The position numbers and the translations under genes were made by a program. Source: Candidatus Undinarchaeales archaeon (GTDB taxonomy: Archaea > SpSt-1190 > JASMDC01). From it: a DNA stretch of 64,000 bases. The DNA lies in contig JASMDC010000003.1 in the NCBI GenBank assembly GCA_030753015.1, forward strand, positions 32,001-96,000, given 5' to 3'. The notes beneath the pieces are model-generated. The model ran no database searches. It was not told the origin of the DNA and saw only the letters and a program-made list of their open reading frames with translations. This document shows, piece after piece, positions 1 to 64,000 of this stretch. How positions within the stretch are numbered: position 1 is the stretch's first letter; each line of letters begins with the position of its first letter.

Positions 1-1
1 C

Positions 2-3000
2 GATGATGCCGTTGATGAGCCAGTGGGCTAGCACCTTGCGCTTCACTATGACCGAAACGTGGGAGTAGGTGCTCCCACCAAAACCATCGGTCGTCCTGAG
101 ACTCACCTGGTGGTTTCCGGAGGGGAGATCCAGGAAGGTGCTGGACGAACTGGTCCGGACCACAACGTTCCCGTCCACCAGCACCGAGGTGATGACGTTG
201 GACTGTTGCTGCCAGGTCAGGTCGAATCCCGCATGGACCTCGTCCCCGTCCGAAGGAGAGGAGATCGGTACATCCCAGTCCGCTCCCACCACGTACACGT
301 CGCCAGCAGTCGATGTAACTATGATGTCCCGTCCATCGCCCATGTTGAACACGCCCGATCCGCGGATACCTAGTTCGCGTACGATACGACCCGTGGCGAC
401 GTCGAGAACATAGAGCGTCGGAGACGGTCGCCCGCCCTCGCGCCCCACAAGCGCAGTGAAGGCAAGCTCGCGACGCCCGTCGCCTGTGATGTCGTTGATC
501 GTGGAAACGGCGACCGCGGGCTGGAACTGGTCGACGTCCTTACGTCCCTTGAATAGATGCACCTTATCGATCTCCTGGCCGGAGACGAGGCTGTAGAACG
601 TCACGGTGATATCCCTCTGCCACATGGCGGTGGCGACGACGGCCAGTTCGTTCACACCGTCACCGTCCATGTCCTTGACCACCGTGGCGGGCTCGATGTT
701 ATCGATGCGGAGGGTATCGAGCATCCAGGTCTCCATGGGATGCGGGTACCTCCACCCATCCATGTTGGCACCGGACTGCTTCACGACCAATTCGGGCCCC
801 TGCGGGCCCCACCGCTTGAACTGCATTAGGTCGTCGGCCCCGTCACCGTCGAGGTCACGGACCCAGCGCCCGCCCCCTGAACCATCATCATCCATGGTGA
901 GCACGACCTTCCCGAACCGACTGTCAAGGACAATTAGCTGCTCGGGCATGTCCCTGCGGTGTACGCGCACACCGATGTCCGGACGTCCGTCCCCCGTGGC
1001 ATCGTCCACCAGACGGATGTTCTCCTTGTTGAAGTTAGCCTCCTCAGGACTCCAGCGCCACAACGGCCGCCAGCTTCCTGAGCGCTCGCTCTTGAGCACC
1101 AGCACTTCCTTCCAAGAGGCTAGTAAGAGCTCGTCAATACCATCGTTGTTGAAATCGCCCAATGATCGGAGGACGTTCCGGTCATTTTCGAGGAACGACC
1201 ACTCGAGCTTTTTCACGCGGTCTTCCTCCTCCTTACCGTCCTTGAAAGGATCCTGGAAGGACCATGCTTGGTTGGTCCTTGTGAGGAAGGGTTTCCCGGT
1301 CAGTCCGTCGAGGACGTACACCTCGCGCCAGCCGCTCACGAGCACGTCGTCCACATCGTCCCCGTTGAGGTCTGACAGTGTATCGACGGCCACAACCCGC
1401 TTGCAGATCCGCAGGTTCTGCTCCCGCTCCTTGACCTCCTGACGCATGCTCCTTGCCCGTTCCTCGGCATTCCTGAGCTGGTTACGCTCCTCCTCCTCCT
1501 CAGGAGTGCGCTCCCGCTTCCAGTCGAGACGCTTCAGCCGCTCCGAATCGACCCCCAGCCTCTGGTCGATGATCGACGGATCCTTGAAGATATCGTTCCA
1601 TGTCCCATAGTGGGTTCCATCTGCGACAGGAGTGCGCCAGATGTCAGTTCCCGTGGCGCCGGAGATGAGCACGATGCGGGTCCGATCACCGTACTGGTCC
1701 CCCCAATCCCAGTCGCCTGGAGCTTGGACGAACGCAAGGATATCACGCTTCCCGTCCCCGTCCATATCGTCCGTCAGACGCACCTGCTGGAGCGTCAGAC
1801 CCGAGAGCACGTCCTTGATGGGCACCCGATACTCCCAAGCTTGCTCGTGTGTCGCACCGTCCATGACGAAAAGAAGGCGCGAGGAGCCCTGGTCGTTATT
1901 GTCCTGAGGATTCGTACGCTCGGCGGAGAGCGCTAGGAGGTCCGGATTCTCGTCACCTACAAGGTCGGCTGTGAGGTAGGTAAGCCCCGCATAGCGAGGA
2001 TAGCTCCATTGCACCCGTCCGCGCATGTCTAGCATCACCAGATCGGTGCGGTCGGATGCGAGGACCACACCATCGCCGAATGGCAGCACCCACAGCGATG
2101 ACTTGTCAAGGGCGAGCGTCATGTTCGGCTTATAGGGTGCTAGCTCGGTCATGTTGGCAGCCCACAGACGGCTCATACCTGATGTGGTAGGCATCAGCAG
2201 GGTCTCGCCAATAACAGGGAGGCGCTCGACCTGTTGGAGCCCCGCATCGTGCCGGCTCCACAGGGTGTTCCCCCTGCGCGAGGAAAGGGCCACTAACAGG
2301 CGTTTCTTCCCCATGTATCCCTGGCCGTTCTGTTGCTGCTGCTCGCCCCCACCAGGCCAGGTGGCGGCCACGATATCCTCCTGTCCGTCCCCGTCGATGT
2401 CGGGGATGATTGCGATGCGGAGGTTGAAGTAGTTGTCCATGTCAGGGGTGGTGGGGGATAGAGATTGTCCACGCATCCCCCCTTTGTAGTAGCGTGATAG
2501 CATGAGGGCGTCGTACTCGAGCACGGTGGTGTTCCATTCAACTCGCCCCGCTCGACCATTGATGAGGAGCACATTACCATCCTCGGTAGATACTACAAGG
2601 GAGTCACCAAGGGGGACGATGTCCCAAACGCTCCGCGTGACCGTTCCCATTTCGCGGTCCGATCGAGGATCCCGGAGCACCAGGGGTTCAGCGGCACGGA
2701 TCGACCAGAGCTCCTTTCCTGATCGCGCGTCGATGAGATGGACACGTCCATCCTGGCATCCCGCCGCGATGTCCGGCCAGCCATCACCAGATAGATCTTG
2801 CGTGGCGATGATCCTGAACACGTCGTTCGCTGCATCGAACCGCCAAGACAGTTCGCCCGTGATCCCGTTCAACAGGAGCACAGCTGATCCAGAGGCAGCT
2901 ACGAGGTCCAGAGCACCATCGCCGGTGATATCACCTATGGTTGCCAGATCCCACGTGATGGTCTCGGCATCGGTCCATCGGAGCTGGGGATCGTAGGCCT

Positions 3001-3361
3001 CCACGGTTGGTGTATAGCTCCAGTGGACAGCACCCAGTCCGTCAAGCGCAACGATGTTCGGGAACACCTGGTCCCGTGTCGAGTAATAGAATAGGTCGCC
3101 TGCACGTGCGATGTCCGTAACGGCCGAAGAAGCGGCTAGGAACGCGACGCGCTCTCCTGATGCGTCGATGATGTGGACGCCGCTATCGGTCCCAATGGCG
3201 ATGCGGTCGTCCCACGTCTGTAACGTGGTTATGCTCCCTGATAGCCCGCTCGAGATGTGGGCAACAATGTCCTCGCCCGCGGTCACGATGGGGATGGCGA
3301 GCATGATGGTTACGAGCGCGATAGTCGCCCAAAGGGACCCGTGCGTCCAACTCTCGCTCAC
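2..3361 (-). CDS. Large secreted FG-GAP/PQQ-like beta-propeller repeat protein (>1100 aa, runs off left edge)
   Basis: Absent from ORF track because no stop falls in the window. Hand translation from GTG 3361 gives MSESWTHGSLWATIALVTIMLAIPIVTA (signal peptide), then repeats DITGDGALDLV, DLSGDGWPDIA, DLNGDDVDDVLV, DFNNDGIDELL, DLDGDGADDLM, DMDGDGVNELA, DITGDGRRELA. Frame is consistent to base 2. Confidence 0.85.
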   Translation of the reverse strand, partial: MSESWTHGSLWATIALVTIMLAIPIVTAGEDIVAHISSGLSGSITTLQTWDDRIAIGTDSGVHIIDASGERVAFLAASSAVTDIARAGDLFYYSTRDQVFPNIVALDGLGAVHWSYTPTVEAYDPQLRWTDAETITWDLATIGDITGDGALDLVAASGSAVLLLNGITGELSWRFDAANDVFRIIATQDLSGDGWPDIAAGCQDGRVHLIDARSGKELWSIRAAEPLVLRDPRSDREMGTVTRSVWDIVPLGDSLVVSTEDGNVLLINGRAGRVEWNTTVLEYDALMLSRYYKGGMRGQSLSPTTPDMDNYFNLRIAIIPDIDGDGQEDIVAATWPGGGEQQQQNGQGYMGKKRLLVALSSRRGNTLWSRHDAGLQQVERLPVIGETLLMPTTSGMSRLWAANMTELAPYKPNMTLALDKSSLWVLPFGDGVVLASDRTDLVMLDMRGRVQWSYPRYAGLTYLTADLVGDENPDLLALSAERTNPQDNNDQGSSRLLFVMDGATHEQAWEYRVPIKDVLSGLTLQQVRLTDDMDGDGKRDILAFVQAPGDWDWGDQYGDRTRIVLISGATGTDIWRTPVADGTHYGTWNDIFKDPSIIDQRLGVDSERLKRLDWKRERTPEEEEERNQLRNAEERARSMRQEVKEREQNLRICKRVVAVDTLSDLNGDDVDDVLVSGWREVYVLDGLTGKPFLTRTNQAWSFQDPFKDGKEEEDRVKKLEWSFLENDRNVLRSLGDFNNDGIDELLLASWKEVLVLKSERSGSWRPLWRWSPEEANFNKENIRLVDDATGDGRPDIGVRVHRRDMPEQLIVLDSRFGKVVLTMDDDGSGGGRWVRDLDGDGADDLMQFKRWGPQGPELVVKQSGANMDGWRYPHPMETWMLDTLRIDNIEPATVVKDMDGDGVNELAVVATAMWQRDITVTFYSLVSGQEIDKVHLFKGRKDVDQFQPAVAVSTINDITGDGRRELAFTALVGREGGRPSPTLYVLDVATGRIVRELGIRGSGVFNMGDGRDIIVTSTAGDVYVVGADWDVPISSPSDGDEVHAGFDLTWQQQSNVITSVLVDGNVVVRTSSSSTFLDLPSGNHQVSLRTTDGFGGSTYSHVSVIVKRKVLAHWLINGII

Positions 3362-3379
3362 GTCACGTGAGTGCCGCTG

Positions 3380-3395
3380 CACTTTTAAAAAGACT
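3380..3395 (-). promoter_or_regulatory. Archaeal TATA box for the FG-GAP gene
   Basis: TTTTTAAAA on the minus strand about 25 nt upstream of GTG 3361, in GC-rich context. Confidence 0.5.
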
Positions 3396-3686
3396 CATAC
3401 GTGCGCTAGCGCCCCTTTTAACTAGCGAACGTCAGCAACGGTGCTGGTGTACGACCCTCTGGCGGCGCTCCAGTGGAAATAAGGGGGTGTGACCCTGTTG
3501 CTCAAGATATACTAATCCATTTAACAGAGCACCGCTTTCCTCTTTCCGATGCACACTGAACGGCGGGTCCAGACGCGCCCGCGCTTCTCCTTTTCAGCAG
3601 GGGAGCCCGTCACAGCGTCCGCAGCGCTGGGCTTGAAGGGCAAGCACCCGTCCGGAGCGCATCGTACAAAACACCTGGCAGCAACG

Positions 3687-4724
3687 ATGTTCATAGGAGG
3701 ACGTTACCGTAAGGTGCTTGTCACCCTCTCACCGCACGCCCTGGTTATAGAGCGATGTGACCGGCAGGTCCGCCTCGTTGCGTGCGCTCCCCACGCCATC
3801 GAGCAGGGAGGTGAGGACACTCTGGACCATGATATCTGGACCGGCGAGGAGGCCATCGAACTGCTCCGGTCCGGCGCAGTGGACCGCTGTGTGATATCCC
3901 TTCACAACCGCGGTCTGCTCGACTTCAATCGCTTTCCCTCACAACCCTTCGTCCAGTACGGCCGCACGGTCCGGAATCCACCCTATCGCCAGCCTAATCC
4001 CTACCACGGTTCACTTGACGCGAAGGTTGTGCTCGACCTTCATGGTTTCAGGTCCGGGACCCATAGTCGCGGCATCATCCTCGGCATCGGGAGGGTCGAC
4101 GAACTGACAATGAGAGACAGCAGGTTCGTGGGGGCTGTAAGGAGCAGCGCATCCTTTGGAGCCAACCTCCTTATCAGGATAGCTCGCGAGGCTCTCCGGC
4201 GGAGCCCTGGGATGACGCTGGAGCTGCACGCTTCCCTTGACCTGGTACGGCTCCCCTGTACCGCGGGCAACGTCCCTCGCGTCGTTCTCACCGAAGAGCG
4301 CTTGGTAGAGATGGGATTCGTGAGCGGAGAGCTTGTCGCTCTCGGACTGATCCATGACCGCAGCGGTCGGGTCGCAGGGGTGGAAATATGTCGTGAGGCC
4401 GCGGACACCGACGACGAACTCGTAGTCGAGTCAGGTGATCGTGAACGAGTGGAGCTCCCACGAAAGCTCAAGGTGACGGAGCGGATCGACTTGAGCGGTC
4501 GGCACGTCTTCACGTTCACCGGGCGAGGATTCCGTATTCGTGATGGGAGCGCATTCCGTCGCTATCTCCCGGGATTGCGTAACTACACCTTTCGCTATCT
4601 AGCAAAGAGGGGTGTTGCTTGCGTCCAGGTCGAGCAGACCAAGGGAGTGCGAGAGAGTTTCGCTCAACGGCTATCTGGAGCAGGGTGCGTTTTCCGCGTT
4701 CCAGAGGGTCAACGCTGGATGTAG
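3687..4724 (+). CDS. Hypothetical Zn-amidohydrolase-like protein (N-formylglutamate amidohydrolase / poly-gamma-glutamate hydrolase-like)
   Basis: Motifs APH, DFNR, VLDLHGF and late VQVEQ occur in the order expected for this fold. Start uncertain (3549 or 3687). Confidence 0.45.
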   Translation: MFIGGRYRKVLVTLSPHALVIERCDRQVRLVACAPHAIEQGGEDTLDHDIWTGEEAIELLRSGAVDRCVISLHNRGLLDFNRFPSQPFVQYGRTVRNPPYRQPNPYHGSLDAKVVLDLHGFRSGTHSRGIILGIGRVDELTMRDSRFVGAVRSSASFGANLLIRIAREALRRSPGMTLELHASLDLVRLPCTAGNVPRVVLTEERLVEMGFVSGELVALGLIHDRSGRVAGVEICREAADTDDELVVESGDRERVELPRKLKVTERIDLSGRHVFTFTGRGFRIRDGSAFRRYLPGLRNYTFRYLAKRGVACVQVEQTKGVRESFAQRLSGAGCVFRVPEGQRWM

Positions 4725-7700
4725 GCATCGTAGTTGTAGTACTGACGTGCGCTGTAATAACTGCTGTAGTCAGAGTATGTTGGCGTCGCGGCCGCGGCCT
4801 GTGTCTGGGCAAGAGCGACCGCCGCCTCATCTTGTTTCCGCTTTCGGTATACAATGAGCACGAGGGTGAGCCCTATCAGGGTCACAACAGCGACGAGCGC
4901 GCCCACTGACGAGAGGAAGGACGACGCGTCCTCGTCACCGCCACCCCCGGTCACGACCTCGTCATCACCGCCATCGTCACCCCCATCAGAGCGTGCCCGC
5001 GGGGTCGCGGTGGCTGCTGTTCCCAAGGTGCGTCCGCCACCACCACCATCGTCACGGTCATTGCCAGTACGATGGTCCTTGGTATAGTCGAGCACCGTGC
5101 TGTCCGATCCACTCCCCCCGGTATCGGTATCGGCCCCCGTTCCGTTCCCGGGATCGGGTGACGGCGTGGGCGAGGGGGCCTCATCTTCCTCCTCTTCCTC
5201 CTTAGCAAAAACGTCGATCACCTTGCGGTCGTACCCCTTCAGCTCCATGTACTTGAGCAGGTCGTACCCTGCGGCCTTCTGTGCCCCTTTGTCCTGGTCC
5301 AGGAGATAGCCGGCCCGCTTGCGTCCCATGCAGCCTCCCAGACAGGCGGTGAGGTTAGCGGGCACCGACAGGCACTGATGGCACCGGCCGCATACACCCC
5401 GGTCCTCCTCCTCCGTGTAGACCTTCGCACATATGTCCCCAAGGAGCGCGTTCCCCACGCACTTCGCGACGCACGAATCCTGGCCCAGCGTCGTCACACG
5501 ACCTGCGCAGGAGGAGCACTGCATGCAGGCGCCCATGCACCCGTCGAGTTCAGGATGGTTACCGCAGAACCGAGCGCAGATGGCACCGAGCAGGCGGGAG
5601 CGGTCGACGCACCGTTCCACAAGGCATCGCCAGATCTCTGCAGGGCTCTTCCCTGTATCGCACAGTCGGCACTCGCGGCAGGAACCGTCGGTTATGTTGT
5701 ACTGTCGTGCCAGGGTGCTGCACAACCGCATCCGTTCCATGAACGACCGGATCATCTCCCGGATATGGCTATAGCACTCCTGCCCCCGCATGACGGCGAT
5801 GGCCTTGAGAGCGTACTTGATGGCCCGGATGTACTTCTCGCGCTCGAACTCCTTCTTGGCGTTCTCGATATGCCCACGCACCGCGGCCGCTTTGGAGTGG
5901 TCGCAGATGATGTCCTCGGTACCATCGCGTCCGCTGTAGGACAGCTCGTATAGCTCCTCCGCCTCCCTGATGCGCTCGATGGCCTCCTTGCGCAGAGCGT
6001 CAGGGTCCGTGTTGGCCGTGGGGGTGATGTACTCACCATGTTTGGAGTCCTGGTAGAGCGCGGCGTTCTTGAGCAGCTCGATGGCACGGTCCGCGTACCG
6101 TATGGCGTTACGGTACTCGGCCATCTCGTACTCATCCTCGGCCTTCTCGATGAGCTCCCACGCAACGATCTTGACCTCCTCGTTCGTGCTCTTGGCATGG
6201 AGCGCCTTGGCGGTCTCGATCCGCTGTCGTGCGAGCATAGCCAGCTCGTTCTGCTCCTCGCCTTCCAGACCGGACACCAGGCTCTCCAGGTACTCCTGGA
6301 GCTCGGGATCTGTGTCACGGGCCGCTTCCAAGGGATCCACCATCTTGTAGCAGCCGTCCCTCGTGGCCGTATTGGGGATCAGGTCGCATATTGTCCTTAC
6401 TCGGTCATAGGCCTCGTTGCACATGTCGATGACATCTATGAGCGGGTCCCCTTCCAGTCCGACGTTCTTGGCTCTCTTCCCTTTGTTGCATATCTTTGCT
6501 ACGGTGTTGAATGGAAGGTCGGTCTCTCGTTTGATGGCCTTCAGCTCCCGTTTCTTCGCTTTCTTGGCAGCATTGAGCAGGCAGCCGGACAGGCTTTCAT
6601 CGTCGATGACCGATAGGCAGATGGGCACGGACTCGTAGGGCGCCTTGGACATCTTAAGCTGGGCAATACCGGAGAAGCACGAGTCACGGATCTCCCGGAC
6701 GTTGTCTGGAGAGTGGGGGATACGTTCACATGCATCGATGGCTCTGGGGAATCCACCAAGGTCGTCACGGAACGCTACGTTAGTGGCCACCTGTGTGTAG
6801 CAGTTGCCACGCTCCATCGCCGAGGCGATCCAGGTACCACACACGTCCTCGGCCCTCAACGGTGGTCGGTTGGTGACCACGGCATTGAGCACGTCGTGAT
6901 AGCACTGATCACGGACATGGCGTCCGCGGTTCGTCGTAAGGATGGTGTTGATGCAGTCGCCGTTACCACAGTTGTCAGTGATGCAGGTGCCCGAGTAGTG
7001 CCAGCAGTTCTTTCCCCAGTCGCCGCACCCCTTGTCATTGTGCACGCACTTGGAGCGGAAGCATCCCTCGTCGATGCAGGGGACGTGACGCGCAGCATCC
7101 TTGTTGTAGTACATGGACGAATCCCATTCCTCGTCCTTGGCCTTCACTCTTGAGTTGATCTTGTGGCAGGTGCTCAAGGCCTTGGTGGTGTCAGCGTATC
7201 GCAGGGAGTAAGCTGATGAGCGGTAGCATTCATTGCGGTCGGCCCATAATGATTCAAGGCACTCGGTGTGGCAGTCGTCGCGGTGGCTTGCGGCGATGGC
7301 GTTCTTGTCGCAAGGATCATCGTCAGGGCACGTCACAAGGTTGGGATCACCTTTCTCGTCGCACTTCCATGGATCGGCCGCGCACGTGGTCCCGAAGTCG
7401 ATGATCCGCGTGTCGTAGGACGAGCATCCGCCCACGACGACGTCGGCAGCGATGTCGCCGTACAGCGTGCTTCCGAGAGTGTGATAACATTCGGTGCGCT
7501 TGTACACATAGGGGATGCGGGCACAGTCATCGAAGGCGTACCTGAAAAACTCCCTGTCCGCGAACCGACGCGACATGTCCTTGTAGCAGTTGGTCCTCCG
7601 CAGTAAGGAGCGGAAGTAGGTCCAGCCATTCTCGTAGCCCCACGTGAGCCAGTGGCGCTCATCCGGTTCAAGATCGCACGAGTCGCCTGTGTGGGTCCGG

Positions 7701-9745
7701 TGCTGCTTGTAGACCAGCTTGGGGCCGGGGCCCACGAGGCACTTGTCCCGCTTGTCCCTCTCTGAAGCGCGCCCGCATTCGAAAACGCCGAGGAAGAAGT
7801 CCGGATCATGAGCGTACCCTTCGTAGAAGATGGCGTTGCCCAGGACGCACCCATCCCATTCTTTAGCCCCCTTGGGAAGGCAGGGACGGAGCGTGGGCGT
7901 GCCTTGGCCCATGAGTTCCTCTACCCTGTTGGTGCAATGGGTCTGGATGCGGCTCTCCTCGAAATCAAATTTCTCGTGGTAGGCGATGGACGAGCGGTCG
8001 TATGTGAAGTCGTCCTCCGACCGGGGCATATAGCGTATCTTCTTGACGCACACCTCGTTCTCGCACCGCCCCTCGAAGTCGTCGCATTTGGTGGTGTCAG
8101 GACGGGATATGCACTCGAACGGCCGGGCGATGTCCACACAACGACCGTTGAGGCACGCACCCTCACCCGAGTCGCACGGCACACCGTTCGCCCACTCGCC
8201 GAGGTCCTCAAGCGCGTCATCCTCGTCCAAGGAGGGCTTCGCCTTGGTGACACGCGCAGTCGAGCACATGTCCTCGGGCTCCATGAGAAGAGGCACGCAC
8301 GTATTGTACCAGCAGAGGCCCGTACGATCGCCACAGGGTGCGCCATCGGCTCCCGAGGTGCAGTCCTCGTTCCCCTCCAGTACGGTCCGGATACAGGTCT
8401 CACCGAGGCAGATGCCGAATCCACGGTTGCATCTGTAGCCATCGGTCCCGGCACCTCGGCACTCCCGGTCGCGGGTTCCTGACTGGTCCACACAGGAACC
8501 GTACATGCACTTGCCACGGAAATAGTTACATGGTTGACTGTCCGTCTTTTGGCCGCACCCGTCGAACGGCGAGGCCAGCTCCAAGCAGATACCTTTGAAG
8601 CAGATGCCCAGAGCCGAGTTGCACCCCGTACCGTCCGCGCCACACGCCGCGCCCGGGACATGCTCAAGGCACCGCCCGCCGCCGCAGACACCGAGACCCC
8701 CGTAGCATCCAGCACCGTCGTCCTTGTCCCGACACTCGTCTCGGTACGGGAGGTCGAGCACGCACCATGCGTGCAGGCAGGTCCCCTTGCCCTTCTTGCA
8801 CTTCCTGCCGTTACCCTGTCCAGCGCACTCGTCCGGCTGAGGGAACAGTATCTCCAGACCCTTTTTCTGCCAGCAGATACCGCGTCCATCGGCCACCAGC
8901 TCGCCATCATCGAGCCCCTTGCCTTCGTTACCGCGCTTACACGTGAAGTCGAGCAAATTGTTGCCCCAAACAAGGGCCGCGCATTTCTCTGCGATGCACG
9001 TTCCGAACCCGCCGTTGCAGATGGAGCCATCCGCCTTGCCATGACACTCGTCGTTGTCAGGATTAACAGGGATGCATGGCCCGAGCAAGCAGACGCCCTT
9101 CTCGTTGTCGCAGGAGTCTCTGTCCCCCTTGAAGGTGCATCCGTCGTAAGGATCGATGATCTCCATACAGTGTTTCGCGTGGCACACACCGGTGTGTTTG
9201 GCACAACGCTGGCCGTCCGAACCGTCCCCACAATCGCCCGGCTCCTTCGCGATCGTGGCTCGGCAGGCCCCGGTGACACAGATCCCTTTACTATCACCGC
9301 AGGACTGTCCGTCCTCGCGTCCCGAACATTCCGTACCGGAGACGACGGTGATATTGGTGACCATGCCCGAGCAGATGTCGTACCCGGTCGATTCCTGGTT
9401 ATTGCGTTTGGTATGCTGGATGGCGACATATCGCGCAGCTGTAGCGTTGCGGAGGGTGTCCAGGATAACGTTGAGGATGCCTAACGCAGCATTCGTGTTG
9501 CCGATGTTCGCATAATACTTTACAGCCTCTGTACAGAACTCGTCTCGTGCGATCCCGGCCTGTACCCTGCAGCGCGAGCGGCAGCGGGGCCGAGCGGCTT
9601 CGGACTCGGAGATGCAGCTATCATAGCACGTACTGAGCTGGTCGGAGTAATACCCATTATAGTCCCAATTAATGTTAAAGAAGCCGACCGAAGGAGAGAG
9701 CACCAATATCAGCGCCAGAATGATCGCAACATGTCGTCGGACCAT
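4709..9745 (-). CDS. Giant Cys-rich single-pass surface protein (1678 aa)
   Basis: Signal peptide; 13 four-Cys repeats; C..I....RD.CY repeats; helical repeats; three CxxCxxC repeats; Gly/Asp/Thr linker; C-terminal TM (VGALVAVVTLIGLTLVLIVY-RKRK); Tyr-rich tail. Confidence 0.9.
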   Translation of the reverse strand: MVRRHVAIILALILVLSPSVGFFNINWDYNGYYSDQLSTCYDSCISESEAARPRCRSRCRVQAGIARDEFCTEAVKYYANIGNTNAALGILNVILDTLRNATAARYVAIQHTKRNNQESTGYDICSGMVTNITVVSGTECSGREDGQSCGDSKGICVTGACRATIAKEPGDCGDGSDGQRCAKHTGVCHAKHCMEIIDPYDGCTFKGDRDSCDNEKGVCLLGPCIPVNPDNDECHGKADGSICNGGFGTCIAEKCAALVWGNNLLDFTCKRGNEGKGLDDGELVADGRGICWQKKGLEILFPQPDECAGQGNGRKCKKGKGTCLHAWCVLDLPYRDECRDKDDGAGCYGGLGVCGGGRCLEHVPGAACGADGTGCNSALGICFKGICLELASPFDGCGQKTDSQPCNYFRGKCMYGSCVDQSGTRDRECRGAGTDGYRCNRGFGICLGETCIRTVLEGNEDCTSGADGAPCGDRTGLCWYNTCVPLLMEPEDMCSTARVTKAKPSLDEDDALEDLGEWANGVPCDSGEGACLNGRCVDIARPFECISRPDTTKCDDFEGRCENEVCVKKIRYMPRSEDDFTYDRSSIAYHEKFDFEESRIQTHCTNRVEELMGQGTPTLRPCLPKGAKEWDGCVLGNAIFYEGYAHDPDFFLGVFECGRASERDKRDKCLVGPGPKLVYKQHRTHTGDSCDLEPDERHWLTWGYENGWTYFRSLLRRTNCYKDMSRRFADREFFRYAFDDCARIPYVYKRTECYHTLGSTLYGDIAADVVVGGCSSYDTRIIDFGTTCAADPWKCDEKGDPNLVTCPDDDPCDKNAIAASHRDDCHTECLESLWADRNECYRSSAYSLRYADTTKALSTCHKINSRVKAKDEEWDSSMYYNKDAARHVPCIDEGCFRSKCVHNDKGCGDWGKNCWHYSGTCITDNCGNGDCINTILTTNRGRHVRDQCYHDVLNAVVTNRPPLRAEDVCGTWIASAMERGNCYTQVATNVAFRDDLGGFPRAIDACERIPHSPDNVREIRDSCFSGIAQLKMSKAPYESVPICLSVIDDESLSGCLLNAAKKAKKRELKAIKRETDLPFNTVAKICNKGKRAKNVGLEGDPLIDVIDMCNEAYDRVRTICDLIPNTATRDGCYKMVDPLEAARDTDPELQEYLESLVSGLEGEEQNELAMLARQRIETAKALHAKSTNEEVKIVAWELIEKAEDEYEMAEYRNAIRYADRAIELLKNAALYQDSKHGEYITPTANTDPDALRKEAIERIREAEELYELSYSGRDGTEDIICDHSKAAAVRGHIENAKKEFEREKYIRAIKYALKAIAVMRGQECYSHIREMIRSFMERMRLCSTLARQYNITDGSCRECRLCDTGKSPAEIWRCLVERCVDRSRLLGAICARFCGNHPELDGCMGACMQCSSCAGRVTTLGQDSCVAKCVGNALLGDICAKVYTEEEDRGVCGRCHQCLSVPANLTACLGGCMGRKRAGYLLDQDKGAQKAAGYDLLKYMELKGYDRKVIDVFAKEEEEEDEAPSPTPSPDPGNGTGADTDTGGSGSDSTVLDYTKDHRTGNDRDDGGGGGRTLGTAATATPRARSDGGDDGGDDEVVTGGGGDEDASSFLSSVGALVAVVTLIGLTLVLIVYRKRKQDEAAVALAQTQAAAATPTYSDYSSYYSARQYYNYDAYIQR
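8040..9335 (-). repeat. 13 protein-level tandem repeats C-x4-DG-x2-C-x4-G-x-C-x4-C
   Basis: Examples: ECSGREDGQSCGDSKGICVTGAC, ECHGKADGSICNGGFGTCIAEKC, DCTSGADGAPCGDRTGLCWYNTC. Confidence 0.85.
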
Positions 9746-9754
9746 GAAGGAGCC

Positions 9755-12700
9755 TCACTCGAGCGGTTTGAACATGCAGTTGTCGCAGGTGCAGAGGTTG
9801 AACACGGCTGTACATCCAGACCTGATCTCGACAGAGCATTCGGGATTGCATCCATCGCACTCAATGGCCAGTCGGCACTGGTCGTACCGGGTCGTGGACA
9901 GTATACGCACCTTCTCCTCTCCACCGCCGCCGGGGCTTGCTCGTAAGCGCCATGTCCGCGCTACGGTGTCCAGCCACTCTGCACTATTGACATCAATCGC
10001 GTTGAGCTCAACGACATGGTCGTTGGGCTCGAGGATGAGCGAGCCACCACCCTCTATTTCCTGGGACGTGCGTCGTGCACGCGCCTCGAAGGTGGTCCGA
10101 AGCGTCTCGTCGTCACCACGAAAGATCTCCAAGTTCGTGAAGACCTCGCGATGTACCGTGTTCAGGTCAGTGTCGCGTACGATCAGCTCGATGTTCCCCT
10201 GGAAGTTCGTGCCCATGTCGTTGCGGAGCTTCGCCCGCAAGGTCACATCCTCTCCATCGTACACCGACTCCGTCATTCTTCCCCCGCTATCAGCGAAGTC
10301 GATGCCCGTGAGGGTAAGATAAGGATTATGCACGACAAGGGCCAGTTCGGGGAACCGCTTGGCATCAAGTACGATCTCAGTGTAAATGAGGGACGGATCG
10401 TTGCGGTCCTTGACGACCACGGTCACATTGATGAACCCTCCCGCCATGTAGGTCCCGATGGATCCCAGCATCCCGGTCTTTATGGCTACCGGCTTATACG
10501 GCTCGAGAGCAGGATAATCGTTGTTGAACGTACCGGAGATATCGGTGCCCTGGAACTCAGCGAGATTGGCTATGATGGAGACCTGCTTGGTATCTGAGTA
10601 GGAGGAAACCACTTCCAGGATCGCTTCCACCGAGTCGCCCGGGTAAGCGTCCGTCGACCGCAGGTCGTTGATAAAGAACGCCGCATCCATGACCGAGATT
10701 GTGTTCGGTTCGGGTACGAAGATGCGGGGCATGACCTCGGACTCGACACGGTTTCCGGCGAAGAGGAGCGCAGCGTCCGCGAGCAGCACTTCGTTCTGCA
10801 TGGCCGCCGTCACCTCAAGCTCGAGGGAGATGTGACGTCGTGTGTCCGGGGACACGGAAATATCAGGGATCGTGCGGCTGAGGAGCGTCTGGGTCGATGT
10901 CCGGACCGTCAGCTGGAGCTCGCCGTTTGTTAGCGGATCGAGATAGTCAGTAATCTCGGCACGGAGCGTCAGTTTCTCGCCGACCTTTGCCACCCGGACC
11001 GGCTCACCGTCCGCGTCGAGCCACTCAAGGGCGGAGATGGATGGCTTCGGCCTCTTTGAGACGACGACCTCGTTACCGATGGGCACCTCCTCCAGAACAC
11101 CCTGGCAGCAGTATCCGCTGCTGCTGGTCGACGTGTGGCATTCGTCGATTTCGCCGCTGCCCTGCTCGTCGCAGTAGTCCTCAAGGCGCTCGATGGTGTC
11201 CTCGGACAACGCGGGCTCGCACCGAGCATCCTCCAGCACGAGCGGGAACAGGCCCGTTCGGCAGGCACAGCGCTTGCTGCTCGGCAGGCAGTACCCATCG
11301 GTACCGTGCTCTTGGAGACAGAGCGGCGAACAGGTATCGTCGACGGGGACCTCGCCATCGGGACACTCCTCGAGGTTGTACACGCACGAGCTATCACAGC
11401 ACAGACCCCGTCCCTCGTCGCATGCCACGCCATCGTTGCCAGCACATACTTCCTCGCCGCCGCCTTCACACGACTCTCGCTCGAGGAAGCATCGTCCGTT
11501 GCAGCACAGACCATCGCCGTCGGAGCACTCATCACCGTCATCGATACAGTCCTCTTCTTCCTCGATGACCTCCTCACAGCTCTCGCGGTCGGCGGTGCAC
11601 CACCCTTCGCAGCAGATGCCGTGATTGCCCGAGATCGTGTTGCACTGCGACTCATCCTCGCGGAGCTCACAGCAGGATGCCACGTTCTCGCAAGAGTCAT
11701 CGCAACAGATTCCGAACATGCACTGGCGCCCGTCCCGGACCCCGAGGCACTCCTCATCGATCTCCTCTTCACCCTCGAAGGGCAGCTCCTCCTCTCCCCC
11801 CTCATATGGTCCGCCGAGGGCGTCCGATGAAGCGGAGTAGAACAGACAGTCCGTGTCGTGCCACATGAAGTCGCCGGGGGAGGATGTCTTGAGGTTGTAA
11901 AGAGCGCAGCGGGTGATGATGCCGTACCGCCAGATGTACTTCTCGTAGTCGGGGGAGATGTCGTCCTCCTTGAACTGGTTCCAGGAGCAGGCGCGGTTGA
12001 TGATCATCTCCAGAGATGACGAGCGGGAGGCGTCATTGTAGAAGGACTTGGTCCACATCGACATCTCGTCAAGCTTCTCCTCGTAGTCCTCGAGGCTCCA
12101 CGACTCGCTACCGCCCGTGAGGCCGCCCTTGCCCACGTCGACCGAGTCGGCGGCCTGCCAGGACGCCTTCAGCCCCTCCAGTTCTTGTCGGATGTCGTTG
12201 TCGCAGGAGCCCGACACGGTGCAGGTGCGTGCCTTCTCCCGTAGCTTCTTGACCCACATGAGACCGGTCTTGAGGATCCCGCCGTCCTTGACCAGCTCGT
12301 TAGTGTATTTAGTTAGCTGGTTGACCTTGAAAGTGTAGGTCATGGGATCGTGGGTGTCACCGATCGAGAATAGGTCCGGTTCCACGGAACAGATGTCGTC
12401 GACGATGCCCGTGCGTTTCCCGCACTCCTTGGCCACCGACCATGTCGGGATCTGGAACGGGATGCCTATAGGTGAGGAGAATGGCTTGTTAATCTGGCAC
12501 TGGACGGGGATGAGCATGGAGGCAAGTGACGAGATCCAGCACACGGTGCAGGAGTTCCACCACAACTCGCCCGCCATCGGCGGGTATGGCGCATAAAGTG
12601 GTATCCCGAACAGGCACATCTCTCCGATGCCATGCTGGAGCAGTTCCTTGCCCTGCGCGAACACGCAGAACCCGGTCTGCACGCCCATGCCCACTTCGAT

Positions 12701-15700
12701 CACGACCAGGTTATTGAGTATGTTCTCATAGAATGTAATCGCGTTCTCGTAATACTTCACAGCGGTGTTGTAGTAGATGTAGAGGTTCGGATGCGCCTTC
12801 TCGGGACAGGCGATGAAATGCTTCATGAACTTGACGTCGCATGCCACGCCCGAGAGACAGAACGCCATGCACACGGCCTCGCCAGCAAGCTCCGCACCCA
12901 TCTGGCCCCACGAACCGCCACCGCCTGTGAGCTGGGAACCGACACCGCCGGGTGCGAAGAGCGCCGTGCACGTCATACGGATTCCATAGAGCGTAAGGAT
13001 GGCCTCGAGCTTACTGTCACCGGACTTGTCGCACCCCTCGAAGCAGGCCAGCCGCGCGGCCACGTCCTCGACGAAAGCGCACTGGCCCTTGCACCCTTGG
13101 CAGTCATCCATACAACCCCCCTTATCATAGGCAGAGAAGCACACCGCATCGCAGATGCCGTTGGTGATCTCTACCGCAAGGTCGTCGATGCACTGGGCCG
13201 CGCACTGCTTGAGGTCAGGGGCGGTCAGCGGGCACATCGTGCACTTCTGGCACACCTCCATGCACCCGGGTTCTCCCCCGCACAGCTCCTGACAGATGTC
13301 GAACAGGATGCCGTTTACACAGTCCTTTGTCCCTTCGAGGAGACACTCTTTGATTTCCCCGCCCTCCTTCCCTGCGCACTGGACGTTGGATCGGCAGCAG
13401 GTGATGCATGTCAGCGGATTGGGGAAGTTCGAGCAGAAGGCGTCGCACTCGATAAAGAGCGACTGTGCACCGATACAACCACCTAGACAAGCGAGGCGGT
13501 CACCTGCAGGTCGCCTGCAACACATACCGCATCCGAGGCACACCTCTTTGCACGACTCGTACGTGCCCTCGTCCCGCCCCTCACACGCTTGCTCGCACAG
13601 GCCGGTTATGAGAGGTGGGCACACACAGTCGAGGAAGCAGCGGTCCCGAGAGCGTTTCGTGTCCTTGAATAGGCACTCCGTACAGCCGCAGCATTGGTCG
13701 AAGCACGGGCCTGACGTCTCGCCCTGGCATACCCACGGGCACGACGCTTGGCAGATGTCCAGGGCGTTGATGCATCCCTCGTTCACTAGGCACTCACGTA
13801 CCTTGCGGGCACCACCCGCCCACAGGCACTTGGTGCATCCGAGGCACGCACCGATGTCGATACCCGCGCTGGCCTCGAGCTCCTCGCAGATGTTTGTGAT
13901 GATGATCCCCGACTTGTGGAAGAGACAGCCCGTGATGCACTCGGTCAGCTGCGCCGGCTCCATGTCACCGTTGCATCCGTACGGACATCCCTGGCAGACG
14001 ACGCAGGTTGACACGCAGCGGGTGAGCTCTTGGCCGGAGAGTCCCAGTTGGTCCTGGCAGACGGTGAGGCAGGGGATCTCCAGTGGATTCCAGCAGCTCT
14101 TCAGGCAGTTGTTGCGCTTCTCCTTCTCCTCGATGTCATAGCAGGCGAGGCATGAGTCGCACACATCGTAGCATGACTTCATCTTGAGGTTGTTGGAATA
14201 GTCCGCACAGTTCGGTGTGAGCTCGATGAGGCATTCCCCGTGCATGCAGATGCCCCGCCTGGTGGTGAGGTCGTCGAAGCACACCTTTCCGTCGGCCCCA
14301 TCCTGTTTGCATACGGATGGGACCTTGATGGTATGAGCTATACAGGCTGGGGGCCGCCCGCCCGGGTAGACGCACACACCGCTACCCGCCGAGCACCACA
14401 CCTTACGGCCACGCTCCTGCCGCTGCTGGGCAACGGAGCACTCCTCGCGCCCGTTCCCTCCCAGCTCCATGCACTTTCCCTTGAGGCACACGTGCCCGGT
14501 CGTCTCGCACAGGTACCCGTCCGGCGCGGGCTTCGTCTTCTTTGTCTTGGGGTCCTTGTAGGTGCATCCACTGGACTTGCCGTAGTGGCACTCGCCACCG
14601 AAGCAGAACCCGCTGGACCCGGACTTCTCGGGATCGGTGCAGGGCCGCCCTTCGCTGTTGGGCGCTTTACATGTGATAGGTATCTTTCGCGCGCGACGCA
14701 CGCACGCCAGCCCCCCACCGAACATCCGCTTGCAGTACTGGGGGGGTTTCTTACCTTTGCACTCGGACGGAGTGTTGGGCAGCATCAGGCATGTGCCCTT
14801 AGAGCGGTAGCAAGTAGAGCCCCCGCCGGTCGCTAGTTCGCAGCTCCACTGGCCGTTCTTCTCCGTACACACCCCCTTCTGGCCGCCCGAGGCGGTGCAT
14901 GTCATGCCCGATGTCCCAGACTTGCCGCAGTCGGCCTGGGTGAGGACCTTGCAGTACGCGCCCACTTCTACACCCGAGCTGAGGCCCGCCTGTACCCCTT
15001 CCATGCATACGCCCTCGGCGCCATCCGCGGTACGACAGGCGTGACCAGAGGTCAGCATAGTGCACTGGTCCTCCACGGCCTGGTACTTGCCTGCGCACTC
15101 TTGATAGTTATAATCGGCCAGCTTCATGCACCTGCTCTGGAAGCAGATGCCATCCTTGGAGCATCTGTCACCATCGGCCTTGCCGGTGCACGGATTCTTC
15201 GTGGCGGGCAGCACGGTCTGCACGAGCGAGTCGAGCTTGTCGCCCAACGCGTCCACTGAGCATCCGATGGGCGTATGACAAGCTATCTTGCACCCGAGCT
15301 CGAAGGCACACTTCTGGAGGCACGTCGTACGCTCCTCCTTCGGGCCGAAGAAGCAGAACGTACACTTCTGACAGAGGTCTGTGCACACACCCACCTTCAT
15401 GCTTGGTTCGCACTGTGGATCGGAAATCGTGACCTCAGAGTAGGTCTCGGTCACCGTAGTAACGCCCGACTCCGGATCGTAGTCCTCGTACTTACTGTCC
15501 TGCTGATATCCAAGGTGGATGTCGCCTCCGAAGAGGTTGCTATCACCGAATGCAACATCAGCGAAGTTCTCGCACGCGATGGTGCACACCGCGCCCCCCA
15601 GGCAGTTCATAAGTAGGCATCGCCCGACCGCCTCGCCCCAGCTCTCGTCACCCTGTGGCTTGGCGAGCAGGCAGTACGCGCAGTTCTGGCAGATGAAGTT

Positions 15701-16954
15701 ACCGCGGTCCTCGCAATTGTCCTTATTGATCTCGACCCCCATGAACTCTACTTTATCCTTCATGTTCTTGCACATGACGTTCTTGACGATGAGCGGGCAA
15801 ACCTCGTACTGGAGTATGCAGGTGATGGTGCAGTTGAGGATCTTTTCCCCGTCCCAGATGAACTTCTTCTTCTTCACGTCGTAGTAGAAACCCTCGTTGA
15901 TACACTCGCCGCACTTGTAACAGATATCGAGGCAGGATGACTCATCGATGTCCACCGGCTCGTCGGACATCTTCTGGATGAGGGCGTCACCACCAGTGCA
16001 GATACCGGCACACATGGGGCCGATGATGAGCGCGCGGACGCCACAGGCCATGAAGCAGTTGGTTTGTTCCTGCTTACCATCCACGATGATGCACTCGCAA
16101 CAGTCCTCCACCAGTGCGTTGCACTCGTACTCCACCTGCACCTGCAGCGCCTTCTTCTGTGGGATGAAAGAGAATATCCCCTCCATCATGTTCTCGCAGA
16201 CCTCCCCCAGGAGTGGGGCTGCAAGCGTCTTGCACATGCATTTGCTGATGAGGCACTTGTTGAAGACCTCTTTCCGTCCCTTCGAGGTCTTGGGGCCACC
16301 TGAGGTGGGTATCAGCGTCAAGAGGCACTGACCACAGTTCTTGCATACGTTGAAGAGCAGTTCGTTATTACTCCGACAGGGCGCCTCGCATCCCATGATG
16401 TCCTCACAGACCTCGGAGAGGATTAGGTCACCTAGACAATGCTCGACCCAGCAATTGCTCTCCTTCGAATCACCGCCTGAGCCCGAGTCCGTGATGAAGC
16501 AGTCCAGGCACCCGCAACCGATCTCAACGCACTCGTCCGTGCGGACCCTGGGTATCCACGAGGATATGGCGTACTGGCAGGGGGGCTTGAGGATCATGTC
16601 GCAAAAGGGCTTGCCCAGGCACCGGATAAGGCAGGAAGTTCTCTTGCCCTCGGGCTCCAGGGCGCACTTCACGCACTCGATACGGGTGCAGAGCTTAGTG
16701 AGGAAGGGATCGCCACCGCACAGCTCCTTGCACAGGGGATTGATGATGGCCAGCAGCTGACGGATGACGCATTCCTGAAGACATTCACTGCGGGCTCCCG
16801 AGTCACTGATGCGAATGCACTCACCGCACTCGTAGCACATGTCGAGCATCTCGTCGCCCTTGATCGTGAAGTACTTACCAGAGGATGCCGTTGTGGGAAG
16901 GAGGAAGAGAAGGAACAGTACGAGCACCGCCATCCTCCCTCGTAAAGCTACCAA
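9755..16954 (-). CDS. Giant secreted Cys-rich protein (2399 aa) with C-terminal Ig-like domains and terminal Cys module, no TM anchor
   Basis: Signal peptide MAVLVLFLLFLLPTTASS; about 16 CxxxC..CxxCxxC..CxxxC repeats in two blocks; DG-x2-C repeats; three beta-rich Ig/CARDB-like domains; ends CRLAIECDGCNPECSVEIRSGCTAVFNLCTCDNC. Start TTG 16954 or ATG 16933. Confidence 0.9.
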   Translation of the reverse strand: MVALRGRMAVLVLFLLFLLPTTASSGKYFTIKGDEMLDMCYECGECIRISDSGARSECLQECVIRQLLAIINPLCKELCGGDPFLTKLCTRIECVKCALEPEGKRTSCLIRCLGKPFCDMILKPPCQYAISSWIPRVRTDECVEIGCGCLDCFITDSGSGGDSKESNCWVEHCLGDLILSEVCEDIMGCEAPCRSNNELLFNVCKNCGQCLLTLIPTSGGPKTSKGRKEVFNKCLISKCMCKTLAAPLLGEVCENMMEGIFSFIPQKKALQVQVEYECNALVEDCCECIIVDGKQEQTNCFMACGVRALIIGPMCAGICTGGDALIQKMSDEPVDIDESSCLDICYKCGECINEGFYYDVKKKKFIWDGEKILNCTITCILQYEVCPLIVKNVMCKNMKDKVEFMGVEINKDNCEDRGNFICQNCAYCLLAKPQGDESWGEAVGRCLLMNCLGGAVCTIACENFADVAFGDSNLFGGDIHLGYQQDSKYEDYDPESGVTTVTETYSEVTISDPQCEPSMKVGVCTDLCQKCTFCFFGPKEERTTCLQKCAFELGCKIACHTPIGCSVDALGDKLDSLVQTVLPATKNPCTGKADGDRCSKDGICFQSRCMKLADYNYQECAGKYQAVEDQCTMLTSGHACRTADGAEGVCMEGVQAGLSSGVEVGAYCKVLTQADCGKSGTSGMTCTASGGQKGVCTEKNGQWSCELATGGGSTCYRSKGTCLMLPNTPSECKGKKPPQYCKRMFGGGLACVRRARKIPITCKAPNSEGRPCTDPEKSGSSGFCFGGECHYGKSSGCTYKDPKTKKTKPAPDGYLCETTGHVCLKGKCMELGGNGREECSVAQQRQERGRKVWCSAGSGVCVYPGGRPPACIAHTIKVPSVCKQDGADGKVCFDDLTTRRGICMHGECLIELTPNCADYSNNLKMKSCYDVCDSCLACYDIEEKEKRNNCLKSCWNPLEIPCLTVCQDQLGLSGQELTRCVSTCVVCQGCPYGCNGDMEPAQLTECITGCLFHKSGIIITNICEELEASAGIDIGACLGCTKCLWAGGARKVRECLVNEGCINALDICQASCPWVCQGETSGPCFDQCCGCTECLFKDTKRSRDRCFLDCVCPPLITGLCEQACEGRDEGTYESCKEVCLGCGMCCRRPAGDRLACLGGCIGAQSLFIECDAFCSNFPNPLTCITCCRSNVQCAGKEGGEIKECLLEGTKDCVNGILFDICQELCGGEPGCMEVCQKCTMCPLTAPDLKQCAAQCIDDLAVEITNGICDAVCFSAYDKGGCMDDCQGCKGQCAFVEDVAARLACFEGCDKSGDSKLEAILTLYGIRMTCTALFAPGGVGSQLTGGGGSWGQMGAELAGEAVCMAFCLSGVACDVKFMKHFIACPEKAHPNLYIYYNTAVKYYENAITFYENILNNLVVIEVGMGVQTGFCVFAQGKELLQHGIGEMCLFGIPLYAPYPPMAGELWWNSCTVCWISSLASMLIPVQCQINKPFSSPIGIPFQIPTWSVAKECGKRTGIVDDICSVEPDLFSIGDTHDPMTYTFKVNQLTKYTNELVKDGGILKTGLMWVKKLREKARTCTVSGSCDNDIRQELEGLKASWQAADSVDVGKGGLTGGSESWSLEDYEEKLDEMSMWTKSFYNDASRSSSLEMIINRACSWNQFKEDDISPDYEKYIWRYGIITRCALYNLKTSSPGDFMWHDTDCLFYSASSDALGGPYEGGEEELPFEGEEEIDEECLGVRDGRQCMFGICCDDSCENVASCCELREDESQCNTISGNHGICCEGWCTADRESCEEVIEEEEDCIDDGDECSDGDGLCCNGRCFLERESCEGGGEEVCAGNDGVACDEGRGLCCDSSCVYNLEECPDGEVPVDDTCSPLCLQEHGTDGYCLPSSKRCACRTGLFPLVLEDARCEPALSEDTIERLEDYCDEQGSGEIDECHTSTSSSGYCCQGVLEEVPIGNEVVVSKRPKPSISALEWLDADGEPVRVAKVGEKLTLRAEITDYLDPLTNGELQLTVRTSTQTLLSRTIPDISVSPDTRRHISLELEVTAAMQNEVLLADAALLFAGNRVESEVMPRIFVPEPNTISVMDAAFFINDLRSTDAYPGDSVEAILEVVSSYSDTKQVSIIANLAEFQGTDISGTFNNDYPALEPYKPVAIKTGMLGSIGTYMAGGFINVTVVVKDRNDPSLIYTEIVLDAKRFPELALVVHNPYLTLTGIDFADSGGRMTESVYDGEDVTLRAKLRNDMGTNFQGNIELIVRDTDLNTVHREVFTNLEIFRGDDETLRTTFEARARRTSQEIEGGGSLILEPNDHVVELNAIDVNSAEWLDTVARTWRLRASPGGGGEEKVRILSTTRYDQCRLAIECDGCNPECSVEIRSGCTAVFNLCTCDNCMFKPLE

Positions 16955-17035
16955 AACTTTCCCCTCAGGCGAGACGCAAAACAGCTCTCGCTGACCAGTA
17001 TAGGATTATTCATTTGCACGCTTTAAACCTTTGGT

Positions 17036-18031
17036 TCACGAGCGCGAAGGGGGGTCTGTATGGGCGGAATAACCGTCGGTCCCGGCGAGCGCTTCGGAAG
17101 TACTCCCGTCGGCACCCACGACACGCACGGGACCGCGTGTGACAAGGCCTATGTCCGCTGACCTGATGCCTCGTTCGGCAAGTGCCTCCTTCGCATCGGT
17201 GGCATCATCAGCTGTACAGAACGCGATCAGTGCCCCTGTTGATGATGTCGTACAGGGATCGATGTTGAACGCCCCCAACACTTTAGCCACGTCAGGATCT
17301 ACGATCAGGGCGCCCTCCTGCAGATCGGCCCCAAGCCCCGTGGCCACCCTCATCTCATCGAGTGCACCAAAGAGCCCGCCCTCAGTAAGGTCGTGCATGC
17401 AGACCGCCCAAGGACCAAGCAGGTGTGCCTCTGCCACACAGGTCGCTTCCCTTACTGTTCCTCGAAGGATCCCTGCACGCTCGGTACCCAGGACCGACTC
17501 GATGGATTCCTGTCGGCTCAAGGCGAGGTGGCACGCGGTCTCGCCGCCAAGCCCCTTGATGAGCAGGATATGCATCCCGGGACGGATGTTCGCGGGGGAT
17601 AGGAGCCGTTCGGTGAATCCCAGGACCGTGGTGACAACCACAGGCTCCGCCAGAGCGGGATAGACACCGGAGTGACCACCGATGATGGAGATGCCCAGGT
17701 CACGACAGGCCGTATCCATTTGTGAGGTGATGGTATCCAGCACCGCTACGTCTGATTCCGGAGGGAGGAGTATGTCCGAGACCAGATACTGTGGTGTGGC
17801 CCCGAACACGGCAACATCGCTGGCGGAATAGTGGACCGCTAGATAGCCCAGATGGTCCAGCGACACCCCTAGTGCAGGATCGCTGGCGATGACGAGGAAA
17901 CGGTCACCAAGGTCCAACGCACAGGCATCGTGTCCGGGGGCAGGGGGCGCTGCCAACGCGTCCGCCGGCGCACCGAGCCTTCCGAGCACGTAACGTGCCA
18001 AAAGGTCGGGGGGGAGCTTTCCCACGTCCAC
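17036..18031 (-). CDS. AIR synthase-related (HypE/PurM-like) family protein
   Basis: GKLPPDLL start, GHDACA, ASDP, SDVAVFGATP, IIGGHS and MHDLTEGGLFGAL motifs. Start moved to GTG 18031. Confidence 0.85.
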   Translation of the reverse strand: MDVGKLPPDLLARYVLGRLGAPADALAAPPAPGHDACALDLGDRFLVIASDPALGVSLDHLGYLAVHYSASDVAVFGATPQYLVSDILLPPESDVAVLDTITSQMDTACRDLGISIIGGHSGVYPALAEPVVVTTVLGFTERLLSPANIRPGMHILLIKGLGGETACHLALSRQESIESVLGTERAGILRGTVREATCVAEAHLLGPWAVCMHDLTEGGLFGALDEMRVATGLGADLQEGALIVDPDVAKVLGAFNIDPCTTSSTGALIAFCTADDATDAKEALAERGIRSADIGLVTRGPVRVVGADGSTSEALAGTDGYSAHTDPPSRS

Positions 18032-18048
18032 AGTCCCCTGACCCACGC

Positions 18049-18062
18049 AAGATATATAAGGG
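18049..18062. promoter_or_regulatory. TATA element between divergent AIRS-like and HAD genes
   Basis: GATATATAAG at 18051-18060 in a 67-bp divergent gap. Confidence 0.5.
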
Positions 18063-18098
18063 CGGGGGAGGGCGAGGCATTGGCAGGGGACGTAGATA

Positions 18099-18863
18099 GT
18101 GTACGACATGCTGTTCGATGACGGGTACAGGGTGGATGCCCTGGTGACCGATTTCGACAGCACGCTCACCGTCAATAACACGACACCCGGTGTTCTGGAG
18201 ATCATCTACCGACATGCAGAGGAACCTGACACGACCCGCGAGGAGATGGGCGAGCTAGTTGGCGCATACTTCGCAGAAAGGCGGGAGGCCATCGAGGGCG
18301 GAGGGAACATGGAAGAGATGCTCGAACGCTGGAGCCGGGTCGAGCGCAAGTACTCGGCCATCATAGCATCCTACTTCACGGGCGTCACACGGGAAGAGAT
18401 GAAAGAGGAGGGGTATAGCGTAGAGCTCCGCGAGCACGCGGGGCAGGCGGTGGAACATCTTAGAGAAGCCGGCGTGTCCGTTGCTGTCGATACGAACAAC
18501 TGGTCCTCTTCACTGGTAACTGCAGCACTTGAGGATCGCGTGTCCGTGGACGACGTCTACGCGAACACCCTTGTGTACGGGGACGACGACGCATGCACGG
18601 GCGAGATGATTTTCGACAACGTCGATCCCCTGGCGAAGCGCGATGCGTTGCTCGATTACAAGCAGAAGAGCGGTGCACGACAGGTTGCCTATGTCGGTGA
18701 CGGCCTCAACGACCTTGCCTGCATGGCGGCAGCGGACATCGCTTTCGCCATCAAGCCATCGGACGAGCTCTTGGACGCCATTCAAGACTATGGTCTTGAG
18801 GACCAGGTCAGGGTAGTCGAGTCCTGGGATGAGATCGAGTTAACTTTGCGCACCGACAAGTGA
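18099..18863 (+). CDS. HAD-IB family phosphatase (phosphoserine phosphatase-like)
   Basis: Motif I DFDSTLT, motif III Lys, motif IV YVGDGLNDL. Confidence 0.85.
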   Translation: MYDMLFDDGYRVDALVTDFDSTLTVNNTTPGVLEIIYRHAEEPDTTREEMGELVGAYFAERREAIEGGGNMEEMLERWSRVERKYSAIIASYFTGVTREEMKEEGYSVELREHAGQAVEHLREAGVSVAVDTNNWSSSLVTAALEDRVSVDDVYANTLVYGDDDACTGEMIFDNVDPLAKRDALLDYKQKSGARQVAYVGDGLNDLACMAAADIAFAIKPSDELLDAIQDYGLEDQVRVVESWDEIELTLRTDK

Positions 18864-18921
18864 TTGCCCTGAAGCGGGCCGTATCCACATATAATGAAAT
18901 ATTGACATGGATGGGGCAATT

Positions 18922-18975
18922 ATACCAGTAAATTAGGGGGTCAGTACATCGGGTGACCGTCTAATTTACTGATAT
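18922..18975. repeat. Long imperfect inverted repeat / hairpin
   Basis: CAGTAAATTAG (18926-18936) and CTAATTTACTG (18961-18971) are perfect inverted arms, extended inward by GGTCA/TGACC. Confidence 0.75.
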
Positions 18976-19045
18976 TAGCGCCGCTTCCCTTTTACCATCT
19001 CATCCGCCCTCCCCCGGAGAAATCCTTAAAAAAAATCGTTGACCG

Positions 19046-19174
19046 ATGATGACCGTGGAGTCATACGCCCATATCGACTTCATCAAGGACTTCGATAGCT
19101 ACTTTGCTACCGATGGGATTGAACTCAACGAGAACCTCAACGACCAGTGGGCGAGCTGGATGATCTACTTCTAA
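19046..19174 (+). CDS. Small 42-aa acidic/aromatic protein
   Basis: MMTVESYAHIDFIKDFDSYFATDGIELNENLNDQWASWMIYF; host-like C-ending codons; TTAAAAAAAAA just upstream; below the ORF-track cutoff. Confidence 0.5.
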   Translation: MMTVESYAHIDFIKDFDSYFATDGIELNENLNDQWASWMIYF

Positions 19175-19229
19175 GGTCCGCGAAAGCGCCTCCTTGCACG
19201 TATTCACCCTGCGAAATGGAGTGCTGGCC

Positions 19230-19243
19230 AACAAACTATATAA
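19230..19243 (+). promoter_or_regulatory. BRE/TATA promoter of the pilin-like array
   Basis: CAAAC-TATATAA about 31 nt upstream of ATG 19274. Confidence 0.6.
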
Positions 19244-19273
19244 GGAGCCATGGGCACATCAATCTACAGGGAC

Positions 19274-19489
19274 ATGGCGACGCCATTGTCACGTCTGATG
19301 CGGGCGAACCGCGGGGAGGAGGAGCAATCCCTCCTGCTGGTAATCATCGTGGCAGTGATGGTTTTCGCCGTGCTCTGGCTCGCCATCGCAAAGTCGGGCC
19401 GAGCGGTCGCCCTGGTGTTCGCAGGTTTCTTCAAGATGATCTGGAGCACCATCAAGGGGATGACCGGGATGGATTACCTGTTCAGGTGA
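19274..19489 (+). CDS. Small type IV prepilin-like protein 1 (class III signal peptide)
   Basis: MATPLSRLMRANRG|EEEQSLLLVIIVAVMVFAVLWLAIA. Confidence 0.75.
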   Translation: MATPLSRLMRANRGEEEQSLLLVIIVAVMVFAVLWLAIAKSGRAVALVFAGFFKMIWSTIKGMTGMDYLFR

Positions 19490-19494
19490 AGGGC

Positions 19495-19689
19495 ATGGGA
19501 CGGCTCACCGATCTTATTCGCAGTCGGCGCGGCGCCATGGGCGAAGCCATCGAGATCAACTTCTGGACCATCGTCGCTGTGCTCGTTGTGGCCGTCATCG
19601 TGTTCACGCTCTACAATTTTGCTCGACAGGCCCAGCCATCCTTCGTTCAATGGATAGCGGACATAATGGACATGTCCATGGGTGAGTGA
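19495..19689 (+). CDS. Small prepilin-like protein 2
   Basis: MGRLTDLIRSRRG|AMGEAIEINFWTIVAVLVVAVIVFTLY; AGGTGA site upstream. Confidence 0.8.
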   Translation: MGRLTDLIRSRRGAMGEAIEINFWTIVAVLVVAVIVFTLYNFARQAQPSFVQWIADIMDMSMGE

Positions 19690-19690
19690 T

Positions 19691-19945
19691 ATGGGTCTGC
19701 TCGCGAATCGACGGGGTGTCAAGGCCAACGTGTACGACTTCATGATCTTCGTAATAATCTTCCTGCTGGTGCTCATGCTGGTGTTCACCCTTGCTGGCTG
19801 GCGGATGGTCGAGATAATTCACAAACCTGCTGAGCAGTGGGGGGACGATACGGCCGGTAAGGCACGGGATAATATGGCCTGGAACGGGGTGAAGAAATCC
19901 ACAGGATTCATCACGCTCCCGATGGGCGGCCTCTCCCTCACGTGA
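19691..19945 (+). CDS. Small prepilin-like protein 3
   Basis: MGLLANRRG|VKANVYDFMIFVIIFLLVLMLVFTLAG; GGTGA site upstream. Confidence 0.8.
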   Translation: MGLLANRRGVKANVYDFMIFVIIFLLVLMLVFTLAGWRMVEIIHKPAEQWGDDTAGKARDNMAWNGVKKSTGFITLPMGGLSLT

Positions 19946-19983
19946 AATTGGTAGGTAGGTACATCAAATTACTACTACCCAAT

Positions 19984-19999
19984 GACAACTTATATAAAA
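19984..19999 (+). promoter_or_regulatory. Internal TATA promoter in the pilin-like array
   Basis: ACAAC-TTATATAAAA in an AT-rich 90-bp gap before ATG 20035. Confidence 0.6.
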
Positions 20000-20034
20000 C
20001 TGTACGTATATAGTAAGTAATAGAGGGAGCACTC

Positions 20035-20247
20035 ATGCTACGCACCCTAATCAGGTCGAAACGTGGTGAGTTGGGCGGACCCACCCGCATTACTCTCAAG
20101 AAGATCCTCCCCGCGCTCATCATGATGGTGCTCTTCCTGCTCGTAGGCTTCGCCTTGCTCCGTTCACGCGGCTATCTGGACTTCGAGACCCTTACGGGCA
20201 CGTTCTCCAAGACCGTGGAATCGGGGATGGATATAGGAGGGATGTAG
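20035..20247 (+). CDS. Small prepilin-like protein 4
   Basis: MLRTLIRSKRG|ELGGPTRITLKKILPALIMMVLFLLVGFALL. Confidence 0.75.
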   Translation: MLRTLIRSKRGELGGPTRITLKKILPALIMMVLFLLVGFALLRSRGYLDFETLTGTFSKTVESGMDIGGM

Positions 20248-20251
20248 CACG

Positions 20252-20443
20252 ATGGACGTACGCCACCTGCACCCATTGAAGAAACTGCGCCGCCTGGGAC
20301 GCGACCAGCGCGGCATTACCATGTCACGAGACATGCTCATCGGGACCGTGATCGCCCTGCTCATGCTGGCGTTCCTGCTCATGGTCATCGGTGACCGGAT
20401 CGTGCCCATGGCGAACTCGGCGCTCTCGTGGGGACCAAAATGA
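20252..20443 (+). CDS. Small prepilin-like protein 5 (Flp-like leader)
   Basis: KKLRRLGRDQRG|ITMSRDMLIGTVIALLMLAFLLMVIG. Confidence 0.75.
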   Translation: MDVRHLHPLKKLRRLGRDQRGITMSRDMLIGTVIALLMLAFLLMVIGDRIVPMANSALSWGPK

Positions 20444-20874
20444 ACACACGTCGCGGGGTCGTTGGTATATTCTACCTCGTCCTTGCGGCAGTGATAACAC
20501 TGGCAGTCTCGATCCTCATCATGCAGTCAATGTACAGCAGGGCCGCCAATGCAGGGAAGAAACCGACCGATCAGGGCCTTCAGGGCAGGATCGTCGCTCT
20601 CTGCACTCAGCTCACCGGCCCGGACACCGTCGATGCAACAGAGACCATTGATCTCCCCGCCAAGGTGGACAGCCGCGAGGTCGCACGCCTTGTGATTGTG
20701 TACTGCTTCCCGGGGGTCTCTCCCGGCGATATCACGGTAGAGACGGACTGTTCGCGCGAAGCTCCAGGACACGTTCTCCACTGGTGCGGGCCTACCGAGC
20801 TGCTTGGTACAAAGCGCTTTACAGCAGAGATGTCCCGTGACACGGAGTTCGACGTCCGATTGAGGGTGAGCTGA
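20440..20874 (+). CDS. Prepilin-like protein 6
   Basis: MNTRRG|VVGIFYLVLAAVITLAVSILIM; ATGA overlap with the previous gene; four Cys. Confidence 0.8.
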   Translation: MNTRRGVVGIFYLVLAAVITLAVSILIMQSMYSRAANAGKKPTDQGLQGRIVALCTQLTGPDTVDATETIDLPAKVDSREVARLVIVYCFPGVSPGDITVETDCSREAPGHVLHWCGPTELLGTKRFTAEMSRDTEFDVRLRVS

Positions 20875-21468
20875 ATGATAGCCGTCGACTCGTTCCGCAA
20901 GGTCGTGGGATTCGTCGTCATTCTAGGTCTCATCGTTGCCCTCATATATGGCGTTGCTCACGAGAGGATATCGCGCGTGGGGAACAAGTTCGTTGACATG
21001 TTCGCGTGCCCCCCCCTCGCAACCTGCGGCACTGGATCAAAGAAGGAGTGCCCCATCTTAGCTAGCCTCGAAATGCCGATCCTCACTAAAGGCGACTCGC
21101 TCATGGCCGGCAAGTGCCGACTTCGCATATGCAACCGGAAGTCCGTTGGGGGTGAGCCCAACCGCGACTATCGGGTGGAGGTCTGCCGGAGCGCCGTGGC
21201 CAATCCCGGTAAGAAGGGGGTGGCCGAACAGGAGTGCGTCCTCCTCACCGATCCTAAAGGTAAGGTGAAGCAGTTCAACCTCGCAAAGGAAGGGGTGACC
21301 GAGTATGAGTGTGCCAATGTCTGGCGCCCTGCCGATCTCGACCTCACCCGGTCTGAGCGCGAGGTATCGATAGACCTGACAATCAACATCAAGAACAGCA
21401 CTGGGCTGTTCAAGGTGGTGGACACTAAATGGAACGTACGCTACCAGCATCCGCTCGACGAAGCATAG
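20875..21468 (+). CDS. N-terminally anchored Cys-containing protein 7 of the array
   Basis: Hydrophobic VVGFVVILGLIVALIYGVA; no clear RG cleavage motif; coupled to both neighbours. Confidence 0.75.
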   Translation: MIAVDSFRKVVGFVVILGLIVALIYGVAHERISRVGNKFVDMFACPPLATCGTGSKKECPILASLEMPILTKGDSLMAGKCRLRICNRKSVGGEPNRDYRVEVCRSAVANPGKKGVAEQECVLLTDPKGKVKQFNLAKEGVTEYECANVWRPADLDLTRSEREVSIDLTINIKNSTGLFKVVDTKWNVRYQHPLDEA

Positions 21469-21659
21469 GGCAGCTGATCCGCGGTGAACGCGGCGGGATG
21501 GCCGACGCCCCAATCTATTCTTTAGCAACGCTTATATTGGTGGCTGTGTTAATCTACCTCGTATACACATGGTTATCAAGCAAACCAGAGATGATCACAA
21601 ATGTCTTCGGAAGGACCCTAGACATGCTTACAGGAGCCTTTGAGGGGTTTTTAGGATGA
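21429..21659 (+). CDS. Small prepilin-like protein 8
   Basis: LIRGERG|GMADAPIYSLATLILVAVLIYLVYTWL; start uncertain. Confidence 0.7.
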   Translation: MERTLPASARRSIGQLIRGERGGMADAPIYSLATLILVAVLIYLVYTWLSSKPEMITNVFGRTLDMLTGAFEGFLG

Positions 21660-22117
21660 ATAAGAAAGGATCTATGGACACGTCGGTCGCAGCCCTTATA
21701 GCCATCGTACTTGGTGTAGGCGTTATTGCCTTCGGTGTCTATGGGCTCAACAAGGGCCAACGGACCTCGGACAATGTGGGCGTCATGGGAGATGCGGCTC
21801 GAAGCCGCCTCGATCCCCGGACGCTGGGTAAGTGCGCTGACTGGCACGATGATGGATACCCGCTCGGTATCGACGTCCTTCAGTACACCTATGGCTTCCC
21901 CACTATGTTTACTGGACAGACTATTTCTGGATGCAAGAACCTCCCTGACAAGATGGCAAAAGCCAGGGAAGAAGGCATCCCGAGCTTGAAGTTCAGTGAC
22001 AGTGATGTGAAGCGATGCGCTACCTACTGTGCAAAGATCGCACAGGAACGGGACAAGTGCATGTCCCAGCGCGATCCGCAGGCATGCATGGCCGAGGCAT
22101 TCGCAAAGGTAAGATAA
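21656..22117 (+). CDS. Prepilin-like protein 9 with Cys-rich helical domain
   Basis: MNKKG|SMDTSVAALIAIVLGVGVIAFGVY; CADW...CATYC-x9-C motif. Confidence 0.85.
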   Translation: MNKKGSMDTSVAALIAIVLGVGVIAFGVYGLNKGQRTSDNVGVMGDAARSRLDPRTLGKCADWHDDGYPLGIDVLQYTYGFPTMFTGQTISGCKNLPDKMAKAREEGIPSLKFSDSDVKRCATYCAKIAQERDKCMSQRDPQACMAEAFAKVR

Positions 22118-22136
22118 CCTGATACGGGGAACTACC

Positions 22137-22670
22137 ATGAGGAGACGGGGTTCGTTAAGTCAGTGGTTGGGCGGGCGCGCCAGCATGAGCGTGAGAGTTC
22201 GTCGCGCCACCATCAATCTGAGCCTTGGCATGCTTGTAGCAATGGTGTTCGTCGTGCTCCTCGTCGCAATGGGTGCGCTCTCAGCCAGTCGTACCAAGAA
22301 GGATGTGCAGAAAAGGTCCAAGGAATTCACGGTCCAGGTCCGCTCTCAGCTCCTCTCTGCCAATCCTGTTGCGAAGTCCTGCTCCTTGTGGTTCTCCCAG
22401 GGACTTGGTATGCCCACGGCCGTTAACTACTACAAGGTCCCCAGTTCGTCCAAGTATGCCACCTGGGGTTGCTGCGACGACCTGGATGGGCTCGAACATG
22501 ACAAGCTCAACGCCCAAAAGGTGAACAAGTGCCTCAAATCGTGTGGTCAGGCACTCTCACTGTTGGAGCGTTGTAGCCAGGACTGGGACATCATGGACGG
22601 AGGCAAGTACGAGGATGCCCAGACCTGTTACAAGTCACGGTTCGAAAAGGACGTGAGGTGTGTCTCATGA
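22137..22670 (+). CDS. Prepilin-like protein 10 with Cys-rich helical domain
   Basis: VRVRRA|TINLSLGMLVAMVFVVLLVAMG; CSLW...CLKSC-x9-C; may start at 22185. Confidence 0.8.
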   Translation: MRRRGSLSQWLGGRASMSVRVRRATINLSLGMLVAMVFVVLLVAMGALSASRTKKDVQKRSKEFTVQVRSQLLSANPVAKSCSLWFSQGLGMPTAVNYYKVPSSSKYATWGCCDDLDGLEHDKLNAQKVNKCLKSCGQALSLLERCSQDWDIMDGGKYEDAQTCYKSRFEKDVRCVS

Positions 22671-23077
22671 TCCGGACCCGCGCCCAAATGAGCTTCATGC
22701 CTCTTGCCGTGGTCATCCTTGGCCTCCTCTTCCTCACCATCGGGCTCATCCTCATCTACAACGCACGCGAAATCCAGAAGTCCGAGAAGGATATCGTCCT
22801 GTTCGAGAGTATTACATCGATACACAACATCTGCCGGTTCTGGAAGAATCCGGGACTGTACGTGGATGTCGCCATGCCTAATCAGCTTGGCGCGGCCTTC
22901 GAGTCTGCGGGGCTGAACAAAGTCAACCCATGCTCAAACAACGCAGACGGCATCAGGTATTGCATGCTGAAGTGCGAGGCGCTGGAGCGGCTCGTAATGG
23001 TGTGTAATGTGCACGGAAATGAGCGCAATGTGGAAGAGTGTAGCTCAACCAATATACGGAGCTTGCTGACGAAATGA
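22667..23077 (+). CDS. Prepilin-like protein 11 with Cys-rich helical domain
   Basis: MIRTRA|QMSFMPLAVVILGLLFLTIGLILIY; CRFW...CMLKC-x9-C; ATGA overlap. Confidence 0.85.
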   Translation: MIRTRAQMSFMPLAVVILGLLFLTIGLILIYNAREIQKSEKDIVLFESITSIHNICRFWKNPGLYVDVAMPNQLGAAFESAGLNKVNPCSNNADGIRYCMLKCEALERLVMVCNVHGNERNVEECSSTNIRSLLTK

Positions 23078-23086
23078 GGGAATGTC

Positions 23087-23650
23087 ATGACTAGCGAAGG
23101 GCTGATGCAGGCGCTGGTGGTGTTCATTCTGGGACTGGTGGTGCTTGCCGCCGGCGTCCAGATGCTTTCAAGGGCCAAGAAGGTCACCATGAGGAGCGCT
23201 GTCATCCCCAGTGACTACCAGGAGCTCGGCCGAATGAAGAAGCTTGTGGATAACTGTGGCGAAACAGGGTGGGGCGCGGACCTCATCCGTGGCAAGCTCC
23301 TCTCAGGTAAGGTCGAGTGCGACACTACCTGTAAGGCCAACTTCGCGGAGCACTACCGGGAAATCCCACGTGCGGTGAATGGTCTGAAGTTCATCGAGAA
23401 GAAGAGCCGGTTCTGCTCCTCCTCGGGGTGCCCGGCTACGCGCCGGTGCGCCGAGGCGATGGAACTGGCGAGCATCGGCAGTACTTCGACTTATAAAGAT
23501 AAGTTGAAAGGATACGCTGAAGCCTGTGCCCAGGTCTGCGCTTGGAGCATGCAACGTTATGAAGTGTGCGCGTCCCAGATGGCGGAGGTGTACGCCAAGG
23601 GAAGTGGCTTCAGTTCGCCCTGTGCAGACAGGGAGGCTGAACTACCGTAA
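23087..23650 (+). CDS. Prepilin-like protein 12 with Cys-rich domain
   Basis: MTSEG|LMQALVVFILGLVVLAAGVQML (atypical leader); CAQVC-x9-C motif. Confidence 0.75.
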   Translation: MTSEGLMQALVVFILGLVVLAAGVQMLSRAKKVTMRSAVIPSDYQELGRMKKLVDNCGETGWGADLIRGKLLSGKVECDTTCKANFAEHYREIPRAVNGLKFIEKKSRFCSSSGCPATRRCAEAMELASIGSTSTYKDKLKGYAEACAQVCAWSMQRYEVCASQMAEVYAKGSGFSSPCADREAELP

Positions 23651-23662
23651 AGGTGAGGGAAA

Positions 23663-24160
23663 ATGGTTCCATCAACGACATCGAACCGGGGCCAGGGGCA
23701 GCCGGTCTGGATTCTCGTGGCCGTTCTTCTAGCGGTCATCGTGGCCGTGACCATGTATCGGCTCGTCACAAGGCTCGACGTGGATGAGCTGCCTGACATG
23801 GACAGTGAGACGGCAACGACCCGATTCACGCAGCAGTGCAAACAGTGGGATGACATGGACTGGAACCAATACAGCAAGCCCAAAGTAACGGAATCCAAGC
23901 ATTCCATGGAGTTGTATGCTTGGCGTGCGAACCAAATCCTTACGAAGGAGGAGGTTGAGGCTGGCAAGCAGGTCCAGCCGTGCGACTGTATCGTCTACCT
24001 CCACATGCGCAACCTCATCGACTACGGTGAGGTCATCCAGCTGTGGAAGCAGCACAAAGAATGCAATTCCTGGGCCAAGAACACCGGATGCTCGAAGAAC
24101 TTCTGTGGAACGGCTTCGGCAGCCTCGGAGTGCAAGAAGGCCCATGCGTGCCCTACCTAG
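23663..24160 (+). CDS. Prepilin-like protein 13
   Basis: MVPSTTSNRG|QGQPVWILVAVLLAVIVAVTMY; CKQW; Cys-rich C-terminus. Confidence 0.85.
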   Translation: MVPSTTSNRGQGQPVWILVAVLLAVIVAVTMYRLVTRLDVDELPDMDSETATTRFTQQCKQWDDMDWNQYSKPKVTESKHSMELYAWRANQILTKEEVEAGKQVQPCDCIVYLHMRNLIDYGEVIQLWKQHKECNSWAKNTGCSKNFCGTASAASECKKAHACPT

Positions 24161-24749
24161 TCCCTGCCGACGCGCCACCATCGACGTGTTCGGGCTGGTC
24201 GCTCTAGCAATATTCGGCCTTATAGCGGCCGTCCTCCTCATCCGTTTCACCGGGCTCACGATGGGTGCAATGGGCGAGACCCATGCCGCCAAGAACATCA
24301 ACGAGATAGTCGTGGGGGCCCGTAAGGCCTGCCGGGACGGTGAGGCCGTCGTGAGCGCCTTCACCGTTCCCGAGCAGTACGCGTACGTGGTACGCACCTG
24401 CAATCTGTGGGAGTGCACTGACGGCAACTGCCAGGACGAGACGATCGCCGGCCATAACTGGCCCCTGGACGCCGATAGCAAGCGCAAGGTGTTCGACAAG
24501 TTCTGCAACGGTCGTGACTCACAGAACCTCCTGGCCGCCTGCTACATAATCTATGGCGTCCACCACGACTGGGGACCGCTGGGGCAGCTCATGGGATGGA
24601 AGCGCATCGTCGCAAAGACGCGTAAGTGCGAGAACATCCACTGCGGCATACCCTACGATATCAATCTCATCATGCCCGGCAAGCAGAAGTACCGCATGAA
24701 CATCGTCAGGGACGGCGAAGCCCTGGTGGGGAGGCAGTACGATGTCTGA
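24144..24749 (+). CDS. Prepilin-like protein 14
   Basis: MRALPSPCRRA|TIDVFGLVALAIFGLIAAVLLI; start moved to ATG 24144. Confidence 0.8.
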   Translation: MRALPSPCRRATIDVFGLVALAIFGLIAAVLLIRFTGLTMGAMGETHAAKNINEIVVGARKACRDGEAVVSAFTVPEQYAYVVRTCNLWECTDGNCQDETIAGHNWPLDADSKRKVFDKFCNGRDSQNLLAACYIIYGVHHDWGPLGQLMGWKRIVAKTRKCENIHCGIPYDINLIMPGKQKYRMNIVRDGEALVGRQYDV

Positions 24750-26037
24750 GCTCCTTGGTCGCAAGCGGGGCCTCCTGGGCATCAAGTTCTGGTTCATGGT
24801 ATTTGTGGTCATGGCGTTCATGGTCGCCGTAAGCATGGCCATGAACATCCTCTATGTAGGACAGACCGTGCGGGCCGCGGACGAGCTCGGCCGGATCAAA
24901 ACGTATTTGGAGGCCGTGTGCCACGGGAACGTTGGCGACTACCGTACCTTCGGCGCCCCACCGTTCGGCGTGATCGTACGAGTAGACTCTTGTGACAAGG
25001 TGCTCGCGAAGAGCGCGGTCCGGGGTGCGGTGGGCGTGGGCGTGATGACAAAACACATAACATCGATCGCCAACATGGGCAAGAAGCCCAAGGCCCTCAA
25101 GCAGATGGCCGACAAGGCCGACGATCTCGCGAAGATGTCGGGCTCAAATGTGAAGACCGCCACTGATGCCGCTCGGATAACCGAGGCCAATCAGGCGCTT
25201 ACCAAGAACCTGGCCATGTTCAAGGATCCTAGCAAGAGACTCTTCCAGATACCTGTCCCCTCGAAGATGGCAGGGGTCCACAACAAGGTGGTGATGGCCC
25301 TGGACAAGACCGGCATCGTGTCAGCCAACGGTGCCAAAGCCCAGAAACACATCGTAGAGATCTACAAGATACAGGGGCAGCTGGGCCGCACCAAGGACGC
25401 AGCCCAAGCGGCCAAGCTGTATGCTCAATGGGGCAACCATGCCGACGAGGCCTACAAACTCGCACACACGGCCGGTCGGTTCGGCACGGGAATGAAGTTT
25501 GCACAGGGCGCGCTGTACACTAGCTGCGTGGGCACGTCTCTTGCAGGTTATGTCAAGGAGGTCGATGTCGTACCGGAAGGGGCCCAGAAGGCCATCGAGG
25601 ACGTCCACACGGCCACACGTGACTTCATCTCCGATAATGCGGGGCCCGCGGGCGGGACGGTGGGCGCCCTCCCCGCCGAGGGAGTCCCATGCCTAGCCTA
25701 CTCGCTCTCGAGAGGGGCGAGCCTCAAGGGCGCCACTGGATTCCTTGGTGGCGCGGTCACGAGCACGGCCTTCAACATCCTTGGTGGTCGGATGCTCGGT
25801 CAATCGGCCGCCATGATATCCAGCTTCGCTACCCGGTGCCCGGGAGCTAGTAATGGCCTGGCAATCTGCGTCCAGAAGTCCAAGTGCGAGGGCGATGAGA
25901 AGGGACCGTGCTCCGCTTGCGATGTTATATCCTGTCGTGTCCCCATCAAGGTTGAGTCCCGCCCCTTCGATCCGAAGATAACCGTTTCCCATGAGGGCGA
26001 CGTCGTGAAGCTCAATGGGGGTGTCGAGCCATTCTGA
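24742..26037 (+). CDS. Prepilin-like protein 15 with large Ala/Gly/Lys-rich insertion (431 aa)
   Basis: MSELLGRKRG|LLGIKFWFMVFVVMAFMVAVSMAM; both ends resemble protein 14. Confidence 0.85.
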   Translation: MSELLGRKRGLLGIKFWFMVFVVMAFMVAVSMAMNILYVGQTVRAADELGRIKTYLEAVCHGNVGDYRTFGAPPFGVIVRVDSCDKVLAKSAVRGAVGVGVMTKHITSIANMGKKPKALKQMADKADDLAKMSGSNVKTATDAARITEANQALTKNLAMFKDPSKRLFQIPVPSKMAGVHNKVVMALDKTGIVSANGAKAQKHIVEIYKIQGQLGRTKDAAQAAKLYAQWGNHADEAYKLAHTAGRFGTGMKFAQGALYTSCVGTSLAGYVKEVDVVPEGAQKAIEDVHTATRDFISDNAGPAGGTVGALPAEGVPCLAYSLSRGASLKGATGFLGGAVTSTAFNILGGRMLGQSAAMISSFATRCPGASNGLAICVQKSKCEGDEKGPCSACDVISCRVPIKVESRPFDPKITVSHEGDVVKLNGGVEPF

Positions 26038-26039
26038 GG

Positions 26040-26522
26040 TTGCTCGCGGCCAAGCGCGGCCAGGCATCCACCGTGTCCGAGTCCCTCTCGGAGTTCGCCA
26101 AGTTCGTGGCGGCCATCATAGTCTTCGCCCTCGTCCTCGGGGCGTTCCTTGCCCTTCTGGTCAACATGCATAAGCTCTCCCTCATCATGAACGCCCGCAT
26201 CGTGGCCGACGCCATCGCAGGGGCGATAGCGGCGGTGTCCACAGCACCCGACCAGGCCACGTTCTGCTATACTGTCCCCTCATTCGCTACATACCGCGTC
26301 GTCATCGGCGGCGGGGCCGTGCTAGTGGTGCAAGCAGGAGAACAGGCCTTCGGTATATCCCCCTACCCTGTTCCGGGCGTGGAGTCCGCCGAACTCCTCG
26401 TTGGCAAGGACCAGATGAGCGCGGTGATCGTCATTCGCAAGATACGTGTGGGCGCCTCCGAGCAGATATCGGTGACGGCCCCGGAGGAGTTCGAGTTAAA
26501 GCGGTGCGCGGAGGTTATCTAG
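26040..26522 (+). CDS. Prepilin-like protein 16
   Basis: MLAAKRG|QASTVSESLSEFAKFVAAIIVFALVLGAFLALLV; ARIVADAIAGAI helix then beta strands, as in archaeal minor pilins. Confidence 0.85.
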   Translation: MLAAKRGQASTVSESLSEFAKFVAAIIVFALVLGAFLALLVNMHKLSLIMNARIVADAIAGAIAAVSTAPDQATFCYTVPSFATYRVVIGGGAVLVVQAGEQAFGISPYPVPGVESAELLVGKDQMSAVIVIRKIRVGASEQISVTAPEEFELKRCAEVI

Positions 26523-26523
26523 G

Positions 26524-28158
26524 ATGCTCGAAGAACAGGTGTTCATAATCGTGATGGTCATCCTACTTGTGACCATTGTCGGTGGCGGGGTTTCTGCCTG
26601 GTTCAAGTTCACCGAGTCCATTGAGAGCGACGTCGAGTACCGGGCTGCCGTCAAGGTGGCGCACAGACTCGCAGGCTCATCACAATGCCTCACCTACCTC
26701 TCCGCGACACAACGCGCGAGCAAGAACGTGCTCGACGCCAACAAGCTCAAGCTCGCCAACGAGGTCTACGGCAGCGACCGTTCCAAGGGGCTCTTCTCCC
26801 TTGGGGGTCTCATGGGACTCGGGAGCGCTGACGGGAACCTCCCCCGCGAGCATCCGTGCGCCTTCCTCATGGGATTCCGATGGCAGGCCCATATAGTTGA
26901 TCTTGAGTTCTTCACCGACATGGAAGAGGAACAGCGAGAGGAGCTCTCTGAACGGTACGGCTGCCTCCTAGCTAAGGACTCGTGCTTATGGGATATGGGG
27001 AAACCCTTTAGCTTCACACCGCGCCTTGAGCACCTTGAGGCGAAGGACGCCGAGGAACGAAGCGATGATCACTTCTGCAGCGGCCAGGACTGGTGCGCGA
27101 GCATGAAGAACAGCTTGGATAAATGTCTCAGTAAGGGGGATGAGGACCTCAAAGGGCTGACGAATCCAACGGCCCCGGTGAAGATCCCGATCACAATCGC
27201 TATCACCAATGAGATCGGCCAGCTCGAGAAGCATATGGGCTATCTCCAGGTCGTGGTCATACCCAGCGATCGCCACTGCACCCGCGAGGACTACGGGGAG
27301 CGCGCATTTTACATGGGTGAGAACACGGCGATAATCGGTAAAGAATGCTGTCTCTTCGACCTCCAGGAAGGCGTATGCCGCGGAAACCTGCGAGCCGCGC
27401 AAGCGGTCCAGGCCAAGTTCGCCCGCACGGTGTACATTTTCTCAGGGGTCGGGACGCTCGCCAACCTAATAACCGGCCACTGCCCCGAGTACGAGTACCT
27501 CGCGAAGGATGATTACATCGCTTGTGGCTGTGAGAACAAGGGGCAGCCAATGGAGGTCATCGGCGTCGATGGCCCTCCAGTGGTCGGCACCGGTTGCCCG
27601 CGGAACAACTTCTTTGCCGTAAAGGTACAGAACCGTAACTGGGAGAAGCCTGCCACCGTGAAGGCCATCAAGCTCACTGTAGGGGGTAACGACTATCTGC
27701 CCTGCACGAAGGACACTTGTGGTCTGCCGACGGGAACGATCTGGGTGAATCCCTCCGAGGAGGTCGATCCCCGCTCGGTGGCCACCTACGTGTTCGGGGT
27801 GCCGGCCGAGGACCTTTCCGGCGACGAGGCCGAGGTCACCGTCACCATGGAGTATTCTGTCCCCAAGATTTCCTCACCCTACAAGAAGCCCAAGGACTGC
27901 CGGGAGTCGGGACACCTGTACGTGTGCACTCACATCCTCAAAGCGACCTATCCCGCCACCGGGTGCGTCGGGGAGGGATTGAAGGACGCGTGCATGGGCC
28001 AGATATGCAGCAAGGATCAGGTGTGCTGTTCTGCGGGTGGATGCATTTCCAAGGAGCGCAAGAACCATTGCGAGGCGGCGGTGACTGGGTGGGACAGCCT
28101 GAAGAAGGAAGGCGAGGCCCTCATGAAGGGCAGTCAGGAGGGCGAGAAAGATGCATAG
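26524..28158 (+). CDS. Large pilin-array protein 17 (544 aa, Cys-rich, N-terminal TM)
   Basis: MLEEQVFIIVMVILLVTIVGGGVSAW; GGAGG site upstream; no basic leader visible. Confidence 0.8.
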   Translation: MLEEQVFIIVMVILLVTIVGGGVSAWFKFTESIESDVEYRAAVKVAHRLAGSSQCLTYLSATQRASKNVLDANKLKLANEVYGSDRSKGLFSLGGLMGLGSADGNLPREHPCAFLMGFRWQAHIVDLEFFTDMEEEQREELSERYGCLLAKDSCLWDMGKPFSFTPRLEHLEAKDAEERSDDHFCSGQDWCASMKNSLDKCLSKGDEDLKGLTNPTAPVKIPITIAITNEIGQLEKHMGYLQVVVIPSDRHCTREDYGERAFYMGENTAIIGKECCLFDLQEGVCRGNLRAAQAVQAKFARTVYIFSGVGTLANLITGHCPEYEYLAKDDYIACGCENKGQPMEVIGVDGPPVVGTGCPRNNFFAVKVQNRNWEKPATVKAIKLTVGGNDYLPCTKDTCGLPTGTIWVNPSEEVDPRSVATYVFGVPAEDLSGDEAEVTVTMEYSVPKISSPYKKPKDCRESGHLYVCTHILKATYPATGCVGEGLKDACMGQICSKDQVCCSAGGCISKERKNHCEAAVTGWDSLKKEGEALMKGSQEGEKDA

Positions 28159-28750
28159 GGAGTCCATCCGACGTCTCCTCGCCCGGGCGCGTCGGACCCG
28201 CCGCGGAATGGGGATGGGCACGGCCTTCACCGCGGGCCTCACCATCATGACCGTGGGGCTCGCCCTCATCGTCGCGACATCCCGCATCAAGGTCAACGTC
28301 ATGCTTGCAGAGGAGCAGGCATGGGATCCCACCTACCAGCTCCTACTCTCGCTGGCCGAGTCCACCGTTGTGATACGTGAGGGCGACCATCGTGCGGTGC
28401 TGAGCACGTTCGACATCCTCTCCATGGTGGGAGCGACACAACAGTCCAAGGTCGTCGTTCGGGTTGGTGGTAAGAGCATTACCGTTGACGTGAACGAACT
28501 GCTGGAGAAGAAGCTCAAACGTCCTTTCCAGCTCATCGGCCGGAACCAGGTCCATATCGTGCTCACGGATATGGACCAGAAGAAGGTCATCGTTGAGTAC
28601 CCGCGGCGCAACACCGTGGACTATCGTGCCTGGCTGGAGAAGGAGAACTTCGAAGTAAGCCGCGTGACCTCGGCCCGTATGCTCGTCCCGCTCCCTGACG
28701 GCACATCCACGGCCACGCTCCTCCTCCAGTATGCGGAGGTGTACTCATGA
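28151..28750 (+). CDS. Prepilin-like protein 18
   Basis: RARRTRRG|MGMGTAFTAGLTIMTVGLALIVA. Confidence 0.8.
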   Translation: MHRESIRRLLARARRTRRGMGMGTAFTAGLTIMTVGLALIVATSRIKVNVMLAEEQAWDPTYQLLLSLAESTVVIREGDHRAVLSTFDILSMVGATQQSKVVVRVGGKSITVDVNELLEKKLKRPFQLIGRNQVHIVLTDMDQKKVIVEYPRRNTVDYRAWLEKENFEVSRVTSARMLVPLPDGTSTATLLLQYAEVYS

Positions 28751-30039
28751 TGCGACGCCGTCTCAACGTCGGCCGGTCCCGCTCGGCAGTTGGCTGGTTC
28801 CTATGGCTCGCTCACGCGACCCGCGGCGTTGCCCCGGCAGTGCTCATGCTCGGTGCATCGGTCGCGCTCACCATCGGGATGTCCATGTACGTCACTGCCA
28901 AGCTCCAGGGGGACGCGGTCGTGAAGTCCATTACCCAAGAGGCGAAGATACTCAAGCGGATCCATATCAACGAGGCCGCGCGGCTCTACGCACGCCAATC
29001 CATCAGGACCGTTGTGAACCAGGCAGTGGCCGATGTTCTGCGTTACGGTGGTTTCACGGACCCCGCCTTCACCGCTCTTGGGACCGTGACCATAAGTCAG
29101 AGCAAGGTCGTGCTGCTCGAGAAATGCGAGCAACAAGGGGGAGGTGATGTGACGTGGAAGAAAGCGTGCGAGCAGGAGCTCGATCCGTTCCTGGAGGGCG
29201 ACATCACGGTCATAACGGAACGCGCTCGCGAGAGCATAGGTCAGCTTGTGCCCGAACGGATCGGGGCCGCCGTAGCAGCACATAACCGCGAGGACCAGGA
29301 CGCCATGATTCGTCTCACCTCGCCGGACATCCATATGGACTTCAACGATGATGCCGTGTCTGTTATCGTCCCGCTCAACATCACTACCTACCTTTCCAAC
29401 AAGATGGGCGTTGTCTCCTCGCCCGACTATGTTTCCGAGACGGTGCAGGTGCGCATGATGAGGCTCTTTGAGATCGGGCTGGAGGTTTCACGATTGGACC
29501 TTCACGAGCGTAGCCAAGAGGCACTGTGCGGCGTGTGCGACCGCTATCCCGATCGGCGCCCGATGGCAAAGGACCTGCGTACCATCATGGACGAGGCCCT
29601 TGACAAGATCGAGGAAGAGTATGCCGAGGAGTATGCCGACGATGGTATCACGATCTCCATCTCCCTTGTCGAAGGGACCCAGTTCCACATCTTACCGACG
29701 GCAAAGCCCTTCGATCGGGTCGAGGAGGATGGTGTGTCGGTCGTTAGCTGGAATGAACCGGAAGCGGATGACGCACCAGTTCCCTGGCAACTGTACATGA
29801 ACGGCGAGGTGGCCGAGGATCCTGCGAGCGGAAAGAAGAGCGGTCGATACGGCCTGGGCGCCGATCTTGTCATCCATGTCCGTGCAGAGGACCAGCGGAC
29901 CTACCTCCCTTATTTGGTACAGCGTGGCACGAAGATAGACTACGAGTACCGGCCCATCGCTGTGGAGTTCGTGCTCAAGAAGCGTGTGTGGGAGGGCGAC
30001 GACTCGAAGTGCTCCCTCACAGCCGAGTGCGAGGGATAG
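28747..30039 (+). CDS. Large prepilin-like protein 19 (430 aa)
   Basis: AHATRG|VAPAVLMLGASVALTIGMSMYV; GGAGGTG site; ATGA overlap. Confidence 0.8.
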   Translation: MMRRRLNVGRSRSAVGWFLWLAHATRGVAPAVLMLGASVALTIGMSMYVTAKLQGDAVVKSITQEAKILKRIHINEAARLYARQSIRTVVNQAVADVLRYGGFTDPAFTALGTVTISQSKVVLLEKCEQQGGGDVTWKKACEQELDPFLEGDITVITERARESIGQLVPERIGAAVAAHNREDQDAMIRLTSPDIHMDFNDDAVSVIVPLNITTYLSNKMGVVSSPDYVSETVQVRMMRLFEIGLEVSRLDLHERSQEALCGVCDRYPDRRPMAKDLRTIMDEALDKIEEEYAEEYADDGITISISLVEGTQFHILPTAKPFDRVEEDGVSVVSWNEPEADDAPVPWQLYMNGEVAEDPASGKKSGRYGLGADLVIHVRAEDQRTYLPYLVQRGTKIDYEYRPIAVEFVLKKRVWEGDDSKCSLTAECEG

Positions 30040-30128
30040 GGCGATAACGGATTACTGAAGGGCGAATCCCCCTCGATTTGCGAAAAAGTTATAGGGGGGG
30101 ACGTGAGCTTGCATGCAATCTCAGAGTA

Positions 30129-31010
30129 ATGAAAATGACGTGGCCAACGATCAGTCTGCCAAAGGACCCCGAACTAGAGGAGAAATATTTTCACGAGCTC
30201 GAGGAAGATATAATCCAGATAGAGAAGGAAGCAGGGCTCCTGGAAAAGAACGCGCCCTTCCGTAAGTACGAAAAGGAGTATTTCAAAGAGATCGGAAATA
30301 GCGCAACTCCTGTGAAGGCAAGTAGAGTAATCGAAGCTGCAAGCAGCGCAGATATTGTATATCTGGGAGATTACCATTTTTCACCTGAATGCCAAGATGT
30401 ACAACTGGCCGTTCTCGACGCCATGGCGGCGAAGAGTGCGAAGGATGGGCGGCCTCTCCACCTTGCAGTTGAGTTTTTTGCAGAGCCCTATCAGGACGCT
30501 GTGGACGAATACCTCGCTGGGAAGCTCACGCCGGGCCAGCTAGCACACCGTACGAATTTCGACGAGGAGATGGGTGTGAACTTCGAGAGCTATGTGCGGC
30601 TCCTTGACTACGCACGGGACCATGGGATCGCAGTTCACGCGACGGAGTACTCGAGGGATGATCGGAAGGGTAAGGATCTCTACGCAAGGGACGAGCACGC
30701 AGCGAATTCAATCGTCAATCTATTCGATAATGATGAAGTTGAACGGCCGCGCGTGGCAGTCGTGTACGGTACCTATCATACAAGTCCTGGACATCTCCCG
30801 AAGCAGGTCGATAGACGACTTGATGAACCTACAAGAAATGTGAGCATCATAAGCTCTGCCCCGGACATATACTGGTCACTGGCATATAGCATGCCCGGTG
30901 AAGACCTCGAGGCGGCCCGGGTGAAAGAAGATGTCTTCTACGTTCCAGAGGTAAGCGAGACGGAGCACAGCGAACGCTACCTTAACAACTTAGATGCGTG
31001 CCAACTCTGA
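30129..31010 (+). CDS. ChaN-like (TIKI/EreA-ChaN superfamily) protein
   Basis: ADIVYLGDYH, LAVEFF, YQDAVDEYLAGKL, LLDYAR, RDEHAA and VVYGTYH motifs. Confidence 0.75.
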   Translation: MKMTWPTISLPKDPELEEKYFHELEEDIIQIEKEAGLLEKNAPFRKYEKEYFKEIGNSATPVKASRVIEAASSADIVYLGDYHFSPECQDVQLAVLDAMAAKSAKDGRPLHLAVEFFAEPYQDAVDEYLAGKLTPGQLAHRTNFDEEMGVNFESYVRLLDYARDHGIAVHATEYSRDDRKGKDLYARDEHAANSIVNLFDNDEVERPRVAVVYGTYHTSPGHLPKQVDRRLDEPTRNVSIISSAPDIYWSLAYSMPGEDLEAARVKEDVFYVPEVSETEHSERYLNNLDACQL

Positions 31011-31043
31011 GACCGCGGTCTGTTCGCGTCCATTTTTTAAGCA

Positions 31044-32327
31044 TTGAACTACTCAAGTCGCTCCGTGCTGGAGCGGAAGCGGGATAACCTGCGTTTCCTC
31101 CTGGACGAACTGGAGGGGTGGAAGGAGAGCGAGCTCATAACTTGTGAGCAGCACGAGACTCTTGCCAAGCGCTATAAAGAGCGCCTCGACTTAATCGAGA
31201 AGGAGACCACGGGCGAGGACGCGGTCTACCTGGAAGAGGCTTACGGGACCTGGCTCGTTCGTTTGGGCACGATGGCGGTGCTCGCGGCCTTCTCCATTAT
31301 AGCTGCCTACTCGATGGGGTGGTTCACGTCCGGCCAGAAAGTACTCCTTACCTTCCTAGGATCGGGATTATTCTGCGGTCTGGCCATTAAGCTTCGATCC
31401 GCGCTCAGAGAGACACTGTCCAACGCCCTGCTCTTTATTGGGGGCTCTCTCCTCGTAGCGGCTATCGGACTCCTATATTCCTTCGACTTCGTTGGAGCTG
31501 GAGTGGAGGCCCTTCTTCAGCTTGGAGCGGCAGTTGCGCTTGTCAAGCTTGCCGAGCGCTTCGACTCCATATGGGTGCTAATCGAGGGGATGAGCACTGC
31601 GGTGGGCGCGGGGACCCTCCTGTATCAAGAGGTGCTCCCCGAAATAGTCGTCTTACTGTGTGCTGCCGTGACCTGCGCTTGGTTCGCCCATCGCGTCATC
31701 GAGCGCTCACCCGCGGCCTTGGCGTACGACCTGTTCGTCTCGTTCTTCGTACTCGGATTCCTTGCGTGGGAGATACTGGAGATCCTGCAAGAGCACTGGA
31801 CGAACTTCCATTGGTACCTGATCCCGCTGTCGCTCCTTATCTATTCGGTCATCCTCCTTGTCACGGCTCCGCGCGTGAAGCGGAAGCATGGCGGGTGGTC
31901 AGCCGTTCCCTTCTACTTGGCAGGATGTGCCGGGACCGCCATCATGTGGGGCATGTTCGTCCTCGATTTTAGCAGGGCCATGGACTTTACGGCGCCAGTG
32001 GGCCTGGGGGCGGTCACGTACCTACCAATGGGAATAGCTTTCCTTCGTTGGGGGCGACAGGAGGGCGAGACCGTCGTCATCGCCGCAGGCGGACTTGTTC
32101 TCCTCTTCGACCTCACCCTCGTAGCGAACGTGCTCGAGCTGCCTCCGGCCGTAGCGGCAACGCTCCTCCTCCTCGCTGGCGTCGGTGTGCTGTTCGCAGC
32201 CTGGCGCTTCGATGTACGGCGACGGGAACTCTTAGCTGCTCTTGGGGCTTCTGAAGAGAAGGATGATAAACTGGGCGATACCGCCGAAGGTGCAATGGAG
32301 GGCGTTGGCGCGCTCTTGGAGCGGTGA
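31044..32327 (+). CDS. Multi-pass membrane protein, DUF2157-like
   Basis: N-terminal LLDELEGWKESELITCEQHETLAKRY signature followed by about 12 hydrophobic segments. Confidence 0.75.
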   Translation: MNYSSRSVLERKRDNLRFLLDELEGWKESELITCEQHETLAKRYKERLDLIEKETTGEDAVYLEEAYGTWLVRLGTMAVLAAFSIIAAYSMGWFTSGQKVLLTFLGSGLFCGLAIKLRSALRETLSNALLFIGGSLLVAAIGLLYSFDFVGAGVEALLQLGAAVALVKLAERFDSIWVLIEGMSTAVGAGTLLYQEVLPEIVVLLCAAVTCAWFAHRVIERSPAALAYDLFVSFFVLGFLAWEILEILQEHWTNFHWYLIPLSLLIYSVILLVTAPRVKRKHGGWSAVPFYLAGCAGTAIMWGMFVLDFSRAMDFTAPVGLGAVTYLPMGIAFLRWGRQEGETVVIAAGGLVLLFDLTLVANVLELPPAVAATLLLLAGVGVLFAAWRFDVRRRELLAALGASEEKDDKLGDTAEGAMEGVGALLER

Positions 32328-32330
32328 CGC

Positions 32331-32756
32331 TCAATCACCCTCGTGCACAGACGACGTCCCTATGATTGTAATGGACACCTTCCGTTTACGCGGGCGGACG
32401 TCCAGCTCAACAAGGAAGATCGACTGCCAGGTACCCAGTTGTAATCGATCATCGCGCACAGGTATGGTACAGGATGGGCCGAGCATAAGTGAGCGAACAT
32501 GGCTCTGGGGATTCTCCCCATGCTTATAGTTCGCCTTCTTCGGTACGAGCCGCTCGATCGCGGCCTTGAAGTCCTCCACTGCAGCAGGGTCGTTCTCGTT
32601 CAGGACGATGGCACTGGTTGCCCCTGGGACGAACACCGTGGCGGTGCCTGTACGCACCTTTGCCTCAGTGATAACGGACGCAACTAGCTCTGTGATGTCC
32701 TGGAAGTCAAGTTCTCCCGCGGTCGAGATGGGGACGTCCCGAGCGTACACGACCAT
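32331..32756 (-). CDS. yjbQ: YjbQ/UPF0047 family protein (secondary thiamine-phosphate synthase)
   Basis: DITELV, VFVPGATSAIVLNENDP, NPQSHVRS, LQLGTWQSIFLVELD. Confidence 0.92.
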   Translation of the reverse strand: MVVYARDVPISTAGELDFQDITELVASVITEAKVRTGTATVFVPGATSAIVLNENDPAAVEDFKAAIERLVPKKANYKHGENPQSHVRSLMLGPSCTIPVRDDRLQLGTWQSIFLVELDVRPRKRKVSITIIGTSSVHEGD

Positions 32757-32757
32757 C

Positions 32758-33831
32758 TTATTGATCCTCCGCACCGATCCAGGTCAGTATCCTATTGAAC
32801 GCCTCGATACGGCTAGGGAAGAGGACAGGGCCGCTCTTGAAGAAGAAGGCGCTGAGGTCCCGAGGGACGAAATCACACTTCTCCTTGGCGATGGGCACCA
32901 GACGGATCAGGTCTGCAAGTAGCACGGATGCGGAGGGCGAATCACTGATACGTGCGGTGATGGTGATGAAGTTGGTTGTCCCGGCGAAGGTGTTGTAGTG
33001 TATGTTCAGGTACATGTGCTTGGTATCGGGGTCCATATGTGCCGGTGGGATGTAATCGATACCGATGTAATGCGGGATTTCCACGCCGGGGTACACGGTC
33101 GTGATGATGCGGGACTTGGACCGTTTCTTGGCAGCGCCCCTTCCGCTCGAATCTGAGAGGGAGAGGAAGTCAGTGTTAGATGCGTACTGCCACTGAGCGA
33201 TATTGAGCGGGATCCGCCCGTGCTGGGAGAGGTGGCACAACAGATCATGGGTGAGCGGAGTTGCTCCGGAGGCGAAGTCGTTCCCCATTAGCACGGCTTT
33301 ATTCTCTCTGGCGAGGTAGTCGTACTCCTCATCACCACAGATGGGGGTGGGGATCCCGTTGATTACACTCACTCCCTCCTGGAGGGCGTAGAGGGAGTAG
33401 ACCTTGCTCGAGGTCATATCTACGTCCGGCTCGGTCGTGGAGCAGATCGCCAGAACATCAAGGTTCTTCATCCGATCCCTTAGGTACGTCTCGGTCTCTC
33501 CGCGTTTCTTATGGTCCCAGATGGAAACGATGTTCTTGACTACGTGGTCCCTTTCCACACATACGCCCTCTTCTACTATGATATCATCGTAGTAACCCTT
33601 GGGAAGAGGGTAATACTTGCGGATGACCTCACCGACGCTCTTACCTACCTTGTCCCCATCGATGTCGAACACGCGTACGAGCTCGATGTCGTCCAAAGGG
33701 ACAGGTATGACATCCCTGACGGGATTGGTCAAGCAGGTCCAGATATCTCTGCCTTCGCGATGGAGAGCGAGGCCATAGAGGAAGCACGATGATAAATAGC
33801 CGAGGCCGACGATACCGATTCGGATGGTCAT
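32758..33831 (-). CDS. ino1: myo-inositol-1-phosphate synthase (archaeal type)
   Basis: GIVGLG Rossmann motif, FDIDGDKVGK, GNDFASGATPLT, SNTDFLSL, KKRSKS, ARISDSPS. Confidence 0.85.
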   Translation of the reverse strand: MTIRIGIVGLGYLSSCFLYGLALHREGRDIWTCLTNPVRDVIPVPLDDIELVRVFDIDGDKVGKSVGEVIRKYYPLPKGYYDDIIVEEGVCVERDHVVKNIVSIWDHKKRGETETYLRDRMKNLDVLAICSTTEPDVDMTSSKVYSLYALQEGVSVINGIPTPICGDEEYDYLARENKAVLMGNDFASGATPLTHDLLCHLSQHGRIPLNIAQWQYASNTDFLSLSDSSGRGAAKKRSKSRIITTVYPGVEIPHYIGIDYIPPAHMDPDTKHMYLNIHYNTFAGTTNFITITARISDSPSASVLLADLIRLVPIAKEKCDFVPRDLSAFFFKSGPVLFPSRIEAFNRILTWIGAEDQ

Positions 33832-34074
33832 GGTCGTGTCACCGCTCTCTGCTAACGGGGTAGAAGATAAAAATTGGACCCTAGCTCTTCCGAGCCTTGT
33901 CGCGAACGTAGTGAACTAATATTTCTTCATAGTCTTTTCAAAAAACGGTAAATATACCTTATTTAGCAGCTAAACCGAATATTTGTACTCTAAAAAGCGT
34001 GAGCAACGACCAGCAACCATAAACGGCGCTCCACTACCACAAGCTACTGTTCGAAATTCGTAGTGAAACGTCCC

Positions 34075-34094
34075 AGAAAAAACCCATTTATATG
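34075..34094 (+). promoter_or_regulatory. BRE/TATA promoter for the 2696-aa gene
   Basis: GAAAAAACCCA-TTTATAT about 35 nt upstream of GTG 34124 in an AT-rich divergent gap. Confidence 0.55.
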
Positions 34095-34123
34095 GTTGCA
34101 ACCTACCACTTTCACGGGTACAG

Positions 34124-37100
34124 GTGATCACTTTGACTAGATTGAAGAGGACCATTGCTGGATTGTTGATCGTGCTGCTACTTCTGGGTGTAGCGGAAGG
34201 AGAGGTGGCGTGTGAAATACCGCGACCGGATATATGTACACAGGAGTACGATCCGGTGTGTGGCTCGGACGGAGAGGTGTATGGAAACGGGTGCACTGCG
34301 TGTAGCAACACCGCCGTGGAGTATTACACTGCTGGCGAATGCGACGCGCCGGTAGGGGGGACTCCCGAAGAAGACGCGTCCATCCCACCGCCAGAGCTGG
34401 TCCATCCCGAATGCCCCCAGAACATGGAGGAGGTCTGCCTTTGCGATCAATGCTTCTGCACAACACCCCGGTGCGTTGTGGACGCCGACTGCACTACGAA
34501 GGTCACGTGTGCCGCGAACGAAGTGGATATCTGCCAGGACGAGGTCTGCACCTGTATCAGCACTGACGACGTGGACCTGGTGGACGTTAACGACACTGCG
34601 GACTGGGGGGACGACGAGATCCCGCTCCCGCTGGGAGTCGAGTGCCGCGTCCAGAGCCTTGAGAGCGAAAACATCAAGGACTACTACGACAAGACATCGC
34701 GACAACTCTGCTCAATCTCTGAAGCATTCTCGAATTTCATCGGCACCGAGCCCGACGAGATGAGGGCTCGGGCGGATTATGGTTTCTCTGCAGAACGTCC
34801 AGAATGGTCGGGTGTGTTCACCGAGACGGAGGACTCCCTGGGACGTGCGATATCAGAGACCGCAAGCGCGGAACATCGCCTCGCTCAGCACATGGTCCGT
34901 TTCATCAACACCGTCAAGGTCATGCTCAACCTCTGCGGCACTGCTGACTACGTATGCGGCCACGAGTGCACGCTGTGCGGTGGTGCTGCAAGTGGCCAGT
35001 CACCTTGCTCTTGCGAGGACGAGTCTTGTTGTAACTCCCTTGTTACTGAAGACATGTGCAGCGTCGCCACCACCTGTTCATGGAATCCCAGCGATGCTGG
35101 CGAGTGCGATGATAAGGCCGATGGAGACAAGTGTTCCAACGGCAACGGTATCTGCTGCGCAGGTAAGAAAGGAGCCAGTGACACGAACGTCTCTATGTGC
35201 ATCATCGGTGGGATAGAGTGCGGAGACTTCGAAGACGAGTGCTCCGACCAGACCGACGGAGCGCGGTGCGGTACTGCAGGAAGATGCTGCGGAAAACGAT
35301 GCGTCGAGGGTGCGTTCTCATGTGACGCAGGGACCTGTTCGCTAAGTTGCGGCAGCTTCGATTCCGATAAATGCCAGAATTTCGACTGTTCGGGCAACAA
35401 TAAGACCACGTGCGGCGAAACCAACGATACAAAGGGGATCTGTATGTGGAAGTCCTATGATAACGTCCCCGGCGACGACGATAACGATGGGGATGGTATC
35501 AATCGCTGCTACGACAACATGACATGCGATGCCGATGGCGACAGTATCCCCGACCGGGTAGACGAGGACATCGACGGCGACGGTATCCCCAACGAGGAAG
35601 ACCTGGACGTCGACGGCGATGGCGTCCCGAACGAGGAGGATCGGCTCCCCGGTGATGACAATGACGTCACATCGAAGAAGCTGTACGGTATCAAGTACAG
35701 CCTCCAACGCTGGGACGAAGAGGATGGCTGGTCCAATATCGACGAAGAGGTGGAATGTGTCAATGAATGTACCCACGAGTGCATCTGGCAGAACACCTGT
35801 CGGAATGGAGCCGACCTTGTCCAGTGCATATTCGGAGACCAGAACGATGGACAGCAAGGCGATTGTGATTGCCAAGGCCGACCGCAGGACAGCCAGGTGG
35901 AGCAGATCTCCACTGAGGTAACTCCCGGAGAGGGTGAGCTGGACTTCGACGGAGACGGAGTGCGTATTTGTATCGATAACGAGACGTGCGATTCTGACGG
36001 CGACGGCAACCTCGACTATGAGGATGAGGACGATGATAACGACGGCACGGTGGACGTGCTGGACGAGGACGACGACGGGGACGGCAACCTCGACACCGAG
36101 GACCTGCTCTTCGGCGACGACGATGACTTCACCTTCACGTCCTACAAGATGGACGACGATCTTGACTGTATCCTCACCTGCGGTCCGGACTTCCGACAGT
36201 GCGACTCGGACGGGGACGGTATCAACATCCCCCAGGACCCCGACGACGACGACGACGGTATTTCCGACGACGCTGGCGATCTGGACCAGGACGGGGACTC
36301 TCAGGGTAACGGGTGTGTGAACATCTGCAACCTCAACACCACGCAGGACCAATGTCTGCCGGCTTGTCCCAAGAGCTGGGAGAGCGGTGCGGACCAGTGC
36401 GGAGAGTGGTCGGGATCGTGCATGGGCACGATCAACCGCTACTATGAGAACCTCTATCTTATCGAGCACCTAGGGATCCTGGTGAACAACGAGATCAACA
36501 ATATAGTCACCTATTCCCGGGAGAACGACACTTTAGTGGAGATGGCGACACAAGATAACGAGATCAACGTCACTGCCATCAGTGAGCTCGATATCAATAT
36601 GGACACTCCGGTCCTTGCGGCCATCATGGACAAGCTCGCGGACAAGGTAGTGGACGAGGCTGTGGCCAAGTACGTTGCCGACGTCGTGTTCGCCTTCATT
36701 GGAAGGAGCGACGAATTGGCCGGGAACGCCACAATGGTAGGTGAGCTACTGGACGAGTACAACGCAGGAATAGAAGCGAACCGCGAAGCGGTGCTCGCTA
36801 ATCTGGCAAATCTAGCAGAGCGTAACTGCGACCTATCGGAGGCCCTCCAGTGCTTTGAAGGCAAGAGCGCCTTTGACAGTGGACCGGGGGAATACGGTAT
36901 CGCTGAGCTGAACAACGAAGGATTCTGGCTCGATCTCGAGAACAACATCACCACGTACTTCGATCCCGCGGAGCTCGGTCAGGAACCGCCGGTCGAGATG
37001 ATCCAAGCCTGTAACGATGACGCTTGCTCCACGAGAAAGGAGGTAGAATCCCTGGACGATGCCTCCGACGTGCGTGTGGAGGGCGAGGAGCTCGTTCTTG

Positions 37101-40100
37101 TCACCGAATCGCGCGGCCTCTACAAGGACTATGTTCTCTTCGTGCCCAACTACAACAATGGGACCCTACCTCAAGAGCTGCAAGTAAAGGCTTCTATCAC
37201 CGGTGGTGGCTCAAGTGTCGAGGAGAAGACGCTCGTGTTCCCGAGCGCCGATGCTGCGAACCATACGATATCCCTGTCGCTTGCGACCATCTCTTACAAT
37301 GGTGCTGACCTCCTCGTCCGCTGGGGCGTTGACGCGCCCGCGCAGATAGCATGTGAGGAGCCGATATCCGATGTATGCACCCAGGAGTACGCCCCCGTAT
37401 GCGGTTCAGACGGGCGCACCCATTCAAACGGCTGCACGGCCTGCTCCACCGCGGGGGTCGAGACCTATTCACCTGGCGAGTGCGGCGCCATTACGCCCGG
37501 TACGAGCCCCGAAGGAGCGATCCTGGAGATTCGCATCACTCGTGGTGACCTGCCCCATGTTTGGCGTGTCCACGATGTTGGCCGGCTCTCCAGCGTGGTG
37601 AAAGGCGTAGATCGGAGCGTGCGCGAGGACCGCGCCCGACAGTGGGCCCGGAGGACGCGCATAGCATCTATCGACGGCCGCCGGATCGAGCTGGAGGAGC
37701 CCTACGCATACTCGGCGTTCATGGCGGGCGTGTTCAAGGAAGCGTGCCTGCTCTCGAGCGCGAACGTACAGATGCTGGATGAGGATCCGACCATGAGGCC
37801 GTCCAAGCTCCTGGACGTAGTCGCACCGTTGAACAAGATCGAGGAGGTGCTCCCGCCACGGGAGGATGACATCCTCGGAAGGCTCTTTGCAACCTGGGGC
37901 AGCAACGTATCGCTACCCAATCTCATATCCTTTGGTGATCCGATCTTCTCGGCAGAGGATGCGGTGCGCCAGGACCGTGCAGTGGAGGAGACCAACCAGA
38001 TGCTCTCACACATGTGCGTCCAGAACATCGAGCGGGGCACGGGAGCACCACCTGAGGAGCCCATCCCCGAGGCCTTTGTGGACACGGGTTTCCACTACAA
38101 CTGCGACTCCATCACATCTGAGGAGCTGTGCGGGGCGGCTGAGAGCGTTGCTTACTGCACATGGGAGAACGGTACTTGCATGAATATCGTGACCAACGAT
38201 ATCCTGCGGATAATCGAGCTCGACAGGATCGAGCTGGACGAGTTCACCTTCACCATGCAGGGGAGCGGTATCGCCCATGACGACCTGTTGATCTATGACA
38301 CTGCGACGTACGTTTCTCCCCAGTGCGTCCCGGCCGTACTCATGCGGCTTGGCCTTGGCGAAGATATGTGCACGTCCTTCGAACAGCTAGCGGAGCTCAT
38401 GATGGAGAACAACTGCACGAAGGGCGGGATCATCGACTGTCTGGACACAGAGGCGACAACGCCACGTATCACGATGCGAGAGCTCGTCTGGCTCGTTGAA
38501 TGCCCGTTGGCGGGCGTGACGTCCGGCACCGGCAACGATGGTTTGGACAACGATGGCGACGGTGCTATCGACGAGGACCCGCAGGACGATCTTGACAACG
38601 ATGGCGACGGCCTCATCGATGAGGACGGTCATGGCGGTGACGGTAAGGACAATGATGGTGACGGTCTCATCGACGAGGACTGGCGAGATGGTCAGGACAA
38701 CGATGGTGACGGTCGCATCGACGAGGACGGTGCCGGTATCGACGACTACAACGCTGATGGCCAGGACAACGATGATGATGGCCTCATCGACGAGGACGTA
38801 TGGGATGGCCAAGACAACGACAACGACGGCCTCATCGACGAGGATGGCTGGGGCGGCGACGGCCTGGACAACGACGGCGATGGCCTCATCGACGAGGACC
38901 CGCGCAACGACGTGGACGACGATGGCGATGGCCGTATCGACGAAGATGGTGCTGGCGTGGACGAGCACTGGCGTGAGGAGGCCGAATGCGATGCTTACAC
39001 CGTGGAGATCGAAGAGCATGCAGGGATGTCCGTGGGCGTTGGTGAGAAGTTGACCTATATTGTCACCATTACCGATACGTCCGAGGCGGAGAGCTGCAAG
39101 GAGCGGATCATCCGCATCACGGCAACCTCTGAAGGCCCCTGTGGTGTTGCGACTGTTCCGATGCCATTACAGTTCGACCTCGTCAAGGGCGATGTAGCGG
39201 TCAAGGAACTGGACGTCATCGCCTACTATGAGGAAGGGCAATGCATCATCCATGTCGTCGTGGAGGACGGTGGCCGACATTCCGCCGACCGCGAGTTCGC
39301 GATATCTCTGGACCCGTCACTGATCACACAGGAATGCCTTCCTGGCGAGCACCTTCAGAACGGTGCCTGCTGCGTGCTCGGCGAGACATGCTGCCGTACC
39401 TCGGAGGACTGTGCCACCGAGGGAACATGCATCGGTAACTACTTCATGCCCGCCGTGTGCGGTCCGGACCACTATTGCTTGACGACGCTCGACGTGGACA
39501 AGGTGGAGGACTGCACAAAACAGAGCAAGCTCTGCAGCGAGGAGCACAAGCGCTGCATGGACCCGAACGAGCTGAACATCCGTATCGACCTTGCCGTTCT
39601 GACAATCGTCCGGAACGAGTACAAGAAGGGCACGGAGCTTGAGCTCGTAGCCGATGTTGTGGACGTCAACCTACAGCACGTCCTGGGTGCCGTGATTAAC
39701 GTCAAGCTCGGTGACACGGTCGTGGGGCTACAGGAGAGCAATAACCTGTACCGCGGCATCATCGCGCTCGACGTTCCCGGAGAGCAAGAGTTGGTAATCA
39801 CCGCCAAGCGCGGCGAGGATCGGGACGAGTACTCCAAGACGATCACGGTGTACGAGCTCTTGGACTTCGAGATAGAGGCGGAGCCTCTCGCAATCTACCG
39901 TGGCGGCACCGTGTCCGTGCACGTGATACCCAAGGACACCGCAGGTACCGTGCTCGAGAACGTGCTTGTCAAGTACTTCCTCGATGCCGAGGAGGTGCTT
40001 GGCGGGAGCACCATCGAGATACCCATGGAGGCATCGGCTGGCGCCCACGGCCTCAAGACCTGTATCTTCAAGAAGTACTATAAGCCAGGACCGGCCTGTG

Positions 40101-42214
40101 TCATCCAGGGCGACTACTGCTGCAAGCTCAAGGGTCTGGTCGTGCTCACCGGCGGTTTCGCCATGAAGGCCGTCGATGCAGAGGGCCGCGAGAAGGGAAT
40201 ATTCTCTCATGGAGAGGACATCATCGTAGCTGTCACCACAGATGAAGACACAGAGGTGAGCTGCGAGGCTGGCGGTGAGACGAAGACGTGCACCACGGCT
40301 GAGCGCACGTGCTCCGTGACGTTCGCAGGTGCCACTTCGGGCGACCTCGAAGTCACGTGTTCGGCATTCAGCATGAGCAAGGTGCTACATGTACCAGTAT
40401 ATAGCAGCATCACCACAGTAACGCTCTCTCAGAGCCTGGCCAAGGTGAAGCCTGGTGATGTCATATCCATCACCGAGGTCCGCGATGCAGCAGGTTCGGT
40501 GACCGAGTACGAGGCATACTGGACAGTGGACGGTACAGTCGTGCCCGGTGCACAGCTCGAGGTCCTCGACGAACCTGGCCTCCATGACATCGAACTGAAG
40601 GTGTCGGCCTCAGGCTATCAAGAGTACTCGGAACGCTACACCATGGATGTGGAAGCGGACCGGTCCTTCAGCGTTTCCATGTTACCGGACTTCCAGTCGG
40701 TCAATCCGGGCGTTGCCGCCACGTTCACGATACGCGTCACGAACGACGGCAATGTGAAGCAGTTGTTCACCCTGAAGGTCGACAGTGCCGAGGTGTTCGC
40801 CGAGAAGAGCGAGCTTGAGATCGAAGCAAGTGAGAGCACCGACATAAAGCTCGTGATGACCAAGGACGCAGTGGGCGTCTTTGACATCGGCGCGACGGTC
40901 CTTGGTGTCGAGCAACAGAAGCACGTGAGCGGCCAGCTTGAGGTGGCGACGGAGGAGAAACGTGGCGTCAAGATAGCTCTGGTCCAGAAGGAGACCGAGG
41001 TCGAGGCGGGCACATCCGTTTCCATCGGGTTCGAGATATGGAACACAGGCAACGTCGCCGATACCTATGTGGTGAGTACCGATGGTATCCAGCTCAAGGA
41101 TGTCGACATGTCACTTGGTAGCAATGCCAAGCAGGTGTTCCCAGTGCTCCTCTCCAAGGCAGGTACATACGCCTTCACCTTCACCGTGACGTCGAAGAGC
41201 GATCCTTCCATAAAGGACGAGGTCGAGGGTAGCCTGATGGCGTACAGCTACGACTACGCCATCAATCCCGAGGAGCTTTTGATCGAGGGCCAGATCAACG
41301 AGCGTATGGAGTTCGAGTTCACTCTGGAGAACAAGGGTCAGAAGTCCAACACCTTCTCCTTCTCCAGCAGCGGGACCGACCTGGTGTTCGAGAAGACCTT
41401 CCTTACCCTCGGTCCCGGTGAGAAGAAGCCCATCAAGGGCCGCAAGACCGTGAAGGCGGATGCTGTGGACACCATCACCGTGGTCGACAAGGTGAAGAGC
41501 ACTGAGAAGAGCGCCACTCTCAAGTCGTCACTTGTGCAAGCGTTCACGCTGGACCTGGACAAAGGGGAGCTCCAGATGGTGCGGGGCGGTAAGGGCGAGT
41601 TCACCATCACCGTGGAGAACAAGCTCGATGAGGCGCTCACGCTGGACATCCAGCTCAGCGCTCCCGGCGGTAAGGAGCTGGCGTGGATCACCAAGACCAT
41701 AACAGTAGCTGCCAAGGACACTGGTCAGGAAGCGAACGAGATCACCATCGCCGATGATGCTGAGCTCGGGGAGTTCTCTATCGCCGTGGTCGCACGGAAG
41801 GGTGAGGAGGTACGCTCCAAGGAACTGACCATCCGCGTGGTGCCCGACATAGGTGCTATCCAGGACGAGATTAACGCCTTCATTTCTGACATGGGTGGCA
41901 TTGAGGAAGCGATTTCACTGCTGGAGCGTCAGGGCATCGATCCCGTCTCCGCCAAGACCGCTTTCAAGGTGACGAAGATGTCATCTATGGAGGTGGACGA
42001 GGAGTTCAAGAACGGCAGGTACGACATTGCGACCACGAAGCTCCTGAAGGCTCGCGATTCGCTGAAGAAGACCAAGAACGAACTGGACAATGCTCGGCTC
42101 TTGGCAGGGGCGAAGGGGTATACGGGAACGAGCTACGTGCTGCCCGCGATCGTGCTCGTGCTCGTCGCGGCCGGCGCCTTCGCGGTGAACAAGAAAGGCC
42201 TACTGGGCAAGTAA
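34124..42214 (+). CDS. Giant surface protein (2696 aa): 2 Kazal domains, Cys repeats, DxDGDG Ca-binding repeats, Ig-like stalk, C-terminal TM
   Basis: Signal peptide; CTQEYDPVCGSDG and CTQEYAPVCGSDG; thrombospondin-type-3-like repeats; 8 DNDGDGLIDED; V-x-N-x-GN Ig/CARDB-like domains; TM YVLPAIVLVLVAAGAFAV-NKKG. Confidence 0.92.
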   Translation: MITLTRLKRTIAGLLIVLLLLGVAEGEVACEIPRPDICTQEYDPVCGSDGEVYGNGCTACSNTAVEYYTAGECDAPVGGTPEEDASIPPPELVHPECPQNMEEVCLCDQCFCTTPRCVVDADCTTKVTCAANEVDICQDEVCTCISTDDVDLVDVNDTADWGDDEIPLPLGVECRVQSLESENIKDYYDKTSRQLCSISEAFSNFIGTEPDEMRARADYGFSAERPEWSGVFTETEDSLGRAISETASAEHRLAQHMVRFINTVKVMLNLCGTADYVCGHECTLCGGAASGQSPCSCEDESCCNSLVTEDMCSVATTCSWNPSDAGECDDKADGDKCSNGNGICCAGKKGASDTNVSMCIIGGIECGDFEDECSDQTDGARCGTAGRCCGKRCVEGAFSCDAGTCSLSCGSFDSDKCQNFDCSGNNKTTCGETNDTKGICMWKSYDNVPGDDDNDGDGINRCYDNMTCDADGDSIPDRVDEDIDGDGIPNEEDLDVDGDGVPNEEDRLPGDDNDVTSKKLYGIKYSLQRWDEEDGWSNIDEEVECVNECTHECIWQNTCRNGADLVQCIFGDQNDGQQGDCDCQGRPQDSQVEQISTEVTPGEGELDFDGDGVRICIDNETCDSDGDGNLDYEDEDDDNDGTVDVLDEDDDGDGNLDTEDLLFGDDDDFTFTSYKMDDDLDCILTCGPDFRQCDSDGDGINIPQDPDDDDDGISDDAGDLDQDGDSQGNGCVNICNLNTTQDQCLPACPKSWESGADQCGEWSGSCMGTINRYYENLYLIEHLGILVNNEINNIVTYSRENDTLVEMATQDNEINVTAISELDINMDTPVLAAIMDKLADKVVDEAVAKYVADVVFAFIGRSDELAGNATMVGELLDEYNAGIEANREAVLANLANLAERNCDLSEALQCFEGKSAFDSGPGEYGIAELNNEGFWLDLENNITTYFDPAELGQEPPVEMIQACNDDACSTRKEVESLDDASDVRVEGEELVLVTESRGLYKDYVLFVPNYNNGTLPQELQVKASITGGGSSVEEKTLVFPSADAANHTISLSLATISYNGADLLVRWGVDAPAQIACEEPISDVCTQEYAPVCGSDGRTHSNGCTACSTAGVETYSPGECGAITPGTSPEGAILEIRITRGDLPHVWRVHDVGRLSSVVKGVDRSVREDRARQWARRTRIASIDGRRIELEEPYAYSAFMAGVFKEACLLSSANVQMLDEDPTMRPSKLLDVVAPLNKIEEVLPPREDDILGRLFATWGSNVSLPNLISFGDPIFSAEDAVRQDRAVEETNQMLSHMCVQNIERGTGAPPEEPIPEAFVDTGFHYNCDSITSEELCGAAESVAYCTWENGTCMNIVTNDILRIIELDRIELDEFTFTMQGSGIAHDDLLIYDTATYVSPQCVPAVLMRLGLGEDMCTSFEQLAELMMENNCTKGGIIDCLDTEATTPRITMRELVWLVECPLAGVTSGTGNDGLDNDGDGAIDEDPQDDLDNDGDGLIDEDGHGGDGKDNDGDGLIDEDWRDGQDNDGDGRIDEDGAGIDDYNADGQDNDDDGLIDEDVWDGQDNDNDGLIDEDGWGGDGLDNDGDGLIDEDPRNDVDDDGDGRIDEDGAGVDEHWREEAECDAYTVEIEEHAGMSVGVGEKLTYIVTITDTSEAESCKERIIRITATSEGPCGVATVPMPLQFDLVKGDVAVKELDVIAYYEEGQCIIHVVVEDGGRHSADREFAISLDPSLITQECLPGEHLQNGACCVLGETCCRTSEDCATEGTCIGNYFMPAVCGPDHYCLTTLDVDKVEDCTKQSKLCSEEHKRCMDPNELNIRIDLAVLTIVRNEYKKGTELELVADVVDVNLQHVLGAVINVKLGDTVVGLQESNNLYRGIIALDVPGEQELVITAKRGEDRDEYSKTITVYELLDFEIEAEPLAIYRGGTVSVHVIPKDTAGTVLENVLVKYFLDAEEVLGGSTIEIPMEASAGAHGLKTCIFKKYYKPGPACVIQGDYCCKLKGLVVLTGGFAMKAVDAEGREKGIFSHGEDIIVAVTTDEDTEVSCEAGGETKTCTTAERTCSVTFAGATSGDLEVTCSAFSMSKVLHVPVYSSITTVTLSQSLAKVKPGDVISITEVRDAAGSVTEYEAYWTVDGTVVPGAQLEVLDEPGLHDIELKVSASGYQEYSERYTMDVEADRSFSVSMLPDFQSVNPGVAATFTIRVTNDGNVKQLFTLKVDSAEVFAEKSELEIEASESTDIKLVMTKDAVGVFDIGATVLGVEQQKHVSGQLEVATEEKRGVKIALVQKETEVEAGTSVSIGFEIWNTGNVADTYVVSTDGIQLKDVDMSLGSNAKQVFPVLLSKAGTYAFTFTVTSKSDPSIKDEVEGSLMAYSYDYAINPEELLIEGQINERMEFEFTLENKGQKSNTFSFSSSGTDLVFEKTFLTLGPGEKKPIKGRKTVKADAVDTITVVDKVKSTEKSATLKSSLVQAFTLDLDKGELQMVRGGKGEFTITVENKLDEALTLDIQLSAPGGKELAWITKTITVAAKDTGQEANEITIADDAELGEFSIAVVARKGEEVRSKELTIRVVPDIGAIQDEINAFISDMGGIEEAISLLERQGIDPVSAKTAFKVTKMSSMEVDEEFKNGRYDIATTKLLKARDSLKKTKNELDNARLLAGAKGYTGTSYVLPAIVLVLVAAGAFAVNKKGLLGK
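38537..38965 (+). repeat. 8 tandem DGxDNDGDGLIDED repeats, visible at DNA level
   Basis: Recurrent GACAACGATGGCGACGGCCTCATCGACGAGGAC-like units. Confidence 0.9.
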
Positions 42215-42233
42215 CCGATAGGGGAACGCCGTT

Positions 42234-42255
42234 GGGGGCGGGCTGTCCCGCCCCC
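42234..42255. terminator. GC hairpin between convergent genes
   Basis: GGGGGCGGG-ctgt-CCCGCCCCC, a perfect 9-bp stem 20 nt after the stop; no U-tract. Confidence 0.5.
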
Positions 42256-42288
42256 CGCGACAATCGTCGAAGATGAAGCGAGAGCGGT

Positions 42289-42759
42289 CTAATCCCAGCG
42301 TACGACTGTGGTGGGCATGGTCCCGCGCGGCGTATCCATTCGTCTGTACTGCTCGAAGGTACGCTCGGGCTCGAGCTCCCTAACGAAATCCACCAATGAT
42401 TCCCTGACCTCGTCGGTCCCCTCGAAGGAGACCGAGGCGGTCGAGTAGCTTTCAGGAGTCCCATAACCGAGATCACGGGCGCCCTCAAGGAAATCGTGTA
42501 CCGTAACCTCATCAGCGCTAAGGGTGATTCGGTAGACCTCTCTTTCGGTCGTTACACCGTCTCGTTGTCTGACGAGGTCCTGGTGCCCGCCTGTGGCGGA
42601 CACATCGGGAAGAGCATCGTATTGCTCGACAAGCATAGCTACGTCATAGGCGAGGTGTTCGTCGGTCCTCGGTTCGAAAACAGAGCACCCCTCGTTAGCA
42701 CCGAACTCGGTTTCGATGCTCTTGTAGGCGCAGATCGTGTAATCGAGGATGATCTCCAT
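42289..42759 (-). CDS. Hypothetical acidic protein
   Basis: 156-aa ORF from ATG 42759 with CCTTAAAA upstream; no recognised motif. Confidence 0.55.
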   Translation of the reverse strand: MEIILDYTICAYKSIETEFGANEGCSVFEPRTDEHLAYDVAMLVEQYDALPDVSATGGHQDLVRQRDGVTTEREVYRITLSADEVTVHDFLEGARDLGYGTPESYSTASVSFEGTDEVRESLVDFVRELEPERTFEQYRRMDTPRGTMPTTVVRWD

Positions 42760-42831
42760 GATTGTTCGCCTTGTGAGGCGCTCAGCAGCGGGCGGTGTTT
42801 TAAGGTTTTCCTTTCGGTGGGCCGAACTCAT

Positions 42832-43218
42832 CTACGACAATAGATTCTTCAGCCACCAACCCAGCCTGAGGCGTAAGGACTGGCTTCCATTGATGTCCTC
42901 CACCGTGAGCTTGAAGATGAGGTCCTTTCCGGCCATGGGGTGGCTCCCCGACCGGCCGTAACCCTTCTCAGCTGGGATATACACTTCCTTCTCCTCACCG
43001 ATTGCCATCCCGACGAGGGCCTCCTCGAAGCCGGGGATGACCTTGTGCTCACCTACGACGACCTTCTTGGGACCATATTTCCGCTTGGGCTTGTAGACCT
43101 CGGCCTTCTTGGCGTACTCCTTCACGGACGTGTCGAAGATCTCGTGGGTGTCGGCATACCATCCTATGTAGGTGACATCAAGAGCATCCCCTTCCTTCAC
43201 GACCACGGGATCGACCAT
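42832..43218 (-). CDS. FKBP-type peptidyl-prolyl isomerase (short archaeal type)
   Basis: IFDTS, VIPGFEEALVGM, IPAEKGYG, HPMAGKDLIFKL. Confidence 0.9.
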   Translation of the reverse strand: MVDPVVVKEGDALDVTYIGWYADTHEIFDTSVKEYAKKAEVYKPKRKYGPKKVVVGEHKVIPGFEEALVGMAIGEEKEVYIPAEKGYGRSGSHPMAGKDLIFKLTVEDINGSQSLRLRLGWWLKNLLS

Positions 43219-43239
43219 ATTGCGGTACCGGCCAGCAGA

Positions 43240-44577
43240 TTATCCTCTAATGAGCCTGAGTACCTCATCCCTCTTCGCAACCATGGTATTGGGGTCCTTG
43301 GCCTCGAGGTTGAGACGGAGCAGGGGTTCAGTATTGGAGGGGCGGACGTTGAACCACCAGTCATTGAGCTCGATCTTCAGACCGTCCAGATGGGATACGT
43401 TGCCCTCCTCTCCATAGACGCTCTCCAGCTTCTTGAGCACGGCGTCCTTGTCCTTGACGGTTGAATTGATCTCACCTGAGATGTGATAGGTATGTGCGTT
43501 GGAGAGTATCTGGGAGAGACGCCCACCTCGACGGGACACAAGCTCCACCATCATCAGTGCGGGGATCCATCCGTTGTCGACGTATACATCGTCGCCACGG
43601 AAGTAGTAGTGGCCGGAGATCTCGCCGGCGAACACAGCATTGTCCTCACGCATGGAAGCCTTGATGAAGGCGTGGCCAACCCGGGAAATCTTCGGTACGC
43701 CCCGTGCCTTGCGGATAGAATCACGAACGTACCACGAAGCGCGAAGGTCGTAGTACACGACGTCCCCGGGATTGTCCTGGAGCACGCGCTGAGCCAAGAG
43801 CCCTGTGATGAAATCGCCAGGAACGAACTTGCCCGTGTTGTCGATAAAGAAGCATCTGTCGGTGTCACCGTCCCAGGCGATGCCCAAGTCGGCACCTTGG
43901 ACTATTACCTCGTCCATAATCTGCCGCCGGTTCTCCTCCACCATGGGATTAGCATCATGGACGGGGAAGGTCCCGTCCAGCTCGAAGTTCAGGGATATGA
44001 TCTCAATAGGTAAGCCCTTGAACACGAGCGGCGCGATCTTGCCGGCCATACCGTTGGATGCGTCCATGACCACTTTCATTGGTTGGATGGCCTTCACGTC
44101 CACGAAGGAGTGGACCCAAACCACGAAGTCGTCCATGACGTCACGTTCGATGATCGTGCCCTTCTGGACAGGTTCAGGGAAGGCGTTCTTCTCCACAAGG
44201 GCCTTGATGTCCCGAAGACCCGTCTCGATGCTGATCGGGATGGCCTTCTCCCGCACGATCTTCATCCCGTTGTCCTCGGGGGGATTGTGGGATGCGGTGA
44301 TCATCACCCCGGCGCCCTTCTCGAGATGGTGGACCGCGAAATAGAGCACGTCGGTCCCCACCAAGCCGAGATCGATGACGTTGGCGCCCTGTTCGGTGAC
44401 GCCTCGGGCCAGGGCCTTAAACATCTGTGGTGACGAGATGCGCATGTCACGCCCGATGACGACCTCGTCAACGCCCAGCATCGCGACAATCGCGCGTCCC
44501 ACACGGAAAGCGATGTCCTCTGTCAGCTCGGTGCCGAACTTCCCCCGGATGTCATAGGCCTTGAAGATATCCCCCAT
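43240..44577 (-). CDS. manB: Phosphomannomutase/phosphoglucomutase
   Basis: IFKAYDIRG, ITASHNP, DGDTDR, GEISGH, VRPSNTEPLLR. Start ATG 44577. Confidence 0.93.
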   Translation of the reverse strand: MGDIFKAYDIRGKFGTELTEDIAFRVGRAIVAMLGVDEVVIGRDMRISSPQMFKALARGVTEQGANVIDLGLVGTDVLYFAVHHLEKGAGVMITASHNPPEDNGMKIVREKAIPISIETGLRDIKALVEKNAFPEPVQKGTIIERDVMDDFVVWVHSFVDVKAIQPMKVVMDASNGMAGKIAPLVFKGLPIEIISLNFELDGTFPVHDANPMVEENRRQIMDEVIVQGADLGIAWDGDTDRCFFIDNTGKFVPGDFITGLLAQRVLQDNPGDVVYYDLRASWYVRDSIRKARGVPKISRVGHAFIKASMREDNAVFAGEISGHYYFRGDDVYVDNGWIPALMMVELVSRRGGRLSQILSNAHTYHISGEINSTVKDKDAVLKKLESVYGEEGNVSHLDGLKIELNDWWFNVRPSNTEPLLRLNLEAKDPNTMVAKRDEVLRLIRG

Positions 44578-44638
44578 GGTCACACCGGTGTGGAGAACAA
44601 GGCTCAGGGTTAAAGGCTTTGCGCCCGAGGGGACGGCC

Positions 44639-45223
44639 ATGGAGCTCGCCGAGGCGCTGGCCACCCGGCGGAGCGTGCGCAAACTGGCCCCGGACCCCGT
44701 TCCACGAGAGATCATCGAGGAGCTTGTGAGCGCAGCGACCATGGCCCCAAACGCTCATAACTCCCAACCGTGGCAGTTCGTGGTGGTGGAGGAGATGCGC
44801 GAGGCCCTTGTGGACGCTCTGGCATCGAGCCTCAGAAGCGACCTCCTTGGTGAAGGAGAGGGTCCTGACGAAGCTCAGCGGATCGCGGAGGCCAAGACTG
44901 GACGGTTCCGACACCCGCCCACGCTCCTGCTCGTTTGTCTGGACGCACAGCGGATCAAGGCAAGCCCGCGTCACGACGCAGAACGGCTCCTGGCAGTGCA
45001 TAGCGTCGCAGCCGCCATCCAGAACCTACTACTGGCCGCCCATGACCGAGGTCTGGCCACATGCTGGTACTGCGCACCAGCATTCTGCCCCGAGACCGTG
45101 CGAAAGGCGCTGGACCTCTCACCCGGCGTTGAGCCCCAGGCCCTTGTGGCGCTAGGCAGGCCGGCAGAGGATCCCACATCACCCCTTCGCCGACCGCTTG
45201 CGGAGGTCCTGGTGTGGCGATGA
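44639..45223 (+). CDS. Nitroreductase, FbiB C-terminal-domain-like (candidate dehydro-F420 reductase)
   Basis: RRSVR, APNAHNSQPWQF, AAIQNLLLAAH, GLATCWYCAPAFCPETVR; coupled to cofD. Confidence 0.85.
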   Translation: MELAEALATRRSVRKLAPDPVPREIIEELVSAATMAPNAHNSQPWQFVVVEEMREALVDALASSLRSDLLGEGEGPDEAQRIAEAKTGRFRHPPTLLLVCLDAQRIKASPRHDAERLLAVHSVAAAIQNLLLAAHDRGLATCWYCAPAFCPETVRKALDLSPGVEPQALVALGRPAEDPTSPLRRPLAEVLVWR

Positions 45224-46164
45224 CCCGGGCGTGCGTGCTTTGCGGGGGGGTGGGTGCGGCCCGTTTCCTCACAGGGCTCGTGCGTGTCATTTCCCCGGAG
45301 GATATCGGATGTATCGTGAACACTGGCGACGACATCGATGTATGGGGCGCGCGCGTATGCCCGGACGTTGACATAGTCACGTATACCCTTGCTGGGATCG
45401 TAGACCGGGACAAAGGCTGGGGCGTAGCGGGCGACACGTTCACGTGCTTGGAGACCATGGCGCGCTTGGGGGAGATGAACTGGTTCCGCCTCGGGGACGC
45501 CGATCTTGCCCTGTCCCTTGTACGCACTCGGTTACTTGGGATCGGACGCGAGCTTGAGGACGCGACCGCGGAGCTCGTCCATCGTTTGGGGATCGCAGTG
45601 ACAATCGTCCCCATGTCCAACGAACGTGTGGAAACGCACGTGACTACTCCCACTGGCGAGATGTCCTTCGAGGAATACTTCGTGCGTGAGGGGTGCCGGC
45701 CCGAGATGAGGAAAGTGCGTTACGCGGGCGCCGACATCGCCCGACCGAGCCGAGGTGCCGAGCGCCTCCTTCGTGAGTCCGAGGTCCTTCTCATAGCCCC
45801 CTCCAATCCGTTGGCCAGCATCGGCCCGATACTGGCCGTTCCCGGAATGCGTGAGCTCGTGGAGAGGTTCGACGGGCCGCGAATCGCTGTCAGCCCCCTC
45901 ATAGGAGGTAGGACGGTCAAGGGGCCTGCCGACCGGATGCTCCGCGCTGTCGGATTCACTCCGAGCGTGGAGGGACTGGCCACGTTCTACGACGGCCTCA
46001 TTGACGGATTCGTCATCGACGAGGTAGATTCCTCCAGCGCCCCCGAACTGGAGGGCCGGGGGCTCGCGGTTCACGCGCTCCCATCGCTCATGGACACGCC
46101 AGCCCGGGCAGAGGCTGTGGCCCGAGGGGCCCTCGAGCTCGCCAAGGAGGTCGGACGCCCGTGA
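45220..46164 (+). CDS. cofD: 2-phospho-L-lactate transferase CofD/FbiA
   Basis: GGVGAARFLTGL, VNTGDD, CPDVD, WFRLGDADLA, APSNPLASIGPIL, VKGPA. Confidence 0.95.
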   Translation: MTRACVLCGGVGAARFLTGLVRVISPEDIGCIVNTGDDIDVWGARVCPDVDIVTYTLAGIVDRDKGWGVAGDTFTCLETMARLGEMNWFRLGDADLALSLVRTRLLGIGRELEDATAELVHRLGIAVTIVPMSNERVETHVTTPTGEMSFEEYFVREGCRPEMRKVRYAGADIARPSRGAERLLRESEVLLIAPSNPLASIGPILAVPGMRELVERFDGPRIAVSPLIGGRTVKGPADRMLRAVGFTPSVEGLATFYDGLIDGFVIDEVDSSSAPELEGRGLAVHALPSLMDTPARAEAVARGALELAKEVGRP

Positions 46165-46766
46165 ACGGCTGCATCCTGGTACCAGTCAAGGGCTTCCGCA
46201 AGGCCCTTGGCAAGACGCGTCTCGCGGAATCCTTCAGACCCGCTGAACGGGCAATACTCGTTGAAAGCATGGCCGAGCGCGTTGTGCGGACGGCGTCTGA
46301 GGTGGCCCCCGTATATCTCCTCGCACGTGAGGATCCGCCCCCAAAGGTCGCAGCCCACGTGTACGACACCCTCGTCGATTTAGGGCGGGGCCTGAACGCA
46401 GAACTTGAGGCCGCGATTGACACCCTCCTTGCTAACGAACATGACAGGCTCCTCGTACTCCCAGGGGACATCCCCCTAGTGACGACCTCGGTCCTTGAGT
46501 GCGCTCTTCATCAGCTCGATGACCATGATGTCGTCGTGGCACCGGCAACAGATGGCGGGACCGCGCTCCTCGGTATACGATCGCCGCGACGGTCGAGGAT
46601 GCTGTTCGGAGAGCGGTCGAGCTGTAGGGCACATGCTGAAAACGCCCAGGATCATGGACTTTCCGTTTTTGTACTGGACAGCGAGGGTCCTCTCCTGGAC
46701 GTGGACACGGCTGATGATGTCGTCCTTGTTCAGGATGAGCTCTCTACTACCGAGAGATGCCGGTAG
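46161..46766 (+). CDS. cofC: 2-phospho-L-lactate/PEP guanylyltransferase CofC/FbiD
   Basis: LVPVK, GKTRL, GRGLN, PGDIP, DGGT, DVDTADD. Confidence 0.9.
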   Translation: MNGCILVPVKGFRKALGKTRLAESFRPAERAILVESMAERVVRTASEVAPVYLLAREDPPPKVAAHVYDTLVDLGRGLNAELEAAIDTLLANEHDRLLVLPGDIPLVTTSVLECALHQLDDHDVVVAPATDGGTALLGIRSPRRSRMLFGERSSCRAHAENAQDHGLSVFVLDSEGPLLDVDTADDVVLVQDELSTTERCR

Positions 46767-47776
46767 AGAGTATCGCGTCGAATGGGTCGACGCCCCGCCT
46801 CCCTGGCAAGCGCAGCCAGGGACTCTGCGCTCATAGCCTGACCGTTGCGTCCTCCTGCCAGCCGCGTGATGTTCTCGGCCCCGAGAGTGCCGCCCAGATC
46901 GTTGCCGCCCCAGTCGAGGGCCTTGGCGGCCGTCCCCCGGCCGAGCTTTACCCAGGAGACCTGGATGTTGGGGATGAGGGGGTGGAGGACCAGACGCGCA
47001 GCGGCCACCATCAGGAGGTCAGCGGCCGTTCCAGGTGACTTGATGCCCCGCTCCCGGAACAGTGGCGTGTTCGGGGAAATGAAGGAGAGGGGTACGAACT
47101 CAGTGAACCCGCCCGTCTCCTCTTGGAGATCACGGAGAAGGTAGAGGTGCTCCAAGCGCTCGTCCCACCCCTCGCCGATGCCATAGAGCATGGTGCACGT
47201 TGTTGGGATGCCCTGTTCGTGGGCCGAACGAACCACGTTTAGCCATTCTGCAGTACCGAGCTTCTCAGGACAAACTTCCTTACGGACATAATCAACAAGC
47301 ACCTCGGCCGCTGTACCCGGCATGGATCCAAGGCCCGCCCGCTGTAGTTCCTTGAGGACCGCCTCGACGTCCTCTCCCGTCTGACGAGCCGCGTGGACCA
47401 CCTCCTGCGGGGAGAAAGCGTGGATGTGGATGTTAGGTGCGGCCTTCCGAACGGCCCGCACTATGGCCACATAATACTCAAGGAAGAGGTCAGGGTGAAG
47501 CCCGCCCTGGATACACACCTCCGTGGCGCCGTCCCTAGCCGCGCAACGTGCCTCTTCCGCCACGTCCTCGACAGAGCTCAGATATCCCTCGCGGTTCGCG
47601 AAAGCACAGAACAGGCATGTGTTGATACATACATCAGTGAAGTTGATATTACGATTAACCACGAATGTGACATCATCTCCAACGGCCTCCGCTCTGAGGG
47701 CGTCGGCCATTCTCTGCGCCTCGACCGGACGGGTGATCAGACGTCGGACATCCTCGCGGTCCAAAGGATCACCCAC
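46730..47776 (-). CDS. cofH: Fo synthase subunit CofH (radical SAM)
   Basis: VTFVVNRNINFTDVCINTCLFCAF, IQGGLHP, SMPGTAAE, TGGFTEFVPL, NIQVSWVKLG. Confidence 0.93.
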   Translation of the reverse strand: MGDPLDREDVRRLITRPVEAQRMADALRAEAVGDDVTFVVNRNINFTDVCINTCLFCAFANREGYLSSVEDVAEEARCAARDGATEVCIQGGLHPDLFLEYYVAIVRAVRKAAPNIHIHAFSPQEVVHAARQTGEDVEAVLKELQRAGLGSMPGTAAEVLVDYVRKEVCPEKLGTAEWLNVVRSAHEQGIPTTCTMLYGIGEGWDERLEHLYLLRDLQEETGGFTEFVPLSFISPNTPLFRERGIKSPGTAADLLMVAAARLVLHPLIPNIQVSWVKLGRGTAAKALDWGGNDLGGTLGAENITRLAGGRNGQAMSAESLAALAREAGRRPIRRDTLYRHLSVVESSS

Positions 47777-48800
47777 AGCATGACACCTCTTGGGCTAGGG
47801 CGAGCACGCGGGGAGCGAGATGGGTGGGAGTAACGTACTGCTCCCGGACAGGGAGCCTGCGGGAGAGGACAAATCCGGCTTCGTCGCACACGACCCCGAG
47901 CTCGTTAAGAGTGGGCCATGACCGGTCCGGATTAATGAAGTCCGGCGTCACAGGCGATACGCCGCCAAGGTCATCTGCTACGGCCATGGCGCGCATGAGA
48001 AGATCCTGAGAAACAAGATTGGGGGGGATCTGGATGCTGACGTCGGGCGGGAGGTTAAGGCGGGCCATTGCTAGGGTGTCGAGGACCACCTCATCGGTGG
48101 GAGACGGCACGTCCTCCATCGGTGTTCCCTCGTTAGGGGCGAATGGCTGGACGATGACCTCTTGGATATGGCCATAGCGCGCATGGATGTCAGCAATCAC
48201 CTTGAGCGTCTGCTCCCGTTCGAGGCGCGTTTCGCCGATACCCACGAGGATGCCTGTAGTGAAGGGGATGCCTTGTCGTCCTGCTGTGGCGATATGAGCG
48301 AGCCGAAGGGTGGGGACCTTCCCGGGGCATCCATTATGCGGCCCGCCCGGGCCCCCTAGACGCTCGCTGGAGGTCTCTAACATGAGTCCCATGCCCGCAT
48401 TCACCTTTGCTAGCGTCTCGAGCTCGTCCGCGACGAGGACACCCGCGTTGGTGTGGGGGAGCAGGCCGCTCTCCAGCGCCCGGCCGGCCAGGTCAGCAAG
48501 GAACTCCACCATTCTGTTGTATCCCCACTCCTTGAGCTTGTTTCGCACGTATGGGTCAGAATCCGACCGCTCACCAAGTGTGAAGAGCGCCTCTGTGCAT
48601 CCCGCCCGAGCAGCACGTTCTATAAGATTCCGGGCCTCACTCGGTGAAAGCACCCTGGGGCGATCGTCCCCGCGTACCCGGAATCCGCAGTAAGCGCAGT
48701 TATTGACGCAGGCTGTAGTGACCGGTAGGAAGGCGTTCGACGATACAGTCACCCGGCGGCCGAACGCTTCCTGTCGGCGCCTACATGCGGCCTCCCACAT
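47769..48800 (-). CDS. cofG: Fo synthase subunit CofG (radical SAM)
   Basis: CVNNCAYC, EALFTLGE, LPHTNAG, MGLMLE, PFTTGILVGIGE, IQEVIVQ, DLGGVSPVTPDFINP. Confidence 0.93.
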   Translation of the reverse strand: MWEAACRRRQEAFGRRVTVSSNAFLPVTTACVNNCAYCGFRVRGDDRPRVLSPSEARNLIERAARAGCTEALFTLGERSDSDPYVRNKLKEWGYNRMVEFLADLAGRALESGLLPHTNAGVLVADELETLAKVNAGMGLMLETSSERLGGPGGPHNGCPGKVPTLRLAHIATAGRQGIPFTTGILVGIGETRLEREQTLKVIADIHARYGHIQEVIVQPFAPNEGTPMEDVPSPTDEVVLDTLAMARLNLPPDVSIQIPPNLVSQDLLMRAMAVADDLGGVSPVTPDFINPDRSWPTLNELGVVCDEAGFVLSRRLPVREQYVTPTHLAPRVLALAQEVSCCG

Positions 48801-48829
48801 CGAGTAGTGGATGAGGGTAAAAGCATTTA

Positions 48830-49747
48830 TTGATGGCGCCGCCAGATGACGTCAAGATGGTAGGGGACCCACTCCCCGATGGAACGAGCCCGCCAATCAT
48901 ACACGAGGCTCGCGCCAACATTGACAAGGAGGAGAAACGCGGCATCTCCATCGACACCGCGATCAAGCAGCGCAGCCCTTACATGATGGTGCGCGAGGAC
49001 GAGGAGCCCGTACCGCAGCAGGAGGGAGCGCCCGAAGCAGGGAGCGCTGACACGGTGTCCGGCGCCTCTGCAGACGATGCAGTTGCTTTCATTGCCAAGG
49101 CATCAGGTGTCGATAGTGGATCGAAGGCGCGAGTGGGGACATCGGTCGCTCCGACCGAGACGTTCTTCGAGGAGTCCGAGGAGCTTGAGCAGAACAAGCT
49201 AAAGGACATAGTCGTCACCCTTGGGACCATGCTCATCATGTTCGTCGTCCTTCTGGCCGTCCTCTACGGTGGTTACCGTGTGGTTTCGGTCACGGCACCG
49301 GGCATCGCAAGCGCCCTGGGGGAAGCGAAGAGCGAAGGCCCACTCTACAACATCACCTGTGCAGGATTCTCCGCGTGCCCTGACGACATCTTGGAAGCAT
49401 GCGGGTTTGAGGGTGAGGTGGCCTGTGTGGACATCAATAACGCGGGACCAGCCACCATCCCCGGGACCGCACTCCTAAAGGCGAGCGTTTCCATCTCCGG
49501 GGAGAGCGGGATGCATACCTACGATGCCGACTCGCTTCGCATCGTTAATGCTGATGGTACCTCATGTAACACACTCGCAGGATGCGTGTCGTGCCTTGAT
49601 CAGGAATGGGCTGAGCAGAAGGTAAAGACCTTGGTCATCCCGGCCGCGCCGCTGGGCGAACTAAAGACCAGTCGTCACTCCATCACACCAGGCCTGGACA
49701 GGGCGAATCTGCTTCATGACTGCCCGTTCGGAACGAATCTTGTCTGA
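48830..49747 (+). CDS. Hypothetical single-pass membrane protein with Cys-containing external domain
   Basis: Acidic low-complexity N-terminus, TM IVVTLGTMLIMFVVLLAVLYGGY, then a beta-rich domain with several Cys. Confidence 0.65.
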   Translation: MMAPPDDVKMVGDPLPDGTSPPIIHEARANIDKEEKRGISIDTAIKQRSPYMMVREDEEPVPQQEGAPEAGSADTVSGASADDAVAFIAKASGVDSGSKARVGTSVAPTETFFEESEELEQNKLKDIVVTLGTMLIMFVVLLAVLYGGYRVVSVTAPGIASALGEAKSEGPLYNITCAGFSACPDDILEACGFEGEVACVDINNAGPATIPGTALLKASVSISGESGMHTYDADSLRIVNADGTSCNTLAGCVSCLDQEWAEQKVKTLVIPAAPLGELKTSRHSITPGLDRANLLHDCPFGTNLV

Positions 49748-49848
49748 GGCTGACCGAAAGGGATAAGAATCCTAATTCCTTCTCCGGGACACGTAGGCGA
49801 GAACGGGTTAACCACGAGCGTTCAAAACCCGTGACGTGACAATCATTC

Positions 49849-50901
49849 ATGGAGGCATTGAAAGTGGCAAAGGACAAGCTTTTCGGTAAACACCTCCTGT
49901 GTACACAGGACTGGGAGGTTGACGAACTCATCCGTGCACTGGAGCTTGCGGAGGACATGCAGAAGGAGCGCTTCTCAGGTAAATATTACGACGTCCTGAA
50001 GATGCGGACGTACATGATGTTCTTCTACAACCCTTCTGTGCGCACACGGCAATCCTTCGAGTGCGCCGCGACCGAGCTCGGGGGTCATGCACAGTTCCTC
50101 GAGCCCAAGTCCATGCGGCTAAAAACGAAGAAGACCGCAGGCGAGACAGTCGAGGATGCTGCTCAGGTCATGGCCAGGTACGGTGCAGGTGTGGGTATTC
50201 GCATCCTTGAGGACAAGATCGGCGCCTATGGGGAGGGGCAAAAGCTCCTGGAGGACTATTGCAAGTGGAGCCCGGCACCCATCCACAGCATGGCTCACGA
50301 CAAGTTCCACCCCTTCCAAGGTCTCGCTGACGTCATGGGGCTCAAGAAGCATCTCAAGACGCCCGACTACAACTTCAAGGGGAAGAAGATCCTCCAGGTG
50401 TGGGGGAAGGGTGCACTTGCGCGTTCTTGGTGCTCGGTGCAGGAGAGCATCCTCATCAACTCCCGCTTGGGCATGGACGTGTGCTTGGCCTACCCGGAGG
50501 GCTTCGATCTGGATCCCGAGGTCATCGCTCTGGTGAAGGCCAACTGCAAGGCCAACGATGCCGAGTTCGAGATCCTGAACGACGTTGACGAGGCCTACGA
50601 CGACAGCGTTGATGTCGTGTACTCCCGCAACTGGATGACCGCTGGCGCTTACAAGGGCGGCGAGTTCGATAAGCCGGGAGAAATAGAGAAGAGTCTCCAG
50701 CACACGGGTTGGATCTGCGACGGGCCCAAGATGGCCAAGACCAACAATGCCTTGTTCATCCACCCCATGCCCATCGACCGCGGTAACGAGGTTTCGGATG
50801 ATGTGGCCAGCGGCCCTCGCTCGATCGTCTACGATGTCGCGGAGAACCGACTTCACGTACAGAAGGCGGTCATGGCCCTCACCATGGGGAACCTTCCCTA
50901 A
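49849..50901 (+). CDS. Ornithine/N-acylornithine carbamoyltransferase-family protein
   Basis: FYNPSVRTRQSF, HPFQGLAD, YSRNW, HPMPIDRGNEV, AENRLHVQKA. Confidence 0.85.
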   Translation: MEALKVAKDKLFGKHLLCTQDWEVDELIRALELAEDMQKERFSGKYYDVLKMRTYMMFFYNPSVRTRQSFECAATELGGHAQFLEPKSMRLKTKKTAGETVEDAAQVMARYGAGVGIRILEDKIGAYGEGQKLLEDYCKWSPAPIHSMAHDKFHPFQGLADVMGLKKHLKTPDYNFKGKKILQVWGKGALARSWCSVQESILINSRLGMDVCLAYPEGFDLDPEVIALVKANCKANDAEFEILNDVDEAYDDSVDVVYSRNWMTAGAYKGGEFDKPGEIEKSLQHTGWICDGPKMAKTNNALFIHPMPIDRGNEVSDDVASGPRSIVYDVAENRLHVQKAVMALTMGNLP

Positions 50902-50924
50902 GTGCAAGGATTGCGGGAAGCACG

Positions 50925-50948
50925 CCGGCCCCTTACACAAGGGGCCGG
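50925..50948 (+). terminator. Hairpin after the transcarbamylase gene
   Basis: CCGGCCCCTT-acac-AAGGGGCCGG, a perfect 10-bp stem. Confidence 0.55.
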
Positions 50949-51275
50949 TAAAACCTCTGTTCACGGATGTCTCGATGTTTCATCGCCCGTATAGTGTACC
51001 GTGCACACTGTACGGTCAAACGCCGGAACGAATGACAGGATGTGCCTTTAGATAAGGGCGGAGGACATTTCCAAATCCGTCTTATGCCAGGCCTCCGTTT
51101 CTGGCGTCTGAATCGTATTCAAACGTTTCTCAATGTTTCCAAACGGTGATGGCCAACCAGCGTCCGCCGATAATGCAGAGAACGTGACGCGAGGGCCTAT
51201 GTTGCGCAACCATTGCAACAAACCCATATATATCGTCTCAACCACCGGTCTCTAACGGTACAAAGGGGGGCTCAC

Positions 51276-53441
51276 ATGCGGGAACGTCTCATAGCGGTCG
51301 TATTCGTCATCGCACTGGTCTTCGCCAGCGCTCCGGACGACCTGAGCAATAAGTCGATAGGGGGGATTGGGGGAGATCCGTCGGGTCTATCTGTGCCCGG
51401 CGAACTACCTTCCGACGCGCCCTCTACCCGCGGGGAGATTTCCGAGAACGCGCTCAAGCAGCGCATACTGAGGGCAGCCCTGATAATCAGGACGGTGGAC
51501 GACCGCATCGAACGTGCCGAACTGTCTGCTACTATGAACGGAATTATCGATCTCTTGATACTCAACAAGATCGATGAAGCTCGTGAACTCCTGACGGAAA
51601 TGGAGGGACGGGCCGAAGTGGTGCTGAGGGAGCAGCGCCGACAGTGGTCGGAGGCTGATATAAGGGAGCTGGAGATGATCGCCGTAAGCTTAGAGGATGG
51701 TACGCAAAAGACCACGCTTGAGAATGCCTTAGCCGTAGCACGTGATCTCAAGAATGAGGGAATCGACGCAGAGACCATCCGTGAGAGGATCGGAAATGAC
51801 GCAGCTGCGCTGCTCGCAGAGCGACAGAGCAAGAAGGCCGCAGCGCTACTGGAGCAGGTGAGGATTGATATAGTCCGGATGCGTGAGGGGGATACGACGC
51901 TCCATAGTATGGCCGTTCGCCAGGGGAAGATGATCGGGCAGGCCGAGCGCAAGCTGGAAGATGGGATGCCTGATAATGCGCTCCACCTTCTTGAACGCGT
52001 GAGCGCTGAACAGCAGGATGCCCTACGTGCGACGCCTCTCGTCGGTGAGGTTGTCGGTATGGAGGAGTTCCCGGTGCTAAGTACCCAGGGTCGTGCACCC
52101 GGAACCGTCCTTCCTGAGGAATGGAATGACACCATACCGGCCGCAGGGCCCGAACGTACATCCGCGAGCAATCGGCAACCGCGGGCCGTCATCGAACAGA
52201 TGAAAGGCGAGGTGCGTGAGCAGATCGCAGTCCTCAAGGCCCGGTTGATCACCGCTCACGACAAGGAGCGATCGATCGAGCAGCGCCTGACCATGGCAAC
52301 GCCAGAGAAGCGGCAGATATTGCGCAGACGTTTGGCGATCATGAGGGTGAGGAAACGTAGCATCCCCGCCTTCGTCATATCCGGTAGCCTCGATAAGGTC
52401 GAAGCTCTTGTTGAGGAGGTCGAACGTGACCTGGCAAGCCTTGAAGAGCAGCTACCACGGATATCCGCCTTGAAGAGCGAGGTAAGACGGATCCGACCGA
52501 AGAAGACCCTCCGACAGGACCGCGACCGGGTCCGCACCCTGATCTCCAATATCAGGCTCCGCGAGCTCGATGACCGCGTAGAAAATATGCCCGTTGACTA
52601 CACGGGGGACGACGATCGGGAAGTGGAACTCCTCCTCGCGCTCAATCCAACGAACGATGAGATCGCGAACGAACTCGCCATCAGTGATGGGCTCGAGGCC
52701 AAGGTCGATATAGAACTGTCCGGCCAGGTTGTTGCGCTCGAGGGGGCCGATGACATAGGGCCTGTTGAGAAGAGCGTCTTCACGATGAGCGTGAGCGCCA
52801 CAGAGGCGGTAGTTGACGTGCGCATTGTCAAGATAATCCCCAAGGTCATAGCCGTGAACGTGGCGGACCTCGCATTTTCGGCAGAGCCAGATGTGGTCGA
52901 GAGCGATCCAATCGTGCTCTGGGACCTTGGCCACCTCGAGGCCGGAGAGGAAGTGGAGCTGGTCTTTACTGCTGACGGTGCGGTGGAGCCTACATCAGTG
53001 GGGGAGAGCGAGGTGCTCGTGCTCAAGAGCCCCGCGTACGCGGCCCCACATCTGGAGGCGCCCGTTGAGGTAGAGGCGAGTGAGGAGCTAATCGAGCAGA
53101 TCGCCGAGACAGTCGCCGTCGTCACGGAAGAACCCCCATCTGTCAGGACCACTGACAGAATCGACCCAAGCCTGTCGATGGGGATCCCCCTCCAGGATGA
53201 ACCCGGATTCTTCATCCTAATAATGGTCCTCGTACTAGTGGCCGCATTCCTCGTCGGCGTGGTATTCAAAGCGGACATGGTGTTCGCAGCGCCCAGACCG
53301 CCCACACCGCCCGCATCTGGGACCGTCTGGGACGCACAGCTGGTGAAGAGCGCAGAATGGAACATCCCACCGCGCTCCGTCAAGGGATACCAATCCGATC
53401 CCTTGTACCCGGGGAGATACAGGGAGCAGAAGAAGGACTAG
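51276..53441 (+). CDS. Secreted coiled-coil surface protein with Ig-like domain and C-terminal TM
   Basis: Signal peptide MRERLIAVVFVIALVFAS; long helical region; IIPKVIA...PDVVESDPIVLW domain; TM FFILIMVLVLVAAFLVGVVF. Confidence 0.8.
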   Translation: MRERLIAVVFVIALVFASAPDDLSNKSIGGIGGDPSGLSVPGELPSDAPSTRGEISENALKQRILRAALIIRTVDDRIERAELSATMNGIIDLLILNKIDEARELLTEMEGRAEVVLREQRRQWSEADIRELEMIAVSLEDGTQKTTLENALAVARDLKNEGIDAETIRERIGNDAAALLAERQSKKAAALLEQVRIDIVRMREGDTTLHSMAVRQGKMIGQAERKLEDGMPDNALHLLERVSAEQQDALRATPLVGEVVGMEEFPVLSTQGRAPGTVLPEEWNDTIPAAGPERTSASNRQPRAVIEQMKGEVREQIAVLKARLITAHDKERSIEQRLTMATPEKRQILRRRLAIMRVRKRSIPAFVISGSLDKVEALVEEVERDLASLEEQLPRISALKSEVRRIRPKKTLRQDRDRVRTLISNIRLRELDDRVENMPVDYTGDDDREVELLLALNPTNDEIANELAISDGLEAKVDIELSGQVVALEGADDIGPVEKSVFTMSVSATEAVVDVRIVKIIPKVIAVNVADLAFSAEPDVVESDPIVLWDLGHLEAGEEVELVFTADGAVEPTSVGESEVLVLKSPAYAAPHLEAPVEVEASEELIEQIAETVAVVTEEPPSVRTTDRIDPSLSMGIPLQDEPGFFILIMVLVLVAAFLVGVVFKADMVFAAPRPPTPPASGTVWDAQLVKSAEWNIPPRSVKGYQSDPLYPGRYREQKKD

Positions 53442-53674
53442 TGACCGAGCATCAGGAAGACCACTGCCAGCAGTACCCCGAGAGCTATGAAGAGGTTTAT
53501 CGAAATGCCCCCGGCGTAGGCGATGAGAGCAACGGTCTCGGGATTGTGCTTACGAAGGCGTTGCATGTACGCATCGATTCTGCCCTGAATCCGGGCCCCT
53601 ATGAACAATAGAGCGGTAGATAGACATTTATCTCTTGAGAGATGATGATGTCGGATGGGATTCATAGAGACCAT
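53438..53674 (-). CDS. Possible small membrane protein
   Basis: Hydrophobic C-terminus INLFIALGVLLAVVFLML; start uncertain, probably downstream of 53610. Confidence 0.3.
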   Translation of the reverse strand: MVSMNPIRHHHLSRDKCLSTALLFIGARIQGRIDAYMQRLRKHNPETVALIAYAGGISINLFIALGVLLAVVFLMLGH

Positions 53675-53888
53675 TCGCCCCCTGCTCGTGCAGCTGGAGA
53701 ATAAGATCTATCCGCTCTTCTTCCTTCTGAGTATACTTCTCATCAGTCTCAGCGGCATAGCCTATCTCCCCGTCTTGGAGCTCCGGTTGCGTATCTTCGT
53801 GGACAGCCTCCTGTTCTTCATCAGCCTGTTCATCATATGGGGCATGGGCGAGATACTCCTCATTGTGATACGGGAGTTCGAGATGTAG
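53655..53888 (+). CDS. Small two-TM membrane protein
   Basis: 77 aa with two hydrophobic helices; host-like codon use. Confidence 0.6.
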   Translation: MGFIETIRPLLVQLENKIYPLFFLLSILLISLSGIAYLPVLELRLRIFVDSLLFFISLFIIWGMGEILLIVIREFEM

Positions 53889-53898
53889 GGGTGCCCCC

Positions 53899-55584
53899 TT
53901 AGTCCTCGCTTTTCTGCTCCGGTGCGTCACGTTTGAGCAGCCATGCCAGCGTGTTGCGTAGGAGGGTGCGGCTGTCAGGCTCGTCACGCGAAAGCCCGTT
54001 TGCGTCACCGAACAGCACAGCACGACCCTTCTCCACGTCACGGGCGGCCATGACGACGATGTAGCCCTTCTTCTCGTTCATGTCCGGGACGAAGTTGCTA
54101 TCCTCGTCAGCGAAGCTAGTCTGGCTGGCGTAGAGCACGACGTCCTCTGTTTCTTCAACGTCCAGAGAGCAGCTCGCAGTGAGCCGGAGCTTGTTCACAC
54201 CCTTGGCCACGGGGTGGCCGGTGTTGTGCACGAAGGGCATATAGGTGACGTTCTCGCCCTCATAGTCGCACACGAGGTCGGAGTTGAACCGGGCACCGAG
54301 CTTGAACGTGATCTTGTTAAGGTTCGAGTTGTCGGCACCTCCGGCACCCACCAAGAACAGACCTGCTCCGGCACGCACGCGAGCGAGCACGTTCTCGAGC
54401 GCGTCATGCCCGGGAGTCTTGTCTGGTGATACAACGACCAGGAGATCGCCATCGAACCCTTCCATGTTCGTAAGGTCCTTTGGTTTGAGGGAAAGGTCAC
54501 CAAGAGCACTGGTGAGGGCGCTCTTCACTGTGTCGTCAAGGGAGTCGAGTCCAAGGACGTTTATCGAGCCACTGCTTCCAGGTTCGCCCGCGAGGTCGGC
54601 AGAGCAGTAAGGGCATACCTTCCAATCGCTGTTGATCGCCTTCCCGCATTCGGGGCAGTTGAACTCCCCCATGAGGATGGCGCGCTTGACCTCTTCCTTC
54701 TTGGCGGTACGCTCCTTCATCTCTGTGGGCTCTCGCACCTCTTTCTCGGGCTCTTCCTCCTCTTCAGGCTCTTCGGGCTCTTCCTCCTCCTCTTCCTCGT
54801 CGTCCTCCTTTTCAGGTGCTGCCTTACGTCCGTGCAGGACGACGATAAGGAGCGCTACTAGCAGGAGAAAGGCACCTCCAATGTAGAGCTCATACCCGGC
54901 AGGGATGCCCGGGATGAGCGCGGGGGCCGCTGTAACGGCGGGCGTGCTGCACACATTATCCATGCATTCAAGCCCCTCGTCACAATCATCCGTCTTACTA
55001 CAACAATCCTCACTCTGACCACAGCAGATGCTTCCGCCACTGGTCACGTTCACACAGAACCCGGAGAGGCACTGGGCGGTACCGGTGCACGCAGCACCAT
55101 CTGCAAGAGCCACGACCGGTCTAATTACGCACCGGGAGCCACTGCACATATCTCCATCGGCGCAGTCCCCGTCCTTGGTGCAGCACGTACGCGTTGTCGA
55201 GCAGCACACGTCGTTCTGACAGTGCTCGCCCTCGAGGCATCCGCAGTCAGCGCAGCAAGAGGTGGTGTTCTCCCCGCGGTCACACTGGCCATCGCCGCAG
55301 ACCACACGGTAGCATCCTTGTGCTGAAGCGCCGCCACGGGCAGCCTTGCACACCTCATCTTCACCACAAACGCAGTCGTCAGGGGAACTGAGGCAGGTCT
55401 CTCCTAATGCCTTCGTGCAGTCCGTATCGCCGATGCACTCGCTTGAATTGAGCATGTGACAGTCGATGCTACAACTAGTGCACTCGCCATTAGCGACGTC
55501 GCAAACTCGGTCGCCGCACGTGGCCCCAAGGGCCAGAGAGAGGACGAGGGCAATTATTGTCAGGAACAGCACGGAGGTTCTCAT
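53899..55584 (-). CDS. Single-pass receptor-like protein: Cys-rich ectodomain, TM, zinc ribbon, GATase-like (DUF4350/GIFT-like) domain
   Basis: Signal peptide; CGDxxC..GE..C..DC repeats; TM; Glu-rich linker; CPECG..CPYC; GAGLFLVG..NLN..HPV..KGRAVLFGD..N.LAWL. Confidence 0.8.
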   Translation of the reverse strand: MRTSVLFLTIIALVLSLALGATCGDRVCDVANGECTSCSIDCHMLNSSECIGDTDCTKALGETCLSSPDDCVCGEDEVCKAARGGASAQGCYRVVCGDGQCDRGENTTSCCADCGCLEGEHCQNDVCCSTTRTCCTKDGDCADGDMCSGSRCVIRPVVALADGAACTGTAQCLSGFCVNVTSGGSICCGQSEDCCSKTDDCDEGLECMDNVCSTPAVTAAPALIPGIPAGYELYIGGAFLLLVALLIVVLHGRKAAPEKEDDEEEEEEEPEEPEEEEEPEKEVREPTEMKERTAKKEEVKRAILMGEFNCPECGKAINSDWKVCPYCSADLAGEPGSSGSINVLGLDSLDDTVKSALTSALGDLSLKPKDLTNMEGFDGDLLVVVSPDKTPGHDALENVLARVRAGAGLFLVGAGGADNSNLNKITFKLGARFNSDLVCDYEGENVTYMPFVHNTGHPVAKGVNKLRLTASCSLDVEETEDVVLYASQTSFADEDSNFVPDMNEKKGYIVVMAARDVEKGRAVLFGDANGLSRDEPDSRTLLRNTLAWLLKRDAPEQKSED

Positions 55585-55649
55585 GGTACAGACCTTCCGA
55601 TGAACCACGGCCACTTATCTTCTTATGTCTTTAGTCCGCGCGGGGGAGC

Positions 55650-58032
55650 TCACGGCCCGCACACGCACATGCACGTGGGCAGGATCGTACATGCATCGGG
55701 AACGATCTCGATATCACATCCCGACTCGCATCTGCAGTCGTAGGAGACCGTGCAACCGGACCCGATGAGCGTTACGCTCCCTTGTTGTCTGAGGGGGAGG
55801 GTCCCACTGCGCACTCGTAATGCTAGGTCGATGTCCTCGATAAACGGCTTGCCATCGGGGCCCCGGACGGCCGCACGCAGGCGGTATCGCCCCTCACTTG
55901 TAGGGATGAACTCCCCGATCACTTCAATGGTCCGGCCGGCACCGGGTGGTAGCGTGAGCTGTTCATCCAGTTCCTTTATTGCACCTCCATCCGGGTTTGT
56001 CAGATTGACATCGACAGTGACATCCATCACCATCCGTCCGGGATTTCTGAGCTTGATGATAGCTCGGGCAGGAATGTCGGGCGGAGTGTGGAGGGAGAAG
56101 TGACCATTCTGGATAAACCGTGCAACGGCCGTGACAGCTGTACCCGTCACCGTGGCCTGGCGCTCCACAAGATGTCCAAGGTCGACCTGCTCCTCGCCGG
56201 ATCCGTCCGGTTCGGCCATGGTGACGCTAATCTCAAGCGAATGCCCCAAAGAGAACAGAGGGATGCGGAATGGTGCCGACTCGAGGATGATCGTTCGCTC
56301 CACCTGTCTATCCAGTACGGTGTGCACGAGCGTTTTTCCTTCGGTGAGGTCCTCGACGGCGACAGTGATCAGTTTTCGTGCGAGGTCGCCGAGGTTGTGA
56401 ACCTTCACAACGGCCCGCGCTTCCTCCCCAACACGTACGAGAGCGGCGGGCCGGTCGGTCATAACATAGGCCTGGGTCACTACGACCCCGGTGGAGACGG
56501 CCACCGTACCCTTGTCCGACGACACCTCCTCTTCGTCCTCGTCCCGAAGGACGAGGCGGACATGTATCCGTCCCGAACTACGCTCCCCCTCACTGGGACT
56601 ATACTCACACAACATAATGTCACGCACGTCAGTAAGAGCGGACACATCATAAGGAGCTTCAAGGCATGTGCCCTCGATCCCCTCCAGTGAAAGGGTCCCG
56701 GAGAATGCAGTGAGCCCTTTGTTCAGGATCCGGGCGCCTATCATGACCGTAGCATCATCATCGATTGCGACCACCTCGGCCCTGTTGGATGTGAGGCTCA
56801 GGGTGACAGTGATCGTGCCTGTTCGAAGCGGTATCTCGCTGAACGGGCAGAGGCAGCACACCCCCTCTCCTGACGAGCATGCACCGAGGATCGGGCAGCC
56901 CCGCTCCCGGCACGTTAAGGCGAGGACACTGTTCGGATCATTTGCCATCATCTCCGCGGCCACCGTTCTGCCTGCGTGAAGGGCCATCTCCGATGTCGTG
57001 TAATCGAGGCATCCGGGAGTCCTCAAGAACACGCAGCGAGCATCCCCGTCACAGCCCAAGCGTCCGGGCAGGTGTTTATGGAGCAAACCTAGCTGCTCGA
57101 CCATGAGGTACTTGTCCTCGGTCTTCCAGATCTGGTCAAGGTCGAAGTTATCGTCATCCACGGGCAATCCGGGCTCTACAGAGAATGCGACATCACGGTC
57201 CGTCGAAAGGGCGGGACAGTCACCTGCCGGGGTCACGAACACGTTCGAGTGCGTCCCCCATGCCGCGATGTTCAGGTCGCCCCAGAATCCCTGGTGACCA
57301 GCGCTCGCGGGCATCCCCCCCATCATCAGGATGGCTTGGGTGATGTTACGCTGGAACGCGTCCACGACGTCATCCTCGCTGTATGGGGAAAGAATCTCCC
57401 GCATCTCTTTCACGAGACGGTCCTGGTTCCTGACACTCGCTGCGCTCATGGCACCCGCCTCGAGACCACCGCGAACATCGGACCCCCACGCCTCGAGCCG
57501 CTGGATGACTTGGCCGATGTCCGCCGAATAAGCATCGATGAATTCCTCTAATGCGATGAGCCCGTCACGCACAGCACACGGTGAAGCGGTCCCTTGGACG
57601 AACCCGGATTCCCTTGATCCGTCCACTTTGCACATATCGATCGTGTGCGCCAGGTCGACAGCGCATAGTGCTTCATTGTCCCGGTCTATAAAACCCCGGT
57701 CCTGGTTCTCGGGAATACCGTCGCCATTTGTGTCCATACATCCTGTATAGGTGCGACAAACCCCACAACTATTGAACCGGCCGGGATCCGCAGGCGATGT
57801 CGGCTCAAGGGACGGATTGTTCGAGAGGGGGCTGTAGGCGCAGGTGGCCTTCGCGTGGTCGAAGCACAGGGTGGGTTCGCAGACTGGATTGGTGAGGAAT
57901 TCGTCGATCGAGTCGAAGCAGGTGATTGCTGGATTCGGTACACCATCGGGACCGGCAATGTAATCTAGGCAGGGATTATAGGCAATCTTCGCATCGTTGT
58001 AAAGCGCGTGGCAGTGCTGGCATGTCTGGTTC
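55650..58032 (-). pseudogene. 5'-truncated Cys-rich/Ig-like surface protein, paralog of the 2399-aa protein
   Basis: Frame of the 695-aa ORF stays open about 100 codons upstream of ATG 57737 (NQTCQHCHALYNDAKIAYNPCLDY...) with no start or signal peptide; same Ig-like domains and terminal Cys module. Confidence 0.75.
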
Positions 58033-58284
58033 AGCGTCGCTCATATAGGTCTTGTACCGACGGTCCACCTCCACATCGCTGTAGGCGTTGAGGTTGCATG
58101 CGAAGGTTAAGATGGTATAGAAGAGGAGCACGTAGGCCGCAACGGCGAGGGAGAGGAGCGCGCCGGCCGTGGGCACGGCCAGCACCACGCCGAGGATGGC
58201 AGTGGGGAGGCTCCCTTTCTGGATATTGAACCGACTTATAGCAGAGAAATCAGCGAACGTCATTGTATCTTCCCCCATGGTCAT
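58033..58284 (-). pseudogene. N-terminal fragment of a UbiA-family prenyltransferase
   Basis: Two TM helices and the first Asp-rich motif NLNAYSDVEVDRRYK, then an abrupt end after about 84 aa. Confidence 0.7.
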
Positions 58285-58285
58285 A

Positions 58286-59005
58286 TCACCCTATTCCTTC
58301 ATCGATAGGGAGGAGCTCCTCGAAACGACAAATGAGCACCTCCGTCAATCGTTCGAGCACGGCCTCGCCCTTAGTGGCAGACGCCAAGGTGGGATCGCCC
58401 CACACCCCCGATACGGGCTCCGCAGGCCGGGCCGTGAAGCCCTTTTTCGGGATTTCCTGACCTGGCCGGGCCAGAGCCATGTCCACGAGCTCGGGGGCTA
58501 TAGCGAGCATTAAAGATGTTTCGGTCTCCCCGGCATGATAAGTCGGTGTCTCCACCAGGTCGTCGATGGCGATGGTCCAGGGTGTCAACACCGCGCCCTT
58601 TACGTCCACCCTCCCTTGCAGGGCCGTGCACATGGCCTCCTGCAATGCCGTGAGATGGGCGCTCCCGCCGTGACCTGTGATCACAACAATCCCGCTAACA
58701 CCCCCGTCCGCCAGCGCGGTCACGATGTCATGGACCACAGCGCGTAGTGCGTCGAACCCGATGGACACGGTCCCCGGCAATCGCGCGGTCGTACGACAGT
58801 AGCCATAGGGCAGTGCAGGGAGGCAGATGGCGCCAGTGCGGTCCGCGACACGCCGGGCCAGAGCGGTGGCGATGATGGTATCCGTTGCCGATGGCAGGTG
58901 AGGTCCATGCTCCTCGATGGCGCCCACGGGGAGCACTGCACGGCCCTCCCTAACGAGCGGACGTGCGGCGTCCTGGTAGATACCACATGGGAGCTGTCCT
59001 GCCAT
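58286..59005 (-). CDS. Creatininase/ArfB-family amidohydrolase
   Basis: LPVGAIEEHGPHLPSATD, PGTVS, GHGG, HAGETETS, SGVWGDP. Confidence 0.9.
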   Translation of the reverse strand: MAGQLPCGIYQDAARPLVREGRAVLPVGAIEEHGPHLPSATDTIIATALARRVADRTGAICLPALPYGYCRTTARLPGTVSIGFDALRAVVHDIVTALADGGVSGIVVITGHGGSAHLTALQEAMCTALQGRVDVKGAVLTPWTIAIDDLVETPTYHAGETETSLMLAIAPELVDMALARPGQEIPKKGFTARPAEPVSGVWGDPTLASATKGEAVLERLTEVLICRFEELLPIDEGIG

Positions 59006-59007
59006 CG

Positions 59008-60828
59008 TTATTCTCCGGCAAGGCGGTCGAGCACGAACCGCATCTCAGCCCTGGCGAGGACGGTCTGCAATCCCGAAGCATCGTCCCGGGTCAGGCAGAG
59101 GGCCGTGACCCCGCATGACACCAGGAACCGTAATAGGTCGGGGTCGTGGCTGTCCCACAACAGGGTACAGGGAAGACCTGTCGCCCGGCACGACCGGGCC
59201 ACCGAGGCCAGAGCGTTGCGGATCGCACCGTTCGTCTCCAACGCCTCGCGCCCGTATCCCGGTGCGAGGTCCGGGAAGAGCGACTCGCCATCGATGAGAA
59301 CTCCGTCAACACCGGCGGCGCATACGTCCTCGATAAGCCAGAGGGAGAGCGGTGAGGCGAGCTGGACCCATACCGCGACCTCCACACCCGCATCATCGAG
59401 GGCATCCAAGGCAGCTTCGAGACCTTCCATGGAGGATATCCCCTGGAGCACCGCGGTCACTCGCTTCGCATCGGTAAGAGCCGCCAGCACCCGGTTCGTC
59501 GCCGTCGCCAGGGCGGCCGGATCGTGCGCGTCCACACCGACCAGCACCTCGCGGTCTGCTGCACCGTCCCTGATCAGCGCCTCCAGCGCTTCGGTCGCGC
59601 GTACCAGCACAGCGTCCGACCACGTGGCAGGAGCACTTCCTGCTTGCAGGAGCTGGAGCAGGAGCGTGCCCGTGGGGGCCACGCCACCTTCTGAGGGGAC
59701 GGTCGGTGCGGGCGCAGGTGCGACGATCGGTGTGCCCATGTCCAGCGTTGGTACCGGTGCAGGCATATCTGCGAGGATGTCCAGAGAGGCGAGCCCTGCG
59801 AAGCCGGTCTCGGCAGCGGGTGCTGCAGCCGTCTGCGCCTCGACGGGAGACGGTGCATCGGGAAGACGCTTGACCCCCGTGACCGCGAGACGCCCGCGAT
59901 AGGCGGCCCAGCCCAGCTCCAATGGGCCGTCGAGCACGCTCTCCAGTCGTCGTGCCAATCCCGCCACCTCCGTCACGAGAGGATCGGGGAGCTTCTGGGC
60001 CTTGGCCTTGGCGGCACCGAGCGCCACACGACCTGATCGCTCCAGCCGTTCGCAGATATCGTCGCGCACGAGCTTGTGGCTCTGGCGTCCCACGGTGCGG
60101 GACACGATATCCATCGAGTCACGGTCGATCCGATACAGGTCACCCACCACGTCGCCACCGCACAGGATAGGGGTTAGACCCGCAACAGCTTCGATCTCAA
60201 GCATTCCCTGGTCGTCGTTGGCCTGGGAACGGACCACGCCAGATACGTCGGATGCGACCATCTTCTGGACGATGACGGCAACGTCAAGAGCAGGCTTCGT
60301 GGCCTGGACGGGGATGAGCGATGGTTCGAACCGTGTTGCCCAGCACCGCTTGACAGCCTCCATAAGGTCGTTCTCGCCCTTGACATTGAGGAGCGCGGAC
60401 CCTTCGTCATCATCGGGGAGGGAGGAGCGGACCGCCACGAATGAGAGGTTCCGGTTCATGACCAGGCCCTTGGTGGACTTGGGGATCTCGCTCAGTTCCT
60501 TACCATAGCTCATGCGCTCGTACGCTTGCCTGATAGGGGTCACCAGCTCTCGTGGCATGTCCGCTTTAGCGATCTCGGCCATGATGCGCCTGGAGTTGTC
60601 CTCCACGGACGCCAGGTCAGTGGTGTCCACCTTGGACAGGAGGGCTGCGATCCGCTTACCAATGCCGTTGTGGGCGAGGAAGGAGTGGAACATCCCCGTA
60701 GGGAGCACGAATCCGGGGGGGACATCGATCCCCTCCCGTAGGATACGATCGAGGGTCCGGGCCTTGCGCCCCACCATGGTCGTCGTCTGTCCCCCGAGCT
60801 CACCGAGCATCACTACGCTGTCTGTCAT
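59008..60828 (-). CDS. Degenerate PEP-synthase-like protein (PPDK N-terminal domain, no phosphohistidine domain)
   Basis: VGRKA..L, VPPGFV, VAVRSS, LNVKG, AVKRCWA, AVIVQKMV..VSGV; Ala/Pro linker instead of the swivel domain; eroded C-terminal barrel. Confidence 0.75.
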   Translation of the reverse strand: MTDSVVMLGELGGQTTTMVGRKARTLDRILREGIDVPPGFVLPTGMFHSFLAHNGIGKRIAALLSKVDTTDLASVEDNSRRIMAEIAKADMPRELVTPIRQAYERMSYGKELSEIPKSTKGLVMNRNLSFVAVRSSLPDDDEGSALLNVKGENDLMEAVKRCWATRFEPSLIPVQATKPALDVAVIVQKMVASDVSGVVRSQANDDQGMLEIEAVAGLTPILCGGDVVGDLYRIDRDSMDIVSRTVGRQSHKLVRDDICERLERSGRVALGAAKAKAQKLPDPLVTEVAGLARRLESVLDGPLELGWAAYRGRLAVTGVKRLPDAPSPVEAQTAAAPAAETGFAGLASLDILADMPAPVPTLDMGTPIVAPAPAPTVPSEGGVAPTGTLLLQLLQAGSAPATWSDAVLVRATEALEALIRDGAADREVLVGVDAHDPAALATATNRVLAALTDAKRVTAVLQGISSMEGLEAALDALDDAGVEVAVWVQLASPLSLWLIEDVCAAGVDGVLIDGESLFPDLAPGYGREALETNGAIRNALASVARSCRATGLPCTLLWDSHDPDLLRFLVSCGVTALCLTRDDASGLQTVLARAEMRFVLDRLAGE

Positions 60829-60921
60829 GGTATGAACCGATGGAGTGGAGGAGGTTCATTAATAAAAAACCTCGCCGCCCCCGGTAGGTTTTTGAATGTG
60901 TGCCCCCGACCTCACGGGATC

Positions 60922-62511
60922 ATGAATTCACCCGTGCCCACACCCATGGGTGACGCCGTCCAGGCAGCCTACCGTCGGGGTGAGGACGATGAGGCCATGG
61001 AGCCGCTTGTGCTCGTGGACGGTGCCGGCCCACCTATCGGTCGCATCAAGGACGGCGACCATGTGATCTTCTACGACATCCGCGGCGAACGGGAAGTGGA
61101 ACTGACCCTGGCATTCGTGGACCCGAGGTTCCCCCACTTCCCGATCGAGCCCATGCGTGTGCCGTTCACGACCATGATCGAGTACCGCAGCGACCTCCCC
61201 GTGTCGGTTGCTTTCCCGTCCCCCGGACGTCTGGACGACACGCTGGCCCACGTGGTCAGCAGGGCGGGCCTGCGCCAGGCACGCGTCTCCGAGTCGGAGA
61301 AGGCCGTCCATATCAACTACTTCTTCTCAGGCAAGTGCGAGAAGCCGCTCCCGGGGGAGGTACGCGAGGAAGTGCCCTCGCCCCGGGACGTGCCCTTCGA
61401 CACCGTCCCGCGGATGAACGCCGAGGGCGTCGCGGACGCAGTGGTCCGCAGGCTCAAGGAGCCGGACCTTGCCTTCATCACCGCCAACATCGCCAACGTG
61501 GACGTCGTGGGCCACATCGAGAACCGCGAGGCGATCGGGACGGCCGTTGCGGCCGTGGACGCCGCGGCAGGGCGTATCATCGAATCCGCACGAGCGGCCG
61601 GTGTGACAACGCTCGTGACCGCCGACCACGGTACCGTGGAGAGCTGGCTCTACTCGGACGGCTCGATCGATACCGGTCACACGAAGAGCCCGGTCCCTTT
61701 CGTGCTCGTCCCCCCCGAGGGCGCGCCCGAGGGGATCGCAATCAGGGACGGCGGCGAACTTGCTGACGTAGCGCCGACAGTCGCAGTCCTCATGGATCTG
61801 GAGACCCCCTCATCCTGGACGGGACGTCCGTTGCTTGCGGACAAGACTGTGCTCTCGCCCGGACGGGTGCTCCTCCTCATCCTCGACGGGTGGGGTGAGG
61901 GCGACAGCGGGGACGGCGACCTAATCGCTTCTGCGAGCACACCGGTCATGGACCGGCTCCGCTCGCTCTATCCCAACACCACCCTGTGCGCTGCGGGCGA
62001 GGCTGTGGGAATGCCCCCGAAGGCTGTTGGCAACTCCGAGGTGGGTCATCTTCATCTGGGTGCCGGACGCCGGATCCCGTCGGACCGTGTCCGCATCGAT
62101 ATGTCGCTTGCCGATGGGAGCTTCTTGGAGAACCCAGCGTTCCTCAACGCTGTGCGGGCCTCACGTGACGCCGGTACGGCACTTCACCTCCTGGGCATTA
62201 TATCGTTCTACTCCTCACATGGCTCCGTGCGCCATCTCAAGGCGCTGCTGGAGCTGGCGGCCCGCGAGCGCCATCCCGAGGTGTACGTCCACGGGATGCT
62301 TGGTAGGCGTGGCGAGCGCCCCGAGGCGGGTGCCGGTTACGTGCGCGATGTCGAACAGGATTGCGCCCGTCTTGGCGTCGGACGGGTCACTACCATGATC
62401 GGGCGCTTCTGGTCCCTGGACAGGGAGGAGAACTGGGACCGTATCGAGAAGACCTATGACGCCTTGGTCCGCGGCGTGGCACGGCACGTACCGGACGATC
62501 CCAAGGAGTGA
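60922..62511 (+). CDS. gpmI: 2,3-BPG-independent phosphoglycerate mutase, circularly permuted
   Basis: All GpmI motifs are present, but ESEK..H, NVDVVGH, TADHG, TGH and LADVAPT precede ILDGWG, GNSEVGH, SSHG and GRFWSLDRE. Confidence 0.9.
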   Translation: MNSPVPTPMGDAVQAAYRRGEDDEAMEPLVLVDGAGPPIGRIKDGDHVIFYDIRGEREVELTLAFVDPRFPHFPIEPMRVPFTTMIEYRSDLPVSVAFPSPGRLDDTLAHVVSRAGLRQARVSESEKAVHINYFFSGKCEKPLPGEVREEVPSPRDVPFDTVPRMNAEGVADAVVRRLKEPDLAFITANIANVDVVGHIENREAIGTAVAAVDAAAGRIIESARAAGVTTLVTADHGTVESWLYSDGSIDTGHTKSPVPFVLVPPEGAPEGIAIRDGGELADVAPTVAVLMDLETPSSWTGRPLLADKTVLSPGRVLLLILDGWGEGDSGDGDLIASASTPVMDRLRSLYPNTTLCAAGEAVGMPPKAVGNSEVGHLHLGAGRRIPSDRVRIDMSLADGSFLENPAFLNAVRASRDAGTALHLLGIISFYSSHGSVRHLKALLELAARERHPEVYVHGMLGRRGERPEAGAGYVRDVEQDCARLGVGRVTTMIGRFWSLDREENWDRIEKTYDALVRGVARHVPDDPKE

Positions 62512-62516
62512 GCATC

Positions 62517-63536
62517 ATGACGGAACAGGACGCACGCATCGCACAGGACCTCGTACGACCGGAGGCCTTCCCCGAGGAGACCGGTCCCGCAACGTTGATC
62601 CAGACCCATATATCCTTCGTGTTCATCGCCGACGAGCATGTGTACAAGGTGAAGAAGGCCGTTGACTTCGGGTTCCTCGACTTCTCATCCCTTGAGAAGC
62701 GGAAACACTTCTGTGACGCTGAGGTGTCGCTCAATCGCCGACTGTCGCCCCACGTATACCTCGAGGTCGTACCGGTGACCGAGAGCGATGGTCGTCTCGT
62801 GTTCGGCGGGGACGGAGAACCAGTTGACTGGGCCGTTCGGATGCGCCGCATTCCCATGGATAGGCAGATGCTCAAATTGATCGAGGCAGGTAACCTTGTC
62901 GAGCCGGATGTACGTCGTGTGGCCGAGACGATAGCCAAGTTCCATCGTGAAGAACCGGTCAAGCCCGAACTGGCCAAGTTCGGCACACTCGAGACGGTGA
63001 AGTTCAACACCGACGAGAACTTCGAGCAGACGACAGGTTACATCGATCGCACGATCACCCGTGAGCAGTACGATGCGCTCAAGGGCTATACCGATAGATT
63101 CTATCGCGACAGGGCCGACCTTCTGGCCCGAAGGATCTCCGATGGCTTCGTCAAGGACTGCCATGGCGACCTTCATCTGGAGCACATAATCCTCACGGAC
63201 CCGGTGACGGTGTTCGACTGTATAGAGTTCAACGAGCGGTTCCGCTACTCCGACACCGCTGCCGACATAGCTTTCCTTGCCATGGAACTGGACTTCCGTG
63301 GCCGCCCGGAGCTCACCAAGGTGCTCATGGATGCCTATGTGACCGCCTCGGGTGATCCTGATGTGATGGGCATGCTCACCTTCTACAAGGTCTATCGAGC
63401 CTATGTGCGGGGCAAGGTCATCTCGTTCAGGCTGGACGATCCCAACATCCCGGAGGACGAGAAGCGTAAGGCCACCGAGAGCGCGTCACGATACTTCGAG
63501 CTGGCCCACTCCTATGTTGCGGAGGTACTTGCGTGA
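62517..63536 (+). CDS. Aminoglycoside-phosphotransferase-like kinase (COG2187 type)
   Basis: IQTHISFVF, YKVKKAVDFGFLDFS, EVSLNRRL, CHGDLHLEHI, FDCIEFNERFR, YRAYVRGKV. Confidence 0.9.
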   Translation: MTEQDARIAQDLVRPEAFPEETGPATLIQTHISFVFIADEHVYKVKKAVDFGFLDFSSLEKRKHFCDAEVSLNRRLSPHVYLEVVPVTESDGRLVFGGDGEPVDWAVRMRRIPMDRQMLKLIEAGNLVEPDVRRVAETIAKFHREEPVKPELAKFGTLETVKFNTDENFEQTTGYIDRTITREQYDALKGYTDRFYRDRADLLARRISDGFVKDCHGDLHLEHIILTDPVTVFDCIEFNERFRYSDTAADIAFLAMELDFRGRPELTKVLMDAYVTASGDPDVMGMLTFYKVYRAYVRGKVISFRLDDPNIPEDEKRKATESASRYFELAHSYVAEVLA

Positions 63537-64000
63537 AAGCGCTCGTGATCGCCTGCGGGCTCATGGGCTCTGGAAAGAGCAGCGTCGCCCGTGCCCTCGC
63601 TGAGGTGCTCGCAGCCGATGTCGTCTCCTCCGACGTCGTGCGCAAGGAGCTTACCGATGTGGACCTCGATGAGCATCGGTACGTTGCGTTCGACAAGGGC
63701 ATCTACTCAGGCGACACGACGCGTCTGGTCTACGAGCACATGTGCGAACGGGCAGCGACATGGCTCAAGTCCGGCCAGCCAATCGTGCTCGACGCCTGTT
63801 TCGGGAAACGCTGGCAGCGCGACCTCGCCCGCACCACTGCTCTGCGGTACGGTGCTCCGTTCCTCTGTGTGGAGGTCACCTGCCCCCTCAGCGAGCTGAA
63901 GCGGCGGCTGGCCTCGCGAGAGGCGGACGGAACTGACGTGTCCGACGGACGGCTGGAGATCTTCGAGGAGCACAGGCGCAAGTTCGAGGCCATAGAGGAG
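63533..64000 (+). CDS. AAA_33/gluconate-kinase-like P-loop kinase (COG0645 type), runs off right edge
   Basis: Hand translation from GTG 63533: MKALVIACGLMGSGKSSVARALAE..SSDVVRKEL..GIYS..VLDACF..R; GTGA overlap. Confidence 0.88.
   Translation, partial: MKALVIACGLMGSGKSSVARALAEVLAADVVSSDVVRKELTDVDLDEHRYVAFDKGIYSGDTTRLVYEHMCERAATWLKSGQPIVLDACFGKRWQRDLARTTALRYGAPFLCVEVTCPLSELKRRLASREADGTDVSDGRLEIFEEHRRKFEAIEE

Follow-up and report, generated by a model that had tools for sequence, protein, structure and literature searches.

The central result of this analysis is a new, lineage-specific family of surface proteins, comprising at least 19 giant, exported and unanchored proteins that share an eight-cysteine module at their extreme C-terminus; it is this module that we regard as the actual discovery. 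One member is encoded by gene A, which together with gene B lies in the 64,000-nucleotide window analysed here (contig JASMDC010000003.1, positions 32,001 to 96,000). Under our best explanation A and B would be co-oriented, probably co-expressed genes for disulfide-rich surface proteins of an uncultured marine archaeon. They would form a one-off, genus-level operon within a huge surface repertoire, not a conserved unit of giant plus anchored partner, because A is a family member while B is a one-off with common repeats and a common tail. Taken as a whole (lineage-specific operon, module family, and a role for the module as a handle), this explanation has in our judgement about an even chance of being right. 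Gene calls are crude stop-to-stop open reading frames (ORFs), and the comparative data cover one genus, including the genome studied (G000) and a sister genome (G001), together with database proteins taken as sequences without genomic context. Coordinates are those of the window, and all genes and protein features lie on the reverse strand.

Gene A (9755–16954; identified from its ORF, translation, hydropathy and orthologues at 92%, 72% and 46% identity) starts with TTG, with an in-frame ATG seven codons downstream, and encodes 2399 amino acids including 223 cysteines (9.3%). The 46% orthologue, P0031, is found on contigs of 59–108 kb. In Kyte-Doolittle profiles (19-residue windows) only residues 1–26 (16877–16954), a predicted signal-peptide-like segment conserved in the orthologues, exceed 1.8; the next-ranked windows reach 1.3–1.77 and contain two to four cysteines each. 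The hydropathy of all 2399 residues thus bears out a signal-like N-terminus without a transmembrane anchor, as the preliminary description had it, and no cryptic anchor was detected.

Behind this segment A is modular. Residues ~36–560 (15275–16849) form a first block of type-1 repeats, recognised in the translation by the CxxCxxC motif and by regular-expression units. Each repeat (CxxCxxC ... CxxxC ... CxxxC) spans ~50 amino acids; the motif starts at residues 40, 204, 345, 422 and 528, and the regular expression captured units at 40–79 and 528–559. Type-2 repeats (C..DGxxC..GxC..GxC) occupy residues ~568–912 (14219–15253) and match residues 123–554 of B (BLASTP without composition correction, E 1.4e-10), and a second type-1 block at ~916–1310 (13025–14209; BLASTP, shuffle control, unit list) is the portion of A most similar to B 1341–1476. 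The central domain, residues 1362–1715 (11810–12871), was traced by tblastn to the C36 and G001 C7 paralogues and is restricted to the A subfamily, with 43–58% identity to P0031; its AlphaFold2 (AF2) model was unusable (pLDDT 46). Small CC-type cysteine repeats at residues 1733–1880 (11315–11758) resemble, by BLASTP, B 371–577 and the ectodomain of a further protein, D, described below.

Three Ig-like beta-sandwich domains follow at residues ~1965–2343 (9926–11062; AF2, VIA-align, Foldseek). The last 360 residues of A were modelled with a pLDDT of 87.4, and the Ig-like domains adopt seven- to nine-stranded beta-sandwiches in the model and by VIA-align. Structural matches include a Wzt carbohydrate-binding domain (VIA-align Z 12.0, rmsd 2.7, 114 residues aligned), an adhesin repeat domain (Z 10.6), CARDB 3idu (Z 8.5) and transglutaminase beta-barrels (Foldseek E 9e-8). 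Pfam returned no family for these 360 residues at E <= 0.01, Wzt_C (E 0.068) failing the cut-off; curated families such as CARDB, Big and PKD were not matched, and a weak Mannosidase_ig match (E 0.0016) appeared in just one of 19 paralogue tails. The Ig-like domains proposed earlier are therefore upheld by fold (Z 10–12) and not by any Pfam family.

The terminal module (residues 2350–2399; 9758–9907), defined by paralogue alignment and AF2, has the pattern C-x6-C-x2-C-x3-C-x7-C-x6-C-x-C-x2-C and is modelled as five short beta strands (model residues 310–358). Its eight cysteines are invariant in all 19 aligned paralogues. It is 55% identical to that of P0031, compared to 30–33% for the Ig-like region, and at the sequence level is thus better conserved than the Ig-like spacer. 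Confirmed in A, the initially described module extends to 19 giants detected by regular expression and HMM in the 3.85-Mb genome, which has 21 full-length profile matches and 21 giants if two divergent ones are included. In each of the 19 it is strictly C-terminal, with at most about 15 residues beyond the last cysteine. It follows Ig-like beta-sandwich domains (AF2 pLDDT 87 for A). Seventeen of these proteins have an N-terminal hydrophobic segment only, the exceptions being gene C of the window, with none, and C30, with an extra segment at 261–279. The family was detected in a single genus, and searches of Pfam, NCBIfam and PDB gave it no sequence match. More broadly, 101 ORFs of at least 500 amino acids with at least 3.5% cysteine make up 10.5% of the genome.

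Gene B (4709–9745; ORF, translation, hydropathy) encodes a type I membrane protein of 1678 amino acids with 115 cysteines (6.9%). Hydrophobic windows above 1.8 are confined to residues 4–26 and 1607–1635, the latter (4841–4927; Kyte-Doolittle maximum 2.87) being the transmembrane segment. It precedes a basic stop-transfer stretch and Tyr-rich cytoplasmic tail read from the translation (residues 1636–1678; 4712–4840; 43 residues, 8 Tyr), and the signal peptide, C-terminal transmembrane segment and cytoplasmic tail of the preliminary description are all confirmed. A comparable tail terminates ~20 further type I proteins encoded in this genome. In the ectodomain, residues 123–577 (8015–9379; BLASTP, regular expression) carry eight type-2 units whose best paralogous match is C25_45769 residues 1988–2321 (32% identity), and residues 1341–1476 (5318–5725) are three membrane-proximal type-1 repeats. 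In BLASTP and phmmer searches of all genome ORFs, B 1335–1480 matched only A, C36a and C36b, plus C27_658 weakly. C36a and C36b are the closest paralogues of A. B is without paralogues among the genome's ORFs, and its homologues are solely at 81–92% identity; none below 81% was found in 5.8 billion clusters, where the same type of search with A gave the 46% homologue. We view B as a one-off, partly built from A's two repeat types and completed by a transmembrane segment and Tyr-rich tail common to ~20 proteins.

The stop codon of A and the ATG of B are separated by nine nucleotides (9746–9754, from the sequence), as stated initially, and a GAGG just 5' of this ATG overlaps the A stop codon. 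An independent DNA contig covers 9530–12059, across the junction, and this tight arrangement probably entails translational coupling. The two proteins also share two repeat types beyond what composition explains, as had been claimed: composition-corrected BLASTP aligns A 1022–1164 with B 1341–1476 (E 1.2e-7) and A 1741–1866 with B 371–492 (E 4e-4), and the two alignments score 62 and 56.6 bits uncorrected, whereas none of 100 shuffled versions of B exceeded 35.4 bits. In G001 the A and B orthologues are both cut at contig ends facing each other, which is compatible with synteny. The pair is probably also present in a third relative, in which P0082, the homologue of A (72%), and P0075, that of B, share a longest-contig size of 124,575. 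Short contigs of A and of B are present in two metatranscriptome runs from two studies. The analysis supports A and B as exported, disulfide-rich, surface-type proteins, A unanchored and B type I anchored.

Whether such pairs recur can be judged from the genes that follow the 19 giants. The next same-strand gene is another giant in five cases, p9 (see below) in three, an anchored Cys-rich gene in two and a small unrelated gene in two, and is absent in seven. The two anchored genes are both in this window. The expectation that the next gene would consistently encode a single-pass Cys-rich protein was not borne out in G000. The frequency is enriched relative to all other genes (15/3107; Fisher p 0.0045) but does not differ from that of other large Cys-rich genes (3/80; p 0.24).

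The second case lies at 53899–58040, where the pair order was said to recur. An open frame ending in the eight-cysteine module (gene C, 55650–58040, 796 codons, identified by translation and its G001 orthologue) is indeed followed by an anchored Cys-rich protein, D, and this order is kept in G001. The claim is otherwise only partly borne out. The C frame has no ATG, GTG or TTG before 57737 and no signal peptide, owing to a deletion of 4,368 bp compared with G001, where the orthologue is an 875-residue protein with a signal peptide, preceded by a p9 gene. The deletion took away the first ~78 codons of C, one p9 gene in full and the 3' portion of a UbiA-like gene, of which a fragment is left at 57976–58284. 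Its junction, with an 11-bp overlap (58032–58042, unstranded; blastn of 53000–61000 against L045), coincides with position 58032, which was therefore rejected as the start of C. Gene D (53899–55614; translation, hydropathy, G001 orthologue) encodes a type I membrane protein of 571 amino acids, or 561 from the likely ATG at 55584, with a signal peptide, a Cys-rich ectodomain of ~205 residues, a transmembrane segment at 239–267 and a 305-residue cytoplasmic part. The latter comprises an acidic linker, zinc-ribbon-like CxxC pairs and a DUF4350-like domain (Pfam E 8.7e-7; 29.8 bits, slightly under the 30.4 cut-off). B and D have generic Cys repeats alone in common (22% identity, E 2e-5), and similarity between A and C is confined to the C-terminal cassette (14% identity in A1). 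Judged by sequence, B and D are unrelated and neither C nor D is homologous to its counterpart in the A–B pair.

It could be argued that secreted A and C each have a dedicated membrane partner, B or D, which acts as receptor or display stalk, with the terminal module or the shared repeats docking on its ectodomain. The nine-nucleotide spacer with its GAGG, the adjacency compatible in G001 and likely in the third relative, the restriction of B's type-1 repeats elsewhere to the A subfamily, the conserved C–D order, the enrichment over all other genes and the occurrence of both A and B in RNA libraries would all fit such a system. Against it, the frequency of anchored neighbours matches that of other Cys-rich genes, B is without a paralogue and unrelated to D, the C36 pair nearest to A has no anchored gene after it, and no homologue of B below 81% was recovered by the tool that found P0031. 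We therefore consider this reading rather unlikely, and of the two-partner surface system first proposed, the exported disulfide-rich pair and its tight arrangement stand while the recurring unit is unsupported. The spacer, its conservation in close relatives and the subfamily-restricted repeat nevertheless suggest that A and B are associated more tightly than by chance clustering, and a specific interaction between them may therefore exist.

In the reading we prefer, all giants of the family would end in Ig-like beta-sandwich domains and a ~45-residue eight-cysteine beta module, the module holding them on a common surface structure as an attachment or assembly handle used throughout the family, with a likely role in adhesion or cell-cell recognition. 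Genomically, the conserved gene pair p9/p6 is the strongest candidate for this structure: p6 begins with a pilin-like sequence, many arrays of giants have the pair at their flank, and one giant has incorporated part of p6. Each of the 19 p9 genes has a p6 no more than two genes away, in 18 cases as its immediate neighbour. A gene of at least 1000 amino acids lies within three genes of 14 of them, and a module giant does so for seven. Whole cassettes have been duplicated as units, both C21/C41 (p9 62%, p6 63%, giant tail 53% identity) and C39/C30 (53%, 63% and 45%), and the 2653-residue giant C39_25875 contains p6 profile positions 71–497 of 631 (E 7e-118). Archaeal class III signal peptides start with a short basic segment and [KR]G ahead of ~20 hydrophobic residues, a motif that we recognise in p6: of 22 listed p6-type ORFs, 14 have [KR]GQ immediately before the hydrophobic segment and two more have RAQ. 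This motif definition agrees with PMC4858521. A single p6 member scanned against Pfam and NCBIfam pilin and class III signal models gave no family at E <= 0.1. The genome encodes a prepilin peptidase and assembly ATPases (four Peptidase_A24 and five T2SSE matches over cut-off), and one ATPase gene is 3 kb from a p9 gene; most p9/p6 pairs have no ATPase or platform gene close by. Neither p9 nor p6 occurs near A–B (no C51 entry among the p9/p6 matches), and the proposed link therefore does not directly cover A, which may additionally lean on B via the common type-1 repeats.

A bolder version, which we regard as speculative and on balance improbable, is that the module is a universal plug docking interchangeable giant adhesins onto a pilin-like p6/p9 structure, in ~20 cassettes, with A–B as a membrane-anchored variant of this docking scheme. 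If true, this archaeon, a relative of the tiny Undinarchaeota with an unusually large genome, could draw on these cassettes combinatorially to grasp cells or particles.

Mucins and von Willebrand factor, likewise giant, secreted, disulfide-rich modular proteins, end in a small C-terminal cystine-knot (CTCK). By analogy, the giants might be released matrix or mucin-like polymers, the module serving as a disulfide-stabilised oligomerisation knot rather than for attachment to the cell. The extreme C-terminal position of a small invariant-cysteine module on very large secreted proteins, the lack of a detected anchor and the existence of tandem giant arrays are consistent with this. However, the module differs from CTCK in length and cysteine pattern (8 Cys in ~45 residues, the even number suggesting four internal disulfides), no Cys_knot or CTCK Pfam match was found in A, C or the 19 giant tails, and total cysteine parity is not conserved (223 in A, 224 in its orthologue P0023), making this quite unlikely. 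We consider it very unlikely that the module acts in sorting or secretion as a C-terminal signal that is recognised and then cleaved off at export or covalent attachment, like the T9SS CTD or sortase-type signals: its strict C-terminal position in 19/19, on proteins without another anchor, would suit such a signal, but the C-terminus of A is polar and Cys-rich, with no window above 1.8 beyond residue 26 and no NCBIfam match to a PGF-CTERM/archaeosortase-type signal, the hydrophobic helix and basic tail of PGF-CTERM/PEP-CTERM types and any Pfam or NCBIfam sorting-signal match are missing, no dedicated processing enzyme was seen adjoining giants, and it would be unusual for a single-membrane organism to use a folded domain with four disulfides in this way.

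Among known systems, archaeal type IV filament loci encode large Ig-fold adhesin-like proteins (PMC13705601, PMC4858521). They resemble our giants in being very large and exported with several Ig-like folds, in having genes beside those for class III-like signal peptide proteins, and in many conserved cysteines with expected disulfides and an inferred adhesion or recognition role. The giants differ in the new terminal module and in matching no arCOG-based or Pfam adhesin; moreover, p9/p6 occurs 19 times, mostly distant from ATPase/platform genes, and the A–B locus is without a pilin-like gene. PilY1/PilC, the bacterial type IV pilus tip adhesins (PMC4858521, PMC13705601), offer a working analogy only, in that a pilin-type structure carries a large protein that is not itself a pilin. 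The host here is an archaeon, no DUF2341 or PilY1 domain was matched, and what connects the giants with p6 is solely genomic, namely adjacency and a single fusion.

Variant-specific surface proteins (VSPs) of Giardia form an expanded Cys-rich CxxC repertoire with type I anchors and short conserved tails. The archaeal proteins differ in having no Pfam VSP match, a Tyr-rich tail instead of a fixed pentapeptide, unanchored giants and no sign of one-at-a-time expression. What the two have in common is an expanded Cys-rich surface repertoire with CxxC motifs, including type I members with short conserved tails.

Gene A (9755–16954, minus strand) encodes a 2399-aa protein with 223 cysteines and is followed, 9 nt from its stop codon to the next ATG, by gene B (4709–9745, minus strand), which encodes 1678 aa with 115 cysteines; a GAGG overlaps the stop codon of A, and the 80-nt spacer 5' of A contains an AT-rich TTTAAA. 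In 19-residue hydropathy windows A has a single hydrophobic segment (residues 1–26) and B has two (4–26 and 1607–1635), the second followed by a 43-aa tail with eight tyrosines. No cryptic anchor was seen in A, since its next-best windows (1.3–1.77) are rich in cysteine. The preliminary description of A as unanchored and B as anchored is therefore in agreement with the hydropathy; both genes are present as described, with predicted signal segments. Approximately 20 type I proteins of the source genome, Cys-rich or not, share the B-like end, a TM segment and a low-complexity Tyr-rich tail; in this group, as in B, the tail is Gln/Ala/Gly-rich after the TM and the Tyr-rich stretch lies at the terminus. 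An argument for a free cysteine from Cys parity was dropped, the orthologue of A having 224 cysteines. Neither A nor B matched any PDB sequence (phmmer, E ≤ 0.01), the ESM Atlas held no usable match for residues 1300–1730 of A or 580–1330 of B, and an AF2 model of the central domain of A (residues 1362–1730, 7-row alignment) was unusable, with a mean pLDDT of 46.

As first described, A and B have two repeat types in common. Type 1 (~50 aa, pattern CxxCxxC...CxxxC...CxxxC) fills residues ~36–560 and ~916–1310 of A and is found in B as three copies just outside the membrane (1341–1476), and type 2 (C..DGxxC..GxC..GxC) fills ~568–912 of A and 123–577 of B; residues 1733–1880 of A form a CC-type repeat related to type 2. 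The best A–B matches have composition-corrected E-values of 1.2e-7 (type 1) and 4e-4 (type 2), and the uncorrected scores (62 and 56.6 bits) exceed the maximum of 35.4 bits obtained with 100 shuffles of B. Across the whole genome the type 1 block of B finds matches only in A and in its tandem paralogues C36a and C36b, apart from a weak match to one other anchored protein. This link was recovered with BLAST and phmmer using B's own repeats, unlike with a small type 1 HMM built from five units of A, which recovers A and the C36 pair and not B.

The last 360 residues of A, modelled with AF2 from an alignment of 19 paralogues, are predicted to be all beta (mean pLDDT 87.4), with beta-sandwiches at model residues 44–171 and 171–303. 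For the sandwich region, Z is 12.0 to a Wzt carbohydrate-binding domain (rmsd 2.7 over 114 aligned positions), 10.6 to adhesin repeat domains of Gram-positive bacteria and 8.5 to CARDB, and GH2 Ig-like domains are also among the matches; Foldseek on the C-terminal model returned folds such as transglutaminase beta-barrels (E 9e-8, TM 0.37). As modelled, these domains are generic Ig-like folds; the Ig-like domains ascribed to A are thus recognisable by fold and not by sequence family, Pfam giving no match to them. In the same model the last ~50 residues contain five short strands and eight cysteines. The fold searches barely covered this module (model residues 305–360), so the fold matches concern the sandwiches and we claim no fold class for the module itself, for which searches of Pfam, NCBIfam and PDB sequences gave no match. 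A literature search, with supplements outside its scope, found no paper describing the family of large module-bearing proteins (giants).

A regular expression for Cys spacing at ORF ends identified 18 giants in the 3.85-Mb source genome and an HMM identified one more, and the eight cysteines are invariant in all 19, which bears out the terminal Cys module first noted in A. The module HMM re-found 15 of the 18 seeds together with C30, leaving A and the C36 pair unlisted; a 364-position profile of the last 360 residues of the giants found all 19 and two divergent members (C29:199473 and C20:1196). An N-terminal hydrophobic segment is the only one in 17 of the 19; of the other two, C (55650–58040, minus strand) lacks any such segment and C30 carries an additional one. 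The nearest paralogues of A are the tandem C36 pair (~28% identity over ~680 aa), and a more distant homologue, at 46% identity overall, is 55% identical to A in the module region and 30–33% in the Ig-like region.

The preliminary description had further proposed that a giant followed by an anchored partner is a recurring unit, with C and the anchored Cys-rich protein D (53899–55614, minus strand) as its second occurrence. Gene calls were crude, being greedy longest stop-to-stop ORFs (3206 in the source genome); by these calls, five of the 19 giants have a further module giant as their immediate same-strand downstream neighbour, three have a p9 gene (one of a gene pair, p9/p6, neighbouring giants), two a small unrelated gene and seven none. 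An anchored Cys-rich type I protein comes next in two, B after A and D after C, and both cases lie in the window. This frequency is higher than among ordinary genes (15 of 3107, p 0.0045) but does not exceed that of the remaining large Cys-rich genes (3 of 80, p 0.24), and the adjacency therefore reflects a general clustering of surface-protein genes rather than a recurring unit. A third pair of the same architecture, C73_111284 then C73_108320 (C73:108320–115027, 3-nt stop-to-stop gap), comprises an unanchored Cys-rich protein of 1248 aa and an anchored one of 987 aa with a Tyr-rich tail, and has no sequence relation to A and B.

At the C–D locus a module-ending frame is indeed followed by an anchored protein, but C has neither start nor signal peptide and D is unrelated to B except for generic repeats. 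The frame of C is open from 58040 and its first start codon is not before 57737; its orthologue in the sister genome of the same genus is 875 aa long with a signal peptide, and lies there between a 923-aa p9-family gene (E 1.9e-110) and the orthologue of D. Alignment of the two genomes places a loss of 4,368 bp in the source genome at 58032–58042, where the two sides of the junction overlap by 11 bp. The loss took the first ~78 codons of C together with the p9 gene, and it cut off the end of a UbiA-like gene (fragment 57976–58284). Given this loss and the missing start, C in the source genome is either a remnant truncated at its 5' end or a variant of the assembly; the deletion itself could reflect strain variation or an artefact of assembly. 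D has a ~205-aa Cys-rich ectodomain, one TM segment, an acidic linker, zinc-ribbon-like CxxC pairs and a DUF4350-like domain just under the cut-off (29.8 bits).

B has no paralogue in the source genome. A search of 5.8 billion clusters returned for it only one homologue at 83% and two fragments at 81–92%, and the same tool returned homologues of A at 92%, 72% and 46%. Because the 72% homologue of A and a member of the 83% cluster of B both have a longest contig of 124,575, the pair probably persists in this third relative. In the sister genome contig ends interrupt the orthologues of both A and B, which are oriented such that they could be neighbours. For the 46% homologue (contigs of 59–108 kb) the cluster search, which samples only 100 words, detected no B-like protein, an apparent absence that is at most suggestive. 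DNA spanning the A–B junction was found in 18 metagenome runs (marine, seawater or vent), which come from at least 11 studies. Two metatranscriptome runs, each of a different study, contain three short contigs in A and three in B apiece, at ≥ 99% identity in one run and 90–99% in the other (five at 95–99%, one at 90–95%); no RNA contig in the two runs bridges the spacer (9746–9754), and DNA carry-over in the libraries is possible.

The earlier observation thus holds for the A–B pair and for the module, and overstated the recurrence. The most likely reading, which we would put at about an even chance, is that A–B is a genus-level operon encoding two surface proteins built from a common pool of modules, as part of a very large repertoire. 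That B is instead a dedicated docking partner of A, as originally proposed, seems unlikely; the two share repeats and are probably kept together in a relative, and an anchored partner is not a regular neighbour of the giants. A complex prediction for the D ectodomain (31–236) with the last Ig-like domain and module of C scored 0.00 against a mark of 0.32, which counts neither way.

To our knowledge, archaeal cell surfaces beyond S-layers and a few pili are poorly known, and we are aware of no settled answer to how unanchored giants are retained on a single-membrane cell. The eight-Cys module would provide a family-wide handle for the giants, and we infer that the best genomic candidate for its partner is a structure formed by p9 and p6, although neither gene is present at the A–B locus. 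The pair adjoins many giant arrays and has no match in Pfam or NCBIfam. p9 (~910–965 aa) has a Sec-type signal and in most copies closes with an NPGxW motif and then a cysteine at or close to the terminus; p6 (~610–650 aa) ends in cysteine in many copies, and in 14 of the 22 ORFs listed its N-terminus has [KR]GQ directly ahead of a hydrophobic stretch. This N-terminus is similar to the class III (type IV pilin-like) signals of archaea outlined in PMC4858521, a reading that no curated model confirmed. The source genome has 19 p9 genes (e.g. the pair at C39:8751–13288), with p6 within two genes of all 19 and directly adjacent in 18; a gene of at least 1000 aa lies within three genes of 14, and a module giant within three genes of seven. 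Two cassette pairs (p9, p6 and giant) have been duplicated as units, and in the 2653-aa module giant C39_25875 (C39:25875–33833) residues 355–778 match positions 71–497 of the 631-position p6 profile (E 7e-118), making it, by sequence, a natural fusion of the giant and p6 families. A24 peptidase (four matches) and T2SSE ATPase (five) exceed their cut-offs in this genome, one of the latter 3 kb from a p9 gene, and large Ig-fold adhesin-like proteins are reported in PMC13705601 to be encoded in type IV filament loci of archaea.

Two other roles for the module appear poorer still than dedicated docking. A CTCK-like polymerisation knot is doubtful; the cysteines are invariant, and Pfam gave no cystine-knot match. 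A cleaved sorting signal is the least probable; the module is terminal, and Pfam and NCBIfam gave no match to a sorting signal. The module and the p9/p6 pair offer small, well-defined targets that can be expressed for binding and structural studies.

Among 401 archaeal genomes (139 families), matches at E ≤ 1e-8 are confined to the source genome and its sister (3.6 Mb), the latter with ~23 matches to the 364-position profile; the other 15 genomes of the phylum (0.6–1.2 Mb) have none to the giant family profile. In 1.84 billion representative proteins there were 51 matches at E ≤ 1e-3, 27 of them at ≤ 1e-30. The regex-defined module ends 26 of the 51, and 12 of these 26 are less than 60% identical to any ORF of the source genome, so somewhat more distant module carriers exist. 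A pattern scan of genome contigs with one peptide found only the sister genome (7 loci), and scans of JGI metagenome contigs with A3- and A2-derived patterns gave no confirmed relative. The source assembly yielded no SSU rRNA, and rRNA-based placement is therefore not possible; a fragment in the protein cluster of A carries the NCBI taxon label Methanopyri archaeon.

In the source genome 101 stop-to-stop ORFs of at least 500 aa with at least 3.5% Cys make up 10.5% of the sequence (mean Cys outside them 1.6%), i.e. about one tenth of one marine archaeon's genome is given to disulfide-rich giants, at least 19 of them with the same eight-Cys module. Since the other 15 sampled genomes of the phylum are so much smaller, this surface repertoire may be informative on the relation between reduced DPANN forms and a lifestyle that is free-living or host-grasping.

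Several further genes were noted in or next to the window. Just downstream of B, a protein of > 1127 aa (2–3382, minus strand, continuing past the window edge) has an N-terminal hydrophobic segment, FG-GAP and PQQ-like beta-propeller repeats and only 2 Cys. Five co-oriented ORFs at 24742–30039 (plus strand) encode 431, 160, 544, 199 and 430 aa, the three scanned (431, 544 and 430 aa) having no Pfam match. A third giant (34124–42214, plus strand; 2696 aa, 112 Cys) has a signal peptide, a C-terminal TM, a Kazal_1 match (E 1.9e-9) and, as A, B and D do, type 2-like repeats. A 4159-aa ORF immediately beyond the window (C51:104060–116536; 15.3% Cys) has a signal peptide and a late TM and ends in GFHP, an end it has in common with another giant (C46:7796–15334).

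Follow-up and report, generated by a model that had tools for sequence, protein, structure and literature searches.

Nineteen collinear genes for pilin-like proteins in a Candidatus Undinarchaeales archaeon as a probable subunit cassette of an archaeal type IV filament machine

In bacteria, the tip complexes of type IV pili and of type II secretion systems comprise four or five minor pilins or pseudopilins. Among archaea, the Epd pilus of Methanococcus maripaludis is described as a system of 11 genes with two platform genes and a main pilin that lacks a globular head (PMC13705601). For DPANN archaea, the literature mentions in general terms type IV pilus islands whose 'dark matter' pilins escape recognition (Makarova, Wolf and Koonin 2019, PMC6393860), and Sivabalasarma and Albers (2026, PMC13705601) give ATPase and platform as adjacent in this group and term its pilins 'scattered'. 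Large extracellular lytic-transglycosylase proteins from Pacearchaeota and Woesearchaeota have been taken to indicate bacterial hosts (Castelle et al. 2021, PMC8204110), and type IV pili of ultrasmall episymbiotic Saccharibacteria serve to find and hold the host (PMC9894109, PMC11623550).

The locus studied here, from a marine archaeon, consists of 19 plus-strand open reading frames (g01 to g19), tightly packed at positions 19274-30039 of the window, a stretch of 64,000 nt on contig C51. It resembles archaeal type IV filament (T4F) systems including Epd in that a FlaI/TadA-type ATPase, a TadC/FlaJ-type platform, an A24 peptidase and several pilins per transcription unit are involved, and it differs from Epd in a single platform gene encoding 726 aa, 19 pilin-like genes, the absence of a detectable pilin family, an ATPase of about 740-790 aa with an N-terminal domain of its own and a locus that is split in this genus. 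Varied pilin-like proteins in a fixed gene order and large tip-associated proteins are also found in bacterial minor-pilin complexes, but about a dozen such proteins occur here instead of four or five and there is no match in sequence or fold. The six smallest proteins, g01-g05 and g08, resemble the main pilin of Epd in having no globular head (PMC13705601). As in the DPANN islands, ATPase and TadC lie beside signal-peptide proteins without similarity to known pilins (PMC6393860), while the pilin-like genes are contiguous with the motor in this class, unlike the 'scattered' DPANN pilins (PMC13705601). A preliminary description of the array proposed an undescribed system. No characterised pilus locus matches it gene for gene, as that description required, yet the general concept of pilus islands with unrecognisable pilins is already in print (PMC6393860). 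A collinear cassette of 17-19 genes, positional orthology and hydrolase-bearing subunits are not given in the parts of PMC6393860 and PMC13705601 considered here; supplements S4, S5 and S10 of the latter may list these loci.

Open reading frame calls and hydropathy agree with the initial picture of tightly coupled genes that each encode an N-terminal hydrophobic helix. The best 19-residue hydrophobic window is N-terminal in all 19 proteins (mean Kyte-Doolittle values of 1.85-3.3), and 17 of the 18 gene junctions are overlaps or gaps of at most 19 nt. The sole long gap measures 89 nt (19945-20035) and contains the second of two TATA-like boxes (about 19992-19999, within 19990-20000); the first (about 19236-19243, within 19233-19245) is situated around 30 nt upstream of the g01 start at 19274. 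Both boxes, on the plus strand and claimed before as promoters, are indeed present and qualify as putative promoters; they are invariant in a genome of the same genus (G001), while adjacent non-coding bases differ. Proteins g01-g05 and g08 comprise 63-84 aa, g06, g07, g09-g14, g16 and g18 fall between 136 and 201 aa, and g15, g17 and g19 reach 430-544 aa. The size grading along the array proposed earlier holds as a rough trend but is not monotonic. Cysteine is absent from the six small proteins and from g18, and each of the other 12 contains 2-26 cysteines, the number being even in 11 of them.

The small subunits are encoded by g01 (19274-19489, 71 aa, leader ending in NRG, 93% identity to G001), g02 (19495-19689, 64 aa, RRG, 97% identity to G001), g03 (19691-19945, 84 aa, RRG), g04 (20035-20247, 70 aa, KRG), g05 (20252-20443, 63 aa, QRG) and g08 (21429-21659, 76 aa, ERGG). 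Protein g02 is weakly similar to g04 (E 2e-5) and g08 (E 1e-4). An overlap of 40 nt exists between g07 and g08, for which the upstream start is favoured because an internal Met at 21498 is replaced by Ile in G001. Among the mid-size proteins, g06 (20440-20874, 144 aa, 4 Cys) has RRG immediately before the helix, and g07 (20875-21468, 197 aa, 8 Cys), whose N-terminal helix is not preceded by [KR][GA], finds its best-scoring partner at the same position in the related genome G003. Proteins g09 (21656-22117, 153 aa, KKG leader, 6 Cys) and g10 (22137-22670, 177 aa, RRA before the helix, 8 Cys) belong to the same C-x2-W family, and a 43% identical paralogue of g09 is encoded on contig C66. For g11 (22667-23077, 136 aa, TRA before the helix, 6 Cys) the positional orthologue is best-scoring in both G003 and G011. 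It is followed by g12 (23087-23650, 187 aa, 10 Cys) without a basic leader, g13 (23663-24160, 165 aa, NRG-Q leader, 8 Cys), which has a C-terminal domain in common with a DsbA-like protein on contig C63, and g14 (24144-24749, 201 aa, RRA before the helix, 9 Cys, one of them in the leader). The last part of the array comprises the large g15 (24742-26037, 431 aa, KRG leader, KRA in G001), g16 (26040-26522, 160 aa, KRG-Q leader), which represents the best conserved family, g17 (26524-28158, 544 aa, 26 Cys), which has no basic leader here and KG, RRRGQ or RKA before the helix in orthologues, g18 (28151-28750, 199 aa, RRG leader), again with its best-scoring partner in G003, and g19 (28747-30039, 430 aa, TRG leader).

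All 19 proteins are 88-97.5% identical in G001, and the nucleotide differences are distributed over the three codon positions as 170/85/812 (3549 codons). Contigs from three RNA libraries of two studies, for which DNA carry-over is possible, match g09-g17 and g19 with 100% identity, one of them covering 21644-22128 in the g09 region. Identity, codon-position pattern and RNA-library contigs show that the array genes are real and constrained.

In 13 of the 19 proteins the motif [KR]G precedes the helix by at most 18 residues, and RRA or TRA adds g10, g11 and g14, so that the sixteen leaders counted originally are confirmed and only g07, g12 and g17 lack [KR][GA]. As a control we used 448 other open reading frames of the same genome with an N-terminal hydrophobic helix, a set that itself includes other likely pilins. 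With a limit of 15 residues, [KR]G occurs in 88 (19.6%) and [KR][GA] in 127 (28.3%) of these, compared with 11/19 (binomial p 2.6e-4) and 14/19 (p 5.4e-5) in the array, which is thus enriched. Many spacers between G and helix exceed those of textbook pilins, the longest being the 6-8 residues of g04 and g16. Comparison of the 48-residue N-termini with G001 revealed that 12 of the 13 genes concerned retain [KR]G (G is replaced by A in g15), and differences pooled over the leaders amount to 15/6/29 by codon position, indicating that the leaders are coding and the motif is maintained. From these sequence features we infer that most subunits would be cut by a class III (A24) peptidase after [KR][G/A]. 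Such processing cannot be universal, because [KR]G is found in only 9/18 orthologues of G003 and 11/19 of G011, and many of the small ones begin directly with the helix.

None of the 19 proteins matches a Pfam or NCBIfam family at or above cut-off, the archaellin families in NCBIfam included; the best pilin-related row below cut-off is DUF7287 (E 0.13) for g03. Canonical-looking RGQ pilins beside the ATPase on contig C63, which served as a control, likewise remain without a Pfam or NCBIfam match. An AlphaFold (AF2) model of g16 (pLDDT 74.7, pTM 0.62) features a helix of 65 residues (3-67) followed by seven strands, a predicted architecture of long N-terminal helix plus beta domain that is pilin-like, although neither Foldseek (best E 0.37) nor the VIA wide search (best Z 5.4, with matches confined to long helices) returned a pilin for this model. 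The g09 model is mostly helical and of low confidence (pLDDT 60.8) and does not show an alpha-beta pilin head. For the two proteins modelled, the search for a pilin fold suggested earlier yielded a mixed outcome, with g16 on one side and the lack of a clear structural match on the other. In the Atlas, structural neighbours of g19 are clusters of hypothetical proteins from Nanobdellota (TM 0.51-0.54), which we note as a lead only, and one entry of lower score is a cluster of bacterial N_methyl prepilins.

The preliminary description saw no motor, platform or peptidase gene in the window, and we can extend this to all of contig C51, which yields no match to PF00437, PF00482 or PF01478. A profile search of all contigs gave six, seven and four matches, respectively. 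The genome provides what had been sought outside the window: an ATPase and platform pair on contig C26 and four A24 peptidases (PF01478, above cut-off), none of which is linked to the cassette. The ATPase of this pair (C26:55565-57868; PF00437, 4.8e-14) is 55% identical to that of G003, and its best solved relatives are 2oap (1e-24), CpaF (1.6e-16) and FlaI (7.1e-15). It is followed by the gene for the 726-aa polytopic protein and then by one for a Cys-rich protein of 954 aa. The PF00482 profile itself does not pick up the polytopic protein, which aligns with the genome's own TadC profiles over 237 columns (hhalign probability 97.2%, E 2.8e-11). Two T2SSF matches each are present at the C63 and C75 loci, and four or five further T2SSE loci could serve the substrates encoded by the cassette, too.

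The cassette is found in 7 of the 17 genomes of the class, with a distribution that follows families. In relatives with small genomes (0.9-1.2 Mb) collinearity is gene for gene from position 7-9 onward, so that the synteny recommended for checking is recovered in G003, G009 and G011. Genome G011 encodes a platform at a contig end, immediately followed by five small, two mid-size, one small and four Cys-rich proteins and homologues of g13-g19. G003 contains 18 genes in the order of the window, except for a g15-like gene that is relocated to the end, and directly upstream reside an ATPase (PF00437, 9.4e-11) and a 708-aa polytopic protein. In G009, ATPase and platform again precede the array series. 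The gene at the corresponding position scores best in 8/19 cases for the window against G011, 11/18 for the window against G003 and 12/18 for G011 against G003. An ATPase-platform-array order is present in G003, G009 and G002 and a platform-array order in G011, across three families in all, and G003, G007, G009 and G011 each have one PF01478 (A24) match. The cassette can be called stand-alone, as originally stated, in this genus, but not in G003 and G009, where all three parts are contiguous. On the strength of this linkage in relatives, the C26 motor is likely to be coupled to the C51 cassette, although the two occupy separate contigs here.

Taken together, we consider it probable that the 19 genes form the subunit cassette of a lineage-specific, subunit-rich archaeal T4F machine. 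The earlier proposal of a subunit cassette with its motor elsewhere gains from the peptidases in the genome and from the g16 architecture, whereas processing and assembly are deduced. The N-terminal helix would anchor each product in the membrane, its basic leader facing the cell interior, and one of the four A24 peptidases may cleave most products behind [KR][G/A]. The pair encoded on C26, a divergent FlaI/TadA-type ATPase and a TadC-like platform, would then extract the subunits and, by way of the N-terminal helices, stack them into a surface filament. Among the subunits, the six Cys-free proteins of 63-84 aa are candidate headless shaft subunits of the Flp/Epd type, the disulfide-rich proteins of 136-201 aa may be low-abundance or specialised subunits, and g15, g17 and g19, joined by g16 and g18, could make up a conserved distal or tip module.

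In G007 and G009, and only there, g16 homologues contain an SLT domain and g19 homologues, 2032 and 2287 aa in length, an M23 peptidase domain, both being peptidoglycan hydrolase domains that are absent from the window's cassette. The apparatus may accordingly be directed against bacterial walls. Domains that degrade murein also occur in small-genome archaea in the proteins of Pacearchaeota and Woesearchaeota (PMC8204110), but here they reside within cassette homologues. Since tip-module homologues of relatives carry such domains, the ancestral role was probably contact with another cell and local breaching of its wall; as they are missing in this large-genome organism, adhesion or contact is the safest reading here. 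Pili of Saccharibacteria offer a possible functional analogy, likened by function alone, for they are bacterial and have recognisable pilins. A further-reaching proposal, possible but in our view rather doubtful, is that cassette and C26 motor are the large-genome form of a class-wide ancestral T4F-derived apparatus with about 19 pilin-like proteins at fixed places and the distal g16-g19 as a wall-breaching tip, equipped with lytic transglycosylase and M23 endopeptidase domains in the small-genome relatives. If true, this archaeal machine would serve to pierce bacterial murein, be it to attach, to feed or to prey, and would be more than an adhesive pilus.

The same ATPase and platform might instead drive a short pseudopilus or piston, comparable to bacterial type II secretion or the archaeal bindosome, that exports or displays giant disulfide-rich secreted proteins, and diverse pilin-like subunits at fixed positions would fit such a machine better than a homopolymer. 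The 954-aa Cys-rich protein encoded immediately after the C26 platform and the giant Cys-rich genes flanking the array are in line with this idea. However, 76 stop-to-stop frames of at least 900 aa with at least 3% Cys exist in the genome, and closeness to such common genes (about 2 kb), which had been offered as a clue, therefore carries little weight. The giant proteins examined bear ordinary Sec-type signals, the cassette is retained in small-genome relatives and an outer barrier calling for a piston is not known in the lineage, making a piston unlikely. We regard it as improbable, too, that the products are ordinary type II (signal-anchor) envelope proteins, uncleaved and unpolymerised in a surface layer or contact patch, with the motor adjacent for co-regulation only. 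The many leaderless orthologues, the missing pilin family or fold match and the helical head in the g09 model speak for this, while the motor-array order kept across three families, the enriched and conserved [KR][GA] and the architecture of g16 argue for T4F subunits. An integrated virus or other mobile element, suggested by numerous small membrane proteins outside known families and by a G+C content of 55-57% across 18-24 kb versus about 60% in the surroundings, is highly improbable, given that none of the 10 larger proteins searched matches PHROGs, that neither an integrase nor a tRNA was seen next to the array and that its collinearity extends over three families, with cellular T4F core genes linked to it.

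A plus-strand frame shortly before g01 (19046-19174), an uncertain member of the array, would encode a small acidic protein of 42 aa without a hydrophobic helix and is kept in G001.

The nineteen genes g01 to g19 occupy window positions 19274 to 30039 on the + strand of a 3.85-Mb genome (117 contigs, 98.9% complete, 5% contamination), in which the window corresponds to positions 32001-96000 of contig C51. In all 19 encoded proteins the most hydrophobic stretch of 19 residues resides at the N-terminus (mean Kyte-Doolittle values of 1.85 to 3.3), and at 17 of the 18 junctions the neighboring genes overlap or are separated by no more than 19 nt, bearing out the tightly coupled array of helix-bearing proteins that the preliminary description had recognized. 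The remaining gap (89 nt) harbors one TATA-like box; the other lies about 30 nt upstream of g01. Both boxes are invariant in a second genome of the same genus (G001), while non-coding bases nearby vary, and both stand as candidate promoters, as had been proposed. Just upstream of the array, an ORF for an acidic 42-aa protein without a helix is situated at 19046-19174; an A-rich stretch comes before it, and G001 retains the frame.

A [KR]G motif precedes the helix in 13 of the 19 proteins, and RRA or TRA in three more, in agreement with the 16 basic leaders originally counted. Among 448 other ORFs of the same genome with an N-terminal helix, [KR]G is found in 19.6% and [KR][GA] in 28.3%, while at the stricter threshold used for this control the array reaches 11/19 (p 2.6e-4) and 14/19 (p 5.4e-5), respectively. 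All 19 genes occur in the same order in G001 (protein identity 88-97.5%, DNA identity 89.9%), with differences at codon positions 1, 2 and 3 amounting to 170/85/812. The leader regions evolve faster than the whole and contribute 15/6/29 differences, a third-position bias indicating that they evolve as coding sequence. When the N-termini were compared in both genomes, [KR]G proved to be retained in 12 of the 13 genes bearing it, and in the thirteenth, g15, glycine is replaced by alanine, the other residue accepted by class III (prepilin) peptidases. With [KR][GA] both enriched and conserved, the proteins are putative substrates of class III processing; treating their cleavage as proven, as had been done, was an overstatement. 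Downstream starts that would yield leaderless g02, g05, g08, g09 and g18 are unlikely, since the internal methionine of g08 and g09 is isoleucine in G001, the upstream starts suit the tight coupling and the leaders carry the third-position bias mentioned. A twin-arginine signal, brought to mind by the RRG motif, was rejected on general grounds, because the proteins have long, very hydrophobic helices and no S/T-R-R-x-F-L-K pattern.

Contigs of 100% identity from three metatranscriptome libraries (two studies) fall on g09, g10, g11/g12, g13, g14, g15, g16, g17 and g19. DNA carry-over is possible in such libraries, contig depth cannot rank the genes, and the absence of contigs for g01-g08 and g18 carries no information. 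One contig corresponds to 21644-22128, almost exactly g09, with adapter sequence at both ends; it may reflect a short, abundant or processed transcript, the contigs themselves being no proof. Marine or seawater metagenome runs contain almost all of the region 19100-29000, and ten of these runs are possibly its source; in five more, from four studies, the fraction of its words present is 0.62-0.91.

Searches of Pfam and NCBIfam with all 19 proteins returned chance-level rows and no family match, and PHROGs gave no match for ten of them (g06, g07 and g12-g19). Profiles of the g16 and g09 families found nothing below E 1.9 among solved structures. Homologues are few: a word-index search with g13 retrieved two proteins, and the g16 family comprises only 24 clusters at E <=0.001 (13 at <=1e-10) among 1.84 billion representative proteins, so that alignments stayed shallow. 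The AlphaFold2 model of g16 (six-sequence alignment, pLDDT 74.7, pTM 0.62) features a helix at residues 3-67 followed by seven strands. Archaeal pilins and archaellins are generally built in this way, with a long N-terminal helix ahead of strands. This model had no specific match in Foldseek against the PDB (best E 0.37, Ig-like domains) or in a wide VIA search (best Z 5.4, long helices). Cysteines are absent from the six small proteins (63-84 aa) and from g18; the other twelve carry 2 to 26, in 11 cases an even number, as expected for disulfide-bonded domains outside the cell. Proteins g09-g13 make up a Cys-rich group with a common C-x2-W motif after the helix. The g09 model (nine sequences) is of low confidence (pLDDT 60.8) with a mostly helical head, and it is thus conceivable, as judged from this model, that the group has no classical pilin head. 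In the ESM Atlas, g17, with a poor model, had no usable match and g19 yielded leads only. For g17 (residues 26-330) paired with g16 (residues 44-160), both without their helices, complex prediction scored 0.00, which is no answer and no evidence either way.

Canonical-looking RGQ proteins at another ATPase locus of the same genome, on contig C63, likewise escape Pfam, so missing family matches say little in this lineage. This locus, which comprises a canonical-looking pilin, an ATPase and a double TadC, is preceded by a gene for a 761-aa membrane-anchored protein with two DsbA-like thioredoxin domains (C63:4403-6688; L036:404-2689); toward its C-terminus this protein is similar to the Cys-rich domain of g13. 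Contig C66 contains a stand-alone pair encoding a 64-aa anchored protein with KGG before the helix (6864-7058) and a g09 paralogue of 43% identity (7192-7653).

Since family searches assigned the cassette to no system, its affiliation was drawn from relatives. The class is represented by 17 species genomes in our collection; those of the genus under study measure 3.6-3.85 Mb and the other 15 measure 0.6-1.2 Mb, and the genus may be a large-genome relative of a reduced lineage. BLAST homologues of g09/g10, g11, g12, g13, g15, g16, g17 and g19 reside in one or more of the small genomes G003, G007, G009 and G011. In G003, a 760-aa ATPase (PF00437) and a platform are directly followed by 18 genes in window order, except that the g15-like gene has moved to the end. 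G011 has the platform, five genes for small anchored proteins (51-64 aa), two for products of 160 and 178 aa, another small one (52 aa), four for products rich in Cys (137-242 aa) and finally g13-, g14-, g15-, g16-, g17-, g18- and g19-like genes, in total 19 in window order. ATPase, platform and subunit series are also contiguous in G009, and in G002, from the family with the smallest genomes, a shorter series follows ATPase and platform. The gene at the matching position gives the highest score in 8/19 cases for the window against G011, 11/18 for the window against G003 and 12/18 for G011 against G003 (chance about 1), the small genes being too short and too divergent for assignment by sequence. 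The synteny looked for in related genomes is thus present, complete in G001 and collinear in G011, G003 and G009. The g16 profile detects its family in 7 of the 17 class genomes (f1 2/2, f3 1/1, f4 4/4, f2 0/10).

None of the T2SSE (PF00437), T2SSF (PF00482) or A24 prepilin peptidase (PF01478) matches of the source genome is located on C51, the contig carrying the array, in line with the absence of ATPase, platform and peptidase from the window noted at the outset. The missing parts were found elsewhere. An orthologue of the G003 ATPase, 55% identical, is encoded at C26:55565-57868; its nearest solved relatives are 2oap (1e-24), CpaF (1.6e-16) and FlaI (7.1e-15). The next gene encodes a 726-aa polytopic protein without a Pfam match, which can be aligned with a profile built from the TadC proteins of this genome (probability 97.2%, E 2.8e-11). 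Two further genes follow, the first for a Cys-rich protein of 954 aa and the second for a protein of 640 aa that has RRRGQ plus a helix. Four A24 peptidases are encoded in this genome (one each on C42 and C117 and two on C28), and one in each of four small relatives checked, there beside 5-7 T2SSE matches. Core and cassette are split into two loci only in the large-genome genus, where both loci are internal to long contigs.

The N-terminal 290 residues of the long ATPase occur in exactly one copy in each of the 17 class genomes and also in 8 of the 24 small archaeal genomes searched outside the class, and are 41-48% identical to Woesearchaeota records. Outside the class, the loci inspected contain no array after the platform. 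We conclude that the array most likely belongs to a type IV filament system whose core extends across DPANN and to which, in this class, a contiguous multi-subunit cassette is added, an assignment based on the ATPase/platform core and on the contiguity of the cassette with it in relatives. The original reading as a pilin-like cassette with its motor outside the window was therefore right in kind; the independence ascribed to it was overstated, as relatives outside the genus encode cassette and motor side by side. In every lineage inspected, a gene for a small coiled-coil protein with a common R-x-R-hydrophobic-hydrophobic-E motif is the divergently oriented neighbor of the long ATPase gene (loci L032:506-919 (-), L026:4856-5287 (-), L033:9258-9734 (-), L034:9477-9866 (-), L041:19433-19828 and L042:16718-17137). 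This protein may belong to the core of the system as well.

In the portions available to us, Makarova et al. (2019; PMC6393860) describe DPANN pilus islands with putative pilins lacking detectable similarity to known pilins, Sivabalasarma and Albers (2026; PMC13705601) report adjacent ATPase and platform genes, scattered pilins and unclear filament formation in DPANN, Dombrowski et al. (2020; PMC7414124) attribute pilus genes to every Undinarchaeota genome, and Castelle et al. (2021; PMC8204110) note large SLT proteins in Pace- and Woesearchaeota. Within such portions of the literature, taken outside subscription journals and outside the supplements of PMC13705601, PMC6393860 and PMC7414124, which may list these loci, a collinear cassette of 17-19 genes is undescribed and archaeal pilin-like proteins fused to SLT or M23 are not mentioned. 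What makes the system of interest is how many subunits it has, the fixed order in which they are encoded and, in relatives, the fusions to murein hydrolases. For the question of how small-genome, DPANN-type archaea and their kin touch other cells, the locus and its relatives provide a concrete, testable parts list of one long ATPase, one platform and 17-19 collinear anchored subunits. That a 3.85-Mb relative retains the same cassette is relevant to whether the apparatus is older than genome reduction.

The g16 homologues of G007 and G009 contain an SLT domain (7.2e-9 and 1.7e-7; loci L030:9074-10321 (-) and L029:6854-8011 (+)), and M23 peptidase domains are present in their g19 homologues, which measure 2032 and 2287 aa (M23 at 1.9e-34 and 4.7e-16; L030:1031-7129 (-) and L029:11077-17940 (+)). 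One of these hydrolase-bearing homologues also has a weak GH39 row. SLT and M23 both match only bacteria among the control genomes. Within the cassette, the hydrolases map to the most conserved, distal module, which suggests, at the level of sequence, a filament that contacts and opens bacterial walls. With two subunits fused to murein hydrolases in some lineages, attack on versus attachment to bacteria becomes an answerable question. The g16 (160 aa) and g19 (430 aa) proteins of the window are free of SLT and M23 domains, so that for the source genome a surface filament for contact or adhesion is the appropriate reading and wall-breaching the bolder one. Here, these domains are instead found in four giant Sec-type secreted proteins (1901-2252 aa) on other contigs (C20:6515-6799, C53:23373-23666, C41:23066-23383, C21:2006-2320 and C21:5831-6139), the C21 frame containing both.

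The significance attached to the giant Cys-rich genes close to the array was overstated. The genome has 76 stop-to-stop frames of at least 900 aa with at least 3% Cys, which together comprise about 129,000 residues and take up roughly one tenth of the genome, examples in the window being 2-3382, 4709-9745, 9755-16954 and 34124-42214, and a specific tie to the array was rejected as unsupported. The giant proteins examined have Sec-type signals, and one in the window has a Kazal domain. Further along, the stretch 45214-48800 encodes CofD, CofC and two CofG/H-like proteins of the radical-SAM type, all for the synthesis of coenzyme F420, which seems unexpected in a lineage labelled as DPANN-related.
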